Virus record (IMG/VR): IMGVR_UViG_3300037264_000690 | Span: 1-64,000 of that record | Origin: a virus | Length of the DNA stretch: 64,000 nucleotides | Direction: 5' to 3' (one strand) | Shown here: positions 1-64,000 of the stretch, piece after piece | Position numbering within the stretch: the first letter of the stretch is position 1 | Layout: each line of letters opens with the position of its first letter | Made by a program: the position numbers and the translations under genes | Notes under the pieces: generated by a model | The model's input: the letters and a program-made list of their open reading frames with translations, nothing else | The model's database searches: none | What the model was told of the DNA's origin: nothing

Positions 1-33
1 GACGCAGCGCAGCTCGCCGGTACAGCTAACGCA

Positions 34-741
34 ATGGTTAACCTCGCTCCGATGGCTAAAAGGTATATGGCACGAAGTGGCCTAACTGACCCTGTTGCCG
101 CTGCTGAAAGTTTTAGCAAAAAACCTAGGATGAAACAACTCGTACAAGCCCATTACAACAGAGGTGTCGATAAGGCGATTGGCGAGATGCCATCTGATCT
201 AAATAAGGTCAGAGGTCAAGTTGGCCAGGGCATCAATCGCTTTGGTCAGATGGCTAGTAGAAATCCACGCACCACGCTTACTGCAGCGGCAGCTCTACCA
301 GTTGCTTACGGTCTCTACCGTGGCGGTAAGGCCCTCTTTGGCGGTGGTAAGAAGAAGGAAGAAGAACAAGTGAAGCCCGCTGCTTCAATTATGAGCAACA
401 ATCTTCTGGATGTCCTGGCCTTCAGCATGGAGACGGCTGAGAAGCAAGCTGGTATGCGATTTGTCAAGCGAGGTCAAGGTGTGGCACCTGCTCCGTCGCC
501 AGCCAAGTCGTTTGGCATGCAGGGTGCGGCACCGGCTCCGACTCCTCCGCCAGCCAAGTCGTTTGGCATGCAGGGTGCGGCACCTGCTCCGCAAGCGGGT
601 CAGAGGCCAGCGCCGCCACAGCTGCCACAAGCACCGATACCCAACATGACAAACATTCAGGCTACAAGGCCAGCACCTGCAGCGTCAGCTCCACCAACCA
701 AGTCGTTTGGCATCCCATCGCAACCTGCTCCCGGCTTCTAA
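34..741 (+). CDS. Pro/Ala-rich putative virion (head-internal) protein with K-x-A motif; probably starts before the window
   Basis: Frame is open from position 1; has a hydrophobic Gly/Ala helix, EKQAG and a low-complexity tail. Confidence 0.6.
   Translation: MVNLAPMAKRYMARSGLTDPVAAAESFSKKPRMKQLVQAHYNRGVDKAIGEMPSDLNKVRGQVGQGINRFGQMASRNPRTTLTAAAALPVAYGLYRGGKALFGGGKKKEEEQVKPAASIMSNNLLDVLAFSMETAEKQAGMRFVKRGQGVAPAPSPAKSFGMQGAAPAPTPPPAKSFGMQGAAPAPQAGQRPAPPQLPQAPIPNMTNIQATRPAPAASAPPTKSFGIPSQPAPGF
484..591 (+). repeat. 51-nt period intragenic tandem repeat (PAKSFGMQGAAPAP x2, partial third copy near 698)
   Basis: ccagccaagtcgtttggcatgcagggtgcggcacc at ~499 and ~550. Confidence 0.9.
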
Positions 742-788
742 GTTGGCGGCCGAGCAAAGTAATGCCATTTCACCTACCAAGCCACTTC

Positions 789-820
789 AGGGCCACCTTC
801 GGGTGGCCCTGTCTGTTTGT
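789..820 (+). terminator. Intrinsic terminator
   Basis: AGGGCCACC-TTCG-GGTGGCCCT followed by a T-rich tail. Confidence 0.75.
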
Positions 821-830
821 TAAAAAGCAG

Positions 831-858
831 TAAAATTGCTGCTGGAATGCGTCATTAT
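831..858 (+). promoter_or_regulatory. Class-A promoter-like motif TAAAA-N13-GCGTCATTAT
   Basis: One of six copies with conserved spacing. Confidence 0.7.
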
Positions 859-929
859 ATCTTGAAGAGATTTATCTCTTCATTGAGACGTTGCGGCGTC
901 TCGTGTCCATCCTTTGTAATAGCCTGCTT

Positions 930-1008
930 TTTAGCCTTGCAAATATAAGACTTCTGAGTAAAAATCTACTGCAGGAGGCCAAACATGAAGATCACCGAAA
1001 TCCGTGTC
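930..1008 (+). repeat. 79-bp exact direct repeat, copy 1 (spoVG promoter, RBS, first 8 codons)
   Basis: Identical to 1862-1940. Confidence 0.95.
957..970. promoter_or_regulatory. Palindromic AGTA-N6-TACT box (second copy at 1889-1902)
   Basis: AGTA-AAAATC-TACT overlaps a -10-like TAAAAAT and lies just before GGAGG. Confidence 0.6.
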
Positions 1009-1047
1009 CCGACCACTGGTTTCAAGGTCGGTGGCGGCCTAAAGTAA
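985..1047 (+). pseudogene. Chimeric mini-[11 protein letters not shown]+PTTGFKVGGGLK (spoVG 5' end fused to the 3' end of an ORF 34-741 homolog)
   Basis: First 8 codons match spoVG; the rest aligns to 724-762 (PAPGF*VGGRAK*). Confidence 0.75.
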
Positions 1048-1074
1048 AGCCGCTTTACCTTACCAAGCTACTCT

Positions 1075-1104
1075 GGGGCTACCTTCGGGTGGCCCCTTCT
1101 GTTG
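1075..1104 (+). terminator. Intrinsic terminator, diverged copy of 789-820
   Basis: GGGGCTACC-TTCG-GGTGGCCCC + TTCTGTT. Confidence 0.75.
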
Positions 1105-1106
1105 GC

Positions 1107-1135
1107 TAAAAAATAGCCCCGAAAGGTGTCATTAT
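1107..1135 (+). promoter_or_regulatory. Class-A promoter-like motif
   Basis: TAAAA-N14-GTGTCATTAT. Confidence 0.65.
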
Positions 1136-1233
1136 TGGGTGCAACGGTTTATCACCAACCAGTGCCGAGGCCGGCAAGCCTCGGCGATCTACCTCAACTC
1201 GTGGTGACTCTCTTTTATCCTTGAGGATGCAAC

Positions 1234-1854
1234 ATGAACCCCATCGTTCGAGACTTCCACCAGCTGTACTACGGATCGGATGTCTGGTTCCGCACGAACT
1301 GGCTGGGTGTTCCCGCTCAAAAGAACCCGCTTGATTTGTGGATCTACCAGGAGATCATCTACAACAAACGCCCGGATTTGATCGTGGAGTGTGGCACCGC
1401 TGATGGCGGCAGCGCTTTGTTCCTCGCTTCAATCCTCGACCTGCTTGGTCATGGGAAGGTTGTCACCATTGATGTGCTGAAAAAGCCCAGGCCACAGCAT
1501 CCACGGATTCATTACATCCATGGCTCGTCGACCGATCCCGCCGTTATCACTGAAGTCGAAGGCATCGCTACGAACTCTCAATCAACGATGGTCATCCTCG
1601 ACTCCAACCACACCTATCCTCACGTCTTGAAAGAGATTCACAGCTATCATCGGCTCGTGACGCTGAACAACTACCTGATCGTGGAGGACACGCAGATCGG
1701 CAACCCTGTTTGTCCCGGCGAGGTGCCAGGTCCAGCAGAGGCTGTCGCTGAGTTTCTGCGGACGAATGACCAGTTCACCGTCGACAAGAGTCGGGAGAAA
1801 TTCCACTTCACCTTCAACCCCGGTGGCTATCTACTTCGATGCAAGGTGCCGTAG
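1234..1854 (+). CDS. CmcI / cephalosporin-hydroxylase-family SAM methyltransferase
   Basis: WLGVP..KNPLDLWIYQEII...PDLIVECGT..GGSA, VILDSNH, YLIVEDT, TFNPGGYL. Confidence 0.85.
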   Translation: MNPIVRDFHQLYYGSDVWFRTNWLGVPAQKNPLDLWIYQEIIYNKRPDLIVECGTADGGSALFLASILDLLGHGKVVTIDVLKKPRPQHPRIHYIHGSSTDPAVITEVEGIATNSQSTMVILDSNHTYPHVLKEIHSYHRLVTLNNYLIVEDTQIGNPVCPGEVPGPAEAVAEFLRTNDQFTVDKSREKFHFTFNPGGYLLRCKVP

Positions 1855-1861
1855 GTCGCGA

Positions 1862-1940
1862 TTTAGCCTTGCAAATATAAGACTTCTGAGTAAAAATCTA
1901 CTGCAGGAGGCCAAACATGAAGATCACCGAAATCCGTGTC
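1862..1940 (+). repeat. 79-bp exact direct repeat, copy 2
   Basis: Identical to 930-1008. Confidence 0.95.
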
Positions 1941-2372
1941 AAACTCATTGACGACAAGTCGGACAGCCGCCTGCGGTCGTTCTGTTCAATCACCATGGAC
2001 GACAGCTTCGTGGTCCGTGACCTGAAGGTCATCGATGGTACGAAGGGTCTGTTCGTGGCCATGCCAAGTCGGAAGCTCACTGATCGTTGCCCTGACTGTG
2101 GTTATAAGAACCACCTTCGTGCTTACTACTGCAATAACTGCGGTGAGCACCTGAAGGATGATCGGGCATCGATTGATGATGATGGGCGTGCGAAGCTGCA
2201 TGCCGATATCGCTCATCCGATCAACAGCACCTGTCGTGACTCAATTCAGCGGGCAGTCATCGAGGCTTATCACGAGGAGCGCGAGCTGTCCAAACAGCCA
2301 GGCTATGTCTGCGGCTATGATGATCCAGATGACCAGGTTGCGCACGATAACCCAAAGCGTGACAGCCGTTGA
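1917..2372 (+). CDS. spoVG: SpoVG-family nucleic-acid-binding protein with Zn-ribbon insertion
   Basis: [37 protein letters not shown]; CxxC...CxxC insert. Confidence 0.9.
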
Positions 2373-2390
2373 GAGGTACAAGGAGAAGAC

Positions 2391-2774
2391 ATGAGGTCAA
2401 TCCGCATCGATGATGTACACCCGAAGATTGGTGACATCATCCAGACCACCAGTGACTTTGTTGTGATCGAGAATATTGATGATAGCCAACAGCCAAGGTA
2501 TCACGCTCGATCAGTTAGAACTGGCCAGCGCACCATCATGTCGTTAAGTTCCATCCGAGGAATCATGATCCCTGTGAGTCAAGCAGCATCTGACCCTGCT
2601 CCGTTTGACACCACGCCACTGCCCGAAGCGTCTGCTGTGCCTGTTCAGCCGGCGGAGAAATCCAAGGGCTATGACATTGTCAAGGGAGTATTGAATCAAG
2701 TCAAGCGAGAGCAGGTGAAGAGACATCAGCATGTCCCATCGTCAACGTCGTCTCCAGCGATTACTCAGGAGTAA
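2391..2774 (+). CDS. Hypothetical protein
   Basis: ORF with AGGAG RBS. Confidence 0.6.
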   Translation: MRSIRIDDVHPKIGDIIQTTSDFVVIENIDDSQQPRYHARSVRTGQRTIMSLSSIRGIMIPVSQAASDPAPFDTTPLPEASAVPVQPAEKSKGYDIVKGVLNQVKREQVKRHQHVPSSTSSPAITQE

Positions 2775-2780
2775 ATCACA

Positions 2781-3452
2781 TTGAACGGCAACATAGAAAT
2801 GCACGCGCCCGACATCACTCGCGATCGTATTGTCTGTATTGTCGGTGGCTGCATAGTCAACCTGAGTCATGGCGTTTTGGAACGATTCTCCGATCCAGGT
2901 GCGGTGTGGATCCGCATGGTGCCAGCTGAGCTGAACGAGTTCGAGAAGGTCAACCCAACGGTATACCCGCATGAGCGAGACGTCCGCGTCATACATGACT
3001 TCTATGTTGGCACGGTTGAGGAGATCGTGACTGACTTTCGAGCTAAGTTGGTGGCCGCGTGGGATCACATGACGTGTAAACCGAGCGACGGTCAACCACA
3101 GCTGAACCTCCCAGCCTTTGGCGAGCCGAGCATGAGGAAACAGACTGAGGTGCTGGAACGACACGGCCTCAATCGCTTCGTCGTTGGTCCCGAGCTAATA
3201 GCTGATAGGAATGACCTGAATGAGCGTGAGGAACGCCGCAATAAACTCGATAAGGTCGAGACCAATCAAGACGCCTGGACTCGTTGGGAGCTGATGCGGA
3301 TCGTGGCTCAGTTTAACGGTCGATACCACAGTGATAACACCAGCACGAGCAACTGTCCGACCGATAACCCGTCGGCGGTTCAGAAACTTATCGACGCACT
3401 TACGGTCCTTAAAAAGGACCGTGATGCGCTTGATAAGAGTCGTGAGGACTAA
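2781..3452 (+). CDS. Hypothetical protein
   Basis: ORF with AGGAG RBS, TTG start. Confidence 0.6.
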   Translation: MNGNIEMHAPDITRDRIVCIVGGCIVNLSHGVLERFSDPGAVWIRMVPAELNEFEKVNPTVYPHERDVRVIHDFYVGTVEEIVTDFRAKLVAAWDHMTCKPSDGQPQLNLPAFGEPSMRKQTEVLERHGLNRFVVGPELIADRNDLNEREERRNKLDKVETNQDAWTRWELMRIVAQFNGRYHSDNTSTSNCPTDNPSAVQKLIDALTVLKKDRDALDKSRED

Positions 3453-3485
3453 TATGCAACTTATATTACCCAGGAGAGAACACCA

Positions 3486-4058
3486 ATGAAGACGCTGTAT
3501 CTCCCGGTCGGCTTGCCTCAGTCCGGCAAGTCGACTTGGGCGCGCCAGCAAGGCGTACCCATCGTCAACCCCGACAGCATCAGGCTGGCCATACATGGCC
3601 AGCCTTTTTTCGCACCTGCTGAGCCGTTAGTGTGGGCCACTGCCAAAATTATGGTCCGCTCGCTCTTCACAGCGGGGCACAACAACGTCATCCTGGACGC
3701 CACTAGCGTCACCAAGTCGAGACGCGATCAGTGGAACTCAACGGAGTGGGCGTGCCGCTACGTCGTCTTCAACACGGACCCGGACGTCTGCATCAAGCGT
3801 GCTGGCGACAATACCGTGCTCGTCCGAGTCATACATCGGATGGTCGGTGAGTATGAGCGCGTTGACATCACGGACAACTGGATGGCGCCCAAACCGATCG
3901 AACACGACCGCGTCTTTGAGGTCCTAACCTGTGGCTGCCCACGACGTGTCCTGTCTGTCGACGAGGGCTGGCAGCCCGAGTATGGCCACCCCTCTCTCAC
4001 GGATATGGAACGGCACAATGCCCACCGTTACGTGACCGTTGAATCGAAAAAGCCTTGA
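3486..4058 (+). CDS. P-loop kinase, AAA_33 / polynucleotide-kinase-like
   Basis: GLPQSGKST, PDSIR, VILDAT, lid CIKRA. Confidence 0.8.
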   Translation: MKTLYLPVGLPQSGKSTWARQQGVPIVNPDSIRLAIHGQPFFAPAEPLVWATAKIMVRSLFTAGHNNVILDATSVTKSRRDQWNSTEWACRYVVFNTDPDVCIKRAGDNTVLVRVIHRMVGEYERVDITDNWMAPKPIEHDRVFEVLTCGCPRRVLSVDEGWQPEYGHPSLTDMERHNAHRYVTVESKKP

Positions 4059-4082
4059 CTCGTTATCTGTTTTGTGTATCAT
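4055..4082 (+). promoter_or_regulatory. Sigma70-like promoter
   Basis: TTGACT...TGTGTATCAT upstream of the PTH2-like gene and the tRNA-like array. Confidence 0.55.
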
Positions 4083-4113
4083 TTATGTCAGAAGGAGATC
4101 AATCATGTTGTAG

Positions 4114-4494
4114 ATGCACGAAGAGCAAACTGCTGTGACCGAGACACCGATCGAGCATGTCTACGCTGTCGTCTGTAAGGACATCCCCTTGCAGCACCAA
4201 GCTGTCCAAGCCTGTCACGCCTGTATTGCTGCTGGTCGAGAGATCATCAGCATCCCCACTCCTTACCTCGTTGTCCTCACTGTGCCCGATGAAGCTGCGC
4301 TCATAGCGTTGAGCAACAAGCTCAATGACAATGGCGTGCAGCATCGTGTATTCCGTGAGGATGATATGGGTGGTCGTGCTACAGCCTTGGCAACCCAGAA
4401 CCTGAATCACCGTCAGCGTGACTTGTTCATAGGCATCAAGCTCTATCGCACGGAGAAGAAGCCATTCCGTCGACGGTTTAGTCGGCGGCGTTGA
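4114..4494 (+). CDS. Peptidyl-tRNA hydrolase 2 (PTH2)-like protein
   Basis: YAVVCKD...AVQACHA...LVVLTV.DE..L...FREDD....TALA pattern. Confidence 0.7.
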   Translation: MHEEQTAVTETPIEHVYAVVCKDIPLQHQAVQACHACIAAGREIISIPTPYLVVLTVPDEAALIALSNKLNDNGVQHRVFREDDMGGRATALATQNLNHRQRDLFIGIKLYRTEKKPFRRRFSRRR

Positions 4495-4502
4495 AACTCG
4501 TA

Positions 4503-4579
4503 GGCGGTGTAGTGGAGTAGGTTACCACGCCTGACCCTATATGGGTCAGGAGAAGAGGGTTCAAGTCCTTCCACCGCCC
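4503..4579 (+). ncRNA. tRNA-like RNA 1; anticodon arm is an 8-bp stem with a 5-nt TATAT loop
   Basis: Acceptor GGCGGTG/CACCGCC, D stem GTGG/CCAC, T arm GAGGG-TTCAAGT-CCTTC. Confidence 0.8.
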
Positions 4580-4583
4580 ACAA

Positions 4584-4675
4584 GATCGGGTAGCTCAGTT
4601 GGCTAGAGCAATGCCACGCCGGACATCGATAGGTGTAAGGCAGGCAGGTCGCAGGTTCGAATCCTGCCCCGATCG
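4584..4675 (+). ncRNA. tRNA-like RNA 2; anticodon arm extended by ~18 nt into an irregular hairpin
   Basis: Acceptor GATCGGG/CCCGATC, D stem GCTC/GAGC, T arm GCAGG-TTCGAAT-CCTGC. Confidence 0.8.
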
Positions 4676-4685
4676 CTGCCTGTAA

Positions 4686-4762
4686 GGTCGGGTAGCTCAG
4701 TTGAGATTATAGAGCACTGCTGTGCACAGCAGAGGTCGTAGGTTCAAGTCCTACCCCGACCA
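4686..4762 (+). ncRNA. tRNA-like RNA 3; anticodon arm is the perfect palindrome CTGCTGTGCACAGCAG (6-nt loop)
   Basis: Acceptor GGTCGGG/CCCGACC, 13-nt D loop without GG, T arm GTAGG-TTCAAGT-CCTAC. Confidence 0.8.
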
Positions 4763-4767
4763 CTTTT

Positions 4768-4850
4768 GGGTGAGTAGCTCAGTGGTAGAGCGCTGCTACA
4801 GCCGCAAGGCCATGGGCAGAGGTCGACGTGTTCAACTCCGTCCTCACCCG
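4768..4850 (+). ncRNA. tRNA-like RNA 4; anticodon arm extended and capped by a GCAA (GNRA) tetraloop
   Basis: Acceptor GGGTGAG/CTCACCC, D stem GCTC/GAGC, bulged T stem with TTCAACT loop. Confidence 0.8.
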
Positions 4851-4854
4851 TTTA

Positions 4855-4927
4855 CCTGTCGTAGCTCAACTGGTAGAGCAGGAGGTTCTAAACTTCCATG
4901 ATGCGGGTTCGAATCCCGCCGACGGGT
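4855..4927 (+). tRNA. Amber suppressor tRNA (anticodon CUA)
   Basis: Canonical cloverleaf; GGAGG-TT[CTA]AA-CTTCC; no encoded CCA. Confidence 0.85.
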
Positions 4928-4930
4928 CTG

Positions 4931-4967
4931 AAGGCTGGCATCACAAGATGCTGGCCTTCTTCGTTTA
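4931..4967 (+). terminator. Intrinsic terminator after the array
   Basis: AAGGCTGGCATC-ACAA-GATGCTGGCCTT + CTTCGTTT. Confidence 0.65.
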
Positions 4968-4993
4968 CAATGTCTATCTAAAGGAGGAATGTT

Positions 4994-5227
4994 ATGTGGA
5001 ATGATCACGAGAATGATAGCTGGTGGTTGGCCCTGCTGATTGTCGGCGTACTGCTCTTCACTGGCGTCTTCACCGTCGTCAAGGCATCATTCAAGGCGAA
5101 TGCCTACTACAACGTCACTGGCAAGCACGTCTCGACCTGGGATGCCATCTGGCTCGACCTGCGAGTGCAGGAGCCGACTGAGGCTGCTCCAGTCAAGTCA
5201 GCCCCGCCTACCACCAAGAAGGATTAA
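4994..5227 (+). CDS. Small membrane protein
   Basis: AGGAGG RBS; one TM segment. Confidence 0.7.
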   Translation: MWNDHENDSWWLALLIVGVLLFTGVFTVVKASFKANAYYNVTGKHVSTWDAIWLDLRVQEPTEAAPVKSAPPTTKKD

Positions 5228-5228
5228 C

Positions 5229-5381
5229 ATGGCCGATCAAAAGCAGCTCATCTGTTGGCTGTGCAAGCAGCCCATCAAGCCGAACAAAGTTCACTTCCAG
5301 GGCGGTCAGACCACGCATCCTGCGCACAAGAAATGTCTGATCGAGATCAAACCATCCAAACGCCACGGAGGAGGTATCTGA
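5229..5381 (+). CDS. Small Zn-finger-like protein
   Basis: CWLC...HKKC; AAGGA RBS. Confidence 0.55.
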   Translation: MADQKQLICWLCKQPIKPNKVHFQGGQTTHPAHKKCLIEIKPSKRHGGGI

Positions 5382-5528
5382 TCATGCTTCACCACGGTAT
5401 GAAGCCCAAGGATGAATCTAGCGATGGCTGACATCTACACCCACGACTCGTTGAAGCCAAGACGGTTTTACAAGATCGGCGTTGGCATTGTTGATATAGA
5501 TGGCAACCCCATTCAAAAGGAGAAGAAT

Positions 5529-6173
5529 ATGTACGAACGGTTCACCGACCGAGCCCGCAAGGTCATGCAGCTGGCCAACCTGCAGGCTCAGCGTCTCAAC
5601 CACGAGTACATCAGCACCGAGCATCTGCTGCTTGGTCTACTCATGGAGTCGAGTGGCGTCGCCACTAACGTCCTACGTCGCCTGGGTCTTGACTTGGCTA
5701 AGTGCCGCGCCGAGTGTCTCAAGATCGTCCAGCCCGGCCTCGGCCCCGGCCCCGACGTTATGACCATGGGCAAGTTGCCCATGACGCCTCGCATCAAGGG
5801 CTGCATTGAGCAAGCCATTCAAGCTGCCCGAGACCTCGGCCACAACCACGTGAGCACCGAGCACCTGCTTCTGGGCTTGTGTAGCGAGTCGGAAGGCATT
5901 GCTGCCCAGGTGCTCAAGAACTTCGGCGTCACCATGGAGGTGATCAAGGCGGAAGTCCTCAACCTGATTGGTATAGACACCAAGACGGATAAGGCCCGGG
6001 AAAATAGTGACCTGACTAGGTCGTTGCGGTGCCATGGTAACCTGCTACGCAATAGCACCAAGGTATGGCTAACCCAGTGGATCGGCGACCGTCATATCTG
6101 CAACTCCGAGAACTGCTCCGTCTGTGAAGCCTGGGAGGCTTACGACGTGCTGTTCCGACAACAAATGGAGTAA
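5529..6173 (+). CDS. Stand-alone ClpC-type N-terminal (double Clp_N) domain protein with a Cys/His tail; no AAA domain
   Basis: MYERFTDRARKVMQLA...HEYISTEHLLLGL, second TEHLLLGL repeat; AAGGAG RBS before 5529. Confidence 0.85.
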   Translation: MYERFTDRARKVMQLANLQAQRLNHEYISTEHLLLGLLMESSGVATNVLRRLGLDLAKCRAECLKIVQPGLGPGPDVMTMGKLPMTPRIKGCIEQAIQAARDLGHNHVSTEHLLLGLCSESEGIAAQVLKNFGVTMEVIKAEVLNLIGIDTKTDKARENSDLTRSLRCHGNLLRNSTKVWLTQWIGDRHICNSENCSVCEAWEAYDVLFRQQME

Positions 6174-6175
6174 CA

Positions 6176-6505
6176 ATGAGCATCAATGACTATATGAATC
6201 ACCCCCAGGTCCAACTCTGCGATAAGTGTAGCGGTGAGTTGGAACCGGCGTCTTTATTGTTCAACGGTGTAGCAGAGCTAACTCGTGGCAACATGAAGAT
6301 CTGCTATCAGTGCTATCACAACAAGATCGAGGTTCGGGTTGCGCTAGAGCGACCGAAGGCCATGGCCCGAGTAGCAGCTGTGTTCAATGCGTGTGAGTGC
6401 AAATTACACCTGCAATCACAACATAGACACAGCCTGATCAAACCTGTCGAGGATATTGATGCTGGCTGGGATAACTGCATCAGGGCCTATGAGGAAGATC
6501 AGTGA
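6176..6505 (+). CDS. Hypothetical Zn-binding protein
   Basis: Two CxxC pairs. Confidence 0.55.
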   Translation: MSINDYMNHPQVQLCDKCSGELEPASLLFNGVAELTRGNMKICYQCYHNKIEVRVALERPKAMARVAAVFNACECKLHLQSQHRHSLIKPVEDIDAGWDNCIRAYEEDQ

Positions 6506-6526
6506 TGGAGTTGGAAAGGTGCTACG

Positions 6527-6859
6527 ATGAAGATCGTGTTATGGGAGATCTTGGTCCCCTGCAAAATGCGTGGCAAGCCGGTCCGTACACGCCACCATCG
6601 CGAATGGGACAAGCTCGTCCGCAAGATCACAGGCGGCCTGACCATTCTCAAGCCTGCCCGTGGTCAATGGGTTGAGCCCAATACCAAAGCGCTGCACGAG
6701 GAGCGTGTCATTCCGGTTCGGATTGCTTGCACACGTAAACAGATTGACCGGATCATAGACATCACCATTCGCCACTACGATCAGAAGGCTGTAATGGCGT
6801 ACTGTATCAGCATCGAGGTCATCATCAAACACAAAGAAGAGGTGGCTCATGGACCGTGA
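6527..6859 (+). CDS. Hypothetical phage protein
   Basis: GGLTI....GQW...EERVIPVRIAC; operon packing. Confidence 0.6.
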   Translation: MKIVLWEILVPCKMRGKPVRTRHHREWDKLVRKITGGLTILKPARGQWVEPNTKALHEERVIPVRIACTRKQIDRIIDITIRHYDQKAVMAYCISIEVIIKHKEEVAHGP

Positions 6860-7052
6860 GCGTCGGCAGTTGTCAACAAGTTCCGACGTTGTGCAACAGC
6901 GATCCAATCGCATCAAATCGTTGCAGCATTACTTCCTGACTAATCTGGTTGAAGACCCTGTTGATGGAACTGACTTCGATCGTACCGTCCTCGACAATCT
7001 TCAGGCCCTACACGACACGTTCTGCCCAACCAAAAGGCTGAGAGGTCAATGA
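6849..7052 (+). CDS. Hypothetical protein
   Basis: GAGG RBS, coupled to neighbours. Confidence 0.5.
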   Translation: MDRERRQLSTSSDVVQQRSNRIKSLQHYFLTNLVEDPVDGTDFDRTVLDNLQALHDTFCPTKRLRGQ

Positions 7053-7453
7053 TGAACTGGCTAGTCTTGCTTGTACTTTTGTTTGTGCTGCTGTTATTTT
7101 TGGTTGTGTGGCTTGTCTGTAAGTTATCTTGGTTGAATCAACGTAACAAGTTGCTGACCAAGAAAGTTACCGACCTGGATACCAACCTGAAATACTGTCG
7201 CACACTACTAAACAGTCGCAGCCGCGACACCACCATCGCTGAAGATAGAGCAAGGAAGAATCAAGATAGATGGATCAAATTTCGTCATGACATGATTCGA
7301 CTGTACGCCTTGCATGAATTTACTGTCGTTGGCAGCGCCGACGCCATGGAACGTGTGATTGAGTGGAACTCTATCACTGTTGGCGACCAGGCTGAGTGGC
7401 TGCAGCGCGGCACTGAGTTTGTCGAACGTAACTATGGCTCGCTCATAGGGTAA
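7049..7453 (+). CDS. Membrane-anchored coiled-coil protein
   Basis: N-terminal TM segment. Confidence 0.6.
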   Translation: MMNWLVLLVLLFVLLLFLVVWLVCKLSWLNQRNKLLTKKVTDLDTNLKYCRTLLNSRSRDTTIAEDRARKNQDRWIKFRHDMIRLYALHEFTVVGSADAMERVIEWNSITVGDQAEWLQRGTEFVERNYGSLIG

Positions 7454-7468
7454 CAAACTCGTTTAATA

Positions 7469-7906
7469 GTGGAGGACACGATGAAGCATGATACAACAGT
7501 CATATCTGTAAGAGCACATGTTGATAACCTCATTGTGCCTGTTGTGCAAGCGCTGCTAGCTTTCCCGGAGATCTCAACCCTATACTCATGTCAGGGCAGT
7601 CAACCTAAAACAATGGTGCTGCCGTGGTCCTGGGAGAAGGACGCAGCTTACGTCGTTGTATTGGTTGGCAAAGGTACGGCTATCGAGAACGCCGTCTTCT
7701 TTGATTATCTGCTAAGTCAAATCTTGACTTGCAGTGCAACTACACGTATTGCACTCACCTCATCGATGGGTGCTACACAGTTGGAGTTTCGGATGCGTCA
7801 GGATGAGATCGATAGCGTGGTTCAATGGCTTAAATCGATTAGGCGTGACTGGCTTGGGTTGGTGAATGAACACGATAAACGGTGGGCTAAAATCCAGGCA
7901 CAATAG
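7469..7906 (+). CDS. Hypothetical protein
   Basis: TLYSCQG motif; ORF in operon. Confidence 0.55.
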   Translation: MEDTMKHDTTVISVRAHVDNLIVPVVQALLAFPEISTLYSCQGSQPKTMVLPWSWEKDAAYVVVLVGKGTAIENAVFFDYLLSQILTCSATTRIALTSSMGATQLEFRMRQDEIDSVVQWLKSIRRDWLGLVNEHDKRWAKIQAQ

Positions 7907-7915
7907 CGTCATTAT
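7888..7915 (+). promoter_or_regulatory. Class-A promoter-like motif
   Basis: TAAAA-N13-GCGTCATTAT. Confidence 0.7.
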
Positions 7916-8034
7916 TTAATGCACCACGCTATAGGAGCACATGCTCCTCAGTGCAAACACACACGGGATCGCTGTCTTCGGACGGCAATCGCTTTGATCG
8001 TGCGTCTGTTTTTATTTATCTTTCGGAGACTGAA

Positions 8035-8757
8035 ATGTCTGAGAATAGCGAGCATGATGTAGCCGTTACAACGCAGGCAGACAAGGCGATCCTGTCGCTG
8101 GAAGAAGCTATGCCGTATGCACATAAACAGGAGAAGGCGCTCAAGATTGCCAGGCGGCTGCTGTACAGCAACGACCTTCAGCGACAGGTTGAGCTGGAGG
8201 TTGTTGCCGAGGACGACAAGGTCATGGCTGACATGATCGAGAACAAGCTCGTTGAGTTGGAGATTGAACAGCAGCAGGGGCTGAAGCACGTGGTTCACAC
8301 CAATGATGATGTTGAGAAGCTGCCGCCTGGTTCGCGCGAGGCCGTCAAGCATTTCATCAATCAGCTTGGTGGCATTCCACAGGGTGGGCTATTCCAGGTG
8401 AAGCTTGATAGCGTTAACGGTATGGATACTGCTGTTGATACCATCATCGATAATGGTGCCTTGAACCTGGGTACCGTCGTCTGTAGTAAGCTCGCTTCGG
8501 ACAAGTCCGCCAGGATTGCTGCATCCGTTTGTTACATAGTCGAGCATGCTCATACGCTCAAGGAGAAAGGCAAGCTGACATCTGACGATAAGAAGATGTT
8601 GGAACGCATTGATGTCAGCATCAAGCGGACTTTTGGCATTGAGAAGGATTACAACTGCGCAGTTGCATTGTGTAAAGAGCTCCTCAAGCCAGAAAAGAAG
8701 AAGAAGGCTGTGGCTTGCAAACCGCAACTCAAGCCTCGCAAAAATGATCGATGGTGA
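8035..8757 (+). CDS. Hypothetical protein
   Basis: GGAG RBS before ATG 8035. Confidence 0.6.
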   Translation: MSENSEHDVAVTTQADKAILSLEEAMPYAHKQEKALKIARRLLYSNDLQRQVELEVVAEDDKVMADMIENKLVELEIEQQQGLKHVVHTNDDVEKLPPGSREAVKHFINQLGGIPQGGLFQVKLDSVNGMDTAVDTIIDNGALNLGTVVCSKLASDKSARIAASVCYIVEHAHTLKEKGKLTSDDKKMLERIDVSIKRTFGIEKDYNCAVALCKELLKPEKKKKAVACKPQLKPRKNDRW

Positions 8758-9416
8758 TAATCATGGCGGTGCCACGTCTAGTTGAGTTGGGGAAGCCACT
8801 GGTCATCGGCCGCAATTATCGCGTGCCGTGCATCAAGGTTGATGATGTGCAGTTGACCGGTGGCATGTACCGTAGCCTAAACTGCCTGGCATGGGTACCG
8901 GTCTGGCCACAGCTGCATAACGACGCCAACATTGGATTCCCCGAGGAGCATTACCATATTGACTGGCGTTTCGTCAGTGACGAGGACATCCGCTGTGTCA
9001 CTGTAACTGCATATGGAAGTCGATGCCGTATGATACCTGTCGACGACATGCTCGCCAGTGCCATCCTGTTGGTCATCATCAAGGACTCAGTTAAGTTTGG
9101 TCCTGTCGATAGGCCGCTACGTTGCCACCGCGATCGACTAACCTGGCCAGGCCATCATAGGTCTCCAGAGCGCTTGGAGCCAAGGTATCAACAAGCCAAG
9201 CTGAAGTGTGGCAAGTGTCCGCATTGGGGCTTTGACCTGTCAACGATCAAGCCAGATAAGGACGGTATCATCCAGTGCCCGGGGCATGGGTTGTGCTTCC
9301 GGGCTGATACCGGCCAAATCATCACACGAAAGGAAGTTGAACATGAACTTTATTCCAGAGCAACTGATGCTCCATCTGACGTCGATCGTCAGAGACAAGG
9401 ACGATCCGACTCCTGA
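8751..9416 (+). CDS. Protein with C-terminal Rieske [2Fe-2S]-like motif
   Basis: CPH-x17-CPGH then F...TG. Confidence 0.7.
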   Translation: MVIIMAVPRLVELGKPLVIGRNYRVPCIKVDDVQLTGGMYRSLNCLAWVPVWPQLHNDANIGFPEEHYHIDWRFVSDEDIRCVTVTAYGSRCRMIPVDDMLASAILLVIIKDSVKFGPVDRPLRCHRDRLTWPGHHRSPERLEPRYQQAKLKCGKCPHWGFDLSTIKPDKDGIIQCPGHGLCFRADTGQIITRKEVEHELYSRATDAPSDVDRQRQGRSDS

Positions 9417-9633
9417 ACGGTTCCACGTCACCAGCACGCGACCTGGTCGAGGTGTTGGGCCAAACCAGTTGAACGTGTCGTTCAACACCATCAATCCCTC
9501 CTACTCGATCAAAGAGGCCAAACAGCTGGCCGCGAAGATCTTAGGGGTCGACTACGACGCTATCCGTCTGGTAGACTATCTACAGCCATATGTCGATGAA
9601 GCGGAGCAGTCTGAACCATTAATTGCGAGGTGA
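9343..9633 (+). CDS. Hypothetical protein
   Basis: AAGGA RBS. Confidence 0.5.
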   Translation: MNFIPEQLMLHLTSIVRDKDDPTPERFHVTSTRPGRGVGPNQLNVSFNTINPSYSIKEAKQLAAKILGVDYDAIRLVDYLQPYVDEAEQSEPLIAR

Positions 9634-9635
9634 CT

Positions 9636-10050
9636 ATGGATCGTCGTTCGTTTCTCACTGCCACTCTCGGTGCTACGGCAGCCACTGCTGTGGAGACTAG
9701 TCAAGCCGTCGCCAAGATGCCTTGCTCTCCTATCGAACTGGACCTGCTGACCGTCTGCAAGCGTTGGTTTAGCGGCGAGTATACGGAATGGTGCGGCGCC
9801 GGAGCGTCTAGCCTTGTGTATCAGCACAGCCATTCACGATATCAGCAAGCACGCTCTCGACTGGTATGAGAACAACCAGCAGTTCCACGACTATGCCCTT
9901 TTCGTTGAGCCTGATATCTGGCTGCAGCAGACCGCCTATATGCTTGATATGTTCTGCTATTACCACGTTTTCTGGACCATCGATAAGAAGCGCGAGGAGC
10001 TGCTGGACGTGCTGCAGCAATTGGACGTCGACCGGAAGTGCGGCCAGTAA
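9636..10050 (+). pseudogene. Possibly frameshifted gene with twin-arginine-like signal (frames 9636-9869 and 9814-10050)
   Basis: MDRRSFL start; the second frame has no clear RBS or ATG. Confidence 0.4.
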
Positions 10051-10059
10051 TTTTCTACT
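10046..10059. promoter_or_regulatory. AGTA-N6-TACT box
   Basis: AGTA-ATTTTC-TACT directly before GGAG. Confidence 0.6.
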
Positions 10060-10072
10060 CGGAGAAAGCACT

Positions 10073-10303
10073 ATGTATCTTGATCAGTTGAACGACAAAG
10101 TCCAAGAAGTCTTGAAAGTCGTCAAGGCCGCCGGCGCCGACCCTTCGGAGACGCCGGTCATGATCGACACTGAGGAGGATGCTGACCTTGAAATCCGTGA
10201 CATCAAGGCCGAAGAGTTCCCCGATGACGTAGAGACCTACCGTCAGCACCTCCGCGCGGGCGGCAAACGCGAGTACACGGTCCACATCTCGGCGGGCGAT
10301 TAA
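10073..10303 (+). CDS. Small acidic hypothetical protein
   Basis: GGAG RBS. Confidence 0.6.
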   Translation: MYLDQLNDKVQEVLKVVKAAGADPSETPVMIDTEEDADLEIRDIKAEEFPDDVETYRQHLRAGGKREYTVHISAGD

Positions 10304-10320
10304 TTGTTCTCCCATTTTCC

Positions 10321-11097
10321 ATGAAAGGTAGCGCACGAATGAGACGTTGCACGCACATCACCCTGATTCTCGACAAGAGCGATTCGATGAAGAGCTGCCA
10401 CGGTGCAACCATCGAGATGGTCAACACGTTCATCAACGAACGGTGCAAGGACCCGGATGATTGTGTCATGAGCCTTGTTCAATTCAGCTCGCACAGCATG
10501 TATAGCAATTTGCTGACGCAGTCCTTTACTGACACTCCGATCAAGAAAGTTCCTCGTCTCGACTACAACAACTACCGTCTTAATGGTATGACGGCACTGT
10601 ATGATGCGATGGGTCGTACCATTGACGATGTTGGCAGCCGTCTTGCCAGCCTGTGTGATGATGATAGGCCAGACCGTGTGCTCGTCGTTGTTATGACTGA
10701 CGGGCGGGAGAATGACAGTAAGCATTTCAGCAAGCATCAGATCATCAACAAGGTCAGTCATCAGCGGGATAACTACCGCTGGGAGTTCATGTTCCTTGGT
10801 GCTGACATGGATAGCATGACGGCCGAACTCCAGGCTAAGGACATCGGCATCCACTCTCAGAACACGCTGAACTATTTGAAGGCTAGCACCAGACAGGCTG
10901 GTGAGGTCATGACTCAGTCCGTTGCTGCTTACGCCGGACCGCAAGGCGCAGCTGGACCGACAGGACCAAACGGTCCGGGCATCTTCGCTCTCGACCCAAT
11001 CACCAAGAAGATGTCTGATGCCCTTCGAGCTGAGGCCAACGATGCTACCAGCAACACTTCGAAGGGCGACAAACGTAAGCCACGAAGCAAGAAGTAA
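10321..11097 (+). CDS. von Willebrand factor A domain protein
   Basis: MIDAS motifs LDKSDSM, TALYDA, VMTDG. Confidence 0.85.
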   Translation: MKGSARMRRCTHITLILDKSDSMKSCHGATIEMVNTFINERCKDPDDCVMSLVQFSSHSMYSNLLTQSFTDTPIKKVPRLDYNNYRLNGMTALYDAMGRTIDDVGSRLASLCDDDRPDRVLVVVMTDGRENDSKHFSKHQIINKVSHQRDNYRWEFMFLGADMDSMTAELQAKDIGIHSQNTLNYLKASTRQAGEVMTQSVAAYAGPQGAAGPTGPNGPGIFALDPITKKMSDALRAEANDATSNTSKGDKRKPRSKK

Positions 11098-11157
11098 CGT
11101 CAGGACCGGCGGGTATAGCCCGCCGGTCCATCACTTAGCCCTGAAGGAGGGACAAAC

Positions 11158-11460
11158 ATGATTCGTCGTACGTTTCTTGCGAAGGTGATCTGCGCAACCG
11201 GTGCTCTTCTGACCGGTCTTGGTCTGACCTGGGCGACTACTCCGCTCAATCAGAGTGGCAGCATCACCCGGCTGTATCGTTGGGATGGCCGCCTTGACGC
11301 TCGACCGAGCGTCATTATCTGGTTCGACATGGTGCCGGGCGACATCGTGTCCCCGGACGGCAAGGAGTTCTGGCAGATTGAGGATCTGCCGCGCTTCTCT
11401 GACGGCGTCGAGAGCGTCAAGATCTCCAAGGAATGGGCCTGGCATCAGCTCGCTCGCTGA
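11158..11460 (+). CDS. Small protein with twin-arginine-like signal
   Basis: MIRRTFL + hydrophobic stretch; AGGAGG RBS. Confidence 0.6.
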   Translation: MIRRTFLAKVICATGALLTGLGLTWATTPLNQSGSITRLYRWDGRLDARPSVIIWFDMVPGDIVSPDGKEFWQIEDLPRFSDGVESVKISKEWAWHQLAR

Positions 11461-11527
11461 GGTCATCAAGAAGTGACATATAGCCGGCAGCGCCCGCCGG
11501 CTTTCTTTTACATAAAGGAGACAACAA

Positions 11528-11932
11528 ATGGGCTGGTGGAAGAGCCAAAATGGTGTCATCGGCGATCAACCTGCTGACATCATGGGCGGTGCCATGAAGG
11601 CCATCGAGCAGACTTATATGCGCGAGGCTGGGCGACTCCCCACCCAAGGTGAGCTTGCCGACTTGATTCAGTTCTGCTCCTGTGGCATCTTTGACGTCGC
11701 CTGCGGCGATGTTAAGTATGAGTTCAGCAGACAGAATCTTGGTCTGGACAGTACGCCTCGGCGCTGTCGTCGCGGTGCACAGGGCGCTAGCGGCGTGGCC
11801 AATCAGCCAAAGCCCGGTGAAATGGGTAACGTCGACCCCAGGTCCGGCGACCACTATGAGGCCGGTGAGCTCATGGAGGTGTTAGCCACAGAAGTCAAAG
11901 CGGCGATTGAAGGGCCTGCCGATGAGTCTTGA
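11528..11932 (+). CDS. Hypothetical protein
   Basis: AAGGAG RBS; MGWW start. Confidence 0.65.
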   Translation: MGWWKSQNGVIGDQPADIMGGAMKAIEQTYMREAGRLPTQGELADLIQFCSCGIFDVACGDVKYEFSRQNLGLDSTPRRCRRGAQGASGVANQPKPGEMGNVDPRSGDHYEAGELMEVLATEVKAAIEGPADES

Positions 11933-12140
11933 TAACCACTATCCGAAACGCAAGGATCGTCGCAAGCCGTACTATCGAAGCAAACGTTTCGATCGAACCT
12001 GTCGGTCTGGTGGCTCCTGCCCCTACTGTCTTGGTAATCGTCTACGTAACAGTCATAGACGCATGATGACTGCTAATCAGCAAATTGAGGACTTCCTCAA
12101 TGAGAGTCCAACCCAACACTGGCCTGATCTCTTTGTGTGA
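11922..12140 (+). CDS. Small basic Cys-containing phage protein
   Basis: RKPYY.SK.FD.TCR.GGSCPYC.GNR. Confidence 0.6.
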   Translation: MSLDNHYPKRKDRRKPYYRSKRFDRTCRSGGSCPYCLGNRLRNSHRRMMTANQQIEDFLNESPTQHWPDLFV

Positions 12141-12266
12141 TCAATAGGCTAGAGAACGCTTCTGACACCAGGGATTTAACATGATCCTGATCATGGAGCA
12201 GCTGCTCAACGATCAGCGCGGTCATTGGATGTTGTAGATGCATCACTGAACCTTTTGGAGATTGTC

Positions 12267-13313
12267 ATGCACCAGAGTTCCTATGACTTGATGACCAACT
12301 TCAGCAAGACTTGGGCCAGGCCAGGTATGACCGTGCTGGATGTTGGTGCTTATGACGTCAACGGCACCTACAGAAAGCTGTTCCCGGGCTGCATCTACAC
12401 CGGTATCGACCTGGCGGCTGGTCCGAACGTGGATCAAGTCGTTCAGCCGTATAACTACCCATTCCCGGACAACCACTTCGACATTGTGATCAGTGGCCAG
12501 GCCCTGGAGCACTCACCGCATCCGTGGAAGATGGTCACGGAGATGGCTCGCGTGCTGCGGCCCGGCGGCGTTCTGTGTCTCATCGCTCCCTGGACCTGGG
12601 CGATCCATCGACACCCGTTGGACTGCTTCCGCATCTTGCCTGACGGCATGCTTAGCATGTTGGTTGATGCGCAGGTGTCACCGTTGCAGTGTTTCTCGAA
12701 TGAGACTGACACCTACGCGGTCGCTGTGAAACCTGCGGCACATCACTACGACGCCTTGGCGCTCAAGTATCAGCAGGTTTGCAAAACGCCAGGTGACATC
12801 GTCGAACACTTGCCCACGCTGCGCACCTACGCCACTCGTTGTCAGCACATCACTGAGATGGGCACGCGATATGGAAACTCGACCGTCGCCTTCTTGGCTG
12901 CACAACCACTGGATCTGGTCTGTTATGACATTTCCGAGATCTCAGTGCAGACCATTGCACAGTTGCGGACGTTGATCGGCCGCACCAGGTTGACTTTCCA
13001 TCAGAAGAATGTGCTCGAAGTTGAGATTGAACCCACCGATCTACTCTTCATCGACACGTACCACATCTACTCACAACTTCAGCAGGAGCTGCGGCTGCAC
13101 GCGAGCAAGGCCAAGAAGTGGATCATCCTGCATGACACCGAGTCGTTCGGTGTGGATGGTGAGCCACTGCCCGGTCATGCACCAGTCCCTGGACAGGGCA
13201 GCATGAAAGCTGTCGATGAGTTCCTCGCTGAGCATCAGGGCATCTGGTCTGTCGAGTACCGGACTCCCAACTGCAACGGCTTGATGGTGCTGCAGCGTAC
13301 CCAAGGAGCATGA
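12267..13313 (+). CDS. Tandem two-domain SAM methyltransferase
   Basis: VLDVG..DVNG, SGQALEH, LRPGG; second domain EMGTR.G.ST, DLLFIDT.H, ILHDT. Confidence 0.85.
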   Translation: MHQSSYDLMTNFSKTWARPGMTVLDVGAYDVNGTYRKLFPGCIYTGIDLAAGPNVDQVVQPYNYPFPDNHFDIVISGQALEHSPHPWKMVTEMARVLRPGGVLCLIAPWTWAIHRHPLDCFRILPDGMLSMLVDAQVSPLQCFSNETDTYAVAVKPAAHHYDALALKYQQVCKTPGDIVEHLPTLRTYATRCQHITEMGTRYGNSTVAFLAAQPLDLVCYDISEISVQTIAQLRTLIGRTRLTFHQKNVLEVEIEPTDLLFIDTYHIYSQLQQELRLHASKAKKWIILHDTESFGVDGEPLPGHAPVPGQGSMKAVDEFLAEHQGIWSVEYRTPNCNGLMVLQRTQGA

Positions 13314-13314
13314 C

Positions 13315-13974
13315 ATGATCGCCGTCCTGTTGCACCTGTACTATCAAGAGCTCTGGCCTTATTTCAAGGCACATCTCGACAACATCCATCACCCGTTTGA
13401 CTTGTACGTCAACCTCACTGACGACAAGCCAGACGATAACCGGCGCACCACAACTGCCATCGTGGATGCCTTCCCTACGGCCACGGTGCTTATCTCGCCC
13501 AACCTGCATCGTGACATTGGCGGCTTCCTGGCTATGTTGAACCACATCTTCAACTCAAGGAAGACCTACGAGTCAGTGCTGTTCTTGCACAGCAAGATGC
13601 ACACCGACGAGTGGCGGGCTGAGTTGGTTCAGGCGTTGCTTGCCGATCCAGCCCATGTCGATTACATCATCGAGACATTCAAGCAGTTGCCGAATGTTGG
13701 CATGGTCGGTTGCAAGAAGTGGCTGTACGACGACGGCCTGGAAGGTGGTTTTGGCCCAACACAGGCTCACTACCTCAACTGCTTCGATCTCCGCTTCACC
13801 TCGGGAAAGTTCATTGCTGGCACGATGTTCTGGGCCAGGTGGTTGTTGTTTGCTAACACCTTTGGCAAGCGTCGCATCACTTGTGCTGACATGACACCGG
13901 ACGGCCCGTGGGTGATGGAGCGGGTGTTCGGAAACCTGGTGCAAAGTCAGAACTACGACATCCTGGGGATTTGA
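13315..13974 (+). CDS. RgpF-like (rhamnan synthesis) glycosyltransferase-related protein
   Basis: AVLLHLYY, N..RDIGGF, LHSK, FIAGTMFWAR, ERVFG. Confidence 0.75.
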   Translation: MIAVLLHLYYQELWPYFKAHLDNIHHPFDLYVNLTDDKPDDNRRTTTAIVDAFPTATVLISPNLHRDIGGFLAMLNHIFNSRKTYESVLFLHSKMHTDEWRAELVQALLADPAHVDYIIETFKQLPNVGMVGCKKWLYDDGLEGGFGPTQAHYLNCFDLRFTSGKFIAGTMFWARWLLFANTFGKRRITCADMTPDGPWVMERVFGNLVQSQNYDILGI

Positions 13975-13976
13975 AC

Positions 13977-14633
13977 GTGACCACGCAAATGAATCAGGCG
14001 CATCCTTTCGTCATCACCTATGACACAGAGAAGTACGACTTCAGGAAGATCGTGCGCACCATGCTAGGCACGCATGACCTGACTCAGTTGCATAAGCAGA
14101 AGAACTACGCGGTGCTTGATCGTGAACACGATCAGTCCACGCACTGGCACCGCCTTTATTACGACCACTTTGGTCAGTTCAGCCCGCTCTATCTTCAGCT
14201 GCTTGAAGAATACGTCATGCCTCTCTTTGATCTGAAGAAGGGCACCCTGGTCTATCAGGTCATCCCCACGTTTCGGGCACAGCTAGTTGGCAATCTCAGT
14301 GTGGGCGAGTGGCACAAGGATCGGGCCTACAACCATGACGATGCTGAGATCAATTTCTGGATGCCGTTCACGGATACCTACGACACCAACACCCTCTGGC
14401 TTGAATCAGAGGAAGACAGGGGCGACTTCAAGCCGTATCCGGTCGAGTATGGCCAAATCCTTGTGTTTCGCGGTGCTGTGCTCACGCATGGCAACGAGAT
14501 CAACGAAACGCCAGATAGTCGAGTCAGTGTGGATTTTCGATTGCTGAAGCTGAGTGACTTCCACCCAACTGACAAGACTTCGATCAACACCGGCAGCAAG
14601 TTCTCTCTCGGCGGTTACTTCTCCTTGATGTGA
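13977..14633 (+). CDS. 2OG-Fe(II) oxygenase-like (StrG-like) protein
   Basis: YQVIPTFR, WHKD, HGN..NET..SRVSVDFR. Confidence 0.75.
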   Translation: MTTQMNQAHPFVITYDTEKYDFRKIVRTMLGTHDLTQLHKQKNYAVLDREHDQSTHWHRLYYDHFGQFSPLYLQLLEEYVMPLFDLKKGTLVYQVIPTFRAQLVGNLSVGEWHKDRAYNHDDAEINFWMPFTDTYDTNTLWLESEEDRGDFKPYPVEYGQILVFRGAVLTHGNEINETPDSRVSVDFRLLKLSDFHPTDKTSINTGSKFSLGGYFSLM

Positions 14634-14642
14634 GGATCTGAC

Positions 14643-14864
14643 ATGGTCGGATTTGAACTGCTCCTGGGCCATCTGGTCGGTGACTATATCGTTCAGAATG
14701 ATTGGATGGCCCTCAACAAAACTCATACATGGCCTAAGCAACAGTCTTGGGCCTGCTCTCCGGAGTATCAAGCATGGATCGGGAACGAGGATCATGGCGT
14801 CTGGGACAGTGGACGCCTGCGCTACCTGTCGAAGTGGGGTCACATGTTGCCTCGGCATGTGTGA
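14643..14864 (+). pseudogene. Chimeric ORF: 36 codons of the 17748 membrane gene fused in frame to a foreign C-terminus
   Basis: 14643-14751 is homologous to 17748-17856 (last 34 nt identical). Confidence 0.8.
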
Positions 14865-14874
14865 GGGCGTAGTT

Positions 14875-16251
14875 ATGAATCTCAAAGTGCTCATCCTGTT
14901 GCCGTATTACAACCGCCCGAACATGGTGAAGTATGCGCTGACGAGCATCGTGCGAGCCGATAAGTTCCACGACAACTGGGTGTTGGCCTTCGTCGACGAC
15001 GGCAGTGCTCTGCCTGGTCGCCAGATTGTTGAAGAGGTCTGTGCTCCAGTCCTTGACAAGGTGCGGTTCTATCAAACCGGTGACAGCACTGAGGACAAAG
15101 CCAGGAACCGTGAGAGTCGCTACGGTCAGTTCCTCAATCAGGCAATCGTGGACAACCCGGCGGATGTTGTCATCCTCCTGTGTGATGACGATGCCCTGAT
15201 CGATGAGTACCTGGCCAATCTGAACCTCTGGTTCAACAACAACCCAGATCACGAGCACTGCTACTCTCACGTCTGGCCATACGATCCACTGGTGAAGGCA
15301 CCATGGGTGACGCCGTTCAGCTACCACAGCTTGAATCGTTTCACCAAACCGACGATCTGTGGCTGTCTGTTGGACGCCTCACAGGTCGCCTGGCGCTATT
15401 CCATCCACAACAAGCATGGCATCTGGTTCCCAGAGTTGCAGACTCGCGACCTGGATGCCTATCTGTACAAACAGATCGACAAGGCACTCGGGCCAGCAAC
15501 CTTCACCGGTCACTTCGGTCAATACAAGGGTTGGCATGACCTCCAACTCGGTAAGCGGAGCACGGACCAGCACGACAACTGGGAGAAAGCTATCGACATC
15601 GCAACTCAGCCTATCTCCGCGACAACAGAACCACCGAACAGTGAAAAGTACGGTGAAACTGGTGATAGATACGTGGAGTGGTGCAATGTCATCCGCGAAG
15701 CTGTTGGCATTGATTTCAATGAGTCAATGGTGCTTTTGGACTATGGCTGTGGCAACGGATGCTTCTGCAATTACGTCAGCCGTCACCTAGCCAGGTTCAA
15801 GTATTATGGCGTTGAGTACCCATCTCCATGGGGTGCCAACAGCATCGCTGCTGCGAACAAGCACTATGGGCATGACAGTCGCGTTTGTTTTGGTCTCATC
15901 AATGAGCCAGTTGAGCAAGCTGCGCTGCAAGCAGCCAACGTCGTCTTCCTCGGCAGCATCTTTACTCACCTGACCTACGACGACTTCGTGCTGATCATGA
16001 GTAAATTCCGACCCATGATGCAGCGAGGTGGTACATGTGTCTTCTCTGTGTTCCTTGCTGATGAACCGTGGCTCGACGGTGCTGGCGGCGCATACGATAA
16101 TCCAAACTGCTACCCACGCTCTTTCCTTAGTCATAAACAGCTCCAGCTCTACAGTGCTGAGCATGGTGTTGAACTGAAAGAGTGCGGGGTCTTCATGGCT
16201 CGGGGAACGAACAAGCACATCATCATTCGAGCAACCATCAAGGAGCAGTGA
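14875..16251 (+). CDS. GT2 glycosyltransferase fused to a SAM methyltransferase
   Basis: LLPYYNRP, VDDGS, LCDDD; C-terminal LLDYGCGNG, SIFTHL. Confidence 0.8.
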   Translation: MNLKVLILLPYYNRPNMVKYALTSIVRADKFHDNWVLAFVDDGSALPGRQIVEEVCAPVLDKVRFYQTGDSTEDKARNRESRYGQFLNQAIVDNPADVVILLCDDDALIDEYLANLNLWFNNNPDHEHCYSHVWPYDPLVKAPWVTPFSYHSLNRFTKPTICGCLLDASQVAWRYSIHNKHGIWFPELQTRDLDAYLYKQIDKALGPATFTGHFGQYKGWHDLQLGKRSTDQHDNWEKAIDIATQPISATTEPPNSEKYGETGDRYVEWCNVIREAVGIDFNESMVLLDYGCGNGCFCNYVSRHLARFKYYGVEYPSPWGANSIAAANKHYGHDSRVCFGLINEPVEQAALQAANVVFLGSIFTHLTYDDFVLIMSKFRPMMQRGGTCVFSVFLADEPWLDGAGGAYDNPNCYPRSFLSHKQLQLYSAEHGVELKECGVFMARGTNKHIIIRATIKEQ

Positions 16252-16688
16252 TGAATGCTGAGACCCTCAAGTTTCACGAGATTCGCAACGGAGCCGATTT
16301 GGAGACCCTACGGCTCATTCGCAACGACTGCCGCCTCTTCATGACCGGCCATACGGCTGAGATCAACAAGGCGGAGCAGATGCAGTGGTGGATTGACCTT
16401 GACCGTGACAAGTACAAGGTCTTCCTGGTCACCTTGAGTGACTCCTGTGTCGGGTATGGCGTCATTTGTTATCGAGAAGGAGGAGGCTGGCTGACTGGTG
16501 GGTTGATCGATGGTTTCCGCGACAAGGGCCTCGGTCGTCCGCTATTCGAGGGATTGATTGAACGGTCGGCATTGCCCTGCTGGCTAGATGTGCAAGTCGC
16601 CAACCCAAGAGCCAAGCGGCTCTATGACAAGTTGGGCTTCGAGGAAGTGTATCGCACTGATACTGTCATCACCATGAGGAAGCCATGA
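16251..16688 (+). CDS. GNAT acetyltransferase
   Basis: FRDKGLGR, N.RA..LY.KLGF. Confidence 0.85.
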   Translation: MNAETLKFHEIRNGADLETLRLIRNDCRLFMTGHTAEINKAEQMQWWIDLDRDKYKVFLVTLSDSCVGYGVICYREGGGWLTGGLIDGFRDKGLGRPLFEGLIERSALPCWLDVQVANPRAKRLYDKLGFEEVYRTDTVITMRKP

Positions 16689-17746
16689 TCCCACTGTTCA
16701 AAGTGCTGATGTCCAAGGACGCTGGCGAAGCTCTGCTCAAGACCCTCTACAGCGGCTACATCGGCCAAGGACCAAAAGTCGACGAGTTCGAGAAGGCGTT
16801 CGCCAAGGCAGTGGACGCCCCAGACTTTCGACTGCTGACCACTAACGCCTGCACGTCGGCTATCGACCTGGCCTTGCACCTCTGCGGTGTGAAGCCGGGA
16901 GACGAGGTCGTCGTGTCACCGATGACTTGCTCGGCAACCATCACGCCCATCATCAACCGCCACGCCATCCCGGTGTGGGCGGACGTCGATCCAGACACCG
17001 GCAACATCGATCCACTGGACGCTCACCGCAAGGCCACCTCGAAGACCAAAGCCGTCGTCGCGGTCAACTGGGGCGGTCGCCTGTGCGACTACGCCTCCTT
17101 GCATGAGATCGGCCTGCCGGTTATCGAGGATGCCGCTCACAACCTCAGCCCGCATTATGGCGGCGATTACGTCTGCTGGAGCTTCCAGGCCATCAAGTTC
17201 CTCACCACCGGCGACGGCGGCGCCATCCTGGTGCCAGAACACCAGGCCGAGCGTGCCCGCCTGCTACGCTGGTATGGCCTCGACCGCCGCTCCGGTGAAT
17301 CCTTCCGCTGCTCGCAGAACATCCAGGAGGCCGGCTACAAGTATCACATGAACGACTTGGCGGCTACCCTGGGCTTGTGCAACCTTCCCGAGGCCCTGGA
17401 GGCGTCGAAGAAGGCCCAGCAGAATGCCCTCTACTACGAGGAGCACCTGAAGAGCAGCGATGAGTTCACCAAGATGCCAGTGGGCTACCCCAACGACGTC
17501 TGGCTGTACACGATCCTGGCGAAGGATCGGATCGGCTTCGGACAAGTCCTCAAGGATCGTGGCGTGGCATCGTCACCCGTTCACACACGCTGCGATCGTC
17601 ATCCGGCGTTTATGCGTGCGGCAGGTAAGGAGTATCGCTTGCCTGGTCTCGACCACTTTGCCTCTCGTAACCTAGCCATCCCGGTCGGCTGGTGGTTGAG
17701 TGAAGCTGATCGGGATTGTGTTGTTCAAGTTCTCAACGAGGCGTAA
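16685..17746 (+). CDS. DegT/DnrJ/EryC1/StrS sugar aminotransferase
   Basis: IEDAAH, SFQAIKFLTTGDGG, GYKYHMND. Confidence 0.9.
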   Translation: MIPLFKVLMSKDAGEALLKTLYSGYIGQGPKVDEFEKAFAKAVDAPDFRLLTTNACTSAIDLALHLCGVKPGDEVVVSPMTCSATITPIINRHAIPVWADVDPDTGNIDPLDAHRKATSKTKAVVAVNWGGRLCDYASLHEIGLPVIEDAAHNLSPHYGGDYVCWSFQAIKFLTTGDGGAILVPEHQAERARLLRWYGLDRRSGESFRCSQNIQEAGYKYHMNDLAATLGLCNLPEALEASKKAQQNALYYEEHLKSSDEFTKMPVGYPNDVWLYTILAKDRIGFGQVLKDRGVASSPVHTRCDRHPAFMRAAGKEYRLPGLDHFASRNLAIPVGWWLSEADRDCVVQVLNEA

Positions 17747-17747
17747 C

Positions 17748-18236
17748 ATGATCGGACTCGAACTTCTCCTTGGTCATCTGGTCGGCGACTATGTTGTGCA
17801 GAACGATTGGATGGCCCTCAATAAAACTCATACATGGCCTAAGCAACAGTCTTGGGTATACGCAGCTCGGACTCGCTCGCGCGATTCGTATGGTCAGCCT
17901 TGGAGTCTTAACGTCATCCTTGACGTCGAGGTTTATGAAGAGGCTATGCGGAAGTTCTGGCTGGGTAACCTAGCTTGCACGATTCACTGCTTGTTCTACA
18001 CCATTGCGGTGGCTGCATTCACCTTCGGGTGGATGCCATGGTGGGGTTACCTAGCTTGTTTCTTTATTCATTGGCCTACCGACCGTTTTCGTCTGGCACT
18101 GGAGTGGATGGTGCAGGTCAGCGGTCAGGAGAAATTCGCCACCGGACCATTGGCACCGTGGTCTGTAATCATCGTTGATAACATCTGGCACTTGCTAACT
18201 CTCTATGTCATCGCTCGACTTGCGGGGGTAGCGTGA
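17748..18236 (+). CDS. DUF3307-like membrane protein
   Basis: GHLVGDY..Q..WMA..K, HW.TDR, DNIWH. Confidence 0.7.
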   Translation: MIGLELLLGHLVGDYVVQNDWMALNKTHTWPKQQSWVYAARTRSRDSYGQPWSLNVILDVEVYEEAMRKFWLGNLACTIHCLFYTIAVAAFTFGWMPWWGYLACFFIHWPTDRFRLALEWMVQVSGQEKFATGPLAPWSVIIVDNIWHLLTLYVIARLAGVA

Positions 18237-18247
18237 AAGGAGGCACC

Positions 18248-18760
18248 ATGTCTGAACGTAAGCTAGTCCAGAAGGTACTTATCGAACACCTGCGCAATCC
18301 TGATGTCAATATGCAGAAGCGAGCTATTGATGTCATCACCGAATGCTTACACATGAAAGCATGCGACGAACACTATAAGCTGCCGGTGAAGAACTGTCCG
18401 ATTGCACCTAACGAACTGGTGCTGTGCATGATTGACGGTATCCCACTGTACGAGAGTGACCTTCGACACGATGCTGACACCAGGGAAATGGTCTGTCGTA
18501 GGCTCACTTTGCATGCAGAGAAACGCTCCCCGGAGCCGTGCATCAATGACGTCATCATGGTCACCAGTATGGTGAATGTGGAAGACATCTTGCGGCGTTT
18601 GACGTGTGTTGGTGAGTGGGAATACGCGCAAGGCAATATCACCCCACGTGCTGACTCGACTGTCACCTACAAGCTCAATAATCAGTCTGCCAGTCGTGAC
18701 TTCTATGCAGACGTCACATTGAGTGACGACCGGCGACATATCACTGTGGAGTTTCGCTAA
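18248..18760 (+). CDS. Hypothetical protein
   Basis: AGGAGG RBS. Confidence 0.6.
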   Translation: MSERKLVQKVLIEHLRNPDVNMQKRAIDVITECLHMKACDEHYKLPVKNCPIAPNELVLCMIDGIPLYESDLRHDADTREMVCRRLTLHAEKRSPEPCINDVIMVTSMVNVEDILRRLTCVGEWEYAQGNITPRADSTVTYKLNNQSASRDFYADVTLSDDRRHITVEFR

Positions 18761-18788
18761 TCGCCCGACTTTTTTCTAGGAGTACATC

Positions 18789-19475
18789 ATGAAGCCAGAG
18801 ATAATTGTTGCTGCTGATGGCATGGAGTTCGCTGAGGTCGATAAGTTGATCAACCAACTTGGCGATCGGATCTGGGGTCTGAAGTTCAATGACTTGCTGC
18901 TGGAGTTTGGCAGCGCGATCGTTGACAAGTTGTGTCGCCGCACCAACGTGATGGTTGACCCTAAACTGTTTGACATCCCCAACACCATGACCAACGGCAT
19001 TTCGTTGTTGGCCTTATCTGGCGCTAGCATAGCTACCGTTCACCTGAGTGCTGGCGTCACGGCGCTCAAGGCTTGTGTACGTGCTGCTGCAAGCACCAAG
19101 CTCCAGGTCTTTGGCGTTACCGTGCTGACTAGCATGTCGGACGAGGAAGTGATGGAAGTTTACAACGCCCATCGGCCATTTGTTGTGCAGCAGTTCATGC
19201 TCATGGCTAGAAGAGTTGGTCTCAGCGGTATTGTCTGTGCTGCTGACAGTGTCGAACTAGCCAAGAAGCTCGGTCTCAAGACCATCGTCCCCGGCATCCG
19301 ACTTGATGATATCCTCGTGAAGGACGATGACCAGGTTCACAAGGCTATCGGCATTCCGGATGCTGACTACATCGTGGTTGGCCGTCCGATCACCAAGGCG
19401 CCAGATCCGGTTGCCACAGTTAACCGGCTCGTGTCGCGCATCCACGCAAAGGAGTCTGCCTCATGCGCAGCTTGA
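18789..19475 (+). CDS. pyrF: Orotidine-5'-phosphate decarboxylase
   Basis: DPKLFDIPNT, VTVLTS, VPGIR, IVVGRPI. Confidence 0.9.
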   Translation: MKPEIIVAADGMEFAEVDKLINQLGDRIWGLKFNDLLLEFGSAIVDKLCRRTNVMVDPKLFDIPNTMTNGISLLALSGASIATVHLSAGVTALKACVRAAASTKLQVFGVTVLTSMSDEEVMEVYNAHRPFVVQQFMLMARRVGLSGIVCAADSVELAKKLGLKTIVPGIRLDDILVKDDDQVHKAIGIPDADYIVVGRPITKAPDPVATVNRLVSRIHAKESASCAA

Positions 19476-19678
19476 TCTTGTTGTTGATGTTGGTCTTCCC
19501 GTGGTTGTTGGTCTTCGGCCTGTCTGGTGCAGCCGTCTACATCGGGGCCGTCGTTGGCAACAAAGAGCTGACGGTCATGTGTGGCCTTGGCGCTGGGTTG
19601 GCAGCGGTCTTCCTGGCCTTTCCAGCAACGATGATGGTCCTGGCTGCTCTGTTTCCTGAGAGCAAGGACAAGAAATGA
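19463..19678 (+). CDS. Small two-TM membrane protein
   Basis: Two hydrophobic segments; AAGGAG RBS. Confidence 0.6.
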   Translation: MRSLILLLMLVFPWLLVFGLSGAAVYIGAVVGNKELTVMCGLGAGLAAVFLAFPATMMVLAALFPESKDKK

Positions 19679-20097
19679 GGAAAATTGCAGCAAAGGATCG
19701 TGAAGCATGGAAGCTGCGGCGTAGACAGCAGACCAGAGCGTGGGCAGCTGTGCAGGTTGAGCACACGAAAGTGTACCAACGTCTCTACCGACAGAGGAAC
19801 AAAGCCAAGTTGGCAGCACAAAAGCATGACAGACGTAAACGGGTCCGTGTTGAAGGTTTGGCTGCTTATGGTGGAAAATGCACATGCTGCGGTGAAGATC
19901 AAGTCGAGTTCCTGACTTTCGATCACGTCAACGGTCGAAACAAACGTGAAAAGCGAGTGACAGGTTACAAGGCTTGGTATGTCGCCAAACGACTTGGCTA
20001 TCCACCTGAGTTCACGGTCCTTTGCTTCAATTGCAACTGTGCAAAAGGCATTTACGGTAAATGCCCACATCAGCGAAAGAAGAATGAACATGCGTAG
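19675..20097 (+). CDS. HNH-family (His-Cys) homing endonuclease-like protein
   Basis: YGGKCTCCGE...LTFDHVNG...VLCFNCN..KG; paralog of 49562-50020. Confidence 0.8.
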   Translation: MRKIAAKDREAWKLRRRQQTRAWAAVQVEHTKVYQRLYRQRNKAKLAAQKHDRRKRVRVEGLAAYGGKCTCCGEDQVEFLTFDHVNGRNKREKRVTGYKAWYVAKRLGYPPEFTVLCFNCNCAKGIYGKCPHQRKKNEHA

Positions 20098-20617
20098 ACG
20101 AATTTCCTTTTTTGGTGGCCCAGGTTCAGGTAAGTCCACCATGGCTGCCCGAGTCTTCACCCGGCTGAAGGAGCTGCACCTGCCCTTCGAGTTGGTCGAT
20201 GAGGCCATCAAGAGCATGGCCTGGCGGAAGATCCCGCCGGAAGGCTTTGACAGCCTTTGGCTGTTCGGCAAGCAGATCCATCGGGAAGATGTCGTGCTGC
20301 GCTCGGGCGGGTCCGTCGTTACTGGCGGCCCGCCCCTTCAGCAGATCGTCTACATGCGGCTGCGGAAGGAAGAGTTCAGCCACGACCTCATGCACGTCGC
20401 CCAGATGTTCGAGAAGCAGTACCCCGCAGTCAACATCCTCCTCAGCCGGAACGTCCCCTACAGTACGGAGGGACGCTATCAGAGCAACGAGGCTGAGGCC
20501 AAAGAGATTGACTTGCTGACTCGTAAAGTGCTGGATTACTCCGATGTCGAATACCATGTGTTCCAGCCACAGCAGATCAAGGAGATCATGAACTTAATTG
20601 GAGTACCTCATGAGTGA
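20090..20617 (+). CDS. NadR/AAA_28-like P-loop nucleotide kinase
   Basis: GGPGSGKST, GRYQ..EA..ID. Confidence 0.75.
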   Translation: MRRRISFFGGPGSGKSTMAARVFTRLKELHLPFELVDEAIKSMAWRKIPPEGFDSLWLFGKQIHREDVVLRSGGSVVTGGPPLQQIVYMRLRKEEFSHDLMHVAQMFEKQYPAVNILLSRNVPYSTEGRYQSNEAEAKEIDLLTRKVLDYSDVEYHVFQPQQIKEIMNLIGVPHE

Positions 20618-21200
20618 GTATCTGGATTATGTTGCCCTCTGGTGGGACACCTTCTACAATGATTGGCTTAGCTTCGTACCAGACAACTGCAAGCCAGCCG
20701 TGTTGGTCCTGGCTGTTGTGATACTACTCCTGCCCGATGTTGTCATTTATTACAAGAGACGTCTGGCGAGGGTGTTCAAGATTAACGTCCAACTGAACCA
20801 CAAGATTGATGAGCTTCAGCGGGACGTCTACAAGGCCAACGACCGGGCAGCTAACAAGCCTGACCCGAGCGTTGCTGAGATGCGGCAGATGTTCACCTGC
20901 TTGCTGCAGTCGATGGAGAAGTCCAATGCGTCTGCAGTCAACTCGGTGGCAAACCAGGCCAAGTCATCCAACGACGTTGTTCAGTCACTCTGCAAGGATC
21001 TGTCGAGCAAGATCGATAGCACCTTGTCGAAGGCCATGGAGCGGGTTGAGAAGTCTCAGGAGTCCAGCAATCGTATCTTGACTGAGACTATCAAGCAGAT
21101 GGTCGACCTAAGCAAATCGCAACATGCGGCGGCCATGAAGACCATCAGCGAGGCTATTGCCACAGATGATGATGATGATGACGATGATGATGAGGATTGA
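20610..21200 (+). CDS. Membrane-anchored coiled-coil protein with poly-Asp tail
   Basis: TM segment, heptads, D10ED C-terminus. Confidence 0.6.
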   Translation: MSEYLDYVALWWDTFYNDWLSFVPDNCKPAVLVLAVVILLLPDVVIYYKRRLARVFKINVQLNHKIDELQRDVYKANDRAANKPDPSVAEMRQMFTCLLQSMEKSNASAVNSVANQAKSSNDVVQSLCKDLSSKIDSTLSKAMERVEKSQESSNRILTETIKQMVDLSKSQHAAAMKTISEAIATDDDDDDDDDED

Positions 21201-21203
21201 GCC

Positions 21204-21737
21204 ATGATGACCATCTTCCGGTTGCTAGACGGCACCTACGAATCCCAGGTCCGTATCCAGGACGGAACCGAAAGCTGCGGCATCCATAAGACCGAGGAAG
21301 AAGCTATCGAGGCATGCTTTCAGGGCATGGAGGTCCTGAATCATACCAAGCGGAATAAGCTCAAGCGCTCAAGTATCAACTTCAGTATCGTGGTCGATCC
21401 GAAGCAGAAGCGGACGATCTTTCGGTTGTGGAACTGGAAGAGTAAGCGATACATCGACCAGAGCGATTTCTCCAGCTTGTCGCTCGAAGAGTTCCACAAG
21501 TTGAAGTACGGCAGTTGGGTCGACTTCGATGATGTGAAAGCGTTCGTTGCCAAGCACTACAACCCGGACACAGGCAAGTTGTGTCACTCAATCGACGCTG
21601 GTTGCATTGACATCGTGCGAGAGGAGACGAGAGTCGAAGACTGTCTTACGCTCACGGCTTTCGTCATCAAGTACCTCAATAATGAGGTCAAGACGAAGAA
21701 GGAGATTGAGGCTGAGCTAGCTGAGGTGCAACAGTGA
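21204..21737 (+). CDS. Hypothetical protein
   Basis: ORF in operon. Confidence 0.55.
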   Translation: MMTIFRLLDGTYESQVRIQDGTESCGIHKTEEEAIEACFQGMEVLNHTKRNKLKRSSINFSIVVDPKQKRTIFRLWNWKSKRYIDQSDFSSLSLEEFHKLKYGSWVDFDDVKAFVAKHYNPDTGKLCHSIDAGCIDIVREETRVEDCLTLTAFVIKYLNNEVKTKKEIEAELAEVQQ

Positions 21738-21841
21738 GAGAGGGACCTCAAGGATAAGCTGGAGCAACGAAATAATCTACCTAGCACTATTAACTGCTGG
21801 GATGACATCCGCAAGGCCAATCGACGGAGGACCATCCGACC

Positions 21842-22258
21842 GTGAAAGCAAAATGTCCATACTGTAAAAATGGGTGTGAGAAGTGCGACGGTGGTTATAA
21901 CAAAGCAAGTATGGCCACCGGCAAGATCTATACACGTCACTGCAATGACTGTGGTGAAGACAATGGTGGTCGTATCGCTGCTGCGTTTGTATTACCGCCA
22001 CATCAGTGGAATCCACCAGACCCGTGTGTCTGGTGTCATAGTCCTAACGTTGAATGGCTTTTGGTTGGTGAGGTTATTAAACGCGTCTTACCACGGTGTC
22101 ATATCTGTGCTCGTGAATCTAACGACGCAGTAGTTACGACCTTGATTTGTGCTGATTGTGGAGAGCCGGCGTGCTTGTCGCACTCCGATGACCACAAGTT
22201 TTGTGAGGACCCAAAGAATGAATCTGTTCAGCGAGCAGTTTCTGAAGACCCCACTTGA
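21842..22258 (+). CDS. Cys-rich multi-Zn-finger protein
   Basis: At least six CxxC pairs; GGAGG RBS. Confidence 0.55.
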   Translation: MKAKCPYCKNGCEKCDGGYNKASMATGKIYTRHCNDCGEDNGGRIAAAFVLPPHQWNPPDPCVWCHSPNVEWLLVGEVIKRVLPRCHICARESNDAVVTTLICADCGEPACLSHSDDHKFCEDPKNESVQRAVSEDPT

Positions 22259-22622
22259 ACAACGACCAGTGTTGGTGGATGAGTATCGCCAACAGGTGGT
22301 CATTGGTACGCCGGAGTCTTATGTGGCCGTCCCCGTCATAGTGCCCAAGATGAGTGGTGTGGTTCAAGGCGCCGTGGCTGACTACGAACTGTTCTGGCTC
22401 GTCGGTTTGCCCGGTCCGATCGACCATCCAAAGTACCCCGATAAGAAGGCACGGGAAGCCATCAACTTCCAGTGCTCTCGTGAAGAGACGGCCATGGATA
22501 TGGTCTACATGCTCAATCAGGCTCGACTCCAGCGCGGAATGCTGGATAATGCAGATGCGATGATCACCAAACAGGACGTTGACCTCGAACCAAATATCGA
22601 GGACGCCCTGACTGCCAGATAA
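22218..22622 (+). CDS. Hypothetical protein
   Basis: GAGG RBS. Confidence 0.55.
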   Translation: MNLFSEQFLKTPLEQRPVLVDEYRQQVVIGTPESYVAVPVIVPKMSGVVQGAVADYELFWLVGLPGPIDHPKYPDKKAREAINFQCSREETAMDMVYMLNQARLQRGMLDNADAMITKQDVDLEPNIEDALTAR

Positions 22623-22636
22623 ATCGGAGGTATATC

Positions 22637-22843
22637 ATGGGCATGGAAAAGCGCGGTTCGACCAGTCAACATGACGTTCGTGAGCTGGTTAAACTGGCTA
22701 ATGCTGAGGAGAAGATCTTTGTCATTAGCTTGGATGGGTTCATCAAGGCTGCTAACGGCAAGCTGAAGCCAGCTGTAGTCGTCGTGGCGACTGGCGACCG
22801 CGCTACCATGCTCCGTGAGTTCGTGGAGAAAGTTTCTGACTGA
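22637..22843 (+). CDS. Small hypothetical protein
   Basis: GGAGG RBS. Confidence 0.6.
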   Translation: MGMEKRGSTSQHDVRELVKLANAEEKIFVISLDGFIKAANGKLKPAVVVVATGDRATMLREFVEKVSD

Positions 22844-22853
22844 GGATACACTC

Positions 22854-23474
22854 ATGCCAACTAGTGATAAGGAAGCTGACAAGATCATTGAGCTGTGTAG
22901 CAGGTATGGCGTCGGGCCACAGACGCTGCTCCACCTATCCAGGGATCTGCATGAGCAGGTTGGGCAGGTCAGTGACAACTGGTCCGTTCGCGAGACGATG
23001 CGAATGCTCTATGATCGGGCCATTGATGTTGCAATCAAATTGTGTCCAGCTGACACGAACGTCGATGACTTCATGGTCACAATGAATGTCAAACGACCCG
23101 GTGGGCCATACACAGAGCCTAATGGTGATCGGCTGACTGACGGTATCACCTTCGATTACATTAGGGCTATGCATCTGACGCTCTACTGGTTAATCGTCAT
23201 TGGTCATGTTGCCGTGTGGGGTGGCCTGCTGTTGTCCTGCTTCATGTGCTTACTGTACCAGCCGCTGTATATCGCAATGCCGGTCATCAGCTTCTGCGTT
23301 TATCTGCTCACGACCAATCACATCTGCCCGGTCACGTGCTGGGAGAATTGCATTCGCAGGAAGTTGGGTTGGCCACAAGTCACTCACTTCACCCATTGGT
23401 ACATCGTTTGTCCGCTCTTCCATGGGCGGACGTGTGACAAGAAGTGCTCCGCGATTCGTGTGGGGCCAGGTTGA
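22854..23474 (+). CDS. Membrane protein with DUF2784-like C-terminus
   Basis: Two TM segments then CPVT.WEN..R..LG. Confidence 0.55.
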   Translation: MPTSDKEADKIIELCSRYGVGPQTLLHLSRDLHEQVGQVSDNWSVRETMRMLYDRAIDVAIKLCPADTNVDDFMVTMNVKRPGGPYTEPNGDRLTDGITFDYIRAMHLTLYWLIVIGHVAVWGGLLLSCFMCLLYQPLYIAMPVISFCVYLLTTNHICPVTCWENCIRRKLGWPQVTHFTHWYIVCPLFHGRTCDKKCSAIRVGPG

Positions 23475-23494
23475 AGGGAATCATTGGAGTTGTA

Positions 23495-23800
23495 ATGGAT
23501 ATGACCACGCAATACTGTGCACGTTGCAAGGAGCGTGAGGGCCATCACAAGGTGCTCATGACTGTTGCAGGTACGCTCACCCCTTTTTGCAAGGTCTGGT
23601 ACTGTGACCCCTGCTACCAGTACCTCAAGCAACAAACCAATAATAGCGACATCCGTCACGGTTTGAGACGCAATACCAATATCGTGTCGGATGTTCCGCC
23701 AAAGCCGCTGGAGGTTCCAGCAACCCTGCCGACGCTCAAATTCGTTGGCGACAAACCACTGCCTGACATTCTCTCGATGCTCTCTGATGGCAGTAGCTGA
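23495..23800 (+). CDS. Zn-finger-like hypothetical protein
   Basis: CARC...CDPC. Confidence 0.5.
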   Translation: MDMTTQYCARCKEREGHHKVLMTVAGTLTPFCKVWYCDPCYQYLKQQTNNSDIRHGLRRNTNIVSDVPPKPLEVPATLPTLKFVGDKPLPDILSMLSDGSS

Positions 23801-23815
23801 GAGCTATCAACGACG

Positions 23816-23829
23816 AGTAGTTTTTTACT
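23816..23829. promoter_or_regulatory. AGTA-N6-TACT box
   Basis: AGTA-GTTTTT-TACT directly before GGAG. Confidence 0.6.
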
Positions 23830-23839
23830 GGAGAATACT

Positions 23840-24595
23840 ATGACATGGACATGCTCTGAGTGTCGGCAGGACTTCACCCCTGACGACAAGAAGTACAAGT
23901 TCAACTTGTGCCATATCTGCTACTTCAACCCGGCCATCGCCAAGCTCTACCGCACCGGCGAGAAGACGCCGCTGCCTGACGAGGCACTGGCTCTGGTTGA
24001 ACCTATCGGTCCGCAGGCTCTGACTAACTCAGTCGGACCTACTGGCCCTGTCGGTGACGACGTCGGCCTGATGTTGGTCATCCAGCGGGAGATGGAGTAT
24101 GACATCGGTTGCTTGATGGAGAAGGTGCCACCCGGTCGGAAGCCGGACATCACCAAGATCGCCTACGACCTTGGCCACCTCAAGCTGCTGATGTTCAAGT
24201 TGTTCGTCCAAATGGGCGTCGAGATCACACCAGAGATGAAGAAGGAATTCATGGCGCCTCCAGCCCTACGGCCTCCCAACATGAACCTCTTCAAGGTTCA
24301 GGAGGTCGTACCGGAGCTGAAGGAAGCCTTTGAGAGGCTACCTGTGTCGACCTTCATCGACCCAGCTGTCGAGATGTGTGTGAAGACCATGAGCAACATG
24401 TTCAAGGTCAAGGAGACCGGACGGTGGAGCGCGGCCAACCCACCTCAGTGCGCCATGTTTCGCCGCTGGCCACCGCAGTCCATGAACTTCCTGGATCAGC
24501 TCAGTCAACCACCGTGCATTATTAGCCCGTTTAGTCAGGCACAAAGTGTATCGTTACAAGCCATATCGCAGGAGCCGGACTGTGAGGGTGAGTGA
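23840..24595 (+). CDS. Hypothetical protein with N-terminal Zn finger
   Basis: CSEC...CHIC; GGAG RBS. Confidence 0.6.
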   Translation: MTWTCSECRQDFTPDDKKYKFNLCHICYFNPAIAKLYRTGEKTPLPDEALALVEPIGPQALTNSVGPTGPVGDDVGLMLVIQREMEYDIGCLMEKVPPGRKPDITKIAYDLGHLKLLMFKLFVQMGVEITPEMKKEFMAPPALRPPNMNLFKVQEVVPELKEAFERLPVSTFIDPAVEMCVKTMSNMFKVKETGRWSAANPPQCAMFRRWPPQSMNFLDQLSQPPCIISPFSQAQSVSLQAISQEPDCEGE

Positions 24596-24609
24596 TCTGT
24601 TAGAATGAT

Positions 24610-24915
24610 TGTAGCCCGGTGATTTTCGTAATTTTCATCTGGAGGACAGCTGCTCAAGACCGAGTGCGGGGATTGGTGAAGGGACTAACCTTGCACGGTG
24701 GCCAAAGCACTGGCTGGTTAGAGGGTTCGGGCTAGGATCACGGACGATCCGGCTCAAACCTCGGAAGCCACGTTGAGTCGTTAGATGCGCGTGGCGTGGA
24801 GGTAGGCGGGTGTGCTCGTGGTAGACCGCCTTGTGGGCTTTGGGGGCGTACCCTCATTGCTTCGGACTCGTCGTAGGGGATGACGAGACCGTGCGAGGTG
24901 GTTCTTTCAGCCACG
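24610..24915 (+). ncRNA. Candidate structured ncRNA or long leader (six or more hairpins)
   Basis: Follows TGTTAGAAT (24598-24606); stems GTGCGGGG/CCTTGCAC, GGATC/GATCC, GCCACG/CGTGGC, AGGCGG/CCGCCT, CTCGTCGT/ATGACGAG. Confidence 0.5.
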
Positions 24916-24926
24916 GAGGGCGATCA

Positions 24927-25376
24927 ATGACTGCACTTGGTCTCCTTTTCGCACAAGAGTTCTATCCACCGATCACGCTGAGTGATATCGGCATGGTCGT
25001 TATGGCGCTCGCGCTCATTCTGCTCGTTGTCGAGCGAGTTAAGTCACTGTTCTGGCCATTCACGTCGCGCAATGAGGAATACGTCAGGCGAGTTGAGCTG
25101 GACGAGCTGAAGACCAAGCTTGAGAACTTCGTCACTCGACTTGAACTCCAACGCCTCGAACAACAGCTTATTAACCTTGGTCAAGACCATAAAGAGCTTG
25201 CCAAGGCAACCAACGCTAAGTACGACGACATGTGTAAGTCACTGACGGATTTGCGAGTGACCATTGAACAAGTTCGCCGAGAAATTCACGTTGAAACCAA
25301 TGCGGCGGCTGATCGGATCATCACTCGGCTCATCGCTCAAATGCCTATGCATCCGCATCGTGACGAGGAGGGGTAA
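24927..25376 (+). CDS. Membrane-anchored coiled-coil protein
   Basis: GGAGG RBS, one TM segment, heptads. Confidence 0.65.
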   Translation: MTALGLLFAQEFYPPITLSDIGMVVMALALILLVVERVKSLFWPFTSRNEEYVRRVELDELKTKLENFVTRLELQRLEQQLINLGQDHKELAKATNAKYDDMCKSLTDLRVTIEQVRREIHVETNAAADRIITRLIAQMPMHPHRDEEG

Positions 25377-25396
25377 TGTCAACTTGAAAGGTTTGT

Positions 25397-26683
25397 GTGT
25401 CAGATGAGGAAACACAATGGAGCCATGTCATGTACCTCAGCGTTCTAACCGTGACCCCAGCGAAAGCACTCGAAGTGAAGAAAGCCTTCGACGAGCTGTA
25501 CTTCGCCGCCAACGCGTACGTCTACATGGACAAGGCAGCGGGGACTCCCGCGCTATCTTATTCGCTTACCGGCCGCCTGGTGGGTACCAAGTCGGGTTGG
25601 GTAGTCCTCGAAGTGCCTATGGCGCTCGTACGCGGTGCGTTTGATGCGCTTAATGAACCTGGAGTAGAACTCCCACCGCCAGCTTCTGGTTACGATGATT
25701 ACAAGTCCCACATTTCAGTCATACGCCCGGAAGAACTAAAGGAGATTGGCGGCATTGATAGGATTTCTGAACGTGGTCACTTCTTTTCCTATGCGTTACG
25801 CAGTCTTAAATCTGTAGAGCCAGCTGGCTGGCCAGAAATGTCCAAAGTATGGTTCATTGAAGTTACTAGCCTGGCACTGAAAAATCTTCGCAAATCGTAT
25901 GGCTTAGAACCGTTGCCTAAGCATCAATTTCACATTACAATTGGGTGTAGGCGAAAAAGTGTTCTGAGGAATAACGATGTTAGCAAAGCGGCGGAAAGTT
26001 TGTTGCCGGTGCAAGAGACTCAGAATAACCAAAATGTTCTCGAAAGACCGATCCAAGAAGGATGGCCTGCAGAAGGTGTGCAATCTATGCCTAAAGAGGT
26101 ATCGGGACGAATATCGAACGAAGATAAGGCGTCAACAGCGTGCTCGTTACGAGTGTGTGGCCAGACAAATTGGTCGGAAGAAACATCACCATTTATCCAA
26201 CACACCAGAGCATCGAATCTGGAGAAAGATGCTTTGGCGCTGCAGCAGTCCAGTGTGTCAGATGTGGGCTCACTACGGCGAACGTGGTATTACCGTTTGT
26301 GCAAGATGGCAGGAGTTCCTGAATTTTTATCAGGACATGGGATTGCGTCCATCGATGCAGCATACGCTAGAACGAATCAACAACAACGGTCACTACGAAC
26401 TCAACAATTGTCGATGGGCAACTCAAAAGGAACAACAGAGAAACAGGCGCAACAATCATCTGCTGACTTTCGACGGCGTGACAGCTCCGATAGCCACATG
26501 GGCCGAGAAAATGAACATCAAACAACCAACACTGTCTCGCCGGATAAGAGTTGGCTGGTCAGTGGAGAAAGCCATAACTACACCAGTAAGATAGCTACAA
26601 TCGACAGAGCTGTCTTAGTCACCGCTATGAGATTGTCTAAGGAAATGAACGAGAAGCGAGCTGTTGAACGGCTGGAGAAGTAA
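25397..26683 (+). CDS. 2H phosphoesterase-domain protein; frame stays open across the nested HNH gene
   Basis: Paired HISV and HITI motifs in the first ~195 aa. Confidence 0.75.
   Translation: MSDEETQWSHVMYLSVLTVTPAKALEVKKAFDELYFAANAYVYMDKAAGTPALSYSLTGRLVGTKSGWVVLEVPMALVRGAFDALNEPGVELPPPASGYDDYKSHISVIRPEELKEIGGIDRISERGHFFSYALRSLKSVEPAGWPEMSKVWFIEVTSLALKNLRKSYGLEPLPKHQFHITIGCRRKSVLRNNDVSKAAESLLPVQETQNNQNVLERPIQEGWPAEGVQSMPKEVSGRISNEDKASTACSLRVCGQTNWSEETSPFIQHTRASNLEKDALALQQSSVSDVGSLRRTWYYRLCKMAGVPEFLSGHGIASIDAAYARTNQQQRSLRTQQLSMGNSKGTTEKQAQQSSADFRRRDSSDSHMGRENEHQTTNTVSPDKSWLVSGESHNYTSKIATIDRAVLVTAMRLSKEMNEKRAVERLEK
25977..26594 (+). mobile_element. HNH homing endonuclease gene nested in the +1 frame of 25397-26683
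   Basis: W..M..RC, YG.RGITVC.RW..F..F..DMG.RP, LERINNNGHY...NCRWAT..Q..N; GAGGA RBS. Confidence 0.9.
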
Positions 26684-26684
26684 G

Positions 26685-29378
26685 ATGTCTGAGCATCGAC
26701 ACCACCTGCCGGTCATCACAGTCGAGAGACACGATGGCAAGATAAAGGTCTGCCCCCACTGTCAACAAGAAGTTACAGAGAAGAGCATCTACCGCGACAA
26801 AAAGGGCTGGCTGTTCCATCGTCCGTGTTTTGCCAAGGGCAAGGGTTCGATTGGCATGGATAAGGAGAGTGGTATCCTGGTACCTGGTACTCTTGGCGCT
26901 GTTGTTGGTGGAGCCATTGGTGCCAGTGGTAAGGTTCCTCACGTCAATACTCTACGTGGTGCGTTGATTGGTGGTGGACTTGGGTTGGCGGCTGGCTCAC
27001 TTATGCCGGGTCAGCTCACTGATCCTCTGACCATGCTTACCCCTGAACGGCGACAGGAGTTAGAAGCGAGATTCAAGAAGATCACTAACACGCTTGATCG
27101 GTCAGGCACTGACGTTAACACACATCACAAGCGTGTGATAGTACCGCACGATTTCTTCAATGAAAATGATATGAGGGATTACGGTTTCCGCCCAAGTTAT
27201 ACTGCCATTCCCGAGCTTGGCCAGTCTGAATTCAGGACCTGGCGTCACCCATCGGACTTGCATCATTTTCATCGTCATCCACAAGGGTTCACAGTTCATA
27301 AGGATCAAGCTCATCCCGGTGTCAAGCATCTTGTCACTGAGGGCTTGCCGGCTTACGGTATGTACCTCAAGCGTCGCCTGGCAGCCTTCAAAGAGTCAGG
27401 TCAACCGAGCATGGCACAGGATATCCTGAATGAGAACCCGGAAGCGATCGTTAAATCCGGTTCAGCTCCAGTTATCCACGAGAAACAGGATAACGATTAT
27501 AACTGCGGTCCGGCGGCGCTTAAGGCGGTCGAGAACTCAATGGGCATCGGTCATACAAACCAACAGGCATACGAGAAGGAGACTAACACTAGCGAGGCTA
27601 ATGGCACCCCAATTGTCAACTTGGAACAGACGGCTGAAAATCATGGTCACGATGTGGACTCTGGCGAGATGAGCCTTGAGCAATTGAAACAACACGTTGC
27701 CGTTGGTACTCCGGTAATTGTTGCTGTGCAGCTTGATGGTCCAGAAGGTGGCCCAAGTGATGGCTGGGAATCTGGGCACTACGTTGTGATAACAGGCATT
27801 GATGATAATTCGGTGAGTTTCATGGACCCAAACTCTGACACACCTGAGCGGTCGTGGTCATTGCAGAAGTTCCTGAGTCGGTGGCACGACCATGATTATC
27901 GTGGCAACGTCTACAACAACTGGGGCATGGCATTAGCGAAGCAAGCGGCTGAGGTAGAAAAGGAGGATGAGAAGCCTAGTTGGTGGCGTCAGATGGGTTA
28001 TGCCGGTCTAGCTCCCGCTGGTCTGCTTAGTGCTGCACATGTGGCTCGTACTGGGTTGAACCGGATCATTCCCAGTATGTCTGAGCATGCACATACTATG
28101 ATACAGCGACCTGAGTTTGCTGCTGCTGTGGCACACGATCCAGCACAGGCTGCTGCTCTACAGTCTGCTGTTAAGAGCCGTTGGAATCTCATGCGGATGA
28201 TGTCTGGTCGAGACGTTGCTGGTGTTAATCCGGAAGCGCGTAAGAAGCTGATGGACGTTGTGCTGGGTAAACCGAATGCTGGCCCCGCTGTGCCTACACG
28301 ACAAGGCGACGTATTACTACATCATGCGTTTGGCGGTGAGCACGGTGTGGGAGGTCTCATTCGACAGACAATTGCTGGTGTTCCTTATGGTCATACAGCA
28401 ATGGTGGGACCAAAGGACAACATCTACGATATGTATGGCCTAGCTGGTGGGCGTCAGTACAAGGTCGTTGAGTATCCGATGCGGCGATGGCGCAGCAATG
28501 ATCCTCATCACCAATATATGCGCATTCGCCCGAATATCAGTAACACCGTGGCTCATGCTGGTGGCGAAGATGTGGTTGGTAAGGCGTATCGTAGTGTGCT
28601 TGATCCAAAGACTGGACTGGCGCCATACGGTCATCGTACTAACACCGAAATTCATCTTGCTGAGGGCATGCCTGAGTTTACGCTTCCATCCGGTCGTAGT
28701 GTCTTTACAACTTTGGTGGATAAGATCATGGGTAGCGACGCTAGCAGGAAGCTGTCGAAGATGTTGCCGTCCAACTTTGGTGGTGACTTTCTCAGGAAGT
28801 GGCGTATTGGTATGAAGTGTAAGCCCGGTGAGACGTGCACCACACTGGTGCATCGTGGTCTTGAGGCACTGAAACCTGGCTTATTACAGAAGCCAGAAGG
28901 TATAGCTGCCGGTCCGGTTGATTTTCAGAGGGGCATCGGCAAGCAATTTGAGCCGGTTGAGCTTAATTTGCCTCGGGCATATCGTAAGCCTAGTCATATC
29001 TACGGTGAACACTTCTCTAAGTACGGACCACTGGCTGTGCGCGCCCTGCCGATTGCAGCTTTGGCTGGTTTGGGTATTTACGGTGGTTACAAGGCGCTAT
29101 CGCCGATGTTCAAGCAAAAGGAAGAGGAACCAATAACCCCAAAGTTGGCTGCTGATGGCGAGCTTGGTTCCGGTGGCGATCAAAGTCAGTCATCTGGGCA
29201 AGCTCAGGCTCTGGATGCATCCGGCTCTGCAATAGCTGGTCGTACCGATCAACAGCCGGCTAACCAAGAGCTGCTCAATCAATTGGAACAGCCACCAGAT
29301 CCACAGGTGTTTGACATGAGCACAGTAGAGAAGGCTGCTGCTCCGCTCTGGTTGATGACGCCGCGACTACCTAATTAA
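26685..29378 (+). CDS. Modular protein: Zn finger, unknown domain, C39 peptidase, permuted NlpC/P60-like domain, with K-x-A/S linkers
   Basis: QDNDYNCGPAAL...GHYVV...MDP; QGDVLL...YGHTAM...CTTLV. Confidence 0.7.
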   Translation: MSEHRHHLPVITVERHDGKIKVCPHCQQEVTEKSIYRDKKGWLFHRPCFAKGKGSIGMDKESGILVPGTLGAVVGGAIGASGKVPHVNTLRGALIGGGLGLAAGSLMPGQLTDPLTMLTPERRQELEARFKKITNTLDRSGTDVNTHHKRVIVPHDFFNENDMRDYGFRPSYTAIPELGQSEFRTWRHPSDLHHFHRHPQGFTVHKDQAHPGVKHLVTEGLPAYGMYLKRRLAAFKESGQPSMAQDILNENPEAIVKSGSAPVIHEKQDNDYNCGPAALKAVENSMGIGHTNQQAYEKETNTSEANGTPIVNLEQTAENHGHDVDSGEMSLEQLKQHVAVGTPVIVAVQLDGPEGGPSDGWESGHYVVITGIDDNSVSFMDPNSDTPERSWSLQKFLSRWHDHDYRGNVYNNWGMALAKQAAEVEKEDEKPSWWRQMGYAGLAPAGLLSAAHVARTGLNRIIPSMSEHAHTMIQRPEFAAAVAHDPAQAAALQSAVKSRWNLMRMMSGRDVAGVNPEARKKLMDVVLGKPNAGPAVPTRQGDVLLHHAFGGEHGVGGLIRQTIAGVPYGHTAMVGPKDNIYDMYGLAGGRQYKVVEYPMRRWRSNDPHHQYMRIRPNISNTVAHAGGEDVVGKAYRSVLDPKTGLAPYGHRTNTEIHLAEGMPEFTLPSGRSVFTTLVDKIMGSDASRKLSKMLPSNFGGDFLRKWRIGMKCKPGETCTTLVHRGLEALKPGLLQKPEGIAAGPVDFQRGIGKQFEPVELNLPRAYRKPSHIYGEHFSKYGPLAVRALPIAALAGLGIYGGYKALSPMFKQKEEEPITPKLAADGELGSGGDQSQSSGQAQALDASGSAIAGRTDQQPANQELLNQLEQPPDPQVFDMSTVEKAAAPLWLMTPRLPN

Positions 29379-29455
29379 CGACTTTCACGAAAACAACTCG
29401 ATGTCAATTATGCCGCTGGATTGTCCGGCGGTATACTTTTTGTTTGGAGGAAGAA

Positions 29456-29602
29456 ATGGATTTTGATCCGCTTAGCTCAGCACTGGAACCGATGAAACCC
29501 AGGATGAAGGAGCGCAAACCGGAAGAGGAACGAGATGAAAAGCCTGAGATAATCGTCAATGTCGTTGACGATCCATGGATAGATATCGGTGGTGAGGGCT
29601 GA
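29456..29602 (+). CDS. 48-aa acidic peptide ending WIDIGGEG (absent from the ORF track)
   Basis: GGAGG RBS; TATACT upstream. Confidence 0.6.
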   Translation: MDFDPLSSALEPMKPRMKERKPEEERDEKPEIIVNVVDDPWIDIGGEG

Positions 29603-29665
29603 CAAATCTGAGCGAACTCCCCTGTGGTAGAATGAACGAATCAGAAACCAAGGGGGGTTCGTCCA

Positions 29666-30430
29666 ATGGCTATTGCAGTCAAACGTTACGGGTGGAAGCC
29701 CGACCACCCGGATCATAGAGACTTCAAGTATCGAGCCACCGCACCTGTATTGCAGGCATTACCTGTTAAGACAGACCTGCGATCTGGCTGCCCAGCCATT
29801 GATAATCAGCTTGAACTTGGCTCTTGCACGGCCCAGGCGCTGTCTGGTCTGTGTCAGTTCGTTGATAGTAAGATTGGCGTCGACGACGTCGTTAAACCCA
29901 GTCGACTCTTCATTTACTACAACGAGCGGAGGATCGAAGGTACTACCGACTCTGACAGCGGTGCGTATCTGCGCGACGGCATGAAGGCCCTGCAGCGCTG
30001 GGGTTATCCACCCGAAGAATTGTGGCCTTATGACATCTACAAATTTGCTCGCCAGCCGTCAAAGGTCATCTATGAAGCTGCTGTCTCCAGTAAGATCGAC
30101 ACCTACAGCCGTGTCACTCAAAGCGAAAAGCACCTCAAGGCGTGCCTAGCTGAGGGTTTCCCGGTGGTCTTCGGCTTTACCGTCTACAACAGCTTCGAGG
30201 CGGAACACGTCGCTCATACTGGCATCATGACGATGCCAATACACTCTGAGGCGCCGGTTGGTGGTCATGCCGTTATGTTGGTTGGCTATGACGACGAGAA
30301 GCAGTATTGGATCGTGCGCAACAGTTGGGGTGTTGAGTGGGGTGACAAGGGGTATTTCTATATGCCCTATAGTTACCTGGTCGATCCTGACCTATCTGCC
30401 GATTTCTGGACCGTCCGGTACGTGGCATAA
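29666..30430 (+). CDS. Papain-family (C1) cysteine peptidase
   Basis: Q...GSCTAQA, GGHAV..VGY, RNSWG..WG..GY. Confidence 0.92.
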   Translation: MAIAVKRYGWKPDHPDHRDFKYRATAPVLQALPVKTDLRSGCPAIDNQLELGSCTAQALSGLCQFVDSKIGVDDVVKPSRLFIYYNERRIEGTTDSDSGAYLRDGMKALQRWGYPPEELWPYDIYKFARQPSKVIYEAAVSSKIDTYSRVTQSEKHLKACLAEGFPVVFGFTVYNSFEAEHVAHTGIMTMPIHSEAPVGGHAVMLVGYDDEKQYWIVRNSWGVEWGDKGYFYMPYSYLVDPDLSADFWTVRYVA

Positions 30431-30443
30431 TGTGAGTATGGCG

Positions 30444-30457
30444 AGTAATTTTCTACT
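30444..30457. promoter_or_regulatory. AGTA-N6-TACT box
   Basis: AGTA-ATTTTC-TACT before AGGAG. Confidence 0.6.
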
Positions 30458-30466
30458 CAGGAGTAC

Positions 30467-30787
30467 ATGATGGTCACGATCCGTTGTTTCCCTGGTGATG
30501 TGCTAACTCTGACGGTCAAGAATCGTGGTAACGATGGCGGTTTCTACATTTCGGCTACGAAGCCTGTGTGGACGCTGTCCAGCCACGTCCTAGCTGAGTT
30601 CTTCGAGATGGCTCAGGATGGTCATAGCATCAAGGTTAAGGCCATTGCCGTCGGTGCTCCAGTAGTAACGGCGACCATTGACACCGGTAATGAGACCTTC
30701 ACGCTTAATATCGTGGCGCCACCGGCTCTGTCGAAGGTGCCAATGGGTGATTATGAGCGTAATCCAGCGTTGCGGCTCAAGCCGTAA
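30467..30787 (+). CDS. Small beta-rich (Ig-like?) protein
   Basis: PVW..S...A...G...VTAT pattern shared with 30907-31251. Confidence 0.5.
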   Translation: MMVTIRCFPGDVLTLTVKNRGNDGGFYISATKPVWTLSSHVLAEFFEMAQDGHSIKVKAIAVGAPVVTATIDTGNETFTLNIVAPPALSKVPMGDYERNPALRLKP

Positions 30788-30906
30788 TCTGGTTTGAACT
30801 AACCTGGCCAGACCTGGTAGAATCAAGTTGTAGTCGATGCCTTGGTTGATGGAACCTCCCTTGGCCGGGAGGTCAATCAGGCTAGACCACACGGGGGTTT
30901 ATAATC

Positions 30907-31251
30907 ATGGCCATTACCGTAACGACCCTGCAGCAAGTTAGGCTGCATGTCGCTGCAGTTGCCCCAACGGGCAAGGTTCCACCAGTACCAGCACCAGTGT
31001 GGACTAACAGCCATCCAACGAAGGTGGCGCTTGCGTTCCCGCAGGGCGATACCAACACGGTTATCGCTATCGGCCTGGCAACGCAGGTTGGTGTCAGCAT
31101 TACAGCCACGAGCGGTATCCTGGTGCAAGTCTTCACCATTGACGTCGTATCTCCTGATGCAACTGCACTCACCGGCTCCAATGAGCTGCCTGAGAGCCAG
31201 AATGACCTCAACCGCAGTCGCGGTCGTGGTCTGGGTCTTGGCTACCAGTAA
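30907..31251 (+). CDS. Small beta-rich (Ig-like?) protein
   Basis: PVWTNS.P...AIG....ITAT; follows TGGTAGAAT (30815). Confidence 0.55.
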   Translation: MAITVTTLQQVRLHVAAVAPTGKVPPVPAPVWTNSHPTKVALAFPQGDTNTVIAIGLATQVGVSITATSGILVQVFTIDVVSPDATALTGSNELPESQNDLNRSRGRGLGLGYQ

Positions 31252-31275
31252 GCCGGCCTGCCGTCATATTTATTG

Positions 31276-31310
31276 CCCGGCACTTCCCAAAAAGTGCCGG
31301 GTTTTTCTTT
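31276..31310 (+). terminator. Intrinsic terminator
   Basis: CCCGGCACT...AGTGCCGGG + TTTTTCTTT. Confidence 0.75.
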
Positions 31311-31327
31311 GACTGTGAGCTACCACT

Positions 31328-31882
31328 ATGTCTAGCAAAAAACTGATTCAGTTACACGAAGACAAACTATTCCTTCATGAAGCTCAGCGCTTTCGTAAGT
31401 ATGCTGATAACGTTCCGACTCTCCGGAAACGGCTGGTCAAACTTGGTTATAAGGATCAGGCTTGTCTGCTTGATCAACTCCGCTGGCTTAAGGAGCCTGA
31501 CAAGCTAATAGCAGTTGACGCACCTGACAGAGCTCCGATCAACATCTTCGGTGGCGGTCAGATCTCTCGACAACCGTTCAACTTCGGCACCATTCCTGAT
31601 AAGCCAGTTGATGCTGTTAGCTGGTTGACTAACCTTGGCGCACTGCGTCTAGACAATCATTTTCAGTGTCACTGGGCTGCTTGCACCATCGTCATTGCGG
31701 TCAACGGTTGGCGTGATGATAAGATCACCCGACGCGGCCGGCGGTGGGTCTATCAGCCACCCGATTTACCGCGAGCGTCCTTCCTGTTGCATTGGAAGGA
31801 TCATCGTGATGTCTTCAATGACTGGAAGCGACATATGGCCCGTCTTTGTATTGTCGCTGCAACCCTCTATAAAATAACATGA
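31328..31882 (+). CDS. Hypothetical protein
   Basis: 184-aa ORF. Confidence 0.5.
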   Translation: MSSKKLIQLHEDKLFLHEAQRFRKYADNVPTLRKRLVKLGYKDQACLLDQLRWLKEPDKLIAVDAPDRAPINIFGGGQISRQPFNFGTIPDKPVDAVSWLTNLGALRLDNHFQCHWAACTIVIAVNGWRDDKITRRGRRWVYQPPDLPRASFLLHWKDHRDVFNDWKRHMARLCIVAATLYKIT

Positions 31883-31947
31883 TGATAAGATGGAGTTCGT
31901 TCGCCAGTTGCCACTCATGGTCAAAGTCCAGTTTAAGGGTGATGTAG

Positions 31948-33459
31948 ATGGCTAACGATGCAATGATGTCGCTGAATAAGGAGGTGGTCAGTCTCTTCGA
32001 CTCGATCAAGCAAGCTGACATCCTTCCTGAAGTACAGATGCAGCCACATCAAGCACGTTTGCAGATGGAAGCGCAAGGCGAACCGTCTCGTAAGCTGCTC
32101 TATCATGCTCTTGGGTCAGGCAAGACGCTCTCGGCCCTAGGAATGGCGGAGGCTCAGCAGCAGCCGTATACTGCCATTGCACCAGCTGCCCTTCGCGCAA
32201 ACTGGAAGTCGGAGATCCAGAAATTCACTGACGAGAAGACTCCGCAGCACGTCATGAGCTACTCCGAGCTGGCTCGTGGCAAACCTGTGCCATATCAGCA
32301 CACAATCATCTTCGACGAGGCTCATCGGCTGCGCAACATTGGGACTGCTCAGACCAGTCAGGCCCTTCGCGCTGCAGAGAAAGCGCATCAGATTACGTTG
32401 CTATCTGGCTCGCCAGTCGTCAACGATCCACAGGATCTAGCAGTGCCGACTCGGATGCTCACCGGCCAGAAGATCAGCCCTCAGCAGTTCCGTCAGCGTT
32501 ACGTTGGCGAACGGGAGGTCAGACCAGGCTTTTGGGCTCGCTTGCGTGGTGTGCCTGCTGGTCGAGAGGAAGACATCCAGAATGCTGAGGAGCTGAAGGC
32601 GTTACTCAAGGGTCGGGTTGACTACTATGCTCCGAAGTCGACGACCGTGCCAGTCAAGCACGAGGTTCATGATGTTGAAATGGGCGTTGAGCAGAGTCAG
32701 ATCTATCGTGGCATGTGGGAGAAGCTGCCGTGGCATATCCGATGGAAGCTGAAGAACGACTTCCCCATGAACTCCGAGGAACTACAGCGATCGGTCAGCT
32801 TCCTAACGGGGCCACGGCAGGTCAGCCTGTCGCCATACCCGTATATGCGTGAAAAGAATCCGGTCAAAGCATTCCACATGTCGCCCAAGTTGATCAAGGC
32901 TCACGAGGAGATGCAGAAGCACCTCAGTCACCCGGACAAGAAGGCATTGGTCTTCAGCAACTACATCGACGCTGGGCTGACGCCGTACTCTGCCAAGTTG
33001 ACAGAGCAGGGTGTACCCAATGCCCTCTTCCATGGTGGGCTCAACGACAAGCAGCGAAAAGAGCTCGTCGAGAACTTCAACACTGGCAAGATTCGTGTGG
33101 CCCTGATCGGTCCCTCTGGTAGTGAGGGCCTGTCATTTAGAGGCACCCAACTGATCCAGATGCTTGATCCGTATTGGCACCAAACCAGAACAAATCAGAT
33201 GCAAGGACGTGGACTGCGGTTCGATAGCCACACTGGTTTGCCGGAGGACCTGAAGGATGTGACTGTGCAGCAGTTCTCCTCGAAGCTACCCCTGGGCTTC
33301 AAGGATAGACTGTTGTCACGGATTGGCTTCGACCGGTCACGTCAGGCAGCTGGTGCTGATGCCTACTTGAAGGAAATGGCTGCTCGCAAGGAGAGGCTGA
33401 ATCAGAAGTTCCTGAACCTCTTGAAGGAGGTTGGTTTACAGAATGGACGTGCAGCATGA
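31948..33459 (+). CDS. SNF2-like superfamily-2 helicase
   Basis: GSGKT, FDEAH, LSGSP, SEGLS, Q..GRGLR. Confidence 0.9.
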   Translation: MANDAMMSLNKEVVSLFDSIKQADILPEVQMQPHQARLQMEAQGEPSRKLLYHALGSGKTLSALGMAEAQQQPYTAIAPAALRANWKSEIQKFTDEKTPQHVMSYSELARGKPVPYQHTIIFDEAHRLRNIGTAQTSQALRAAEKAHQITLLSGSPVVNDPQDLAVPTRMLTGQKISPQQFRQRYVGEREVRPGFWARLRGVPAGREEDIQNAEELKALLKGRVDYYAPKSTTVPVKHEVHDVEMGVEQSQIYRGMWEKLPWHIRWKLKNDFPMNSEELQRSVSFLTGPRQVSLSPYPYMREKNPVKAFHMSPKLIKAHEEMQKHLSHPDKKALVFSNYIDAGLTPYSAKLTEQGVPNALFHGGLNDKQRKELVENFNTGKIRVALIGPSGSEGLSFRGTQLIQMLDPYWHQTRTNQMQGRGLRFDSHTGLPEDLKDVTVQQFSSKLPLGFKDRLLSRIGFDRSRQAAGADAYLKEMAARKERLNQKFLNLLKEVGLQNGRAA

Positions 33460-33827
33460 TCACGATACTCTTTTTAATCAGTGTTGTAGCTAATAACATC
33501 ATGATTGTATGGTGCTACTACACCCGTAGGTCTCGTAACGAGACCAGGTCATTGCGCGGTGGCTTTGAGCATATGTACTTCACTGAGAACGAAAAGCTCA
33601 GGAAGGCTCGGGCTCGTGTTCAAGAGCTGGAGACAGCCGTTGCTACCCATATGAACGCCAAGGGTCATCAGCGGTGCTGGATCAATGACTTGGAGCTGTA
33701 CCGAGTGATCAAGCCAGAAGTTGATAAGATGAGTCTTGCTCTACCCTGTTTGCCAGAGTTCCTGCACAACTGCACGGTCTACTGGCGTGATAGCCAACCA
33801 CCAGAAGCACGGAAACTCGGAGGCTAA
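33456..33827 (+). CDS. Membrane-anchored hypothetical protein
   Basis: N-terminal TM segment; GH.RCW.ND. Confidence 0.55.
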   Translation: MITILFLISVVANNIMIVWCYYTRRSRNETRSLRGGFEHMYFTENEKLRKARARVQELETAVATHMNAKGHQRCWINDLELYRVIKPEVDKMSLALPCLPEFLHNCTVYWRDSQPPEARKLGG

Positions 33828-33829
33828 CT

Positions 33830-35518
33830 GTGCCAAGACAATCAGTTGGAATCCCCGATCATGATGCCTATGGTGATCCACTGGCTGGCCTGACTACTGG
33901 CCAGCTTGCTGATTGGGTTGTGCAGCGTCACATGGCTCAACGCGCTGGCGAACACTATGATGTCCGCTTCGGCACACCTGAAACTGGACTGTATTCTTGG
34001 GCAGCACGTAATGGTCTGCCCATGCCTGGCCAGAAACACCTCGCTGTCCAACAACCCATCCATGCTCATGGGTATAAGGACTTCCAGGGTGTCATCCCTC
34101 GTGGTTACGGTGCTGGCTCGGTCAGTAAGACTCAGTCAGGTCACGTCTTGGTAACCAGGATCGAGCCGAATGCAATCCACTTCACCACTGCGCGAAGTCG
34201 ATTTCCCGAACGATTCGCTCTGATCAAGCCGAAGAGTGGCAAGAACTGGCTATTGCTAAACACTACCAAGACCCAACCAATTCCTTACGACAAAGTTCAC
34301 TACGCGACCATCCCTACCGAGAAAGCTGAGGAGATTATTGATGGTCTTCAACCAGGAAGCTCAGTACAAGCAAAAGTTGATGGTGCAGCAAGTCTCACAA
34401 AACTGTTCAAAGACCACGTCGAGGTGGTTTCCTATCGAACGGCAAAAGGAACTGGATACCCAATTGTCCACACCGAGCGAGTGTTCCACGGACGACCCGG
34501 GGCTCAGATCCCTCGTGAGCTTATTGGAACGGTTTTGCGGGGGGAACTATATGGCGTTGGTCCCGAAGGTCGTGCTATTCCATCACAGCAGCTTGGTGGA
34601 CTCCTCAACGCCGGAGTGGCTAAGTCGATCCAAAGGCAACGGGATCAGCAGATCAAACTGCGTAATCTTGTTTTCGACATTCACCAGCTTGGAGAATCGC
34701 CAACAGCAGCTATGCCCTACGCTCAGCGGCTTGCCAAGTTGAAGGAGATCCTGCCGCTTCTGCCGAGCAGCGAGACGTTTCATGCTCCAGAGGAAGCAAG
34801 GACTCCAGTTGAAGCCCGTGCGCTTTTCGAACGTATACGTGCTGGTCAGCATCCATTGACCAGTGAGGGTCTGGTCGTTCACTCACCTACGGGAGTTCCG
34901 TCCAAGATCAAGTTCATGGAAGACCACGATGTTCATGTTCGTAGCATCTTCCCTGGTGAAGGTAAGTATGAGGGCATAGGTGCTGGTGGCTTCAACTACA
35001 GCCATGAGCCTGAAGGTCCCATCATTGGTCGAGTTGGTACTGGACTGTCCGACGAGATGCGTCGTGACTTGTTGGAGAACCAGGACGACTATGTTGGTCG
35101 TGTCGCCAGGGTACAGGCCCAACAGAAGTTTCCATCTGGTTCGTTACGGGCACCATCGTTCATTTCCTTCCATGAGGACTACCCAGCTCGTCAGGCAGCA
35201 CAGACCGCTGCATCCGAGATGGGGTCGGCACGTCAGCGTATTCGCACCATGCGGCAACCAACGGCTGGCAATCCAGCTGAGCACGTCGGTGGCGCCTTAG
35301 CAGCGTTACGTCAAGCAAAGAAAGAGTCTGATCGCGGTAACTGGCCAGCTAAGCATGATCTGCTACGACAGACCATTCGCTCCGAGCCACACAATTTCAT
35401 AATTGACTCAGAGATGGCTGGCATTACCGGCTTGACACACAAGCCAACCGGGTTCAAAATCCACATTCCAACCCCAACTGTGCCGACGGAGCTGCGAGTT
35501 GCAAAGGGGGCCATATGA
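33830..35518 (+). CDS. LigD-type 3'-phosphoesterase domain fused to ATP-dependent DNA ligase
   Basis: VVQRH.A....HYD.R...SWA; KVDG, RGELY, FDI, EGLV, KIK, OB fold VGTGLSD. Confidence 0.85.
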   Translation: MPRQSVGIPDHDAYGDPLAGLTTGQLADWVVQRHMAQRAGEHYDVRFGTPETGLYSWAARNGLPMPGQKHLAVQQPIHAHGYKDFQGVIPRGYGAGSVSKTQSGHVLVTRIEPNAIHFTTARSRFPERFALIKPKSGKNWLLLNTTKTQPIPYDKVHYATIPTEKAEEIIDGLQPGSSVQAKVDGAASLTKLFKDHVEVVSYRTAKGTGYPIVHTERVFHGRPGAQIPRELIGTVLRGELYGVGPEGRAIPSQQLGGLLNAGVAKSIQRQRDQQIKLRNLVFDIHQLGESPTAAMPYAQRLAKLKEILPLLPSSETFHAPEEARTPVEARALFERIRAGQHPLTSEGLVVHSPTGVPSKIKFMEDHDVHVRSIFPGEGKYEGIGAGGFNYSHEPEGPIIGRVGTGLSDEMRRDLLENQDDYVGRVARVQAQQKFPSGSLRAPSFISFHEDYPARQAAQTAASEMGSARQRIRTMRQPTAGNPAEHVGGALAALRQAKKESDRGNWPAKHDLLRQTIRSEPHNFIIDSEMAGITGLTHKPTGFKIHIPTPTVPTELRVAKGAI

Positions 35519-35994
35519 TGAATATAAGTGTAATTGACCTGCTCGTGATATGTCTCGTCACGATGTTGCTCAACTGCATGTTGCTCGTCTTTGTGGCAGT
35601 GTGGTTGTACTGCTACTTTGATGAGAAGATCGAGCAACTGACCAGGTCGAATCGACGTTTGCTTACGCGTCTTGATTGTCAAGAGGATGCGACGAAGAGG
35701 TTGCAAATCTTCAATCCGCTGGCAGAGGAGATCTATCCGCCAATCTTTGACTTGGCATCGATAGCTGCACAAGTATCACCGATGGCTGAGGAGTTGGCCA
35801 CGGAGGAACCATCGCCATACTTCACCTACCTTAAATCACACAAAGAGTTGTGGAGGCTGCAAGTTAAGGGCGAGGATAACTCGGATTATGCCGACTATCT
35901 TCGTGGCGTCATGGACGAGTGCTACGCCAAGCTCAACATAGTTGAGCAAGAGAATGCTGATCGTGAATCAGCCGAGGCGTGGAAGAACATCTAA
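35515..35994 (+). CDS. Membrane-anchored hypothetical protein
   Basis: N-terminal TM segment. Confidence 0.55.
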   Translation: MMNISVIDLLVICLVTMLLNCMLLVFVAVWLYCYFDEKIEQLTRSNRRLLTRLDCQEDATKRLQIFNPLAEEIYPPIFDLASIAAQVSPMAEELATEEPSPYFTYLKSHKELWRLQVKGEDNSDYADYLRGVMDECYAKLNIVEQENADRESAEAWKNI

Positions 35995-36019
35995 AAAGGT
36001 CATGGTAACGTGTCAGTAT
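35992..36019 (+). promoter_or_regulatory. Class-A promoter-like motif (variant)
   Basis: TAAAA-N13-GTGTCAGTAT. Confidence 0.6.
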
Positions 36020-36221
36020 TCAGTGGCGTGGCTTATCATAAAGGCCAAACATCTGCCATCATGAGCAGATGAGCGACGTCGTCCCACCAGTGCTGATTTT
36101 TACATCATAGCACTTGATATAAGTGGCGAGGACGGTTACAGTTTCCTTATTGGAAGCATCGGGGATGGCAACGGTTGTCAACCTCACTACTTCTTTAGAG
36201 CTCAGTTCAGAAAGGTCAGTC

Positions 36222-36347
36222 ATGACGAACTCGTGTAGCGCACCGGGTGCACCCAAGCCAGCCGCCATCAAAAAGGGCACTCCCCGCAAGGGCAGCACGG
36301 CAAAGGGCAAGGGTACGAAGGGCAAGGGCAGTAGCCGTGGGCGTTAA
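36222..36347 (+). CDS. 41-aa Lys/Gly-rich basic peptide
   Basis: AAAGG RBS; KG repeats. Confidence 0.5.
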   Translation: MTNSCSAPGAPKPAAIKKGTPRKGSTAKGKGTKGKGSSRGR

Positions 36348-36381
36348 GCCCCGGTAACCGCATATTTGCCTCTGTAAGTAC

Positions 36382-36409
36382 ACGAGGGGCTCCGCAAGGA
36401 GCCCCTCGT
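36382..36409 (+). terminator. Strong hairpin (terminator or processing site)
   Basis: ACGAGGGGCTCC-GCAA-GGAGCCCCTCGT. Confidence 0.55.
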
Positions 36410-36465
36410 TGCGTTTCAAGCACAGCGCATTTTCTTTAAGCATCAGGGGGTTGGTAGTGTCAACG

Positions 36466-37659
36466 ATGATGAAGATGTTTCAGGATGTCATGATATGTCT
36501 CGATCAACAGCTAAATGTGCTGCTGGTCAGTGCCCCAGGTATGGGCAAGAGTTCATTCACGAAATGGATGGCTAATGAACTGAATGTCTTGCATATCGAT
36601 ATCAATCTCTCGCAGAATGAGGGTATTGACGTTCACGGAGCTCGAATCATTGCCCGTGAACCAAAGACGATTAATGGGAAGCAATGCACGGTTACAGTGC
36701 AAGCCCCACCTGATTACGCCATTGACGCTACAGACTCCAATCGTGGCGCATTGATCAACTTCGAGGAGTTGACCTGCATCCCGCCGGCTGAAGCTGGTCC
36801 AACACTGGGCATCTTCTCGGATTACATCATCGGAGGCATCCGTCTCGACAAGGAGAGGATTGGCATCACGGCGTGCTGTAATCCGCCGGAGATGTCCGCT
36901 GGTGGTTGGAAGCTTAGTCTACCCACGATTAACCGATTCGTGCGGCTCAACTTCGATCAAGACGTGACGGAGTGGGCAGAGAATTTCATCACTTACTGGG
37001 ACAATCCACCAGTTATCAAGAGATGGAATCGTGAAACTTCTGAGTCCGAGTGGTCGCGTGATCGTGCAGTCGTCGCCTCGTTTGCCAGGCAGTTTCCTGA
37101 CTTGGTGAACAAACCACCCGAAGCTGGCTCCGCTGATGAATCCTTCTGCACATTCCGCTCGCTTGACTTTGCCAGTCGTATCAAGACAGGCTGTCGGCTG
37201 CGCAATGCAACCGAGGATGTGCGACAGAGGCTATGGGCTGGTGCGTTAGGAGGTGCCACCGCTAAACAGTTGTGGGAGTACCTCAACCATTTCGATCTTC
37301 CTTCTCCATCGGAGATCATTGATAATCCGGGGAACTTCGACATGACGATCGTCCCCTCGGACAAGATGTTCTACCTAATCATGGCCTGTGTCGCTGAGAT
37401 CATGAATCGCAAGCGGCAGGGCGATGCCAAGAAGAAGGACATGAAGTTCCACAGCTACGTCATCAAGTCGTGGCAGAGTATGTGGGATATTCTGCTGCTG
37501 GTACTCAAGAGTCGTGGCCCAAAAGACATTGTGGCTGCAGCAGCTCGGCGGATTGCCGATCCAGCAAACTACCCGAAAGGTGCTGAGCCACCCACGGCGA
37601 TTGAAGATATCGTTAAGGTGGTGCGGGCATCTGGCGTTGATTGGAGAAGGAAGGCATGA
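36466..37659 (+). CDS. MoxR-like AAA+ ATPase
   Basis: APGMGKS, INFEEL, CNPP, NRF. Confidence 0.8.
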   Translation: MMKMFQDVMICLDQQLNVLLVSAPGMGKSSFTKWMANELNVLHIDINLSQNEGIDVHGARIIAREPKTINGKQCTVTVQAPPDYAIDATDSNRGALINFEELTCIPPAEAGPTLGIFSDYIIGGIRLDKERIGITACCNPPEMSAGGWKLSLPTINRFVRLNFDQDVTEWAENFITYWDNPPVIKRWNRETSESEWSRDRAVVASFARQFPDLVNKPPEAGSADESFCTFRSLDFASRIKTGCRLRNATEDVRQRLWAGALGGATAKQLWEYLNHFDLPSPSEIIDNPGNFDMTIVPSDKMFYLIMACVAEIMNRKRQGDAKKKDMKFHSYVIKSWQSMWDILLLVLKSRGPKDIVAAAARRIADPANYPKGAEPPTAIEDIVKVVRASGVDWRRKA

Positions 37660-38258
37660 GTTTTGCCATCCAGCTCACATGCTCAGATGCAACCCACGAA
37701 GTTGTTGTCGATCTAGAGCGAAAGCTAATCTATCTACCCAGTCATGACGCCGAGTTCGTACGACGCTATCAAGCGTTGTATGAACTCGGCGGTGATCCTA
37801 TTCCATGTTGTGCCATGGCCATCGACTTGTTGTCCGGTCTCCACCCTGGATACCTTCAATTGCATTACGATCTGTTTAATTTAGAAGTGCTCACGCCCAC
37901 GTACTGTAACTGGCGTGACGCATTATCTAGAGCTATTGACTGTGTTTGTTATCGCGTAACCATCGTGTCAGGATTGAAATCACCAACCATCATTGGGCGA
38001 GTTGGTTTCTACATCGGAGCAACTCGCGGTCAAATCATCCGTAATGTCAAGGCGTTTGAGGACAAGGGTGGAAAAACCATCTTCTATCCGCCAACGCTTC
38101 GTTGTCTTGTTGGGGAGCATTGGCTTATTGCAAACCGTCTCGTTGAGCGAGCTCTTGATGATGACTTCTCCCCAACAGATCCTGATCCAGCGTGGCATAC
38201 CGCGACTCTTGCTGGAGGGCACTATGAGCCAGCTTCGCATTCCAGTGCGGTGCGATGA
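37656..38258 (+). CDS. Hypothetical protein, C-H-H-C family member 1
   Basis: C....H...H...RY..L.ELGG....C. Confidence 0.6.
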   Translation: MSFAIQLTCSDATHEVVVDLERKLIYLPSHDAEFVRRYQALYELGGDPIPCCAMAIDLLSGLHPGYLQLHYDLFNLEVLTPTYCNWRDALSRAIDCVCYRVTIVSGLKSPTIIGRVGFYIGATRGQIIRNVKAFEDKGGKTIFYPPTLRCLVGEHWLIANRLVERALDDDFSPTDPDPAWHTATLAGGHYEPASHSSAVR

Positions 38259-38499
38259 GGCCGTCCACCACATCGAGATCGATCCGCTCAAATTGGAGGC
38301 GTATCTGCTCGATCACCAGATCACCATGGAGCGCTACGCATGCCTTGAAGAGATCGGTGGCGATCCACCAATGTGCTACAAGATGTGCAAAGCCTTCAAC
38401 GACATTTCAGCACCATTCCGCAACACCCCGCAGAAGTTCTGGGAGTTCGTGACTGAACTCTCCGACTTTGCGAGGAAAAAGCACGAGGACATCCTATGA
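38224..38499 (+). CDS. Hypothetical protein, C-H-H-C family member 2
   Basis: GGAGG RBS; same motif. Confidence 0.6.
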   Translation: MSQLRIPVRCDEAVHHIEIDPLKLEAYLLDHQITMERYACLEEIGGDPPMCYKMCKAFNDISAPFRNTPQKFWEFVTELSDFARKKHEDIL

Positions 38500-39845
38500 G
38501 CGTTGTGACCGTTGAAATCCCACCTGAGCTTCTGGAAAGGGACATCTACTCTGCTCGTCTCCGTGCTTGTGATGCCACGACCGGGTTCCCTTTTCTCAGC
38601 TACGGTTTGATGAGCCTGATCCCTGTCATCACCAGTAAGGTGAAGACTTGTGCGGTCGACAAGTGGTGGCGGGTGTACGTCAACCCGGACTTCTTCAGCT
38701 CGCTGACTCCCGACGAGGGAGCCATGGTCATGGTCCACGAGGTCTGGCACTTGCTGCTTGAACACGCACGACGTGCCGTCGACTACGGCATCCCCACAAC
38801 CGATCACGAGATCTGGAACTGTGCAGACGACATTGAGATCAACCAGCACGACGCGATCTTCAAGCGGCTGCCAGGCAAGCCACTGACGCCGAATACTTTC
38901 GGCTTCAAGCGCAACTTGCTGGCTGAGGAATACTACGAGCTGCTCAAGAAGAACACGACCACCATCGAAATCTGCTTCATGCCTGGTTCTGGTGCCTGCG
39001 GCTCGTGTGCTCATGGCAATCCGGAGGACTACGAGTTGCCGGAACCGACCCACTCGACTGGTGAGTCCAAGGACGGTGAGTCCAAGGACGGTGAGGCTGG
39101 CGATGAAAACAGTCAGAAGGATTACGTGCCTGGCATCAGTGAGATGCGAGCCAAGATCATTGCCCAGGAGGTTGCAAGGCAGATCCAGGAGGCAGCCAAG
39201 TCTTGTGGCAACGTGCCCGAGGGTTGGCAGCGCTGGGCAGACCGGACGCTGACGCCGATGGTGGACTACCGTCCGTTCCTGCGACAGAGCATCCAGGGCA
39301 TGATCGTTTCTAAGTCGGGCTATGTCTACCCGAGTTATCGTAAGCCCAGTCGCCGACAACACCTCAACCCCGACTTCCTACGGCCGTTCTACAAGGATAT
39401 CCTGCCGCAGGTCGCCATGATCATCGACACCTCTGGTTCGATGAGCGATCAGCAGGTGGGGCAGGGCATTGCTGAAGTGGATGGCGTGCTGTCCACCTTC
39501 AGTCACCGGGCTGCCATCGCGGTGTATTTCACTGACGCTGCAGCTGCTGCAGCACAGAAGGTTTGCTGCACCAAAGACCTACGGCCCATTGGTGGCGGCG
39601 GCACAGATATGGGTGAAGGTTTCCAGGCCATTGACGCTGACGTGAAAAAGAACCCCGGTTCACAGCCATCGACCATCATCGTCATCACCGATGGCTACAC
39701 GCCGTGGCCAGCAAAGCCACCCAGCTACGCTAACGTCCTCGTCGTCCTGGTGGGGGATGGTGACACGGCGCCATGGGCCAAACCACCCGTTCATGGCACA
39801 ATCAAATTGAAGATGCCTAAGCCGAAGCCGCAACGGCAGCATTGA
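38496..39845 (+). CDS. Metallopeptidase-like (HExxH) plus vWA-like domain protein (DUF2201-type)
   Basis: HEVWH, WN.A.D.EIN, IDTSGSM, GGGGT, ITDGY. Confidence 0.85.
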   Translation: MSVVTVEIPPELLERDIYSARLRACDATTGFPFLSYGLMSLIPVITSKVKTCAVDKWWRVYVNPDFFSSLTPDEGAMVMVHEVWHLLLEHARRAVDYGIPTTDHEIWNCADDIEINQHDAIFKRLPGKPLTPNTFGFKRNLLAEEYYELLKKNTTTIEICFMPGSGACGSCAHGNPEDYELPEPTHSTGESKDGESKDGEAGDENSQKDYVPGISEMRAKIIAQEVARQIQEAAKSCGNVPEGWQRWADRTLTPMVDYRPFLRQSIQGMIVSKSGYVYPSYRKPSRRQHLNPDFLRPFYKDILPQVAMIIDTSGSMSDQQVGQGIAEVDGVLSTFSHRAAIAVYFTDAAAAAAQKVCCTKDLRPIGGGGTDMGEGFQAIDADVKKNPGSQPSTIIVITDGYTPWPAKPPSYANVLVVLVGDGDTAPWAKPPVHGTIKLKMPKPKPQRQH

Positions 39846-39870
39846 TAAACGGTTCCTTGGCCGTCCTGCG

Positions 39871-39911
39871 GAGTGGGTGGTGACATAAGTTGCCACCCAC
39901 TCTTTTTCTTT
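39871..39911 (+). terminator. Intrinsic terminator
   Basis: GAGTGGGTGGTGAC-ATAA-GTTGCCACCCACTC + T run. Confidence 0.8.
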
Positions 39912-39969
39912 ACCCAACAAGACGTTACACTAGTAATAGTTATGTAGGACCTCTAACTTCGGGGGCAGC

Positions 39970-40278
39970 ATGACCATTAAGCTGTATGACGCTGTTCGTC
40001 AGTGCATCCGTGCTCAGATCAACATGCAAACAGCACAGCACAGCCTGTCTGATCCAGCCAACATCGATAGTCATCGTGACAATCTGAGACACAACTGTTT
40101 GCATGAGGCGTTATACATGTCGCTTGGAGTTCTGGCTCGACTTGATGTCATCAACGACCCCATGAACGATCAAGCACAAACATCCGCACGCGAGTTGATC
40201 GGCGTACTTTCTCAACGTCTAGACATTGACGTGGAAGACAAGTTCGGTGTACCCTTAAAGTCTAGGGGTGAAGTGTAG
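39970..40278 (+). CDS. Hypothetical protein
   Basis: 102-aa ORF. Confidence 0.55.
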   Translation: MTIKLYDAVRQCIRAQINMQTAQHSLSDPANIDSHRDNLRHNCLHEALYMSLGVLARLDVINDPMNDQAQTSARELIGVLSQRLDIDVEDKFGVPLKSRGEV

Positions 40279-40280
40279 CG

Positions 40281-40294
40281 AGTAGTTTTTTACT
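40281..40294. promoter_or_regulatory. AGTA-N6-TACT box
   Basis: AGTA-GTTTTT-TACT before the RBS. Confidence 0.6.
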
Positions 40295-40308
40295 GCAGGG
40301 ATACAGTT

Positions 40309-40785
40309 ATGGCCAAGGGTCGTCACTATCGCTTTCGCAACCTCGACTACTGGGCTGAGCGAGGTCTCATCAACATCGTCGACGAACGCTTCCCGCCAAG
40401 TCATGACAAAGCGTTTACTGTCGTACCAGTTCGAGAGTTTCTTTATCGACTCAAGGGCCTCAACGATATGATTGGTCGCTGGGGTAAGCAGTGGCCCGAT
40501 GAACGCAACGAGATGCAAACCATGATCGAGAATGGTGTTGAGTGTTGTCGTGAGGCCAAGACACAAGGTCGGCCTGACGATCCTCGTGCTGTCGCCCAGA
40601 TGCTCAGAGAACGTCGCCGCTTTATGCTATACGCTGGCACCGGCAGTGTATCGCCGGTTGGTGCGATCTCGTCAGATTTTGCACCTGAAAGCGTCAACCT
40701 ACCGCCCATCCCGCAAGCTAATCCGAACAAGCCGATCACGTCGTTAGTCCCAGCGCCAATTACTCTATCCAAACTCTTTACTTGA
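40309..40785 (+). CDS. Hypothetical protein
   Basis: 158-aa ORF. Confidence 0.6.
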   Translation: MAKGRHYRFRNLDYWAERGLINIVDERFPPSHDKAFTVVPVREFLYRLKGLNDMIGRWGKQWPDERNEMQTMIENGVECCREAKTQGRPDDPRAVAQMLRERRRFMLYAGTGSVSPVGAISSDFAPESVNLPPIPQANPNKPITSLVPAPITLSKLFT

Positions 40786-40798
40786 GGGGGGTTCCGCT

Positions 40799-41710
40799 AT
40801 GCTCAGAAAGACTATGCTTGCAACTGCGTTTGTCATCATGATGGCAGCCATCACGGTGTCACAAAAGGTCGAAGCACAGAACAAGCCAGCATTCAAGGTT
40901 TCTCAGTATCTGCAGGACATTAGCGTCACAGTTCGCGCCGGCCAGTTCTCTGGCTCCGGAGTCATGGTGCAGACTAGCGACGGTCAAATCTGGATCTGGA
41001 CGGCTGCTCACGTCACCGAGCCTCTACGTCGCACACACGAAGTCCTCGACGACAAAGGCGTGAGGCGTCTGAAGGTTGAGTTCGACGATGCCAATATCCT
41101 CCGATTCAACAAGAACAAGGAGGAAGGTCGCATCGTGTCAAGTTATAGCGGCGACGCTGAAGTGATCCGCTACTCTGACTCAAAGAATGGTCATGATCTA
41201 TGTCTGTTGCGACTGCGAGATAAGGACTTCAAGCCAAATAGCTCGGCGAAGTTCTATCTCGAAAAGGGCATCCCTGATATCGGTGAGGACCTGTACCACT
41301 GCGGCTCACTACTCGGACCAATCGGTTCCAATAGCTTGACCAGCGGTATCATGTCTCAGCACGGTCGTGTGTTCGATGGTAGGATTTACGATCAGACGAC
41401 TGCAACGTCGTTCCCGGGCAGCTCGGGCGGCATTGTCTGTCTCAAGTTGGATGGACGCTACGTTGGCATGCTGGTGATGGGTGCCGGTGAAGGCTTCGGT
41501 CTCATCGTTCCAGTCAGACGAATGATAGACTGGTCTAAGAAGACTGGTGTTGAGTTTGCACTGGATCCGGCTGTCAAGGTGCCAACCGACGAAGAGTTGC
41601 GTAGCAAACCAATTGAGGACGGTGTCTTCAGTAGTGGTGGCACCAATCAACACAAGCAGCGTGAAGCCGCCAAGCTGAAGTTTATGCTGAATAATCACCG
41701 CGACGATTAG
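40799..41710 (+). CDS. Secreted trypsin-like serine protease
   Basis: Signal peptide; TAAH, DLCLL, PGSSGG. Confidence 0.88.
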   Translation: MLRKTMLATAFVIMMAAITVSQKVEAQNKPAFKVSQYLQDISVTVRAGQFSGSGVMVQTSDGQIWIWTAAHVTEPLRRTHEVLDDKGVRRLKVEFDDANILRFNKNKEEGRIVSSYSGDAEVIRYSDSKNGHDLCLLRLRDKDFKPNSSAKFYLEKGIPDIGEDLYHCGSLLGPIGSNSLTSGIMSQHGRVFDGRIYDQTTATSFPGSSGGIVCLKLDGRYVGMLVMGAGEGFGLIVPVRRMIDWSKKTGVEFALDPAVKVPTDEELRSKPIEDGVFSSGGTNQHKQREAAKLKFMLNNHRDD

Positions 41711-41787
41711 GTCGATTTGCGGGAAATGAAGTGCCAGACCCTCTTCCCCCCGGTGGTGAAGCCGGAAGAATAATTCAGGGAGGCAAG

Positions 41788-42204
41788 ATGCCACTCTCAT
41801 CTCGTGAAGCCTTCAAGCGTGGCTTCATCAAGCAATGTGTGGACGAGGGTCTGACTGAAGAGGGTCAGATCCTCGCCCTAATTTCTTCTTTTACCAGTGA
41901 GAAGCAAGCTGGTGGTCAGCTTGCTGATGCAGTTAACTGGCTGCATGCTCAGTATTTCAAAGCTCATGGTCCACATAAGAGTGATGAAACGACTAGCTCA
42001 CCACTGCCAATGGCGCTAGCCCTTGGTGTTGGTCTTCCTGGTGCTGCCGGTGCTGGTGTCGGTTATCTGGGAAGCAAGTTAAAGGGAAACTGGCTCGACG
42101 AAGAGGACGTTAAGAACCAGGAGCTCATCGGTGAACTGCGGCGGCAAACAGATTTAGCCCGCCAGTTTCGTCGTATTGGGGGATCTTCGCCGTCGTCGTT
42201 CTAA
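41788..42204 (+). CDS. Putative virion protein with K-x-A motif
   Basis: EKQAG; Gly/Ala hydrophobic helix. Confidence 0.6.
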   Translation: MPLSSREAFKRGFIKQCVDEGLTEEGQILALISSFTSEKQAGGQLADAVNWLHAQYFKAHGPHKSDETTSSPLPMALALGVGLPGAAGAGVGYLGSKLKGNWLDEEDVKNQELIGELRRQTDLARQFRRIGGSSPSSF

Positions 42205-42228
42205 TGCCAAAGATCAGGGAGGATCTTC

Positions 42229-42870
42229 ATGGCAGAGGAACAGAGAAAGATTTGCACCAGCTGCTACGTTGGTCGTCCGCTCAGTGATTTCCGGTTGAAT
42301 AAGCGAGTGTTGCCATCTGGTGTCGTCCGACTGTATTATTCGAGCCCATGTCGAATCTGCCGTCGGAAGCTGGAAAAAGAGCAGCGTGGTGTAAAGGCAA
42401 AAACGATCAAGCGTGTTAATAAGCCGCAGTGTCGTAGGCAATACCAACCGGCCACGATCATTAGTACCGGTCACCGCACAAGTACCGACAAGACACATGC
42501 CCAGCACCTTCGCTGGACTTACGGTTTATCACTTGAAGACTACAACAAAATCTATGACCGGCAGCGGGGTCGCTGTGCAATTTGTCAACGTAAGCCACAC
42601 CAAATACCCAGCCGGCAACGACGCCGGCTGGTTGTTGACCACGATCACACTACCGAGCAAGTTCGAGGTTTGCTGTGTCATGATTGCAATTTGGCTCTCG
42701 GTTTGTTTCGAGATAACCCAGTGCTTATAGAAGCTGCTATGGCTTACTTGAAAGGATATTCGTGTCACTCTTCAAATTCTTCGGAGAACAAGGAGATCTG
42801 CACGGCGGGCGACTCTTCTGGTCACGCAACTTGCCTGTTCCGTTCAAAGGCACGCATGCACCAACGTTAA
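42229..42870 (+). CDS. Endonuclease VII-family (homing) endonuclease
   Basis: YGL..EDY.....Q...CAIC, VDHDH....RGLLC..CN..LG. Confidence 0.88.
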   Translation: MAEEQRKICTSCYVGRPLSDFRLNKRVLPSGVVRLYYSSPCRICRRKLEKEQRGVKAKTIKRVNKPQCRRQYQPATIISTGHRTSTDKTHAQHLRWTYGLSLEDYNKIYDRQRGRCAICQRKPHQIPSRQRRRLVVDHDHTTEQVRGLLCHDCNLALGLFRDNPVLIEAAMAYLKGYSCHSSNSSENKEICTAGDSSGHATCLFRSKARMHQR

Positions 42871-43208
42871 CACAGCAAGAGCTTGAAGCAGATGTTGCAA
42901 TCCAGTTTGAGTATCGCAGTGAGTTCTTTGATCTCTCTAGTGCTGAGCAGAAGCAAAAATACGATTGGGTGATGGATCGTGTTGTCAATGGTATGTTCGT
43001 CCATCACTTCATCGACCGACATGTCAACCATGCAAATGGTAAGGTAACGGTGTATATTGAGTGGAGTCAGCGCTATGCGCAGCTTTCTCCACAAGCACGG
43101 TTGGCTAGGAGTCAATGTCATGTCATTCCCACTAGTTCAAGCGGTTTACAAAGTCCGGGGTGGGATGCTGGGCTTGCTGGGCAGCAACACCCATCCGTTG
43201 GTATCTGA
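42762..43208 (+). CDS. Hypothetical protein
   Basis: AAAGGA RBS, GTG start. Confidence 0.55.
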   Translation: MSLFKFFGEQGDLHGGRLFWSRNLPVPFKGTHAPTLTQQELEADVAIQFEYRSEFFDLSSAEQKQKYDWVMDRVVNGMFVHHFIDRHVNHANGKVTVYIEWSQRYAQLSPQARLARSQCHVIPTSSSGLQSPGWDAGLAGQQHPSVGI

Positions 43209-44058
43209 AAAGACTGCAGCTGCGTCAGATGCACCTCTAGTGCCTACCCGTGGGCTTGAACTAAATGAGGATTGGGGTCAGCATCGTAATAAGTTGCTCA
43301 AGACCTTAGCACTGCTTGGGTTGAGTAGTGCTGCTATTGGCGGTGGTATAACTGGAGGTTTCGGTCTGCATCGCTTGCATCAAATGCGTAATGAGAAGCC
43401 AGAGGCTCTGCCTGGTAATATCCCGCTCACCATGCCGCCTGGTAGGCTACCACCTAGCGATGAGCCGGAGAAGATTGCAGCCTCAGTACCGTTTGGACAC
43501 TGGAAGCAGCTCATTGGTATGACTGCACAACATCCGTCTGACATTCCACTTGGCTGGCTTGCGGCTCCGGCTGTCGGCGTCGGTGGCCTACTTGGCAGTA
43601 GCGCTCTAATGAATCGGATTTTGCATAACAAGATGAAGAGCGTACGTAGCAACGAGCTGGCTCAGTCACAGCAAGAGTTCGACAAGGCAATGTTAGAGCA
43701 GTATGACAGTCCGCAGCTACGTAGTGAGAAGATCAGCTCGGCTCTTGACTACCTATACGATGCAGTCGAGAAGCAAGCAATTAGCTCGATTACACCTGGT
43801 GCGGTGACCTCAACCGACAAGCAACCACTAACAGATGCTAGCAGCTCTGGTAGTGTACTTGGTCCGCTGGCGCTAGCAGCCGCACTAAGCGGTAGTTTCG
43901 GTCTGCGCGCTGGCTATCGTTGGGCGGAAGGACGCAAACCTGAAAATCTACTGCGTGATGTCATGAAGCAGAGAGCGCTTCGCCGTGCACAGGCCATGCC
44001 TGAATCGATTCAGTTCGCAGCACCAAGGCCGGCTGATGAACAGGAACTTGACGAATAA
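43120..44058 (+). CDS. Putative virion protein with repeated K-x-A motifs and hydrophobic helices
   Basis: EKTAA, EKIAA, EKQAI each precede a Gly/Ala-rich segment. Confidence 0.6.
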   Translation: MSFPLVQAVYKVRGGMLGLLGSNTHPLVSEKTAAASDAPLVPTRGLELNEDWGQHRNKLLKTLALLGLSSAAIGGGITGGFGLHRLHQMRNEKPEALPGNIPLTMPPGRLPPSDEPEKIAASVPFGHWKQLIGMTAQHPSDIPLGWLAAPAVGVGGLLGSSALMNRILHNKMKSVRSNELAQSQQEFDKAMLEQYDSPQLRSEKISSALDYLYDAVEKQAISSITPGAVTSTDKQPLTDASSSGSVLGPLALAAALSGSFGLRAGYRWAEGRKPENLLRDVMKQRALRRAQAMPESIQFAAPRPADEQELDE

Positions 44059-47000
44059 TGTTGGAGGGCACGATGCCTAGTATTGTCACCGTGGGGCCAA
44101 CGCATGACTCCGTTGAGAGCAGTGCGACGGCGACCACTACTAAGCTGCCAGCACAGCCGCCGCAGCAACGGTCCATTGTAGCTGGTCCTCCACCAGCCCC
44201 GGTGACGATGCGCTCATTCGGTGACTCCGACGCTACCCGCAAAGCTATCTATGATAACGTGCTCAAAGCAGCACAAGATATTCAGCCGGTAGCCAACAAC
44301 CGTTACAGTCTTGAGCTAAACGAACCGCATTGGTCCAGTGACGAAGGTGTGTCTATCAACGAACGCAAGAGAGCCATCCTTCGCGGTGAGACACTGAACC
44401 GTCGGCTGCGTGGCACCTGGCGGCTCAAGGACGTTCAAGGTAACCTTGTCAGCGAACGTCTTGCTACGGTTGCGCACGTTCCTCGCATGACTAACCAGGG
44501 CACTTTCGTCGTTAACGGTTCCGAGTACACACTTGGCCATCAGATGCGATTGCGACCTGGTGTCTTCACACGTCGTAAGGAAAATGGTGAGCTGGAGAGC
44601 CACATCAACATCATGCCCGGTAAGGGTCTGAGCCATCACTACTTCCTGGAACCAGAGACTGGCATTTTCAAGATCCGTGTTGGCCAAGCTAATATGCCAC
44701 TCGTTTCAGTTATGAAGGCGATGGGTGCCACCGATAGCGAATTGCGTGACGCCTGGGGTGCCGAGCTACATGGTCTTAACGCACAGAAGGACGATCCTCG
44801 CGTTATGGACAAGCTCTATGCTCGACTTATCGGCAAGAAGGGTGATCCTAATGCCAGTCTGGAAGACAAGCGTCAAGCAGTTGGTAAGGCGTTTAGTGAG
44901 ATGGAGCTAGACCCAGAGGTCACAAAGCGGACACTTGGTCAGCCTTATGGTCGCCTCGGTAAAGAAGTTGCCATAGCGACCACCAAGAAGCTGCTTGGTG
45001 TCAGTCGCGGTGAGGCTGACACCGACGATCGTGACGCGCTAGCTTTCCAGCACTTCATGGGACCGGAAGACCTGTTCGCTGAGCGTATTGGCCGCGACAA
45101 GCGGGTACTCAACGAACTGCTCTGGAAGGCGACCACGCACGGCAATCTGGATAAGATGCCGACTGGCGCCTTCACCAGACATATCCACGCCGCGCTGCTG
45201 GACAGTGGGCTGGGGCAGTGCTTTGATGTTGAAACAAAGGTGCTGACCGCGCGTGGTTTCATCGCTTGGCCAGTAGTCACCGAAGACGATCTATTTGCTT
45301 GCTTGATAAACGGCAAGTTGAGCTACCACAAAGCTTACAAGCTGTTCAAGTATGAATACGATGGACAGCTATACTGTCGAACAACAAAACGGCTTGATTA
45401 TTGTGTTACACCTAACCATCGTTTGTGGTGTAAGTCTAAGTTCTACTCTGATTATCAGACAGAGTTAGCTGAACAAGCACACGGCAAGACCAGAATATTC
45501 AACATCGCGCTTCCACCATATGATGGTGTTGATACGGATTTCGTGTTGCCTTCAGTTAAAACAGGTCGGTGGCAGAATGACACTGGTCCGCTAACTACGC
45601 CTGGTGACATCTGGGCTAGTTTTCTTGGTTGGTATATTAGTGAGGGTTGGGTGTCAACCGAGACGCAGCGAAACGGTAACGAGACACGGCGTATCTGTAT
45701 CTCGCAGTGTCCTGTAGCGCATCCGGTGGAGCATGCCGAGATAATTCGTGTGCTGTCGCAACTACCGTGCAAGTGGAATTACAATCATAGCAACAAAACA
45801 TTCTGTATCAACAACAAGCAGTTTGTTGAAGAAGTTGCAAAGTATGGTAGTAATGCTCGGGTTAAGCGTATACCACGATACTGCTTTAGTTGGACTAATC
45901 GACGGTTGGCATTGCTGTTGGATGCCTACATGGCTGGCGACGGCAATGTTTGCAATGGACACCACAAAGCTGAAACTGTTTCTGAACAACTTGCTGAAGA
46001 TTTGTCGGAAGCCTTCAATCGTCTTGGTAATGCAGTTTATATCTCAAAGCGGAAGCTAAGTGAAAAGAATCCTGCGTGGGCCGATAGCTATGTTGTTAGT
46101 GTACTGAAGACTGGCTCTACAACTGCATTTGGCCACACTTGTCACAAGCGTCACTATGTAGGTCCGGTCTACTGTGCTCATGTACCTGGAGAGCGTCTTT
46201 ACATTAGCCGCAATCGACGTAACTCCTGGAGTGCCAATAGTTTAGAAGAGATAAATCCAGCAGATGTGTTCGATCAGCAGACCCGAGTCAGCCGACTTGG
46301 CTATGGTGGCATTCCCAGTATCGACGCTGTTCCCGATGAAGCTCGTTCAGTGCAGCCAAGCCACTTGGGTTACATCGACCTGCTCCGCACCCCGGAGTCG
46401 TTCAAGGTCGGTGTCGACTCGCGTGTGAGCCACGTTGCCAAGAAGGGCAGCGACGGGCGCATCTACACGCCATTCCTGGATCCCAAGTCGGGTCAGATGG
46501 TCTATCGCAGCCCGCAGGACGTGGCTGACTTGACACTGGCCTTCCCCGGCGAGCTGCAAAAAGGCAAGCCGCTGGTCGCCGCCATTGTTGGCGGCAAGAC
46601 CCGGTATGTCCCGCGCGATCAAGTTGACTTGGCCATGCCGCACGCCGAGCACTGGTTTAGCCCGATCAATAACATGGTGCCAATGAAGTCGGCCGTGAAG
46701 GGCCAACGTGCCGCCATGGCCTCCCGCTTCCTCACTCAGGCCCTGCCGATCAAGGATGCTGAGTCCCCACATGTCCGTGGTCAGGTGCCGGGTGCTGTGG
46801 GTCGATCGTTCGAGGAGCACTATGGCAATCAAGTTGGTGCAGTGTTCGGCGAGCAACAGTCTGGTCGAGTCACTAGCGTGTCGCCCGATGAGATCACCGT
46901 CAAGTACGCCGATGGTTCGACCAAGACCCACGAGCTGTACAACAACTTCCCATACAACCGGAAGACTTACATTCACAACGAGTCGCTAGTGCAGAAGGGT

Positions 47001-49565
47001 GACCCAGTAAAGCCTGGGCAATTGCTTGCCAAGTCGAACTACACCGACCAACATGGTCACGTTGCCCTGGGCAAAAACCTACGTGTGGCTTACGTTCCGT
47101 TCCGTGGGCTTAACTATGAGGACGCCTACGTTATCTCCGAGTCAGGTGCCAAGAAGCTCTCCTCTGAGCATATGTACCAGCACGCGATGGAGTGGGATGA
47201 GCGGCATCGCAGGGGCCTCAACAGCTTCATTAGCATCTTCCCGGGCACTTTCCAGAAGCCACAGCTCAGGGGTATGGACACCGATGGTATTGTGAAGCCT
47301 GGTACTGTACTCAAGCCTGGTGATCCGGTTGTCCTTGCCGCTCGCGAACGTGAGTTGTCGCGCAAACAGGTTCACACCTCGCATAAGGGCAGCTTCATTA
47401 ACGACTCACTCACCTGGGATCACCATGCCGAGGGTATGGTCACTGACGTTGAGAAGACCGATAAGGGCGTGACAGTCGCGGTGAAGAGCCTCAACCAGCT
47501 GCAGGTCGGCGACAAGATGTCTGGCCGCTATGGTGATAAGGGTGTCATCGCTGACGTTATACCTGATGATCAGATGCCGCATGATGAAGAGGGAAACCCC
47601 TATGAAGTGCTGGCCAATCCGCTTGGCGTTATTAGCCGCACTAATCCAGCTCAAATGATCGAGGCTACTCTTGGCGCAATTGCTGCTAAGACAGGTAAGT
47701 ATTATGCTATCGATGACTTCTCCAATATTAAGGACTTGACTGAGTATGCCATGAAGGAGCGTGAGAAGCACGGACTTAACAACTTCGGCAAGATCTTCGA
47801 CCCAACCACTAACAAGTCCATCGACAATGTCTTCACTGGCAATCGCTTCTTCATGAAGCTGCACCATACGTCAGAATCGAAGGGACAGGGTCGCGGTCTG
47901 GGTGGTTACACTGCTGAGGGCATGCCGGCCAAGGGCGGCGTCGAGGGTAGTAAGCGGATGGCCCTCATGGATGTCAATGCGATGCTCTCGCACGGTGCTG
48001 TCGAGACGCTGCGTGACGTCAAGTTGATTCGTGGTCAGAAGAACCAGGAATACTGGTCGAACTTCATGCAGGGCAATCGGCCACCGACGCCACGTGTGCC
48101 GATCGTCTACGAGAAGTTCGTCAACTACCTCAAGGCTTCTGGCGTCAACGTCGTCCGTAAGGGCACGCAGACACACCTGATGGAGTTGACTGATAAGAAC
48201 GTCGATGACATGGCTGGCGACCGTGAGCTGCAGAACGTGAAGACGGTCGACTGGAAGACTGGTTTGACCCCCATCAAGGGCGGCCTCTTCGATGAAACGC
48301 TTACCGGCGGTCACAACGGCAACCGCTGGGCCAAGATCACTCTGCACGAGCCGATGCCCAATCCAGTCATGGAGGAGCCGATCCGTCGACTGCTAGGTTT
48401 AACCAAAGAGAAGTTCGAGAAAGTAATTGCTGGTAGTGACCAACTTGGCGGTAAGACTGGACCAGAGGCTATCCAGAGTGCTCTGGCAGGCGTCAACGTG
48501 AAGCAGGCGCTAGCTCAGTGCCAGGCAGATATTAAGTCGGGTCGGAAGACCTTGCGTGATATTGCTGTGCGGAAGCTGCAGTTCCTCAAGTCGGCAGAGA
48601 TGAAGGGCATTCACCCCAAGGATTGGATGATGACCAAAGTCCCGGTCATCCCGCCCATGTTCCGTCCAATCTCGGTCATGCAGCAAAGCGGTGGTCGGAT
48701 CATTAGCGACTCCAACTACCTCTACAAGGAGCTCTTCGACGCCAACCAGGCGCTCAAGGATGTGAAGGGCGTCTCGGAGGATATCGGTGACGAGCGACTT
48801 AACCTGTATAACGCCTATCGTGGCGTCACCGGCCTGGGCGACCCCGTTCATCCTAAGCTTCAGGAGAAGAAGATTAAGGGCTTCCTGCAGCATGTCTTCG
48901 GTACTAGCCCGAAGTTCAGCACAGTGCAGCAGAAGTTGATCGGTACTACGGTCGACCTAGTTGGTCGCGCAGTGGTTGTGCCAAATCCAGACTTACACAT
49001 GGATGAGGTGGGTCTTCCCGAGGCCCGCGCCTGGGAAATCTACACTCCGTTCATTGCTCGTCGGCTAGTCAAGCAGGGCGTGCCCCGTGTGCAGGCCCTG
49101 GAGCACGTCCGTAACAAGCATGACTTGGCCAAGCGGGCAATGCTTGAAGAGATCAACGAGCGTCCAGTTATTGTGACCCGAGCGCCAACTCTGCATCGCT
49201 ACGGACTCATGTCATTCTGGCCACGATTGACAAAGGGTGAGACTCTGCAGATCAGCCCGATTGTGGTTGGTGGCTTCAACATGGACTTTGACGGTGACGC
49301 CTCGAACTATCACGTCCCGGCTTCTGATGAAGCGCGTAATGAAGCAGTGGACAAGCTGATGCCCAGTAAAAATCTATTCAACGTTAGCCGGTTTCAGGCG
49401 CACTACCTTTTAAGGCAGGAATACATAGGAGGAGTCTACAACGCAACTGCAAAAAAGAATGATAAGCCATCGCGAGTTTTTGCTACCAAACAAGACGCCT
49501 TGCGAGCATTCTATAATGGTAGTCTGCAGCCAGCTGATCCGATCCATATTGTAGGTGACAAATGA
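44058..49565 (+). CDS. Multi-subunit RNA polymerase: beta fused to the N-terminal/catalytic half of beta-prime; intein-containing
   Basis: PRMT..GTFVVNG, GDKMSGRYGDKG, NPLGVISR, MKLHH; VPVIPP.FRP, RAPTLHR, NMDFDGD. Confidence 0.95.
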   Translation: MLEGTMPSIVTVGPTHDSVESSATATTTKLPAQPPQQRSIVAGPPPAPVTMRSFGDSDATRKAIYDNVLKAAQDIQPVANNRYSLELNEPHWSSDEGVSINERKRAILRGETLNRRLRGTWRLKDVQGNLVSERLATVAHVPRMTNQGTFVVNGSEYTLGHQMRLRPGVFTRRKENGELESHINIMPGKGLSHHYFLEPETGIFKIRVGQANMPLVSVMKAMGATDSELRDAWGAELHGLNAQKDDPRVMDKLYARLIGKKGDPNASLEDKRQAVGKAFSEMELDPEVTKRTLGQPYGRLGKEVAIATTKKLLGVSRGEADTDDRDALAFQHFMGPEDLFAERIGRDKRVLNELLWKATTHGNLDKMPTGAFTRHIHAALLDSGLGQCFDVETKVLTARGFIAWPVVTEDDLFACLINGKLSYHKAYKLFKYEYDGQLYCRTTKRLDYCVTPNHRLWCKSKFYSDYQTELAEQAHGKTRIFNIALPPYDGVDTDFVLPSVKTGRWQNDTGPLTTPGDIWASFLGWYISEGWVSTETQRNGNETRRICISQCPVAHPVEHAEIIRVLSQLPCKWNYNHSNKTFCINNKQFVEEVAKYGSNARVKRIPRYCFSWTNRRLALLLDAYMAGDGNVCNGHHKAETVSEQLAEDLSEAFNRLGNAVYISKRKLSEKNPAWADSYVVSVLKTGSTTAFGHTCHKRHYVGPVYCAHVPGERLYISRNRRNSWSANSLEEINPADVFDQQTRVSRLGYGGIPSIDAVPDEARSVQPSHLGYIDLLRTPESFKVGVDSRVSHVAKKGSDGRIYTPFLDPKSGQMVYRSPQDVADLTLAFPGELQKGKPLVAAIVGGKTRYVPRDQVDLAMPHAEHWFSPINNMVPMKSAVKGQRAAMASRFLTQALPIKDAESPHVRGQVPGAVGRSFEEHYGNQVGAVFGEQQSGRVTSVSPDEITVKYADGSTKTHELYNNFPYNRKTYIHNESLVQKGDPVKPGQLLAKSNYTDQHGHVALGKNLRVAYVPFRGLNYEDAYVISESGAKKLSSEHMYQHAMEWDERHRRGLNSFISIFPGTFQKPQLRGMDTDGIVKPGTVLKPGDPVVLAARERELSRKQVHTSHKGSFINDSLTWDHHAEGMVTDVEKTDKGVTVAVKSLNQLQVGDKMSGRYGDKGVIADVIPDDQMPHDEEGNPYEVLANPLGVISRTNPAQMIEATLGAIAAKTGKYYAIDDFSNIKDLTEYAMKEREKHGLNNFGKIFDPTTNKSIDNVFTGNRFFMKLHHTSESKGQGRGLGGYTAEGMPAKGGVEGSKRMALMDVNAMLSHGAVETLRDVKLIRGQKNQEYWSNFMQGNRPPTPRVPIVYEKFVNYLKASGVNVVRKGTQTHLMELTDKNVDDMAGDRELQNVKTVDWKTGLTPIKGGLFDETLTGGHNGNRWAKITLHEPMPNPVMEEPIRRLLGLTKEKFEKVIAGSDQLGGKTGPEAIQSALAGVNVKQALAQCQADIKSGRKTLRDIAVRKLQFLKSAEMKGIHPKDWMMTKVPVIPPMFRPISVMQQSGGRIISDSNYLYKELFDANQALKDVKGVSEDIGDERLNLYNAYRGVTGLGDPVHPKLQEKKIKGFLQHVFGTSPKFSTVQQKLIGTTVDLVGRAVVVPNPDLHMDEVGLPEARAWEIYTPFIARRLVKQGVPRVQALEHVRNKHDLAKRAMLEEINERPVIVTRAPTLHRYGLMSFWPRLTKGETLQISPIVVGGFNMDFDGDASNYHVPASDEARNEAVDKLMPSKNLFNVSRFQAHYLLRQEYIGGVYNATAKKNDKPSRVFATKQDALRAFYNGSLQPADPIHIVGDK
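45219..46238 (+). mobile_element. 340-aa intein with LAGLIDADG-like endonuclease
   Basis: Q|CFDVET start, VTPNH block B, FLGWYISEG and AYMAGDG, VYC block F, SAN|S end; more AT-rich than the flanks. Confidence 0.9.
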
Positions 49566-50020
49566 CTGACCATCGTTGGAACTGGAAAGGCGGCAAGAAA
49601 GCTGGGCTTGCCAGAAAGAAAGCTGCTGGTATCTGTGTAGATTGTACAAACGAGACCAATGGCTGTGTGAAGTGCGATGCTTGCCGGCAGCGAGAAAAAG
49701 CTGGTCACAAGAAGAGGCATTCTAAACTAAAGAATGAAGTCTTCGCTGCCTATGGTGGTTACCACTGCAACTGTCCCGGTTGTGGTGAAACACGACCAAA
49801 CTTCTTGCACATCGACCATGTCGACAATAACGGCGCCGAGCATCGCCGGCAGATGGGCGATCCAACTGGTGCCAACTTCTATTCATGGTTGAAGCAGCAT
49901 GGCTTCCCATTAGGTTTTCAAGTTCTGTGCGCAAACTGCAACTGGGCCAAGGGTCGATATGGTAAATGTCCTCACGTCGATGAGGTCGAGAAGATTGCTA
50001 AGATTCCGTTACACTACTAA
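49562..50020 (+). CDS. HNH-family homing endonuclease-like protein
   Basis: YGG..C...CGE...LHIDHVDN.G, QVLCANCN.AKG. Confidence 0.82.
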   Translation: MTDHRWNWKGGKKAGLARKKAAGICVDCTNETNGCVKCDACRQREKAGHKKRHSKLKNEVFAAYGGYHCNCPGCGETRPNFLHIDHVDNNGAEHRRQMGDPTGANFYSWLKQHGFPLGFQVLCANCNWAKGRYGKCPHVDEVEKIAKIPLHY

Positions 50021-50056
50021 TGGGTGAACAATGGGTAGACTTGGCAACACACAGAA

Positions 50057-50572
50057 ATGAGGACTGCGATGGGACTCAACCAACATCTGGTAGAACTTGC
50101 TCTGGCGAAACTCGCTAACGATCCTGCTCCATCTCAGGCACTGAATCTCAGTATGACGCCTGGTTTGCCGGGAGCTCCAGGAATGAGCGGGCCGAAGGGT
50201 CCGAGAGGCCCATTCTCGTTGGCCGGGCGTGGAGTTGATGCGCTTGGCGGAATGGCCATGAAACATCCGATGCTATCGATTAGTACGCCACTGGCTGCAT
50301 ACGGTGTGAAGAAGCTATACGACAAATACAACGAGCCGAGCGTCGACAAGCAAGCAAATTTGCCACCAGCTGCAACGCCTCCTGCGACCAATGCTGCACC
50401 AGTGGCCCCAGCACCGGCCGCTCAGTTTGGCAGTGTGGAGAATGCCCCAGTGCAACAGACGGAACAACCACAGATGCAGGTAACGACCAGCCAGGGTGCC
50501 GCCAACGTGCCCACTCCTGGTCAAGGCGCGGCCATGAAAGCTCCAGGACTCGTCAAGCCGGCCGGCAAATGA
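50057..50572 (+). CDS. Pro/Ala-rich putative virion protein
   Basis: AKLAN, DKQAN motifs. Confidence 0.55.
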   Translation: MRTAMGLNQHLVELALAKLANDPAPSQALNLSMTPGLPGAPGMSGPKGPRGPFSLAGRGVDALGGMAMKHPMLSISTPLAAYGVKKLYDKYNEPSVDKQANLPPAATPPATNAAPVAPAPAAQFGSVENAPVQQTEQPQMQVTTSQGAANVPTPGQGAAMKAPGLVKPAGK

Positions 50573-50620
50573 TAGAATCAACGGGTGTACTCCCTGAAGC
50601 CACAAAGCAAGGAAGTCAAA

Positions 50621-51649
50621 ATGAATGGACTTAACCCAAACCTTCTAGCTGCTGCAGTCACCAGCTTGCGAGAGAAGTATGGCAGCACGAAGGCGGCGTT
50701 CGTGCCTTCTGACGCTGCTGCTGGCGGTGGCGCCCCGCCTCCTGGTGATCCGGCTGCCGGCGGTGGTGCTCCGCCTCCACCTCCAGGTGATCCAAGCGCT
50801 GGTGGTGCTCCGCCGCCTGATCCAAGCATGGGCATGCCACCAGACGCTGGTGGTGGTGGCGCAATGCCTCCACCTCCTCCTGATCCAAGCATGGGCGGGG
50901 GCGGTGGTGCTGGCATGGCTGACCCTGCTTCCATCGCTGGACAGGTTGCCATGGGTGTCCAGCAGGGCATGGCGGCCACTGGCCTTCAGGGCAACAAAGG
51001 TGTCGGCCCCAACGGCAAGCCTGCCGTCAAGCCCGATATCAACACCATCGCCACCGACGTATTCCAGCTGAAGAAGATGCTCTTTGCCATTATGCGTCAC
51101 GCGAACATTGAGCTACCTCCAGACGTACTTGACGGTCCTAACCGCGATCCACAGACCGGTGCCCCGGCTGAGAGCCCGACTGGTGGCTCAGACGTTAGCC
51201 CTGGTGCCTCGATGCAGCAGAGCGCTATCAAGCCAATTGAGGCAATGCAGGGTGCCTTCCCCGGCGGCGGTGGAGGCGGTGGCGGTGATATGGGTGGTAT
51301 GGGCGGCGGCGCTCCGATGGGTGGAATGGGCGGTGGCATGGGCAAGCGATCGAGTGACCTTTTCACCAAGACTGTTGGTCGTGAGATCACACAGGCCATC
51401 ACCGGCGATAGCGTGCTATCGAAGGCAGCGGCCGTTGCCCTCATGTTCCGTCGTCGTAACGAAACCGGCATGGACAAGGCAGGTATCGTGTCTAGCAATC
51501 CAATGACTGATTTTAGTATCGGTAAGGATGATGGCACGATTGACAAGACGATTGAAGGTATGCCAATCTCCAATTCTGCCCGTGAGAAGGCACATCGTCT
51601 TCGGAAAGTCATCCACGGTTTTACTTCACAGCAGCGTGTCCTTAGTTGA
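50621..51649 (+). CDS. Gly/Pro-rich putative virion protein
   Basis: TKAAF, then GGAPPP.DP repeats; follows TGATAGAAT (50570). Confidence 0.65.
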   Translation: MNGLNPNLLAAAVTSLREKYGSTKAAFVPSDAAAGGGAPPPGDPAAGGGAPPPPPGDPSAGGAPPPDPSMGMPPDAGGGGAMPPPPPDPSMGGGGGAGMADPASIAGQVAMGVQQGMAATGLQGNKGVGPNGKPAVKPDINTIATDVFQLKKMLFAIMRHANIELPPDVLDGPNRDPQTGAPAESPTGGSDVSPGASMQQSAIKPIEAMQGAFPGGGGGGGGDMGGMGGGAPMGGMGGGMGKRSSDLFTKTVGREITQAITGDSVLSKAAAVALMFRRRNETGMDKAGIVSSNPMTDFSIGKDDGTIDKTIEGMPISNSAREKAHRLRKVIHGFTSQQRVLS

Positions 51650-51657
51650 GAGACATA

Positions 51658-51909
51658 ATGATCCTTCAGTTGCATGACAAACTCCAGAAGCCGCTGGTCA
51701 TCAAGGCCACGCGGCTTCTGGCTACTTATGATGATGGCACTCCATTCGCGCTAATTGTGGAGGTCGTCCCTGGTCACGTTCGCGTTTTCCGTGCTGGTGA
51801 CCCAGACTTTAACGACCGACTCAGACAAGCGGCTATTGACCGTTCAGTCATCGTCGATAAGCTCGAACCAGCCAATCCCACGGCCCATCCCAGTCGTCTA
51901 ATTTACTAG
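51658..51909 (+). CDS. Small hypothetical protein
   Basis: ORF coupled to the upstream gene. Confidence 0.55.
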   Translation: MILQLHDKLQKPLVIKATRLLATYDDGTPFALIVEVVPGHVRVFRAGDPDFNDRLRQAAIDRSVIVDKLEPANPTAHPSRLIY

Positions 51910-51926
51910 GCCAAACGTGTCATTAT
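51899..51926 (+). promoter_or_regulatory. Class-A promoter-like motif (variant)
   Basis: TAATT-N13-GTGTCATTAT. Confidence 0.6.
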
Positions 51927-51928
51927 CT

Positions 51929-51967
51929 AATAGCCAAGCGGTATACCTGCTTGGCTGTTTCTTTTTC
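51929..51967 (+). terminator. Terminator-like hairpin directly after the promoter motif
   Basis: AATAGCCAAGCGG-TATA-CCTGCTTGGCTGTT + TCTTTTTC. Confidence 0.65.
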
Positions 51968-51999
51968 TAGCTCAAGGGTTGAAGACACAGGAGGTTAAC

Positions 52000-52374
52000 A
52001 TGAACCTTCGCACCACACCGTTTCTAGAACTCATCAACGCGTTCATCGAGCTGGAGGGATTATCATGGGTAGAGCAGTCAATTAGAGAGGAAAGAGAGGA
52101 TCGTAGTTATACGTTGCTAGGAGCACTGTCGTGGCTAAGCAGAACCAGGCATAACAGCGGCAACCATGTCAGGCAACTTCAAGAACAAGGGGATTCAAGG
52201 GACTGGCCAGTCATCTTCTCTGAGCTGTTGCTGTATCAGGTGTATGACATCTACGGTTGTGGTGGGTGGAATCGGTATTACGTAGATGCTCATGGCGAGA
52301 TCAGGTTCAGTCACTATCACTCCATAAAAGATGATCAGATCAAAGCGGCTAAGCTGGGGTTCGATGTAAGGTAG
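52000..52374 (+). CDS. Hypothetical protein
   Basis: AGGAGG RBS; GCGGWNRY. Confidence 0.6.
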   Translation: MNLRTTPFLELINAFIELEGLSWVEQSIREEREDRSYTLLGALSWLSRTRHNSGNHVRQLQEQGDSRDWPVIFSELLLYQVYDIYGCGGWNRYYVDAHGEIRFSHYHSIKDDQIKAAKLGFDVR

Positions 52375-52426
52375 AATCAAGGGTGGGCACGGTCAACCGT
52401 GCCCACCTAGTTATTCTTTTTTAGGT

Positions 52427-54322
52427 ATGGAAGCCATGCTCCACACAACCGCAGGTCAGCTAGCTGTTAACGAACTCCTCCCAGAGGAGATGCGTGACCA
52501 TGCTCGCATCCTCGACAAGAAGGGCATCTCGCAACTCTTACAAGAGGTTGCCGAGAAGTACCCTGATAAGTACCGCGACATTGCTCATGGCTTATCCAAG
52601 GTCGGATATCATTCTGCTTATCACACTGGCGGACACAGCTTCGACTTGACGCACATGCGCACTGCTCGTGCGGCACTAACGGCCCGTCAGGAGATCGAGA
52701 CCAAGATTCAGCAGATCCACGCCAACCCGCATTTGTCACCCGAGATGAAGGACAATCAGGTCATCGAGCTGGCGTTGAGCCATCATCAACCATTGACCGA
52801 GGCCATTCTGCACGAAAGCAAGAAGGAGGGCAATCCCCTGGCCGAGCAAGTCACTGCTATCGGTCGTGGCAACCCGGTCAGTCTCAAGTCGCTGCGTGGT
52901 AGTGACCTCATGTATGTCGACCACAAGGATCGGCCCATTCCAATCCCGATCCTTCGCAGCTACTCTGAGGGCCTGGAGCCGGTCGAATATTACGCTGGCA
53001 CCTTCGGTGCTCGGAAGGGTGTCATGGACACCAAGTTCGCCACCCAGGATGCTGGTGCCCTGTCAAAGCAGTTCAACCAACTCGCCCATCGACTGGTCGT
53101 CACCAAGCACGATCATGACGACGCGAACCATCACGCTCATCAGGGCATGCCTGTCGAGTTGGATGATCCTGATAACGAGGGTGCTCTGCTGGCTTATCCA
53201 GCAGGCGGCTATCCTCGCAATACCGTCCTGCGGCCCAAGATCCTCTCGCACTTGAAGAGTCTGGGTCTGAAGAACATAGTCGTTCGCAGCCCTATCACTA
53301 CTGGTCCAATGGACGGTGGCCTGTACGCCAGAGATGTTGGCTATCGCGAGCGTGGTGGTATTGCGCCACTTGGAGATAACATTGGCATCGCCGCCGCCCA
53401 GGCGCTTTCCGAACCATTGGCACAAGCTCAGCTCTCGTCGAAGCACTCCGGCGGTATTGTCGGTGCGGCTAAGGGTGTCAGTGGCTTCAAGTTAATCAAC
53501 CAGCTCACCCAGGTGCCTAAGACCTTCAAGGGTGGTGCTGCTCATGCCCAACTTGATGGCCGTGTTAGTGACATTGAAGTAGCGCCACAAGGCGGTAACT
53601 ACATCGTCATCGGCGGCCAGCGACACTACGTTGGCACTGGTTACGACCCCAAGGTTAAGCGTGGGGATGAAGTCGAGGCTGGCGACGTGATCTCTGATGG
53701 CACTCCTAACCCAGCTGAAATTGTCAGGCATAAGGGCATCGGTGAAGGCCGTCGCTATTTCGTCGACTCCTTCCGCAATGCCTATAAGGAGTCTGGTCTG
53801 CCGCATCACCGTCGGAACATTGAAGTCATGGCTCGTGGCTTGATTGACCACGTTCGGCTAACTGAGGAGCATGGTCAGTATGTGCCAGGCGACATTGTGT
53901 CCTATAGCCGACTTGAGCATTCATATAAGCCGCGTGAGGGCAGCCTTCAGGGTGATCCGAAGCGAGCCATGAATCATTATCTGGAGAAACCAGTCCTGCA
54001 CTACTCGATCGGCACTAAGATTCGACCCAGCACTGTAAACACATTGCAGCAGTACGGCATCAAGAACGTCGTGGCTCATCCAGAGCCACCACCGTTTGAG
54101 CCGGAAATGATTCGTGGCATGGAGAACCTGAGTCATGATCCGGACTGGATGGTTCGCTTCCTTGGGTCATATCAGGAGAAGAATCTACTGCGCGGTGTTC
54201 ACCGTGGAGACATCAGTGAGGAGAAAGGCACCAGCTATGTGCCAGCACTGTCACGTGCAGTTGACTTTGGCAAGGTTGGGCCTGTGCAACCGTGGAAGCC
54301 GAGTTCGATCCTCAAGTCTTGA
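52427..54322 (+). CDS. RNA polymerase beta-prime C-terminal half (bridge helix, trigger loop)
   Basis: TTAGQ, GARKG..DT...T..AG, GIAAAQALSEP..Q..L..KH.GG, RNIEV. Confidence 0.92.
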   Translation: MEAMLHTTAGQLAVNELLPEEMRDHARILDKKGISQLLQEVAEKYPDKYRDIAHGLSKVGYHSAYHTGGHSFDLTHMRTARAALTARQEIETKIQQIHANPHLSPEMKDNQVIELALSHHQPLTEAILHESKKEGNPLAEQVTAIGRGNPVSLKSLRGSDLMYVDHKDRPIPIPILRSYSEGLEPVEYYAGTFGARKGVMDTKFATQDAGALSKQFNQLAHRLVVTKHDHDDANHHAHQGMPVELDDPDNEGALLAYPAGGYPRNTVLRPKILSHLKSLGLKNIVVRSPITTGPMDGGLYARDVGYRERGGIAPLGDNIGIAAAQALSEPLAQAQLSSKHSGGIVGAAKGVSGFKLINQLTQVPKTFKGGAAHAQLDGRVSDIEVAPQGGNYIVIGGQRHYVGTGYDPKVKRGDEVEAGDVISDGTPNPAEIVRHKGIGEGRRYFVDSFRNAYKESGLPHHRRNIEVMARGLIDHVRLTEEHGQYVPGDIVSYSRLEHSYKPREGSLQGDPKRAMNHYLEKPVLHYSIGTKIRPSTVNTLQQYGIKNVVAHPEPPPFEPEMIRGMENLSHDPDWMVRFLGSYQEKNLLRGVHRGDISEEKGTSYVPALSRAVDFGKVGPVQPWKPSSILKS

Positions 54323-54420
54323 CAGACGTATATCAATGCGGCATAATACACCTAGTTCTTGGTTTCTGGTTTGGCCTGGCGGTGGGTAACGGAGTGCGGG
54401 CACCCGCCGCCAGGCACCCC

Positions 54421-54448
54421 TAAAATACACGTCTCATAGCGTCATTAT
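54421..54448 (+). promoter_or_regulatory. Class-A promoter-like motif
   Basis: TAAAA-N13-GCGTCATTAT. Confidence 0.7.
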
Positions 54449-54516
54449 TAAGTAGGGCCACTTATCCGGCATCGTGTCATAGTTGTTTATGACATGGGGT
54501 AGTGGTATCATTGAAT

Positions 54517-54685
54517 CAGCTCTTGGTCTAACGGCAAGACGTTCGAACCTCAACCAGCTGCGGCTAGCTCAGCCGCGATAAGCGAACCAGGTGGAGTCGA
54601 AGTAGCCCGTTTGAGCAACGGCAGTGAAAAGCCCCACCTGCAACAGAGGGTTCGGAAAATCCGGGTTCGACTCCCGGCGGGCATC
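54517..54685 (+). ncRNA. tRNA-like RNA 5 with a 115-nt multi-stem insert in place of the anticodon arm
   Basis: D arm GTCT-AACGGCA-AGAC, closing stem TTCGAACCTC/GAGGGTTCGGA, T arm CCGGG-TTCGACT-CCCGG; weak acceptor stem. Confidence 0.7.
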
Positions 54686-54732
54686 TTTCACTATGATGCG
54701 ACACTGCAAGAAGCATGGCATGATTTGATTAC

Positions 54733-54804
54733 GGTCCCGTAGCTCAGCGGCAGAGCGATTGCCTGTTAAGCAATAGTGCCTGGGTTCGAGTCCCAGCGGG
54801 GCCT
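54733..54804 (+). tRNA. tRNA-Asn (GUU)
   Basis: Cloverleaf; ATTGC-CT[GTT]AA-GCAAT; atypical acceptor and U discriminator. Confidence 0.85.
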
Positions 54805-54827
54805 CTCATGGCGATCTTTCGGTAACA

Positions 54828-54855
54828 AGGCGACCGAAAGGTCGCTTTTTTTTTT
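54828..54855 (+). terminator. Intrinsic terminator
   Basis: GGCGACC-GAAA-GGTCGCT + T run. Confidence 0.85.
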
Positions 54856-54875
54856 GTTGCGCCAGGAGAATTGTC

Positions 54876-55358
54876 ATGAAGATCAATTCAGTTGCGAACA
54901 TCGGTGATAGGGTCATCTTCCAGCAAAAGAAAGGTAAATACCGTCTAGCCAGTTGGCAGCACGGCTGGGAGGTGGTTGGCGTTACGAAGAACGTACATGA
55001 CATTGTTCACCGGATCATCATCTCGAAGGGGAAAGTTAAACGGACGTTGGAAATCTTCAAGGAGGCCACCTATGTCGTGCCACCGCACCATCAAATCGCG
55101 CATTACGACGATGTGATTGCTAACTACTCCAATCTGGTAGTGGTCCGTCATCGTGGGACTGAACCACCAAAATATCGGCTCCTTTGTGTTGACTGCCATG
55201 CGGTCGTCAGTGTGACGCAGCAGTACACCGAATCATTCGAGCTGGTGTTAAGTAATGGCAGCATTGATGGTTCTAAACCGTACATCGAAGATAGCTCTGA
55301 GAAGGTTGGCTGCGAGTGTGATGGCAGACACTACGAGATTGAGTACGAACCCTATTGA
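54876..55358 (+). CDS. Hypothetical protein
   Basis: AGGAG RBS. Confidence 0.6.
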   Translation: MKINSVANIGDRVIFQQKKGKYRLASWQHGWEVVGVTKNVHDIVHRIIISKGKVKRTLEIFKEATYVVPPHHQIAHYDDVIANYSNLVVVRHRGTEPPKYRLLCVDCHAVVSVTQQYTESFELVLSNGSIDGSKPYIEDSSEKVGCECDGRHYEIEYEPY

Positions 55359-55367
55359 GGATGAACC

Positions 55368-55793
55368 ATGCGTCGCGTTGTAGCAACCGTTATGGTGTCG
55401 TGTGATGGTGCCAAGCATCGCGTTGGCTTATGTCGTGACGGTAGCTTCATCTACTACAATCACACCGCCATTCACGTCCGTCGTTATCGCTTGCTGGCTG
55501 AAATTGGCGCAGCCACGCCCATATGTCTGAGTTTTTACAAAGACAGAGCCAGCGAATTAATCGTCTACCCTGACATTTCAGAGGTCAACAAGAATCGACG
55601 ATTCCGGGAAGCGATTCGTCGTGTGCAATTGCAGCGTATAACCCTTAACCTTACTCGTAAAAGTGCTGCTACGTTAAAGCCGGTGCCTGTCAAGCAGCTA
55701 CGCCGTAGTTGTTTTCGAAAGTCAAAATCTGCAATCTGGTGGTCTGTTGATGGACGGCCTCGACGACGGAAAGTGTGGGAAGTGTCACAGTGA
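55368..55793 (+). CDS. Hypothetical protein, C-H-H-C family member 3
   Basis: CDGAKH...H....RRY.LL.EIG....IC. Confidence 0.6.
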   Translation: MRRVVATVMVSCDGAKHRVGLCRDGSFIYYNHTAIHVRRYRLLAEIGAATPICLSFYKDRASELIVYPDISEVNKNRRFREAIRRVQLQRITLNLTRKSAATLKPVPVKQLRRSCFRKSKSAIWWSVDGRPRRRKVWEVSQ

Positions 55794-55829
55794 GATCAGG
55801 ATTGATCTTGCAAACCAAGGAGGTGATTC

Positions 55830-56045
55830 GTGGCTCGATCTCAATTCGTCTGCCGGTTCTGTAATGACAAGGTTAGCACGGATGGAGCAATTTGCTTCAC
55901 CTGTCAAATGGAGGGCCGAAGTACAGAGCCGGGCATTCCCAGTGCGCATGATTACTTGGATATGGATTATCACGGGTTTAATCGTGAGCCCGAACAGTCG
56001 TCACATAATCAGTATCACGGAGATTCCATCCGTGATGACATCTGA
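55830..56045 (+). CDS. Small Zn-finger protein
   Basis: AGGAGG RBS; CRFC...CFTC. Confidence 0.6.
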   Translation: MARSQFVCRFCNDKVSTDGAICFTCQMEGRSTEPGIPSAHDYLDMDYHGFNREPEQSSHNQYHGDSIRDDI

Positions 56046-56099
56046 TTAACACCAGCCGTCTCTTAAACTGAGCGGCAAACACTGAAAGGAAGACGCGGT

Positions 56100-56303
56100 A
56101 TGAGTATGCAACTGATCGAAAGCGTGATCAAGCAGCTTGATTACAATGAAGAGCTCCTCAAGACCCAACTGCAGGACATCGCACAGAAAAGGGCGAACGT
56201 CGTCAAGCTTATGGAAGGCCAACAGGCGCTAGACGTCAGCCTCAAGGCGATCGCCATCTGGCTGGACTCGCCTACGCTTTATCGGTGCAGAGTGGTCACC
56301 TGA
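56100..56303 (+). CDS. Small coiled-coil protein
   Basis: AAGGA RBS. Confidence 0.5.
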   Translation: MSMQLIESVIKQLDYNEELLKTQLQDIAQKRANVVKLMEGQQALDVSLKAIAIWLDSPTLYRCRVVT

Positions 56304-56420
56304 GATTTTCAGTAAATCCAGGAAAAAGATGCAGGCTGATCGACAAAGGATTGGTGCACAGACACGGCATGCCTCACAGTACGACCATGAAGTATTCTTT
56401 GGTTGACTGACAAAAGCCCT

Positions 56421-56463
56421 GTCGGGTCGCTCTTCGGAGCGACCCGACTTGCCCATTTCTTTT
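56421..56463 (+). terminator. Terminator-like hairpin
   Basis: GTCGGGTCGCTC-TTCG-GAGCGACCCGAC. Confidence 0.65.
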
Positions 56464-56525
56464 AGCTATCCGCTATAATCCTCAATAGGTGATCTGCTGA
56501 CTTCTCAGTTCAAGGATGGACGGCT

Positions 56526-59384
56526 ATGACTGTAACCATGCCCGGATCTCTACGTAACCGACTTCGGTCTGGTGATTTCAATTTCAGTACCACTGGCACT
56601 TCCCCCGGTTGGTGGCTGAAGTCTGCGTCCTACTGGCGCGATGTATGTCGATATCATCGCTTCAAGCATGGTGAGGTCAAGACTGCCGAGCTCGGTGGCG
56701 GCCAGGACACTCCGTTCGAGCAGGCATTCTCCAACCTGGCCCACGCCTATCTCAAGGATAAGGCTCCGAAACTGCTCGACTATGAAGTTGGCTTCCAACT
56801 GTTGGAAAAGAATCAGGAGAACACCAAGTCAGTCGGCGTGTTTGGCTTCAAGGTCGGCAGCCAGTGGATCTATTGCCCAGTGCTATTCCTCAATGGCGAC
56901 TTGAAGGGCCATGAGCTCATGTACATCAAGTCGCAGGACATGTTCGTCCCGTTGAAGGAAGAATGGATCGATTACATCTTGGGTAAGAAGCCGGCCATCC
57001 TCGGCGAGGGTGTCAACCGTAACCTCAGCCTCATGGGTGTTATGCCGCCCAACCTTTACCAGCTCAGTCGCTCCCCACAGAAATTCGCTGCCGATCAATC
57101 TAGTGGCAAGATCGTACCCACGACGAACACCGAACCTGACCTTCCGATCACAACGCCAGCCGGCTGCCCGAAGATGGCTAGTTGGGCTCGTGAGTTCATG
57201 CCAACTCTGGGTTACTTAACAACCACGCCAGTTGATTACACTGGCATCAAGGGCGTCCCCGATTTGCTCAAGGAGGCCGGCGAGACTCTCTTCCGCTTCG
57301 TTACTGATCAGATCGGCGTGAAGTACCCAACCGTCTTCGCTGACATCGACCGCTTCTATGGTCATGAAATGTTGACTGATGTGGCACAGCACATCTATGC
57401 TCAGAAGAAGGCTGCTGCTAGCAAGAGCCTCGTCAAGAATTCCGCCACTATGGCGTTTGGCGACAAGCCGCCGAAGGACTGGAACGGCACTATGCAGCGG
57501 CCATCCAAGAAGAACGGTGGCGTGCGTTCCGATGGTGAGGAAGCCTGGGATCTGTCTCAAGTCGGCCGCCGTCGGACTGGTGCCCACGTTGGGCACCTGG
57601 GCGATAGTGCCAAGATGGCTAACTATCCCGGCTGTGGCGGCCCGAAGGGTCCAGCATCGATGAAGTGCGAAAAGTGCGGCATGATCAACTGCAAGTGCCC
57701 GCACATGAAGAAGAAGGCATCGATCATCCCGTCGGAGATTGGCCCAACTGAGGCACTACCGGAAGGCATCAAGCATAAGGTCATCAGCAAGGAGACGGTC
57801 AAGCTCGATCCACAGCTCGTCCACGGTATGTCGTCCGATGAACGGCAGACCCTGCTCAAGGAGCGGGTGGTCTTCAAGGATCATCGTGAGGACAAGGACG
57901 TCACGATTGCGTACAACGTCCAGACTCCGCTGCGGATGCAGAACCCCGATCACACTGGCCTCTACTACGTCTTGGTCAAGCCAGACAAGTTCGAGAAGTG
58001 CCTGGTGATCTACCACCCGTACAACGCCGAGCAGCGGCTGGGCCTCTGCACTGTTGTCCGTTTGGACGGCGAGAAGAACTACGTCAACACCCACCCGGCC
58101 AATGTTTGGCACCGGGGCGAGGTTGACAACGACACCTGGAAGAAGTGGCTCGACAAGGAGAAGACCTGCGAGTCGGTGCCGCTGCAGCGCCGCACCAAGA
58201 AGTACGGCGATTATGATTATGATGACAAGCGGGTCTTTCTACTCCTTGGACCGAACGGCGAGGGTACAGCCCCGTTCAAGGCCAGAGAGGAGTACACCGG
58301 TGGCGATGACGAGCAAGTTGTCTATGACGTGCGGTTCGAGGATCATGAGTGGTCTAGTCGGCCAGCTTACCTGCCCGATCATGGTCGTGGCATGAAGAAT
58401 TACGCCGATCCGTGCTGTTTGAACGCGGACGGTGAGCACCTAACATTGACCAAGCGCCCCGGCGTCAAGATCACCGTGAAGTCGGGCTACCTCATGGTCC
58501 CAGACCAGTTCAAGATTATTCAGTGCCGGGACGAGGATGCCTCCGAGAAGACTCGTAACAAGCCGCTGCAACTTGGTACACTTGTTGACGTTCAGACCAA
58601 GATCATGAGCTACACCGAGCCGCTGCGGGTGGTCTCCGATGGTAAGGATGTCACGGTTGAAGAGAACCGCATGGACAAACTGTCGGCCGTCATGCATCTC
58701 TTTTACGATTACGGTCTCCGCAAGGAAGCAGCCGAAGAGATCGTCGACCGTGCGCTCAAACATGGAAAGTGCGAGCCACGGTTGGTCTACTCGAATTACA
58801 TCAAGGCTTGCTGGTCACTCACCGAGAAGCAAGCTGCTGACTCAGGCAATGACATGATCCGTGGTGCGCCAAACGCCCCGCCGTTCCCAGAGCCATACAC
58901 TGGCTATGACCCACTGACTGGTGGCAACGTTCCGACCATGCAGGAGTCTCAGTTCAACATCCCGATTCAGGACATGTCGGCCTCGAAGACAGATCGTTCG
59001 ATCTACCATCCGTTCGGCCCGGACCCGAAGGCCATGCAGGTTGCACAGGATGCCAGCCGCACCGGGCAGAAGGAAGTCTTCGATACCGCCATGCTGGGCA
59101 GTCTGCTCAAGGTGCTTCGCCAGGACAACATGGTTGATCGCTACATGGGCGACCTGATGAAGGGTATGGATCGACTGGGCCGCATCCTATTCCTCTACTA
59201 CTGGCATGGTGAGGAGTTTGAGGATCGCTATGGCAAGCAGGATATGCCTGAGCTGGAAGACGGCCTTCGCAATGCCTTTGAGGGTATCGGCGATATCGTC
59301 TTAGTCCTCAAGCGTAAGGCCATCGAGCCACAGATGTCGGACGATACTGGTAAGGTGGACCTTGGCCCAATTGCCAATCAGTAA
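56526..59384 (+). CDS. Large putative head/structural protein with many K-x-A motifs
   Basis: KTAE, KFAA, KMAS, KKAA, KMAN, KKAS, KEAA, KQAA; first gene of a putative morphogenesis operon. Confidence 0.6.
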   Translation: MTVTMPGSLRNRLRSGDFNFSTTGTSPGWWLKSASYWRDVCRYHRFKHGEVKTAELGGGQDTPFEQAFSNLAHAYLKDKAPKLLDYEVGFQLLEKNQENTKSVGVFGFKVGSQWIYCPVLFLNGDLKGHELMYIKSQDMFVPLKEEWIDYILGKKPAILGEGVNRNLSLMGVMPPNLYQLSRSPQKFAADQSSGKIVPTTNTEPDLPITTPAGCPKMASWAREFMPTLGYLTTTPVDYTGIKGVPDLLKEAGETLFRFVTDQIGVKYPTVFADIDRFYGHEMLTDVAQHIYAQKKAAASKSLVKNSATMAFGDKPPKDWNGTMQRPSKKNGGVRSDGEEAWDLSQVGRRRTGAHVGHLGDSAKMANYPGCGGPKGPASMKCEKCGMINCKCPHMKKKASIIPSEIGPTEALPEGIKHKVISKETVKLDPQLVHGMSSDERQTLLKERVVFKDHREDKDVTIAYNVQTPLRMQNPDHTGLYYVLVKPDKFEKCLVIYHPYNAEQRLGLCTVVRLDGEKNYVNTHPANVWHRGEVDNDTWKKWLDKEKTCESVPLQRRTKKYGDYDYDDKRVFLLLGPNGEGTAPFKAREEYTGGDDEQVVYDVRFEDHEWSSRPAYLPDHGRGMKNYADPCCLNADGEHLTLTKRPGVKITVKSGYLMVPDQFKIIQCRDEDASEKTRNKPLQLGTLVDVQTKIMSYTEPLRVVSDGKDVTVEENRMDKLSAVMHLFYDYGLRKEAAEEIVDRALKHGKCEPRLVYSNYIKACWSLTEKQAADSGNDMIRGAPNAPPFPEPYTGYDPLTGGNVPTMQESQFNIPIQDMSASKTDRSIYHPFGPDPKAMQVAQDASRTGQKEVFDTAMLGSLLKVLRQDNMVDRYMGDLMKGMDRLGRILFLYYWHGEEFEDRYGKQDMPELEDGLRNAFEGIGDIVLVLKRKAIEPQMSDDTGKVDLGPIANQ

Positions 59385-59396
59385 CAGGAGATAGTC

Positions 59397-59867
59397 ATGC
59401 CTCGGGTCTACACTCGAATCTTTTCTGATGAAGCATTTGCGGCTCGACTACCATCTAGTCAGCCTGCCGTGGTTATTGGTGGCACCAAGAAGCGGATTGT
59501 GCGCATGAAGATGGGCTCGGAAGGCCGACTCACTGAACTGACCGTCAAGCAGTTGGAGTCGGAAGCTCAGGTGGCGTTCACGATCGAGGTTCTCAAGTCA
59601 AAGATTCCGTTCCCAGTCGTCGACGCTGATATCGGTGTGGCTGTTGTTCCTGTAGACACCATTAGCCTTTATCGTGTTATATTGCCCATCGTTGGTGTAG
59701 CCGGCTCACCAATCCAGCTCGACGAACAACATGGATTTGCCTACAAGAACATGGATGGTGGTTGGACAGAGAATCAGCAATTCCTCTATCTGTTGATTGA
59801 GCCCACAGCGGCAGTAGCGACGACATGGAAAGTCTCCATGACCGTCGAACGTGACATCGGTAAGTGA
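59397..59867 (+). CDS. Beta-rich hypothetical (possibly structural) protein
   Basis: AGGAG RBS. Confidence 0.6.
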   Translation: MPRVYTRIFSDEAFAARLPSSQPAVVIGGTKKRIVRMKMGSEGRLTELTVKQLESEAQVAFTIEVLKSKIPFPVVDADIGVAVVPVDTISLYRVILPIVGVAGSPIQLDEQHGFAYKNMDGGWTENQQFLYLLIEPTAAVATTWKVSMTVERDIGK

Positions 59868-59880
59868 GTATTTTTTTACT
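59867..59880. promoter_or_regulatory. AGTA-N6-TACT box
   Basis: AGTA-TTTTTT-TACT, 3 nt before ATG 59884. Confidence 0.55.
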
Positions 59881-59883
59881 GCT

Positions 59884-60825
59884 ATGATTCCATCTAAAGA
59901 TGATCCACTGAGGCCACCCGACTGGCGGTGGCTACGAGCAAACTGGCTTAGGTCCACTGGCAAGTACGCGAAGAAAAGCCGTGAGGACGCTGAGACAATG
60001 CTCATCAAGCGCTACCTCTCAGCGAAGGCATTATGCCATAACGAGCTGCAACTGGAGCGGTTGATGTATAAGATGCCAGGTCTGTATCACGCGGAGCAGT
60101 TACACGACCGCGAGGATTTGGATCTGCGGTGGGAAATGGAGGCACGATTCCTGGCACGTGAATCGTTCGAGTCCATTGGCGGTAAGATTGGCATCGATGT
60201 TGAGGTAGTGTTCTGGTACGAGCGAGCCTTCTATAACGTGCTTGAGAAGCTCAACAACCAGAGCTACATTGGCAACGTGGCCATGGGTCGTTCAGTTCAT
60301 CGTGGACTCTTTGAGCGTGACTATGACTTGCTGTGGAAAATGTTCGGCTATGCTTGCGGCCCACTGATGATTGACAGTCTCACCCGCAAGCTAACGAATC
60401 CACAACAGGTTGATGCAGCAGATCAAGTTGACGTAGCCAAGCATGCGCTAACGAGCTCTGCTTTAGTCGATAAGGCTTTAACTGCAGCAATGACGATCCC
60501 GGTAAGTTACAATCAATCTATCATCCTAGAGTTCTATCATAAGATGTTGGAGATTCAGCGGAACTCAGGTAAGGGCGGCGACATCATCGCGATGATTACT
60601 AATAACATCAATTCGGCGTTAACAGCTTTGCCTTTCTCAGCTGAGCGTTCAACAGTTACTGCACCACAACTGTCGTATTACGATGATCAGAGTGCCGAAC
60701 TACGAGCAGACGAGGTGCTTGCAGTCGATTTGGGGTTCGACTCACCGGCTCTTCGAGATGCCGTAAAGGTTACCTTCCCGGGGGCCAAGGATGGCAACAA
60801 TGCAGCGAATCAGCAAGGAAACTGA
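59884..60825 (+). CDS. Hypothetical protein
   Basis: P.RPPDWRW start. Confidence 0.6.
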   Translation: MIPSKDDPLRPPDWRWLRANWLRSTGKYAKKSREDAETMLIKRYLSAKALCHNELQLERLMYKMPGLYHAEQLHDREDLDLRWEMEARFLARESFESIGGKIGIDVEVVFWYERAFYNVLEKLNNQSYIGNVAMGRSVHRGLFERDYDLLWKMFGYACGPLMIDSLTRKLTNPQQVDAADQVDVAKHALTSSALVDKALTAAMTIPVSYNQSIILEFYHKMLEIQRNSGKGGDIIAMITNNINSALTALPFSAERSTVTAPQLSYYDDQSAELRADEVLAVDLGFDSPALRDAVKVTFPGAKDGNNAANQQGN

Positions 60826-62161
60826 GACGAAGCTCGTACGTTCGCTGGAGAAGGTGGCTAACCTTGTCCAGGATGGCGAGACGCCTAGTGACGCTATCGT
60901 CAAAGTGGCTCAAGGTGATGATCTGCCCATTGGGCATGTGCAGTTGATGGTTCAGGCGTATAACAACGCCCGGTTCAATCAACAGCGCAAGTCATCCAGC
61001 CTACTTGCCGAGAAGACAGCTCACTTTACATTGGCGAACCCGAAGGACATCTACGAGCAGCTTTGGCCAAGCAACGTTAAGGAAGCGCATGTCAAGCTGA
61101 TGCGCAACCACAACGAGATTGCTGATGATTACAGTCGGCCACCAGAGAACATCACACCAGATCGCTTCTCGATGCCACATTTCACCAAGGTGGCTAAGGC
61201 ACTGTCTGCTAGCGGTAAGTCGTTGCCTCGTGAATCGGACTATCACATGAAGAAGGCGCATAGCTTACTCAAAGAGCTTGATGTTGAGCATGCAGAGAAG
61301 CGTCGCCTCATGAACGCAGCGCGTGACAAAGTTGCTGAGTCCTTCGATGACTTGAACGATTATTTCAAGGGCAACTATCACTTGCCGTTCACAGCGGTAA
61401 AGGAAGCTGCCGTTTTACTGTATGGACCAGAAGCCGATCCGATCTTTGCTCATCTAGCTGATGTATCGCCGCGTCTGCTCAAGGATAGTGTTGGTCACTA
61501 CAAGTGCGCTGTCGATCGTACCCAGCCGCCCTATACTCTGATCGAAAAGTGCTTAACCAATGTCAGCGACTACTTGCACCGCTTCAATGATCTTGGTAAG
61601 TTCAGCAAGCAAGCCGGGGCCGCGACTGCTGACTTGATGGAGCAGTTTATGCCGCTGCAACGCATCCCAATCAGGGGCTCGCTGCTGCAGCATCGAGGCG
61701 TTGAGAAGTGTGCTGATAACTTAGGCATGCTGACTGGTCCCATTGGTCAGATCGGTCAGACGGTTATGGGACACGCGCTAGCCTCGCAGTTGATGAAGGG
61801 TACCGAACCAAAGGAACCGGAGAAGATGGAGCGGAAGTCGCTCATCAGTCTCATGGACCCTGCTCACGAGCAGAGACTGAGAGGTGTCCGCGCTCAGGCT
61901 ACCTTTCACGACCTAATGGCTAATGATGAGTATCTCCAAGGTGCTGATCCAACTCATGCCACCAAGTTGTACAACGAGATTTCTCGGGTGTCACCGCGTG
62001 CGGTTGACCAACCACTGTTGATGCGTGCCCTGCTTCGTCGATACCTGGCACAGGGTCAAGTTGACCCGAGCGAAGTTCAGCAGCTTGCTGATATTGAAGG
62101 TAAACTCAAGGACCGTGAAGCTCCACAAGAGCAGCATCCGCTCTTTGCTAAGCAGGAGTAA
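60791..62161 (+). CDS. Putative head protein rich in K-x-A motifs
   Basis: 11 K-x-A in the first ~310 aa (counted by eye). Confidence 0.6.
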   Translation: MATMQRISKETETKLVRSLEKVANLVQDGETPSDAIVKVAQGDDLPIGHVQLMVQAYNNARFNQQRKSSSLLAEKTAHFTLANPKDIYEQLWPSNVKEAHVKLMRNHNEIADDYSRPPENITPDRFSMPHFTKVAKALSASGKSLPRESDYHMKKAHSLLKELDVEHAEKRRLMNAARDKVAESFDDLNDYFKGNYHLPFTAVKEAAVLLYGPEADPIFAHLADVSPRLLKDSVGHYKCAVDRTQPPYTLIEKCLTNVSDYLHRFNDLGKFSKQAGAATADLMEQFMPLQRIPIRGSLLQHRGVEKCADNLGMLTGPIGQIGQTVMGHALASQLMKGTEPKEPEKMERKSLISLMDPAHEQRLRGVRAQATFHDLMANDEYLQGADPTHATKLYNEISRVSPRAVDQPLLMRALLRRYLAQGQVDPSEVQQLADIEGKLKDREAPQEQHPLFAKQE

Positions 62162-62166
62162 TCGAC

Positions 62167-63621
62167 ATGATGATTAAGTCGATTCTTAGTTCGTCATATG
62201 ACTTTGGCGAGCCGCCCCTGCAGCTCGTCAAGTCTGGTGCGAATGGGCTACGTGGCGAAGACTTCCGTTCATTTGTTAAGCGGGCTGGTTTCGCAATGGC
62301 GGATGTTGCTCGTAAGGTCGAATTGCACCCAGGCGAAGAGCTGATTCATGGTATTGCTCTGGGCACAACCGAACACTATGGTCCGAACCGAAACGGCGAT
62401 GGCTTCAAGGAAGCGGCCTGCCGGCTCTACCATCCCACATTCGTAAAGTACGCTCGGTGGTATCGCCATCACGCCAACAAGGACACCAAGAAGTCCTATG
62501 GCATCATCAAGTACAGCCACTTCAACGACGACATGAAGCGCATCGAGCTCTTAGCGGCACTAAATCGCACGAAGGAAGCAGCCGAACGTAACGGCGGCCT
62601 GGTCGCCGACGAAGAGCTCGAAGCCCTACACGACGGCAAGGACGTGCCAACCAGTATGGCCTGCAAGGTTGCTTATGACGTGTGTGCTGGTTGCGGTCAT
62701 AAGGCTAAGAACCGCACTGAATACTGCACTGGCAACGATGAAGGTGGCATGTGCAAGCGGGGCGGTGTGAAGAATCGGATGGGCTTCGTCCATGACGATG
62801 GCTTCATGAACCACGTTGATAATCCACACCCGCACTTCTTCGATTGGTCGAAGGTGTATCGTGGTGCGGACCGGACGAGTTTCGCTGACGGCATCCTCAA
62901 GGCTGCCGCCACTGGTGGCGTTGTCATCGGTGGTGCTGAGCTGGCCGAGAAGATGGGAGTGCAGCTGCCCGACATCATCATGGACGTGCCAGCTGTTAAC
63001 CTGTGGCCAACCCGACTTGAAAAGCTGGCTACCAAGCTGGCCGCCATCGAACAGAAGTTCGATCGTGGCGGTTACCAGCAGTACGACCTGGCCCTTTCGC
63101 CTGAGTTCGAGAAGGAAGCTGAGCTGGATGTCCTTCCGAGCGGGCCAACTCATCTTCAGCTCGCCGCGTTGGCAATGCAGAAGATCGCTCTGCCGGTTGA
63201 ATCGTGGTTCAAGCTGGTCCATGGCGACTCGTGCAAATGGGCGAGCGCTGATATGATCCGTGATGGGCTTCCGGGTATCTACGGCCGTATGCTGGCCGAT
63301 GGGTACATCAAGGAGGCAAGCGGATCATTGCCTTCGATTGGCGGCATGATTCCACACTCCCACTGTAAGTGGGCTTATGACCTGGCACCAGAACTTTCAC
63401 TTGATCGCTCGCACCTTGATATCCGCGTGAAGCGAGCAGCCATTCGTGGCTACTCTGTTCCTGACGTTCGCCGTGCACCGTTGGTGAAGTCAGCTGGTGC
63501 AGCCGAGACCCTGGCTCGTGGGTACGCGCTGTACAAGTTGGCCTTTCTCCAGGCACTTGAAGGTCGAGATACGGATTTCGATTTGACATGTACCATGGTG
63601 ACACGGCAGAATTACATTTGA
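62167..63621 (+). CDS. Putative prohead maturation protease with Zn-finger insertion
   Basis: NRNGDGF, RHH.N, IELL, TSMAC.V.YD.C..CG, FFDWS.V...AD. Confidence 0.65.
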   Translation: MMIKSILSSSYDFGEPPLQLVKSGANGLRGEDFRSFVKRAGFAMADVARKVELHPGEELIHGIALGTTEHYGPNRNGDGFKEAACRLYHPTFVKYARWYRHHANKDTKKSYGIIKYSHFNDDMKRIELLAALNRTKEAAERNGGLVADEELEALHDGKDVPTSMACKVAYDVCAGCGHKAKNRTEYCTGNDEGGMCKRGGVKNRMGFVHDDGFMNHVDNPHPHFFDWSKVYRGADRTSFADGILKAAATGGVVIGGAELAEKMGVQLPDIIMDVPAVNLWPTRLEKLATKLAAIEQKFDRGGYQQYDLALSPEFEKEAELDVLPSGPTHLQLAALAMQKIALPVESWFKLVHGDSCKWASADMIRDGLPGIYGRMLADGYIKEASGSLPSIGGMIPHSHCKWAYDLAPELSLDRSHLDIRVKRAAIRGYSVPDVRRAPLVKSAGAAETLARGYALYKLAFLQALEGRDTDFDLTCTMVTRQNYI

Positions 63622-63666
63622 TCTATCGGCAACCATGCCGTAACGAGCCAAAGGAGTGGCTTAGCA

Positions 63667-64000
63667 ATGCCTACTACGATTCCTCAGAACTCGGTAATCG
63701 GTCGTATCAGCTCGCTGATCGAAGAGATCAACGGCGTGAAGACCGCTGCTGACAAGGGTCACACCAAGAAGGGGACCGAGTTGGACCTGAGCGGTTCTGC
63801 CAAGCAGGACCCAGGTGGTTACAAGGGCAAGTCGGACCACCCAAGCGCTCGTGCTGCATCGAATGTCCAGAAGACTCCGCTTGGCTCTCGGGCCAAGGAG
63901 AATGAGACAGACGTCAAGCACGACCATCCCGGTGCCGGTGTGGATAACACCAGCGGCAGTGGTGGCGACCAGGATTCCAAGCAACTCAACATCGGCACGC
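63667..64000 (+). CDS. Partial ORF running off the window; possible scaffold/head protein
   Basis: AAGGAG RBS, MPTTIPQ...VKTAAD, open to the end. Confidence 0.55.
   Translation, partial: MPTTIPQNSVIGRISSLIEEINGVKTAADKGHTKKGTELDLSGSAKQDPGGYKGKSDHPSARAASNVQKTPLGSRAKENETDVKHDHPGAGVDNTSGSGGDQDSKQLNIGT

Follow-up and report, generated by a model that had tools for sequence, protein, structure and literature searches.

Four tandem tRNA-like elements lacking a canonical anticodon arm in a predicted stop-gated PTH2-like operon of a phage

The window, a stretch of 64,000 nucleotides of DNA from a large uncultured phage (positions 1 to 64,000 of IMG/VR record IMGVR_UViG_3300037264_000690), carries a gene for a PTH2-like protein whose body is separated from a Shine-Dalgarno sequence and ATG by an in-frame amber codon, and which is followed by an array of four tRNA-like elements (#1 to #4) and a canonical suppressor tRNA (Table 1). 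The PTH2-like ORF ends in TGA 8 nt before #1, and the tRNA units of the array are separated by spacers of 4–10 nt. The promoter-like site upstream of the leader was, by consensus match only, the sole one in positions 3400–5500. From consensus signals only, we infer that promoter-like site to terminator form one predicted transcription unit that would be co-transcribed and cleaved. An ATG at 4114 lies immediately 3' of the leader TAG, so termination-reinitiation could bypass the lock in this window. A gene of the AAA_33 (polynucleotide-kinase-like) type adjoins the module. Elsewhere in the 94-kb record there was no convincing locked gene.

Table 1. Features of the predicted operon, with positions in the window.
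Feature	Position	Strand	Basis or remark
Sigma-70-like promoter candidate, TTGACT-16-TATCAT	4055–4082	+	10/12 consensus positions
Shine-Dalgarno AAGGAG	4092–4097	+	Sequence
Leader ATG TTG TAG	4105–4113	+	TAG (4111–4113) is the third codon, in frame with the PTH2-like body
PTH2-like ORF, 126 aa	4114–4494	+	Pfam PF01981, fold search
tRNA-like #1	4503–4579	+	RF00005, 52.7 bits
tRNA-like #2	4584–4675	+	RF00005, 47.0 bits
tRNA-like #3	4686–4762	+	RF00005, 51.8 bits
tRNA-like #4	4768–4850	+	RF00005, 44.5 bits
Canonical suppressor tRNA, anticodon CUA	4855–4927	+	ARAGORN; RF00005, 63.4 bits
Intrinsic-terminator-like hairpin (4930–4959), 13 pairs, then T-rich tail	4930–4969	+	Consensus match only

The score of the PTH2-like protein against PF01981 was borderline (23.4 bits, cut-off 23), and 8 of 9 members of its family matched that model. 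Its closest relatives (P0002–P0005) were about 80% identical. The AF2 model had a pLDDT of 63.6, and the top 13 matches of a Foldseek search of the PDB were all Pth2 proteins, the best being 1q7s (E 7.7e-4, TM 0.60); a profile search of PDB sequences with the PTH2-like alignment (A1) gave no match. Structural modelling thus points to a Pth2-type fold, and we refer to the product as PTH2-like.

All four tRNA-like elements were tandem matches to the Rfam tRNA model RF00005, each above its gathering score of 29 bits and over model positions 1–71. Our own tRNA-shape scanner, run at strict settings since loose ones returned thousands of chance matches, found 7 of 7 acceptor pairs, 4-bp D stems and TTCRA T-loops in every element. 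Both results bear out the claim of the original prediction that all four retain perfect 7-bp acceptor stems, D stems and TTC T-loops. Departures from the canonical body were a 1-nt bulge in the T stem of #4 and a 13-nt D loop in #3 that does not contain GG (no G18G19). CCA was not encoded in any of the four. The 3-70 pairs of #1 to #4 were C-G, U-A, U-A and G-C, and neither G3-U70 nor another anticodon-independent identity set was recognised in them. The bodies of #2 and #3 were 85% identical while their arms were unrelated, and the two represent a recent tandem duplication. The cloverleaf folds had z-scores of about -4.2 to -4.4 for #1–#3 and -1.9 for #4, and the anticodon-arm folds, compared to shuffled sequences, had z-scores of -6.7, -3.9, -3.9 and -1.8 for #1 to #4; cloverleaf and arm folding of the four elements therefore exceeds chance. 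A blastn comparison of the array with cultured phages returned no more than a generic, tRNA-type similarity to Synechococcus phage S-WAM1.

The anticodon arms of #1 to #4 measured 21, 35, 16 and 27 nt, and the RF00005 alignment skipped them as local insertions. That of #1 (4530–4550), CCTGACCC-TATAT-GGGTCAGG, forms 8 bp closed by a 5-nt UAUAU loop; #2 (4612–4646) has a three-segment hairpin of 35 nt (4+3+5 bp) with a GAUA cap, exceeding a normal arm by 18 nt; the arm of #3 (4717–4732), CTGCTGTGCACAGCAG, is perfectly palindromic over its 16 nt and can form either 6 bp with UGCA or 5 bp with 6 nt; and #4 (4793–4819) has a 5-bp base and an internal loop, followed by GCC-GCAA-GGC (3 bp + GCAA). 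These folds confirm the four arm designs that had been described for the array (8 bp with 5 nt, an extra 18 nt, a palindrome and a GNRA cap). A decoding adaptor is defined by a 5-bp stem and a 7-nt loop in which position 33 is U, position 37 is a purine and three nucleotides form the anticodon, and a canonical 5-bp/7-nt arm was found in 0 of 4 elements. A 7-nt loop could be forced only in #1, where the arm can also be drawn as 7 bp + CUAUAUG, giving a 7-bp stem and U37. This second drawing explains why ARAGORN called #1 as 'Tyr AUA at position 37'. Undetermined or pseudo calls had been expected from such programs; #2 was indeed returned as 'tRNA-???', but #1 received a Tyr identity, and #3 and #4 were missed altogether. 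Based on its sequence, #1 is the least securely 'anticodon-less' of the four, because the loop of its orthologue in a related locus (L007), CUUUUGA, is near-canonical and sits on a stem of 6 bp.

Several other origins or targets of the unusual arms were considered and rejected. For #2, #4 and the elements of L008, L024 and L036, no single contiguous deletion of the necessary length gave a canonical 5-bp stem with U33 and R37, as an intron would require, and the inserts fell far below the size of group I introns. The odd arms were no more complementary to the PTH2 leader or 5' region than to the leaders of other loci; the match of #3 to the leader was 8 nt, within the control range.

Related loci were obtained with protein alignment A1 as the query; single-protein searches of viral contigs with the PTH2-like protein or Clp_N returned none. 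We defined the cassette as a PTH2-like gene with a Shine-Dalgarno sequence, an ATG, a short leader and an in-frame stop, and with a cognate suppressor nearby on the same strand, which in the window are TAG 4111–4113 and the CUA tRNA at 4855–4927. The same layout of Shine-Dalgarno, ATG, 1–12 codons and stop was present in 50 non-duplicate related loci, and the PTH2-like body in relatives usually had no start codon of its own. A TAG lock was found in 44 unique loci, with a CUA tRNA in 27 of the 27 where any suppressor was detected, and the TGA locks of L009, L058 and L092 were accompanied by a UCA suppressor (3 of 3 credible cases). The sequences of these loci thus indicate that the type of stop covaries with the anticodon of the neighbouring suppressor (TAG with CUA, TGA with UCA). 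Anticodons of half-canonical neighbours (UUU, UAU, AAU and UUG) showed no consistent match to the codons flanking the lock.

A tRNA-shaped element started no more than 20 nt from the PTH2-like stop, or overlapped it, in 19 of 78 unique loci, and in the clade nearest the window the first such element was almost always closed-arm. Closed-arm tRNA-likes between the gene and the suppressor were present in the window (four), L008–L015, L024, L036, L101 and L102. In many cassettes the suppressor was upstream of the gene and there was no tRNA-like at the ORF end; the 3' tRNA-like is therefore not required for gene function. As judged from these sequences, the closed-arm tRNA-likes are a recurrent and conserved feature of the cassette, albeit an accessory and not a universal one. 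The array had been put forward as a system in its own right; it proved instead to be an accessory part of a conserved, gated PTH2-like/suppressor operon.

Comparison of orthologues and of odd elements among loci was used to assess selection. The orthologue of #1 (L007:992-1067) differed by 4 compensatory double changes, and its loop was UUUUG relative to UAUAU in #1. The orthologue of #4 (L008:4299-4379) differed by 5 compensatory double changes while its arm kept the design of #4, this design being shared by phages whose PTH2-like proteins are just 62% identical. Overall, the two pairs showed 9 compensatory double changes, 1 change of G-C to G-U and 0 disruptive changes, odd arms included. 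At the same place in the cassette, L010, L011 and L012 had perfect stems of unrelated sequence, closed by GGAA, GAAA and GCAA, and a GNRA sequence accounted for 4 of the 10 tetraloops of odd arms (binomial p = 1.7e-4). Odd arms ranged from 10 to 67 nt in length across loci and had a mean MFE of -9.5 kcal/mol, compared to -3.5 kcal/mol in 86 canonical arms (p = 5e-6). Like #3, the element L082:2464-2539 had a perfect DNA palindrome as its arm. Odd elements made up 22 of 116 cassette hits (about 19%); by comparison, three huge phages had 3–6 odd elements among the 114 hits of their main tRNA arrays (about 3–5%; p = 7e-5 to 2e-3). Ascertainment bias applies, as all loci were collected via the PTH2-like gene. 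One closed-arm tRNA-like (L112:7583-7653) lay outside the fetched cassette region, within a bulk tRNA array. Most odd-element bodies clustered with tRNA-Ile(GAU)-like genes of other cassettes. Our model R1 missed #1 at default filters, and #1 and L015:4678-4748 were added by hand. Compensatory changes, hyperstable and GNRA-capped arms and enrichment together indicate selected, non-decoding, tRNA-derived RNAs, and we consider it very probable that the four RNAs of the window are members of this kind belonging to the gated PTH2-like cassette. The original prediction of a selected family with no usable anticodon, as opposed to random decay, is thereby upheld by the compensatory changes between orthologues, the recurrent GNRA caps and the enrichment.

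The possibility that these elements are functionless relics must be judged against the same data. Under this explanation, former decoding tRNAs (old 'keys' or tRNAs of the Ile/Leu type) had their arms palindromised by quasipalindrome template switching, which would agree with the clustering of the bodies with tRNA-Ile(GAU)-like genes, the near-canonical loop in the orthologue of #1, the many cassettes with no such elements and the perfect palindromes of #3 and L082:2464-2539, as expected from template switching. We regard it as unlikely, given that the stem differences between orthologues are compensatory even in the odd arm, that GNRA caps, which are not self-complementary, recur on unrelated stems, that each of the four copies has perfect acceptor, D and T stems and that the arm design of #4 persisted at such protein divergence. 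It is scarcely credible that the elements are real decoders in disguise, with short introns or with expanded loops reading four-base codons. The 7- or 9-nt loop that can be drawn for #1 would suit such a role, but the lock is a plain TAG and its key a canonical CUA tRNA, #3 and its GNRA-capped relatives have 4-nt loops, the loop of #1 is not shared with its orthologue, and the 94-kb record offers no further convincing locked gene to be read.

An arm of unconstrained length, anywhere from 10 to 67 nt, points to function through the top half of the molecule, i.e. the acceptor/T minihelix together with the D/T elbow, through which the tRNA-likes would act. On this basis we tentatively favour, as a leading reading whose chances we put somewhat short of even, processing punctuation for RNase P/Z as their main job. 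Each unit would be a punctuation mark in a polycistronic transcript, from which host RNase P and 3'-end enzymes would probably excise it, detaching the PTH2-like mRNA a few nt past its stop and freeing the suppressor. A stable hairpin that seals the arm would assure folding of the tRNA-like and would exclude it from the ribosomal decoding site and from anticodon-reading enzymes. Free arm length suits RNase P, RNase Z, the CCA enzyme and other partners for which the top half is the only part recognised. Some features fit this reading less well. Four tandem copies and the duplication of #2/#3 are left unexplained by it and look more like a pattern of dosage; RNase P needs just an acceptor/T minihelix, so that retention of the D arm is weakly explained; the elbows may be imperfect in #3 (no G18G19) and #4 (T-stem bulge); and many cassettes do without a tRNA-like at the ORF end.

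The main rival to processing punctuation, possible but doubtful in our view, is that the RNAs are dosage-dependent ligands or sponges (pseudo-substrates) for a protein binding the top half, most obviously the co-transcribed PTH2-like hydrolase. As such, they would buffer or direct hydrolase activity in the manner of a tandem RNA antitoxin array. Copy number varying from 1 to 4, with a recent duplication in #2/#3, is in keeping with a dosage effect, as is tight translational gating, which suggests that the level of the enzyme matters. Moreover, the parts that are kept (acceptor/T) are those contacted by Pth-type enzymes and EF-Tu, while the arm varies freely. Strict adjacency to, and co-orientation with, the PTH2-like gene is a further argument. 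Against this reading stand the ascertainment bias noted above and L112:7583-7653, which sits in a bulk tRNA array. Nor is toxicity, or a requirement for an inhibitor, known for archaeal Pth2. In its widest form, which we would advance with similar doubt, the proposal is that adjustable-copy top-half mimics binding a Pth2-type enzyme or a host tRNA-handling factor constitute a dedicated class of phage regulatory RNA, whereby enzyme, key tRNA and RNA buffer would make up a three-part translation-control device with no described counterpart.

Rather improbable is a role as decoys for host anti-phage factors that attack tRNA, whether nucleases, nucleotidyltransferases or acetyltransferases reading tRNA shape. 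The module adjoins AAA_33 and PTH2-like genes, jumbo-phage PTH2 has been grouped with RNA-repair and ribosome-rescue functions in conflicts (PMC7824862), and an arm closed by GNRA would withstand cleavage of the kind aimed at anticodon loops. Uncleavable decoys for anticodon nucleases had indeed been among the original suggestions; they fit the data poorly and are unlikely, as arm length and loop sequence are both unconstrained, so whatever reads these RNAs ignores the anticodon arm. Recognition by anticodon nucleases depends on loop sequence and loop modifications; neither a tetraloop nor an arm whose length is arbitrary (10–67 nt) gives them anything to bind, and so neither can compete for them. 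Other roles first suggested, in binding synthetases, EF-Tu or RelA or in donating aminoacyl groups, would be candidates at most, and G3-U70 is absent from all four. In addition, no RNA ligase was identified beside the module, and decoys for toxins acting at the acceptor end, which are possible, have no specific support. Relative to these alternatives, processing punctuation remains the reading that we rank first.

In the literature searched, we found no description of the cassette, of anticodon-less phage tRNA-likes or of their link to a gated PTH2 gene. Non-decoding tRNA mimics are already known in a few settings (mascRNA, YrlA and tmRNA); new relative to that literature are a conserved phage family with a sealed, often GNRA-capped anticodon arm, and its placement in an operon in which a suppressor tRNA encoded alongside would open the enzyme gene. 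For the genome's 'orphan' amber suppressor, TAG 4111–4113 provides a concrete target. If the elements are processing modules, they would represent tRNA punctuation at work in mRNA-tRNA operons of phages; as ligands or sponges, they would form a novel type of viral regulatory RNA acting on the translation apparatus. There are also consequences for annotation, in that the PTH2-like genes of these phages begin upstream of an in-frame stop and that tRNA finders silently drop or mislabel closed-arm elements.

Among known systems, mascRNA/MEN-beta (RF01684) and mitochondrial tRNA punctuation likewise combine a cloverleaf with a non-decoding arm at the 3' end of a longer transcript and serve as cut signals for RNase P/Z, the mode that by analogy would rank first here. 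They are eukaryotic nuclear or organellar, whereas in the window four units stand in tandem within a phage operon, with a real tRNA after them, and the likeness would be functional only, as #1 scored 21.3 bits against the mascRNA-menRNA model RF01684 (threshold 42.5). YrlA/bacterial Y RNA (RF02553) also contains non-decoding mimics of the acceptor, T and D parts, with another helix at the position of the anticodon stem. Sub-threshold matches of the array to RF02553 (30.2, 28.5 and 18.7 bits vs 69) bridged neighbouring units, from the T arm of the first into the D arm of the second, and reflect general tRNA-likeness; no Rsr/Ro gene was seen near the module, and matches to the Rfam skipping-rope model were also sub-threshold. 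The tRNA-like domain of tmRNA is another anticodon-less top half, tied to ribosome rescue and peptidyl-tRNA chemistry. It differs from the elements described here, which have no G3-U70, tag ORF or SmpB and keep full D and anticodon arms, and ARAGORN reported no tmRNA.

Closer to the genomic setting, T4 species 1 and 2 RNAs are small stable RNAs of a phage tRNA cluster, and phage pseudo-tRNAs and small stable RNAs are, like the elements of the window, tRNA-shaped or tRNA-adjacent genes within such clusters. Two pseudo-tRNAs have been described in Klebsiella phage RaK2 (PMC3622015). RaK2 shares with the window a PTH2-like relative among tRNA genes, but the tRNAs flanking it are canonical (Leu-UAA and Gly-UCC) and it has no leader stop. 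The autoregulatory in-frame stop of prfB (RF2) and the lambda bar minigenes are cases in which the outcome is set by the activity of a translation factor or of Pth. Their early in-frame stop or two-codon mini-ORF resembles the ATG-TTG-TAG leader before a Pth-type gene, a likeness that concerns the leader and not the four tRNA-likes; in prfB and lambda bar the events are frameshifting or peptidyl-tRNA drop-off, whereas the arrangement described here implies read-through by a co-encoded suppressor.

The DNA examined makes up the first 64 kb of its record (G000; 94,413 bp, with an IMG/VR completeness estimate of 46% and thus a phage genome of roughly 200 kb). Canonical tRNAs numbered only two across the record: Sup-CUA and Asn-GUU (54733-54805). 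Five matches to the Rfam tRNA model lay in tandem on the plus strand at 4503-4927. In the first four (#1-#4), a custom tRNA-shape scan found acceptor stems paired 7/7, 4-bp D stems, TTCRA T-loops and 5-bp T stems (with a 1-nt bulge in #4), and the region between the D and T stems was abnormal. Together with the Rfam scores, this upheld the original observation of four tRNA-shaped RNAs with rewritten anticodon arms, and its arm descriptions matched exactly on re-examination. ARAGORN, which had been expected to give undetermined or pseudo calls, labelled #2 'tRNA-???', called #1 'Tyr (AUA) at position 37' and missed #3 and #4. CCA was encoded in none of the five genes. Elements #1-#4 cannot decode in the normal way; splicing out of the extra bases had been named as an objection, but those in #2 and #4-type arms did not behave as a simple intron.

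Features of the operon, closed-arm elements of related loci (L-numbers; coordinates within each locus) and unannotated RaK2 tRNAs
Feature	Coordinates	Strand	Description
Promoter-like motif	4055-4082	+	TTGACT-16-TATCAT
SD motif	4092-4097	+	AAGGAG
PTH2-like ORF	4114-4494	+	ends 8 nt 5' of #1; Pfam PTH2 23.4 bits
tRNA-like #1	4503-4579	+	Rfam tRNA 52.7 bits; arm 8 bp + UAUAU
tRNA-like #2	4584-4675	+	47.0 bits; 35-nt hairpin arm, three segments, GAUA cap
tRNA-like #3	4686-4762	+	51.8 bits; arm a perfect 16-nt palindrome, 6 bp + UGCA
tRNA-like #4	4768-4850	+	44.5 bits; arm 5 bp, internal loop, then GCC-GCAA-GGC
Canonical tRNA, CUA	4855-4927	+	63.4 bits
Terminator-like hairpin + T tail	4930-4969	+	directly 3' of CUA tRNA
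L012	520-594		arm 7 bp + GCAA
L011	682-755		arm 7 bp + GAAA
L010	418-506		arm 6 bp + GGAA; D-loop insertion
L015	4678-4748		arm 5 bp + UUGC
L024	4845-4914		arm 6 bp + AAG
L024	4925-5007		arm 9 bp + 10 nt
L036	447-526		arm 9 bp + 8 nt
L082	2464-2539		arm a 20-nt palindrome
L008	4299-4379		arm of #4 design
L102	4350-4473		arm 67 nt
L009	1274-1378		arm 49 nt
RaK2 Leu-UAA	L104 2363-2450
RaK2 Gly-UCC	L104 2817-2892
RaK2 Met-CAU	L104 4761-4838

The placement and sequence of the SD indicated that the start codon served is the ATG at 4105, after which the leader read ATG TTG TAG ATG CAC GAA..., with TAG as codon 3 and the PTH2-like body in frame behind it. Given these features, the predicted promoter and the terminator-like hairpin, 4055-4969 reads as a single operon of TAG leader, PTH2-like gene, four tRNA-likes and amber suppressor. 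The PTH2-like ORF sat at the Pfam threshold (cut-off 23), and the family was matched by 8/9 of its relatives; the top 13 PDB neighbours of its structure model, itself of modest confidence (pLDDT 63.6), were exclusively Pth2 proteins (Bit1 1q7s, AF2095, MJ0051, Sulfolobus Pth2). Immediately upstream of the operon lay an AAA_33 (polynucleotide-kinase-like) gene (3486-4058) with a strong terminator-like hairpin (10 pairs + T run) at 3582-3605 within its coding region. Downstream of the operon, 5412-6173 encoded a double Clp_N protein standing alone, without ATPase.

Single-protein searches of viral contigs returned no relatives. With an alignment of nine PTH2-like homologues as query, the hits comprised 80 loci from metagenomes, 16 from viruses and 5 from bacterial MAGs (Planctomycetes and Acidobacteriota), and distant copies were present in the cultured jumbo phages RaK2/K64-1, XacN1, Xoo-sp13, CM1/RAS14 and ME3. 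On contigs binned as Planctomycetes/Acidobacteriota (L106-L110, L110 being an 8.26-Mb Rubripirellula chromosome), the gene was accompanied by a CUA suppressor; these copies may be prophages and may point to hosts.

An SD, an ATG and 1-12 codons closed by an in-frame stop (the lock) stood ahead of the PTH2-like frame in 50 non-duplicate loci, and across related loci the post-stop body was mostly without its own start codon, the next residue being Ile, Val or Gly. The lock was TAG in 44 loci, and wherever the retrieved sequence of such a locus included a suppressor at all (27/27), it was CUA; for TGA, the credible locks accompanied by a suppressor numbered three (L009, L058 and L092), each with UCA. 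Leader stop type and neighbouring suppressor anticodon thus covary over some 30 related loci. Immediately after the leader stop, 50/53 loci had a purine (G 31, A 19, C 3, T 0); ACG was the codon preceding the stop in 16 loci, and leader subfamilies had common pre-stop peptides such as M..GFT. TAG ended only 8 of the 99 long plus-strand ORFs of the whole record (TGA 50, TAA 41), and a search of this genome found no second convincing TAG-locked gene. This rarity, the stop/suppressor matching and the lack of another locked gene indicate that the 'orphan' amber suppressor has a specific target: placed at the operon end, it would read the leader TAG. Three apparently functional CUA suppressors elsewhere (L012:969-1044, L089:4418-4490, L074:3264-3336) had a 6-bp anticodon stem with a normal CUCUAAA loop, and half-canonical neighbours (L007:992, L009:1455, L010:508, L013:991) likewise had 6-bp stems.

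Trained on 29 canonical tRNAs of related loci, a covariance model detected 114 tRNA-shaped elements in 82 loci; #1 and L015:4678-4748 were added by hand. Elements with closed or extended arms lay between the PTH2-like gene and the suppressor or immediately 5' of the suppressor. Compared to 86 canonical arms, these odd arms had about twice the stability per nucleotide (mean -9.5 vs -3.5 kcal/mol, p = 5e-6), and GNRA made up 4 of their 10 tetraloops (0.3 expected, p = 1.7e-4). Three huge phages carry the same gene outside their main tRNA arrays; in those arrays, 108/114 matches were canonical and only 3-6 were not, compared with 22/116 odd elements in cassettes that were all reached via the PTH2-like gene (p = 7e-5 to 2e-3). 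Closed-arm tRNA-likes are thus a recurrent component of the PTH2-like cassette. They are not wholly confined to it, since one of the non-canonical array matches, L112:7583-7653, was clearly closed-arm (6 bp + UGAC); it stood among about 45 canonical tRNAs in the main array of a 407-kb phage.

Between #1 and its L007 orthologue (PTH2-like protein 82% identical), compensatory double changes numbered two in the acceptor stem, one in the T stem and one in the odd arm, alongside one G-C to G-U change; the counterpart of the UAUAU loop was CUUUUGA, close to canonical and borne by a 6-bp stem. The arm architecture of #4 was kept in its L008 orthologue (62%), with compensatory double changes in the acceptor (1), T stem (2) and basal arm stem (2). 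Neither pair had stem-disrupting changes. In L010, L011 and L012, GNRA capped stems that were perfect yet unrelated. The bodies of most odd elements were nearest each other and tRNA-Ile(GAU)-like genes in other cassettes, and #2 and #3 were 85% identical outside the arm. Judged from these comparisons, the elements are not decaying freely, which supports the claim of a selected, non-decoding family and makes functionless relics unlikely.

Odd-arm length was unconstrained (10-67 nt), so that we infer a partner reading the acceptor/T/D top half. Such reading excludes ribosomal decoding sites, makes the proposed anticodon-nuclease decoy unlikely and would fit RNase P, RNase Z, the CCA enzyme, EF-Tu or a Pth-type enzyme. 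Hidden decoders are very improbable. Decoys for host toxins that target the acceptor or the tRNA shape seem slightly less probable than relics. A dosage-dependent ligand or sponge for the PTH2-like enzyme, or for another top-half binder, explains copy-number variation better than processing does and is somewhat more credible than either, albeit still rather unlikely. Odd arms had no special complementarity to the leader. In 19/78 unique loci, a tRNA-shaped element began no more than 20 nt from the stop of the PTH2-like ORF or overlapped the ORF end; in L008:3956-4400 the ORF had no stop before the tRNA-like and read about 100 nt into it, so that cutting by RNase P at this point would produce an mRNA lacking a stop. 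Arm freedom and this proximity led us to rank processing punctuation first, as a tentative main reading: the units would be cut out like tRNAs, excision would part the PTH2-like mRNA from the suppressor, and excised units would stay inert through their sealed arms.

Of the earlier interpretation, the selected non-decoding family therefore stood, and the anticodon-nuclease decoy and the independent system did not, as the tRNA-likes are embedded in an operon with a TAG-locked PTH2-like gene and an amber suppressor. A tmRNA was rejected (no ARAGORN tmRNA call, no G3-U70 in #1-#4). The four elements belong to a known kind, tRNA-like non-coding RNA, and among known RNAs the nearest working parallels are processing signals of the mascRNA type and tRNA mimics of the YrlA type; the four elements fell below both Rfam thresholds and thus at most work like these RNAs. 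In jumbo phages, a likely part in ribosome rescue or RNA repair was noted for PTH2 (PMC7824862), and pseudo-tRNAs and Pth2 were reported in RaK2 (PMC3622015). Within RaK2 174125-179421 (L104), three canonical tRNA genes were absent from the GenBank annotation, two of them flanking the PTH2-like ORF216. The RaK2 homologue differs in having no lock and in being flanked by canonical tRNA-Leu and tRNA-Gly genes. Neither a gated PTH2-like cassette nor closed-arm tRNA-likes were described in the literature searched, so that the lock-and-key operon housing the closed-arm tRNA-likes appears to be undescribed.

Follow-up and report, generated by a model that had tools for sequence, protein, structure and literature searches.

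Homing genes are associated with their host genes as inteins, as intron-borne genes or as free-standing genes (I-HmuI, I-TevI), and in phage Aeh1 the gene mobE splits nrdA. Same-strand nested genes are also familiar from phages, including lambda Rz1 within Rz and the phiX174 genes B, K and E; these are host-function genes that are thought to have been overprinted. The closest precedent of the arrangement described here is provided by the ShiLan "hidden" HNH genes, which are out-of-frame insertions in actinophage (mycobacteriophage) DNA methylases (Arsenault, Gosselin, and Gogarten, 2025; Genes 16:178; PMC11855218). The same article relates a Tiff81 gene to the Pacc40 insertion and does not mention polyvalent proteins, DarB or Ralstonia (PMC11855218). 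Polyvalent proteins of phages and conjugative elements were treated in a separate study (Iyer et al., 2017; PMC5512222). Hidden HNH genes have been known since 2025 from phage methylases; what is new here is their common occurrence in a polyvalent gene family.

The present locus lies in the window, i.e., the whole 64,000-nucleotide stretch of viral DNA that was analyzed. A gene for an HNH-like putative homing endonuclease is nested, on the same strand, within a longer host gene, and the relevant features are as follows.

25430..26683, plus strand: host gene, consisting of a 2H-SAK domain, about 205 codons of read-through over the HNH gene and a 28-aa tail (ORF list)
25598..25957, plus strand: 2H-SAK phosphoesterase domain, host residues 68-187 (Pfam PF22547, E 3e-11)
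25966..25970, plus strand: Shine-Dalgarno-like GAGGA, 6 nt before the HNH ATG (sequence)
25973..25993, plus strand: N-D-V-S-K-A-A, a conserved linear motif at the end of the 2H module (alignments A1, A3)
25976..26596, plus strand: dual-coding stretch with a stop-free host-frame "shadow" peptide of about 205 residues (shuffle test)
25977..26594, plus strand: nested HNH-like putative homing endonuclease gene, 205 aa, with ATG 25977 and TAG 26592-26594 (ORF list, sequence)
26597..26683, plus strand: host tail T-I-D-R ... E-M-N-E-K-R-A ... E-R-L-E-K plus TAA (alignment A1 with P0002-P0005 and L029)
26674..26687, plus strand: GGAG and ATG 26685 of the downstream 897-aa gene (sequence)

From GTG 25397 to TAA 26681-26683, the host ORF runs open for 428 codons; its likely start is ATG 25430, which matches the beginning of the called protein P0001 (417 aa) at host-ORF residue 12. 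Position 25977 lies 580 nt beyond 25397, placing the HNH gene in the +1 frame, and the preliminary description was exact in locating the 205-aa HNH wholly inside ORF 25397-26683, as it was in locating S-K-A-A at host codons 196-199 (25982-25993) and S-K-I-A at codons 397-400 (26585-26596). The HNH frame is blocked upstream by a TGA (25965-25967), 12 nt ahead of its ATG. This start codon arises from host GAT GTT within the conserved N-D-V-S-K-A-A motif, and the HNH stop lies 2 nt before host homology resumes. Both ends of the HNH ORF fall within a few codons of the boundaries seen in comparison with HNH-free alleles, and less than about 20 nt of insertion sequence lies outside the ORF.

Across the HNH gene, the host frame contains no stop codon. 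When the synonymous codons of the HNH ORF were permuted and stops were counted in the alternative frames, a mean of 10.65 stops was expected in the host frame and none of 100,000 shuffles was stop-free (P<1e-5); the other alternative frame has 13 stops, with 10.9 expected under the same shuffling. The preliminary description had estimated the open frame naively at 5e-5, a figure that proves about right, and had proposed the synonymous shuffle, which now decisively places the open frame beyond chance. In the 35 other genes of the window, the same relative frame carries 6.58 stops per 100 codons, and its longest open run is 118 codons versus 206 here. The window HNH has 41 NNT codons and 57 codons beginning with AA, AG or GA, at many of which a single synonymous change could make a host-frame stop; none is present. 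Relatives of the HNH behave differently: 22 from IMG/VR have 5-27 stops each in the host-equivalent frame, and 79 of a further 80 have at least one. Altogether, HNH queries gave 102 relatives, 101 of which have stops there and so cannot be read through.

The nested arrangement was also found in four metagenome loci (L035, L056, L040 and L047) and in the cultured Ralstonia phages Gamede and GP4. Host-frame stops number 0 in L035 versus 6.5 expected (P 5e-5), 0 in L056 versus 5.9 (0 of 20,000 shuffles stop-free), 0 in L040 versus 6.0 (P 6.5e-4) and 0 in L047 versus 3.5 (P 0.015), and the +1 control frame of these four has stops as expected. The stop-free host frame of the Ralstonia phages gave P 0.005 for Gamede and P 0.02 for GP4 by shuffling. 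These other embedded loci are 59-65% GC, at which open alternative frames come more easily, and their individual P values are weaker than that of the window. A chance open frame is rejected by the shuffle tests together with the recurrence at other loci. Selection on HNH synonymous sites keeps the host frame stop-free. Thus, homing genes would be able to persist in coding sequence without splicing.

In every embedded locus, the host frame is the HNH frame minus 1. Two or more linker sites are occupied, the insertions lying in inter-domain linkers after 2H-SAK, after InPase and in DarB-like genes. Of 149 representative 2H polyvalent proteins, about 15 match an HMM of the shadow; the matches lie within uninterrupted called ORFs, in which Pfam domains (AAA_18, InPase, LigD_N, SNF2) often follow the shadow. 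For P0005, P0006 and the other shadow-bearing proteins, it is the host-frame shadow that points to a nested HNH; P0005 and P0006 were not found in a search of IMG/VR contigs. P0006 aligns with the window host frame through the overlap. In Gamede, the carrier is the DarB-like gp42 (4639 aa), and AAGGAG stands ahead of the nested ATG in both Gamede and GP4. Comparison of Cimandef with Gamede shows flanks that are 100% and 98.5% identical, with 423 nt replacing a 714-nt HNH segment; Heva and Dimitile have the same gap as Cimandef (blastn table).

HNH-free alleles also exist outside the Ralstonia phages. L056 and the HNH-free L057 have a common C-terminal module, in frame past the insertion, and L029 is a syntenic HNH-free relative of the window. 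In the close HNH-free alleles (P0002-P0004 and L029), the 2H domain leads into N-D-V-S-K-A-A and then into further modules, and these alleles bear both the E-(L/M)-N-E-K-R motif of the tail and its E-R-L-E-K end. The earlier expectation of a 2H domain joined to the tail in HNH-free alleles therefore holds in substance. Homologues ending right after the 2H domain, which had been named as speaking against read-through, occur only at a distance (L003/L050 and the upstream 2H ORF of L047), whereas the close alleles continue.

The putative HNH assignment of the nested ORF rests on a PHROG profile, phrog_3377 ("HNH endonuclease"; E 1.3e-51); the Pfam and NCBIfam HNH models matched none of 21 family members. 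The protein has a Cys-rich N-terminal extension, a core at residues 68-160 and a C-terminal HTH, and all 13 invariant family positions are kept. AF2 pLDDT is mostly above 90 over residues 70-205 (80-97 by block). Among 48,161 chains, the best match of the model was the restriction enzyme PacI, at a middling Z of 6.6 (rmsd 3.2 over 79 residues, model residues 69-161), and the I-TevI DNA-binding domain gave Z 3.5. A Foldseek search against the PDB returned nothing significant, its top match being I-HmuI at E 1.1; I-HmuI is also a weak PDB profile match (E 0.095). In this weak alignment, the D-H position is (D/E)-R with R133 invariant, the usual catalytic His apparently being Arg, and the Asn positions N144 and N156 are kept in the family. 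The window HNH is 42% identical to a gene of Arthrobacter phage Tiff81.

The term "overprinted", used in the preliminary description, is a misnomer. Because the HNH family is old and mostly free-standing, the gene was inserted rather than born de novo. De novo overprinting is rejected in view of homologues in more than 1000 phage records and of the host-equivalent-frame stops in 101 of 102 relatives; nearly all of the best 40 listed phage-record homologues sit under small stand-alone gene annotations.

The host 2H-SAK domain contains both H-x-(S/T) motifs, with AF2 pLDDT of 86-98 over model residues 10-175. It has 835 homologues, and it forms the N-terminal module of proteins of 190-2913 aa. 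K186 is nearly invariant in the N-D-V-S-K-A-A motif (alignments A1, A3), which is also present in HNH-free alleles and is coil in a low-confidence part of the AF2 model. In relatives, the N-terminal 2H is followed by GNAT, P-loop kinase, InPase, HAD-like, LigD_N, SNF2 and peptidase modules. The window protein holds one catalogued polyvalent domain (2H-SAK) and its closest relatives hold 2-5 or more; judged by the several unrelated domains of these closest relatives, the host gene belongs to the polyvalent proteins. Neither blastn of 24800-27800 nor tblastn of the 2H domain gave a match in phage records.

The host tail is a predicted helix (pLDDT 78-90) that looks like a mosaic of module-boundary remnants from HNH-free alleles; (T/I)-I-D-R-P-K-G-F, for example, stands at a module start in L047 and P0004. 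The ATG of the downstream 897-aa gene lies 1 nt past the host stop and its GGAG within the last host codons, an arrangement that makes translational coupling of the two genes possible. The 897-aa gene encodes a glycine zipper and a C39-like peptidase (Pfam Peptidase_C39_2; NCBIfam), and its N-terminus is homologous to the C-terminal part of P0006, where both are in a single ORF. A papain-like peptidase gene is also found just downstream of the host gene.

Between embedded pairs, identity is 44% in the HNH frame versus 23% in the host frame, and free-standing pairs show 22% in the latter. Changes between Gamede and GP4 are concentrated at HNH third positions. The shadow peptide is mostly predicted to be disordered, with AF2 pLDDT mostly <50. 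By these comparisons, the HNH frame is the constrained one; the HNH is predicted to fold confidently and the host-frame stretch is not. Selection on the shadow peptide sequence was looked for and not found, its identity being practically that of free-standing pairs. A word-indexed search of longer proteins with the shadow region found nothing.

Very probably, then, a mobile homing-endonuclease gene of HNH-like type sits, in the +1 frame, inside the flexible linker after the 2H-SAK domain of a jumbo-phage polyvalent gene and is tolerated there by read-through without splicing. Host-frame ribosomes would translate straight over the HNH gene, yielding a disordered spacer of roughly 200 residues, and a polyvalent protein built as beads on a string would tolerate such a spacer, leaving RNA or protein splicing unneeded. 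The HNH itself might be made at a low level through internal initiation. It may spread by cutting HNH-free alleles during co-infections; its patchy distribution suggests homing. In the window, the downstream modules appear to have been lost, with a 28-aa remnant left, and read-through may mainly preserve the tail helix and the coupling to the next gene.

That only 28 host codons follow the HNH gene, and that distant homologues stop after the 2H domain, makes the benefit of read-through in the window less evident. The read-through could be a relic here: the stop-free frame would have been inherited from ancestors in long polyvalent genes, and the host would now be a stand-alone 2H protein with a useless extension. 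The resemblance of the 28 codons to remnants of deleted modules fits such a history, as do the existence of stand-alone 2H proteins of about 202 aa and the compatibility of the embedded HNHs with one lineage. We nevertheless regard it as unlikely, given that no stop has appeared at any of the many codons one synonymous change away, that the host stop lies 1 nt before the next ATG with GGAG in the last host codons, and that the conserved E-M-N-E-K-R helix is kept in the tail.

The preliminary description had instead proposed that a phage maturation protease excises the read-through peptide at bracketing K-x-A motifs, freeing the 2H domain and the tail. S-K-x-A is indeed rare in window proteins (0.037 per 100 aa) and the host ORF has it nowhere but at the two borders of the HNH gene, and N-D-V-S-K-A-A is strongly conserved, linear and in a predicted unstructured region, as expected of a processing site. 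Proteolytic processing has been proposed for polyvalent proteins and shown for P1 DdrB (PMC5512222), and C39-like and papain-like peptidase genes lie just downstream. However, the 2H module itself ends in the upstream S-K-A-A as a conserved motif; being present in HNH-free alleles and stand-alone 2H proteins, this motif does not bracket the insertion. The downstream S-K-I-A is a by-product of the HNH end, dictated by the final codons (final Arg codon) and TAG. Of the four metagenome loci, only L056 (C-K-V-A) and, more loosely, L035 repeat a downstream K-x-A. L040 and L047 lack one, and none follows the shadow in the sequences of P0005 and P0006. C39 peptidases, moreover, cut after Gly-Gly, a specificity that does not fit K-x-A. 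Removal by a protease at these motifs is thus improbable.

Splicing is less probable still. HNH genes are common intron passengers and the insertion is almost exactly filled by the HNH ORF, so an HNH-bearing group I or II intron or an intein, with the open frame incidental, might be imagined. Yet an Rfam covariance search of 25000-27200 gave no match at E<=1, and no Hint or intein family was found in the host ORF at E<=0.1 (Pfam finds only 2H-SAK), which bears out the earlier view that the host gene is spared without a recognizable intron or intein. An ORF that starts in host-conserved codons and ends 2 nt before homology leaves hardly any non-coding room for a ribozyme core, and the stop avoidance seen in 7 loci would be superfluous in spliced insertions. 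Equally remote is a 2H-HNH fusion made by programmed ribosomal frameshifting, for although the same relative frame (+1) is used at all loci and some have the HNH frame open 90-117 nt upstream of the proposed start, the window has a TGA 12 nt before the HNH ATG and GAGGA at the right distance, Gamede and GP4 have AAGGAG and ATG, no common slippery site was seen, and a fusion would not need an open host frame downstream.

Returning to the nested mobile gene tolerated by read-through, a wider proposal can be put forward tentatively: the embedded HNHs may be a lineage of "frame-transparent" homing cassettes, of a length that is a multiple of three and with a minus-1 frame kept stop-free as the element's own adaptation, that could settle, with no need of splicing, in whichever flexible linkers polyvalent or DarB-like virion-cargo genes offer. 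If true, such cassettes would represent a third way, besides introns and inteins, of keeping a homing gene inside coding sequence. These loci offer replicated, quantitative evidence that selection can keep stops out of an alternative frame for 200 codons across a mobile endonuclease gene. They extend a single 2025 precedent to large polyvalent/DarB-like cargo genes of jumbo and podo-like phages, in about one-tenth of family representatives. Gene callers give only the long ORF; nested endonucleases are thereby invisible, and the shadow "linker" is mistaken for host protein. Cultured, nearly isogenic phages with the HNH (Gamede, GP4) and without it (Cimandef, Heva, Dimitile) allow direct tests of translation, processing and homing.

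Compared with the ShiLan insertions, the window arrangement has much in common: the insertion is filled by a same-strand HNH gene read in another frame and brings no stop into the host frame, the HNH gene terminates within the final bases of the insertion, intron and intein features are absent, the host-frame product is predicted to be disordered or loop-like, and presence among close relatives is patchy (PMC11855218). By sequence, the link runs through the Tiff81 gene (42% to the window HNH), whereas the ShiLan HNH is likened by description. The differences are also clear. Here, the host is a polyvalent gene and the insertions lie in inter-domain linkers, whereas those of ShiLan interrupt conserved residues of a single enzyme; the nested frame is offset by +1 here versus the "third frame" there; and a Shine-Dalgarno sequence is present here, whereas no detectable RBS was reported and leaderless initiation was proposed for the methylase insertions (PMC11855218). 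In addition, stop avoidance is quantified here, and about 1 in 10 host-family representatives are carriers.

As with other homing genes, the host gene survives its occupation by a selfish endonuclease gene, and the HNH core resembles I-HmuI and PacI while the C-terminal HTH resembles the I-TevI DNA-binding domain. Unlike introns, inteins and mobE, the window HNH involves neither a splicing element nor a split host; the host would simply translate the same DNA in another frame. Relatives of the window gene resemble the described polyvalent proteins in that variable modules come after an N-terminal 2H phosphoesterase; in word searches of PMC5512222, however, the one occurrence of HNH is in connection with GmrSD, and a gene nested out of frame does not come up. 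Finally, like Rz1 and the phiX174 genes, the nested HNH gene is complete, has a start codon of its own and lies in the +1 frame within a longer gene; in contrast to them, it is an imported mobile element with free-standing relatives.

The window spans the opening 64 kb of an IMG/VR phage contig of 94.4 kb, whose completeness is estimated at 46%. Because the encoded proteins include a helicase, a ligase, and multisubunit-RNA-polymerase-like proteins, the phage is classed as jumbo-type. Hits to several phage RNA polymerase beta-subunit PHROGs identify an 1835-aa ORF (44058-49565) as a fused multisubunit-RNAP-like gene of the kind typical in jumbo phages. The locus studied here consists of an HNH ORF nested within a polyvalent-protein gene. 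All coordinates in the preliminary description, including both S-K-x-A tetrapeptides, agree exactly with the ORF list and the sequence. A second, unrelated HNH gene lies among replication genes, most of it overlapped by an antisense ORF.

25397-26683, plus strand: host ORF of 428 codons, probably starting at ATG 25430, where the called protein P0001 also starts
Host residues 68-187: N-terminal 2H-SAK phosphoesterase domain (Pfam PF22547, E 3e-11)
25977-26594, plus strand: nested HNH ORF, wholly within the host ORF, +1 frame (PHROG 3377 'HNH endonuclease', E 1.3e-51)
38496-39845, plus strand: second HNH endonuclease gene, 449 aa (phrog_1314, E 2.9e-49)
38376-39362, minus strand: antisense ORF, 328 codons

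The suspicion that stops are avoided in the host frame was borne out by synonymous-codon shuffling of the window HNH, which yielded a mean of 10.65 host-frame stops against the observed zero and no stop-free sequence in 100,000 shuffles. In the same shuffle, the other alternative frame contained 13 stops versus 10.9 expected. The same relative frame carries 6.58 stops per 100 codons in the window's 35 other genes (longest run, 118 codons), 5-27 stops in each of 22 IMG/VR relatives of the window HNH, and at least one stop in 79 of the 80 sequences most closely related to the embedded copies. Chance is thus ruled out by the shuffles, the window genes, and the HNH relatives. The remaining one of these 80, at 2955-4103 of locus L075 (IMGVR_UViG_3300027905_000635), lacks any stop in its core's minus-1 frame; it has a 383-codon open span at a GC content of 0.65 and could represent a further embedded copy, in a different host gene.

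Scanning metagenomes for 2H loci returned 41, four of which contain an HNH homologue. In each of these, the frame lying one base upstream of the HNH frame stays open throughout and forms part of a polyvalent ORF 510-1260 codons long; as expected, the other alternative frame is closed. These loci are GC-rich, making their individual shuffle tests weaker than that of the window.

L035: 0 stops observed, 6.5 expected; P(0 stops) 5e-5
L056: 0 stops observed, 5.9 expected; stop-free in 0 of 20,000 shuffles
L040: 0 stops observed, 6.0 expected; P(0 stops) 6.5e-4
L047: 0 stops observed, 3.5 expected; P(0 stops) 0.015

The L040 insertion lies after the 2H domain, like that of the window. In L035, L047, and L056, the stretch before the insertion is one that matches Pfam InPase (PF18823) in the related proteins P0027 and P0078, and the HNH start codon falls on the same host codons at all three loci. 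In L057, an HNH-free allele of L056, the common C-terminal module resumes in frame 3' of the insertion. An HMM built from five host-frame peptides conceptually translated across the HNH ORFs (shadows) was searched against 149 other 2H cluster representatives and matched about 15, each within an uninterrupted called ORF, at residues ~175-200 or deeper at ~360-540. Domains recognized downstream of the shadow within these ORFs are AAA_18, InPase, LigD_N, and SNF2.

Cultured phages carry the same arrangement. A tblastn search of phage records with the window HNH identified Ralstonia phage Gamede, in which the homologue occupies the +1 frame of gp42 ('DarB-like antirestriction', 4639 codons) with its own AAGGAG and ATG; GP4 is organized identically.

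Gamede, NC_054958 (L070, record 29819-43738), L070 6028-6582: nested HNH-like gene, 184 aa, +1 frame, unannotated
GP4, NC_054964 (L073), L073 1637-2191: nested HNH-like gene, 184 aa, +1 frame, AAGGAG and ATG, unannotated

Neither embedded copy has a host-frame stop (P 0.005 and 0.02, respectively). In phage Cimandef, flanks of 100% and 98.5% identity enclose an unrelated 423-nt segment instead of the 714-nt HNH segment, making this stretch 291 nt (3 x 97) shorter. The blastn table has this gap for Heva and Dimitile too, which suggests that they also carry such a segment. RefSeq annotates the Gamede/GP4 locus as one 4639-aa 'DarB-like antirestriction' CDS, and the paper describing these Ralstonia phages does not mention the nested HNH.

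At least 835 proteins (190-2913 aa) have the 2H domain as their N-terminal module; they form a polyvalent-protein family in the sense of Iyer et al. (2017; PMC5512222). Alignments of the closest HNH-free alleles (P0002-P0004 and L029, a locus syntenic with the window) show the 2H domain followed by the same N-D-V-S-K-A-A motif and then by other modules. The expectation that such alleles would join the 2H domain to the window's tail holds in substance: its E-(L/M)-N-E-K-R motif and E-R-L-E-K end recur in all of them, which indicates that the tail was left over from a longer gene and is in the correct frame. The alignment of P0006 (1490 aa) with the host frame continues straight across the overlap. 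Because only 28 host codons remain 3' of the HNH, read-through in the window itself may be partly a relic. The product of the following gene (26685-29378) combines a Zn-ribbon and a glycine zipper with a C39-like peptidase. Homology between its N-terminus and the C-terminal portion of P0006, a single ORF, suggests that this phage has the polyvalent protein divided between two genes. Next comes a gene for a papain-like (C1) peptidase (29666-30430). In L029, ~1.3 kb (5879-7172) separates the 2H polyvalent gene from a homologue of a 904-aa gene and lacks plus-strand ORFs of at least 70 codons. In a 234.9-kb phage contig (L003/L050), a CsrA-like 67-aa gene on the opposite strand (4468-4671, minus) directly follows a stand-alone 2H gene.

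Mean identity between embedded pairs is 44% in the HNH frame versus 23% in the host frame; the latter equals that of free-standing pairs (22%) and is near that of the unused +1 frame. Selection on the host frame acts on openness only, not on sequence. The window HNH retains every invariant family position, and its model has pLDDT mostly >90 over residues 70-205 (80-97 by 10-residue block). The host-frame model is confident for the 2H domain, falls mostly below pLDDT 50 across the overlap, and has a helical tail. The HNH tree is compatible with a single origin of the embedded copies, though weakly supported: four of the five group at 85/81, with the window copy on a long branch. No HNH model of Pfam or NCBIfam matched the nested HNH. 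A PDB profile search retrieved I-HmuI alone (E 0.095), and in this weak alignment the usual D-H is (D/E)-R. Among structural matches, the HNH enzyme PacI ranks first (Z 6.6); the C-terminal HTH is similar to the DNA-binding domain of I-TevI (Z 3.5). 'HNH-like' is a reasonable label for the putative endonuclease.

With respect to splicing, no Rfam family was found over 25000-27200 of the window at E<=1 and no Hint/intein family in the host frame; the window has hardly any insertion sequence outside the HNH ORF. A frameshift fusion is argued against by the TGA that closes the HNH frame 12 nt 5' of its ATG and by GAGGA 6 nt upstream. It had also been proposed that a maturation protease excises the nonsense peptide at bracketing K-x-A sites. 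Neither site supports this: the upstream S-K-A-A is part of a conserved 2H end motif also present in HNH-free and stand-alone homologues, and the downstream S-K-I-A is encoded by the last HNH Arg codon plus TAG, recurring only in L056 and weakly in L035. N-D-V-S-K-A-A is conserved yet predicted to be unstructured, and so might act as some kind of linear signal. Processing of polyvalent proteins has been proposed (PMC5512222), but nothing links it to the HNH insertion.

An arrangement with the same logic was reported in 2025, in the ShiLan domain of DNA methylases from mycobacteriophages and in Pacc40 gp60 (PMC11855218), and a 2026 preprint describes an out-of-frame homing endonuclease within a cyanobacterial intein. 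Polyvalent proteins, DarB, and Ralstonia phages go unmentioned in the ShiLan paper. New relative to these precedents are the family of host genes and the position of the insertion in a linker, the +1 offset with its own Shine-Dalgarno, stop avoidance quantified and replicated in seven loci, an estimated frequency of ~10% of family representatives, as counted by the host-frame shadow in proteins, and cultured HNH+/HNH- phage pairs.

What the first reader, a model, noticed from the sequence alone, without database searches (positions are those of the whole stretch)
44058..54322. RNA polymerase with a shifted subunit boundary
Seen: beta runs without a stop into beta-prime through NMDFDGD, so both catalytic barrels lie on one chain. 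The beta-prime N-terminal Zn ribbon is missing (GGLFDE..GG directly precedes WAKITL). The bridge-helix/trigger-loop half is a separate gene 2.9 kb downstream, beyond five unrelated genes. No alpha or sigma gene is recognisable in this window. This differs from cellular rpoB/rpoC and from the phiKZ-type four-way split.
Basis: partly seen in the sequence, partly recalled or inferred. Interest (0 to 1): 0.7.

Follow-up and report, generated by a model that had tools for sequence, protein, structure and literature searches.

The report
Fused-and-split phage RNA polymerase with intein
A large uncultured phage encodes its own bacterial-type RNA polymerase as two oddly cut chains (all of beta joined to the front of beta-prime and interrupted by a self-splicing intein, plus the back of beta-prime as a separate gene); hundreds of related phages share this layout, but I found no paper that describes it.

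Summary
ORF 44058-49565 (1835 aa) runs from beta straight into beta-prime, past NMDFDGD. The beta-prime zinc ribbon is replaced by a six-residue loop. ORF 52427-54322 (631 aa) carries the bridge helix, trigger loop and region H.

The fusion is not an assembly error:
- All 84 related loci I mapped keep the end of beta joined to beta-prime-N.
- All 150 closest beta-prime-C relatives start at the same residue.
- Salmonella phage Arash gp206/gp216 have the same layout and are abundant in virion preparations.

Three distant relatives are complete single-chain beta-beta-prime enzymes and two of them branch first, so fusion probably came before the split.

Two of the five "unrelated" intervening genes are conserved partners in 74 of 76 loci. 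A third looks like an HNH homing endonuclease.

No alpha or omega was detected. A sigma-like gene lies outside the window, about 33 kb downstream of the beta-prime-C gene. The mature enzyme has one cysteine in 2126 residues.

No paper I could search describes this layout. This scan has already met it in at least 33 other genomes. Verdict: a new variant of a known kind.

The parts
44058..49565 (+). Gene for the fused chain beta::beta'N with an intein. The precursor is 1835 aa and the mature chain 1495 aa. A database gene call starts at M51 instead (1785 aa).
   Evidence: ORF and translation. Pfam Rpb2_3, Rpb2_6, Rpb1_1 and Rpb1_2 on one chain. PDB beta and beta' alignments. It is 83% identical over the C-extein (76% over the N-terminal part) to the intein-less 1498-aa orthologue L004:3714-8210 and about 31% identical to Arash gp206.
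44058..45218 (+). N-extein: the N-terminal part of beta (residues 1-387). It ends ...LDSGLGQ, which is the E. coli beta Q513 equivalent.
   Evidence: PDB beta alignment to residues 73-256. Continuous with residue 728 in L004 and in Arash.
45219..46238 (+). Intein of 340 aa (C388...N727; +1 residue is S728) with a LAGLIDADG homing-endonuclease core.
   Evidence: Absent, with a seamless GQ|S junction, from L004 (83% identical flank) and from Arash gp206. Starts with Cys, has a block-B T-x-x-H (TPNH), and ends Ala-Asn before Ser. Pfam LAGLIDADG_3 23.0 bits (cut-off 22.5) when scanned alone. Weak matches to intein-bearing archaeal PolII, RFC, RNAP A'' and DnaB models and to PI-PkoII. Holds 13 of the gene's 14 Cys. 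Inteins at the same site in relatives end GN|S or SN|S.
46239..48224 (+). C-extein, beta part (residues 728 to about 1389). Includes the Rif-cluster-I/fork region and the beta catalytic motif GDKMSGRYGDKGV (nt 47508-47546).
   Evidence: PDB beta chains align to 726-1394, E=1.7e-66. Pfam Rpb2_6 E=2.9e-49.
48225..49562 (+). The beta' N-terminal part joined directly to beta (residues about 1390-1835). It contains the zinc-ribbon-less loop (nt 48279-48344), the clamp coiled-coil, and the Mg-binding NMDFDGD (nt 49278-49298). It ends about 88 residues after the motif.
   Evidence: Taq beta' 25-51 aligns weakly to residues 1390-1417 (not significant on its own), and beta' chains align to 1441-1833. 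Motif positions. The chain end matches residue 1475 of the single-chain relative L084, which continues without a break.
49562..50020 (+). HNH homing-endonuclease-like ORF (152 aa, 11 Cys). Its start overlaps the stop of the fused gene.
   Evidence: Motifs H-I-D-H...N...C-A-N-C-N read in the translation. No significant Pfam or PHROG hit. Homologues at this position only in L016 and L038.
50057..50572 (+). ORF of 171 aa with no Cys and unknown function.
   Evidence: ORF. Homologue in the spacer only in the closest relative, L004. No Pfam or PHROG hit.
50585..51649 (+). Conserved spacer gene 'family A' (354 aa here, about 240 aa typically). It is Pro/Ala/Gly-rich and low in complexity, with one conserved helical core, and has no Cys.
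   Evidence: One homologue directly after the fused gene in 74 related loci. Alignment A2. No Pfam or PHROG hit.
51646..51909 (+). Conserved spacer gene 'family B' (87 aa). In most relatives it lies directly upstream of beta'C.
   Evidence: Homologues in 74 related loci. Alignment A1. AF2 pLDDT 87.6, five strands plus one helix. No Foldseek PDB match below E=0.6, and the fold is not omega-like.
51979..52374 (+). ORF of 131 aa seen only in this phage. Terminator-like hairpins at 51929-51959 and 52381-52408 bracket it.
   Evidence: ORF. No homologue in the spacers of 76 loci. Hairpins.
52427..54322 (+). Gene for beta'C (631 aa, no Cys). It starts just before the TTAGQ motif (E. coli beta' about residue 571). 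It carries the bridge helix (about nt 52979-53083), the trigger loop (about nt 53378-53512) and region H.
   Evidence: Pfam Rpb1_5. PDB beta' E=2e-34 over residues 5-499, with the bridge-helix and trigger-loop motifs aligned. AF2 pLDDT 75.8 and Foldseek E about 1e-24 to bacterial beta'. All 150 closest representatives begin at the same position.

Best explanation
These genes encode the catalytic core of the phage's own bacterial-type multisubunit RNA polymerase, made as two polypeptides.

Chain 1 is all of beta joined, without a linker domain, to beta-prime as far as about 88 residues past the Mg-binding NMDFDGD loop. Both double-psi barrels and the clamp are therefore covalently tied. Chain 1 is made as an 1835-aa precursor. 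A 340-aa LAGLIDADG intein sits at the E. coli beta Q513/F514 position and must splice itself out to give a 1495-aa protein.

Chain 2 (631 aa) supplies the bridge helix, the trigger loop and region H.

Shown here:
- the domain content of both chains;
- the exact intein boundaries;
- the clean split site;
- the conservation of this layout across a large clade of phages of about 180-230 kb;
- no detectable alpha, omega or beta-prime zinc sites.

Inferred:
(a) The layout arose from a complete single-chain beta-beta-prime enzyme that was later cut after the active-site barrel.
(b) The covalent beta-beta-prime tie stands in for the alpha-dimer assembly platform.
(c) The enzyme works with the phage's sigma-70-family-like protein.
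(d) By homology with Arash, the enzyme, the sigma and a helicase are packaged in the virion and delivered with the DNA for early transcription. The near-total lack of cysteine fits this.
(e) The enzyme is probably insensitive to rifampicin.
For: Identity and layout:
- Pfam, PDB-sequence and fold matches.

Intein:
- Seamless absence in L004 and Arash, Cys1, TPNH, terminal Asn, +1 Ser, and two LAGLIDADG motifs.
- Inteins at the same site in relatives.

Not an artefact, and the norm for the clade:
- All 120 best fused homologues carry Rpb2_6 plus Rpb1_2 on one chain, on contigs up to about 230 kb.
- 84 mapped loci keep the end of beta fused to beta'N.
- 150 of 150 nearest beta'C representatives have no N-terminal extension. 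1056 representative clusters score E<=1e-30.
- No unfused beta'N was found on long contigs.
- Arash gp206 (1525 aa) and gp216 (606 aa) have the same layout.

One enzyme set:
- One Rpb1_2 locus in each of three complete genomes.

No alpha or omega:
-.

Sigma:
- A 266-aa homologue of Arash gp10, with sigma region 2-4 alignments below the curated cut-offs.

Split site:
- In the single-chain relative L084, residue 1475 aligns with the last residue of chain 1 and residue 1477 with residue 8 of chain 2.

Order of events:
- The single-chain forms L084 and L088 branch first in a tree rooted on bacteria.
- A single origin of the split is not rejected (p-AU 0.069).

Virion association:
- Arash gp206, gp216, sigma gp10 and helicase gp217 were all detected in purified virions, and gp206 had the most spectra (PMC10585845).

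Cysteine:
- 1 Cys in 2126 mature residues, against 1.5% genome-wide.
- 90 of 100 intein-less homologues have none.
- The sigma-like protein and the helicase homologue are also Cys-free.

Rifampicin:
- The E. coli D516 and H526 equivalents read E and Q. This is my residue-by-residue reading of the alignment to a Firmicute beta chain, transferred to E. coli numbering's coordinates.

From established knowledge, not tested here:
- Engineered and natural (Helicobacter, Wolbachia) rpoB-rpoC fusions are functional.
- E. coli beta' split in this inter-domain region assembles into active enzyme.
Against: - The record is only 46% complete. A second RNAP set, alpha-like proteins or further sigma factors could lie in the missing half.
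- Absence of alpha and omega rests on Pfam-level sensitivity. A structural analogue without sequence similarity is not excluded.
- Virion packaging is known only from one mass-spectrometry study of a relative that is 30% identical. Its authors note that abundant infection-phase proteins might co-purify.
- The sigma-like protein scores below all curated cut-offs.
- The intein has Ala instead of the usual penultimate His, and splicing was not tested.
- The tree is a quick LG+G4 search with long branches and a distant root. The AU test is borderline.
- Arash beta'C has 4 Cys, so cysteine loss is not absolute across the clade.
Confidence: 0.85

Rival explanations
1. The fusion is an assembly or frameshift artefact, and beta and beta-prime are really separate genes as in bacteria.
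For: The window comes from a metagenomic contig, and metagenomic assemblies do contain chimeras. One relative (L015) shows two overlapping ORFs where its kin have one.
Against: - The same in-frame junction occurs in 84 independent loci and in 120 of 120 listed protein clusters.
- It also occurs in the cultured phages Arash and D181.
- Arash gp206 was covered 100% by peptides as one protein.
- The junction sequence aligns residue by residue with the end of beta and the start of beta'.
Confidence: 0.01
2. The enzyme is real but is not carried in the virion. Host RNA polymerase, perhaps redirected by the phage sigma-like protein, transcribes the early genes. The phage RNAP is made later for middle and late genes.
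For: - The Arash authors themselves allow that abundant enzymes may co-purify with particles.
- A near-consensus sigma-70-type promoter (TTGACA-17-CATAAT) sits at 54319-54347.
- A phage sigma could serve the host core enzyme, as in many large phages (Sokolova review).
Against: - gp206 had the highest spectral count of all Arash virion proteins. gp216, sigma and the helicase were also found.
- The RNAP genes lie inside the head-gene block here and in Arash.
- The RNAP, the sigma-like protein and the helicase homologue are all Cys-free in a genome with 1.5% Cys. This suggests a shared constraint, such as passage out of the capsid.
- Sigma-70-like promoter matches are fewer than chance in this region (4 found, 9.8 expected).
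Confidence: 0.3
3. A different evolutionary order. Beta-prime was split first, as in cyanobacteria and phiKZ-type phages, and beta was fused to beta-prime-N afterwards. The single-chain forms would then be secondary re-fusions.
For: - Splits of beta' after the barrel are known elsewhere.
- L092, one of the three single-chain forms, sits on a very long branch in an unresolved position.
- The root lies on a long branch to bacteria.
Against: - L084 and L088 branch before all split forms with full support.
- This order needs at least four events, against two or three for fusion first.
- The split site lies well upstream of the cyanobacterial one; I estimate about 60 residues by offsetting the alignment. 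Common descent of the split from cyanobacteria is therefore unlikely.
Confidence: 0.2
4. The intein-bearing gene in this particular phage is non-functional because the intein lacks the penultimate histidine and cannot splice.
For: The intein ends Ala-Asn, not His-Asn. Its endonuclease domain scores only just above the Pfam cut-off.
Against: - The 1835-codon frame is fully open, and the exteins are 76-83% identical to the intein-less orthologue.
- Cys1, TPNH, the terminal Asn and the +1 Ser are all intact.
- Inteins at this same site in relatives also end GN or SN, so the family works without the His.
- This is the only RNAP found in the record.
Confidence: 0.05

Closest known systems
RNA polymerase of Salmonella phage Arash (gp206 1525 aa + gp216 606 aa, sigma gp10; OQ632216.1; PMC10585845) and of Vibrio phages D181/D148/D69
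   Same: - Same two-chain layout: beta::beta'N, then beta'C a few genes downstream.
- Same zinc-ribbon-less loop.
- Same placement next to head genes.
- A sigma homologue and a helicase homologue are present.
- A single RNAP set.
- D181 also has two chains once its group I intron is removed.
   Different: - Only about 27-31% identical.
- Arash has no intein.
- Different cargo between the two genes: nine ORFs, several on the other strand.
- The paper labels the proteins simply beta and beta' and does not note the fusion or the split.
- The D181 genes are annotated as hypothetical.
Natural rpoB-rpoC fusions of Helicobacter and Wolbachia (own knowledge)
   Same: The C-terminus of beta is joined in frame to the N-terminus of beta', giving a chain that carries both catalytic barrels.
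   Different: - In those bacteria the whole of beta' stays attached (about 2900 aa), alpha and omega are present, and the zinc sites are kept.
- Here beta' is cut after the active-site barrel. Alpha, omega and the zinc sites were not detected.
- The complete single-chain relatives (L084, L088, L092; 2038-2082 aa) are the nearer analogue.
Split beta' of cyanobacteria and plastids (rpoC1/rpoC2) and of phiKZ/AR9-type jumbo-phage RNAPs (PMC7598289, PMC7824862)
   Same: Beta' is cut between the Mg-binding barrel and the bridge helix. The phiKZ-type enzymes also lack alpha and omega.
   Different: - The cut here is at about E. coli beta' 570/571. By my offset of the alignment, the cyanobacterial gamma subunit runs about 60 residues further.
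- In those systems beta is not fused to beta'N.
- phiKZ-type phages split beta as well, have two enzyme sets and no sigma homologue.
- Sequence similarity to phiKZ-type subunits was too low to detect by tblastn.
mReC, the multisubunit-RNAP-encoding Caudovirales (Weinheimer & Aylward 2020, PMC7481178)
   Same: Uncultured tailed phages with beta and beta' that align readily to bacterial homologues and branch outside cellular clades.
   Different: - Their Supplementary Data 2 lists separate beta (about 1000-1560 aa) and beta' (about 900-1390 aa) proteins, mostly neighbouring genes.
- Their filter required a beta' hit of at least 800 aa, which would exclude the 600-aa beta'C of this clade.
- The paper does not mention a beta-beta' fusion in these phages.
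Single-chain virion RNA polymerase of crAss-like phages (own knowledge; cited in PMC7481178)
   Same: A phage-encoded two-barrel RNAP with both barrels on one polypeptide, delivered from the virion.
   Different: The crAss enzyme has no HMM-detectable similarity to beta or beta'. This one scores E=2.9e-49 to Rpb2_6 and aligns to bacterial subunits along its whole length.

Membership tests
Bacterial-type multisubunit RNA polymerase catalytic core (beta + beta') | Beta double-psi barrel with the conserved Lys-bearing motif (GDKxxGRHGxKG) | tested here: met
   GDKMSGRYGDKGV at residue 1151. Pfam Rpb2_6 E=2.9e-49. PDB beta E=1.7e-66.
Bacterial-type multisubunit RNA polymerase catalytic core (beta + beta') | Beta' barrel with the three-Asp Mg-binding loop (NADFDGD) | tested here: met
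   NMDFDGD at residues 1741-1747. Pfam Rpb1_2 E=6.4e-24. Clade variants are GADFDGD, NADFDGD and GMDFDGD.
Bacterial-type multisubunit RNA polymerase catalytic core (beta + beta') | Bridge helix and trigger loop | tested here: met
   GARKGVMDTKFATQDAG aligns to the bridge helix, and AAQALSEP...SSKHSGG to the trigger loop. The AF2 model has a long helix at 185-219 and trigger helices at 318-340 and 348-362, and matches beta' chains.
Bacterial-type multisubunit RNA polymerase catalytic core (beta + beta') | Alpha dimer assembly platform and omega | tested here: not met
   No hit to PF01000, PF01193 or PF01192 at E<=1 in the 94-kb record or in three complete genomes of the clade. The controls hit 14 of 14 cellular genomes. 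Sequence-level test only.
Bacterial-type multisubunit RNA polymerase catalytic core (beta + beta') | The two beta' zinc sites (N-terminal ribbon; Cys cluster in the C-terminal half) | tested here: not met
   The ribbon is replaced by a six-residue loop. Beta'C has no Cys, and the mature chain 1 has one.
Bacterial-type multisubunit RNA polymerase catalytic core (beta + beta') | A sigma-70-family initiation factor | tested here: inconclusive
   A 266-aa ORF at G000:C1:87548-88348 is homologous to Arash sigma gp10 (E=1.9e-11). It aligns to SigB/F/G and RpoD models over regions 2-4, but below every curated cut-off. Binding was not tested.
Arash-like fused-and-split phage RNAP (family defined here from sequence) | End of beta joined to beta'N on one chain; beta'C a separate chain starting at the T-T-x-G-Q motif | tested here: met
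Arash-like fused-and-split phage RNAP (family defined here from sequence) | Conserved spacer genes A (Pro/Ala-rich) and B (about 80 aa) between the two RNAP genes | tested here: met
   Window ORFs 50585-51649 and 51646-51909 belong to families found in 74 of 76 loci. No homologue of them was detected in the Arash or D181 spacers.
Arash-like fused-and-split phage RNAP (family defined here from sequence) | A single RNAP set per genome | tested here: inconclusive
   One set in the 94-kb record, but the record is 46% complete. One set in each of three complete relatives.
phiKZ/AR9-type jumbo-phage RNAPs | Beta split into 2-3 and beta' into 2 separate chains; two paralogous sets (virion and non-virion); no sigma homologue | tested here: not met
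   Beta is whole and fused to beta'N. There is one set. A sigma-like gene is present. Family features taken from PMC7598289 and PMC7824862.
Class 1 intein with LAGLIDADG homing endonuclease | Precise in-frame insert in a conserved host site, absent from close orthologues | tested here: met
   The junction GQ|S is continuous in L004 and Arash. The site equals E. coli beta Q513/F514.
Class 1 intein with LAGLIDADG homing endonuclease | Cys/Ser at position 1, block-B T-x-x-H, C-terminal Asn, nucleophile at +1 | tested here: met
   C388, TPNH about 65 residues in, N727 and S728.
Class 1 intein with LAGLIDADG homing endonuclease | Penultimate His | tested here: not met
   The intein ends Ala-Asn. 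Inteins at the same site in relatives end Gly-Asn or Ser-Asn. Natural inteins without this His are known (own knowledge).
Class 1 intein with LAGLIDADG homing endonuclease | Two LAGLIDADG motifs | tested here: met
   LGWYISEG and LDAYMAGDG. Pfam PF14528 23.0 bits against a cut-off of 22.5. Alignment to PI-PkoII across both motifs.

The most novel reading that the evidence does not exclude
This clade's polymerase may be a self-sufficient enzyme of two chains plus sigma that needs no alpha, omega, zinc or cysteine. On this reading it is packed inside the capsid, ejected through the tail with the DNA in an unfolded state, and refolds in the host.

If so, the cysteine-free proteins of the genome would together mark the phage's ejected 'start-up kit'. 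These are the RNAP chains, the sigma-like protein, the helicase homologue, spacer gene A, the 171-aa spacer ORF (50057-50572) and several others.

The covalent beta-beta-prime tie would be what lets the core reassemble without an assembly platform.
Probability: 0.35. Interest if true: 0.8.

Novelty: new variant of a known kind. Interest (0 to 1): 0.6.

Why it matters
Multisubunit RNA polymerases are among the most conserved machines in biology, and their subunit boundaries are textbook constants.

Here a very large, almost unstudied clade of phages of about 180-230 kb builds a readily alignable bacterial-type enzyme differently:
- the two catalytic barrels are tied covalently;
- the bridge-helix and trigger-loop module is supplied separately;
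- no alpha, omega or zinc site was detected;
- a sigma-family partner is present.

More than 1000 representative protein clusters score E<=1e-30 to the beta-prime-C chain.

This gives a natural test of what the alpha platform and the zinc sites are for. It also offers a compact two-gene polymerase (2126 aa) for biochemistry. A cultured entry point exists in Salmonella phage Arash, where the proteins are already seen in virion preparations.

The same genes are hot spots for inteins (at least 8 sites), group I introns and free-standing homing endonucleases. That makes the family a rich set for studying mobile-element targeting of essential genes.

Tried and rejected
- **Megablast of the 10-kb region against 50,697 phage records:** no match.
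- **Pfam and PHROG scans of the five intervening ORFs and four neighbours:** nothing significant.
- **Spacer genes A and B as cryptic alpha and omega:** rejected. A is mostly low-complexity Pro/Ala/Gly. B folds confidently as a five-stranded sheet plus one helix, has no PDB match below E=0.6 and is unlike helical omega.
- **C-terminal extensions of beta'C relatives as a separate gene here:** the extensions of eight sampled relatives were not found in the 94-kb record.
- **Is this clade the published mReC?** No. Their tables list separate beta and beta' proteins.
- **Exact comparison with the cyanobacterial split site:** a phmmer search with the first 120 residues of beta'C did not reach the gamma chains. 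The offset of about 60 residues is therefore estimated.
- **The look-up of encoding contigs:** I used the search for related loci instead.
- **Literature:** eight full-text searches found no description of the fused-and-split layout.
- **Whole-complex model:** not attempted. The fold tool takes one chain of at most 1200 residues.

Full report
**Where the window lies**

The window is the first 64 kb of a 94,413-bp IMG/VR virus record that CheckV rates 46% complete. Nearly all long ORFs are on the + strand.

**The observation**

ORF 44058-49565 is open for 1835 codons.
- Pfam finds Rpb2_3 and Rpb2_6 (E=2.9e-49), and then Rpb1_1 and Rpb1_2 (E=6.4e-24), on the same chain.
- Solved bacterial beta chains align to residues 73-256 and 726-1394 (best E=1.7e-66). 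Beta-prime chains align to 1441-1833.
- A search with the last 456 residues gives a weak alignment, not significant on its own, of the very N-terminus of Thermus aquaticus beta-prime (residues 25-51) to residues 1390-1417. On that reading beta-prime starts within a few residues of the end of beta.
- After GGLFDE (1408) come ten residues and then WAKITL (1424). Bacterial beta-prime has a four-cysteine zinc ribbon at this place.
- NMDFDGD is at 1741-1747, and the chain ends 88 residues later.

ORF 52427-54322 (631 aa) is the rest of beta-prime.
- Pfam finds Rpb1_5.
- It aligns to Streptomyces beta-prime 658-1171 with the bridge-helix and trigger-loop motifs in register.
- An AlphaFold2 model (pLDDT 75.8) matches bacterial beta-prime chains over 620-690 columns, at Foldseek E about 1e-24.

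Salmonella phage Arash gp206 (1525 aa) aligns to residues 57-387 and 723-1831, but not to the stretch between. The intein-less orthologue L004:3714-8210 (83% identical over the C-extein, 76% over the N-terminal part) reads ...LDSGLGQ|SLEEINP... without a break. This fixes the insert as C388-N727, with S728 as the +1 residue.

The insert has the marks of an intein:
- it begins with Cys;
- it has a T-P-N-H block about 65 residues in;
- it carries two LAGLIDADG motifs (Pfam PF14528, 23.0 bits; alignment to PI-PkoII; weak hits to intein-bearing archaeal replication and transcription proteins);
- it ends Ala-Asn.

It lies between the equivalents of E. coli beta Q513 and F514, in rifampicin cluster I. 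Relatives carry inteins at the same site that end Gly-Asn or Ser-Asn, so the missing penultimate His is a family trait. The mature chain is 1495 aa.

**Is the fusion real, and how common is it?**

- A search with residues 728-1835 returned 120 listed clusters at 56% identity or more. All carry Rpb2_6 plus Rpb1_2 on one chain of about 1440-1560 aa, or longer with inteins. They sit on contigs up to about 230 kb.
- A profile-free scan of 1.84 billion representatives with beta-prime-C gave 1056 proteins at E<=1e-30. None of the 150 best has an N-terminal extension, so all begin at the same split point.
- A search for shorter relatives found no free beta-prime-N on long contigs. It found only forms in which a further cut lies inside beta, while the end of beta stays joined to beta-prime-N.
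- I fetched 80 IMG/VR loci and mapped both chains onto stop-to-stop frames. The dominant pattern, in about 65 loci, is one ORF of 1458-1500 aa, a spacer of about 0.97 kb, and then a beta-prime-C ORF of 625-670 aa.

Variants seen among the mapped loci:
- inteins;
- a third cut at extein position about 955 (L073, L075-L078);
- an in-frame stop (L069, L070, L091);
- a probable frameshift (L015);
- in Vibrio phage D181, a group I intron with a homing-endonuclease gene (Rfam RF00028, 100.7 bits).

Arash gp206 was seen as one protein with 100% peptide coverage. An assembly error is excluded.

**Origin**

Three distant loci (L084, L088, L092) encode one ORF of 2038-2082 aa that covers both chains. 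In L084, residue 1475 aligns with the last residue of chain 1, and residue 1477 aligns with residue 8 of chain 2. The cut is clean and no sequence is lost. It corresponds to E. coli beta-prime about 570/571, just before TTVGRAIL. Offsetting the alignment, I estimate that the cyanobacterial gamma subunit extends about 60 residues further, so the site is not the cyanobacterial one.

I built a quick maximum-likelihood tree from concatenated beta plus beta-prime and rooted it on E. coli and S. aureus.
- All these phage enzymes form one clade.
- L084 and L088 branch first.
- Then comes an unresolved trio of L092, Arash plus D181, and the rest.
- A single origin of the split is not rejected (p-AU 0.069).

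Fusion first, then a split, needs the fewest events. The tree has long branches, so this stays an inference.

**The 'five unrelated genes'**

In 74 of 76 loci the spacer holds two conserved genes.
- Family A (here 50585-51649) is Pro/Ala/Gly-rich with one conserved helix.
- Family B (here 51646-51909) is an 80-aa protein. It folds confidently into five strands and a helix, and has no PDB match.
- Neither looks like alpha or omega.

The other three ORFs are accessory.
- 49562-50020 has HNH endonuclease motifs. It is found only in two other loci.
- 50057-50572 is shared only with the closest relative.
- 51979-52374 is unique. Terminator-like hairpins flank it on both sides.

**Partners**

- No alpha or omega family hit appears in this record or in three complete genomes of the clade, while all 14 control genomes hit.
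- Each complete genome has a single beta-prime active-site locus.
- A 266-aa ORF at 87548-88348 of the record, outside the window, is homologous to Arash sigma gp10. It aligns to sigma-70-family models across regions 2-4, but below the curated cut-offs.

**Cysteine**

- The mature chain 1 has one Cys and chain 2 has none. The intein has 13.
- Long ORFs of the record average 1.5% Cys, so about 32 would be expected in the two chains.
- Ninety of 100 intein-less homologues have none.
- The sigma-like protein, the homologue of Arash helicase gp217, spacer gene A and the 171-aa spacer ORF (50057-50572) are also Cys-free.
- In Arash, gp206, gp216, sigma gp10 and helicase gp217 were all detected in purified virions, and gp206 had the most spectra.

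I infer that the polymerase and its partners are packaged and delivered with the DNA. I cannot show it. Arash beta-prime-C keeps four Cys.

**Literature**

- The Arash paper calls the proteins beta and beta-prime and says nothing about their boundaries.
- Two reviews of jumbo-phage RNAPs and a 2021 comparative study describe only the phiKZ/AR9 four-to-five-piece enzymes.
- The mReC paper lists separate beta and beta-prime proteins.
- Eight full-text searches found no description of this layout.

Earlier reports of this scan reached the same reading on at least 33 other genomes. My tree, cysteine count and spacer analysis were done before I read them, and they agree.

**Verdict**

The finding is real. 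It is a new variant of a known kind of enzyme. It is the norm for a large uncultured clade, it has a cultured and testable relative, and I found no description of it in the literature I could search.

Noticed in passing
window 31948-33459, 33932-35518, 43075-44058, 50057-50572, 50621-51649; G000:C1 66261, 83173, 87548, 92739: A discrete set of long ORFs has no cysteine at all, in a genome that averages 1.5% Cys. The set includes the homologue of Arash virion helicase gp217 and the sigma-like protein. It may mark proteins that are packaged and ejected.
   Followed up: partly
window 49562-50020: A free-standing HNH homing-endonuclease-like gene (HIDH...N...CANCN, 11 Cys). It overlaps the stop codon of the fused RNAP gene and is present at this spot in only two of 76 related loci.
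   Followed up: partly
L084:7595-13813, L088:7610-13855, L092:7574-13687: Complete single-chain beta-beta' RNA polymerases of 2038-2082 aa in distant relatives. The peptide runs unbroken across the point where this phage's enzyme is cut.
   Followed up: partly
P0008, P0013, P0019, P0023, P0026, P0039, P0062, P0113 and others: The fused RNAP gene family is an intein hot spot, with at least eight insertion sites (extein positions about 387, 635, 815, 855, 922, 958, 1282-1306 and 1408). One protein of 3089 aa carries four inserts.
   Followed up: partly
L002:9362-9642 (Vibrio phage D181): A group I intron (RF00028, 100.7 bits) followed by a homing-endonuclease gene interrupts the beta part. The record annotates the two exons as separate hypothetical proteins.
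   Followed up: yes
L070:2318-8875, L091:5384-11941, L069: The fused RNAP frame is open for 2186 codons except for one in-frame stop at extein position about 835. This could be read-through, suppression or a recent mutation.
   Followed up: no
P0129, P0134, P0145, P0175 and about 100 other beta'C relatives: 105 of the 150 nearest beta'C representatives carry a variable, low-complexity C-terminal extension of 100-1060 aa that this phage lacks. The extensions have almost no Pfam hits and are only partly alike.
   Followed up: partly
L073, L075-L078: A subclade has an extra cut inside beta at extein position about 955. This gives three chains, with the last roughly 100 residues of beta still fused to beta'N.
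   Followed up: partly
window 51929-51959, 52381-52408, 54319-54347, 54827-54848: Strong terminator-like hairpins bracket the unique ORF 51979-52374, and another follows the beta'C region. A near-consensus sigma-70-type promoter (TTGACA-17-CATAAT) overlaps the beta'C stop codon.
   Followed up: no
window 44058-44207: A database gene call for this ORF starts at M51 (1785 aa). The first 50 codons are conserved at the protein level in L004, so the ATG at 44058, which overlaps the upstream stop, is the likelier start.
   Followed up: partly
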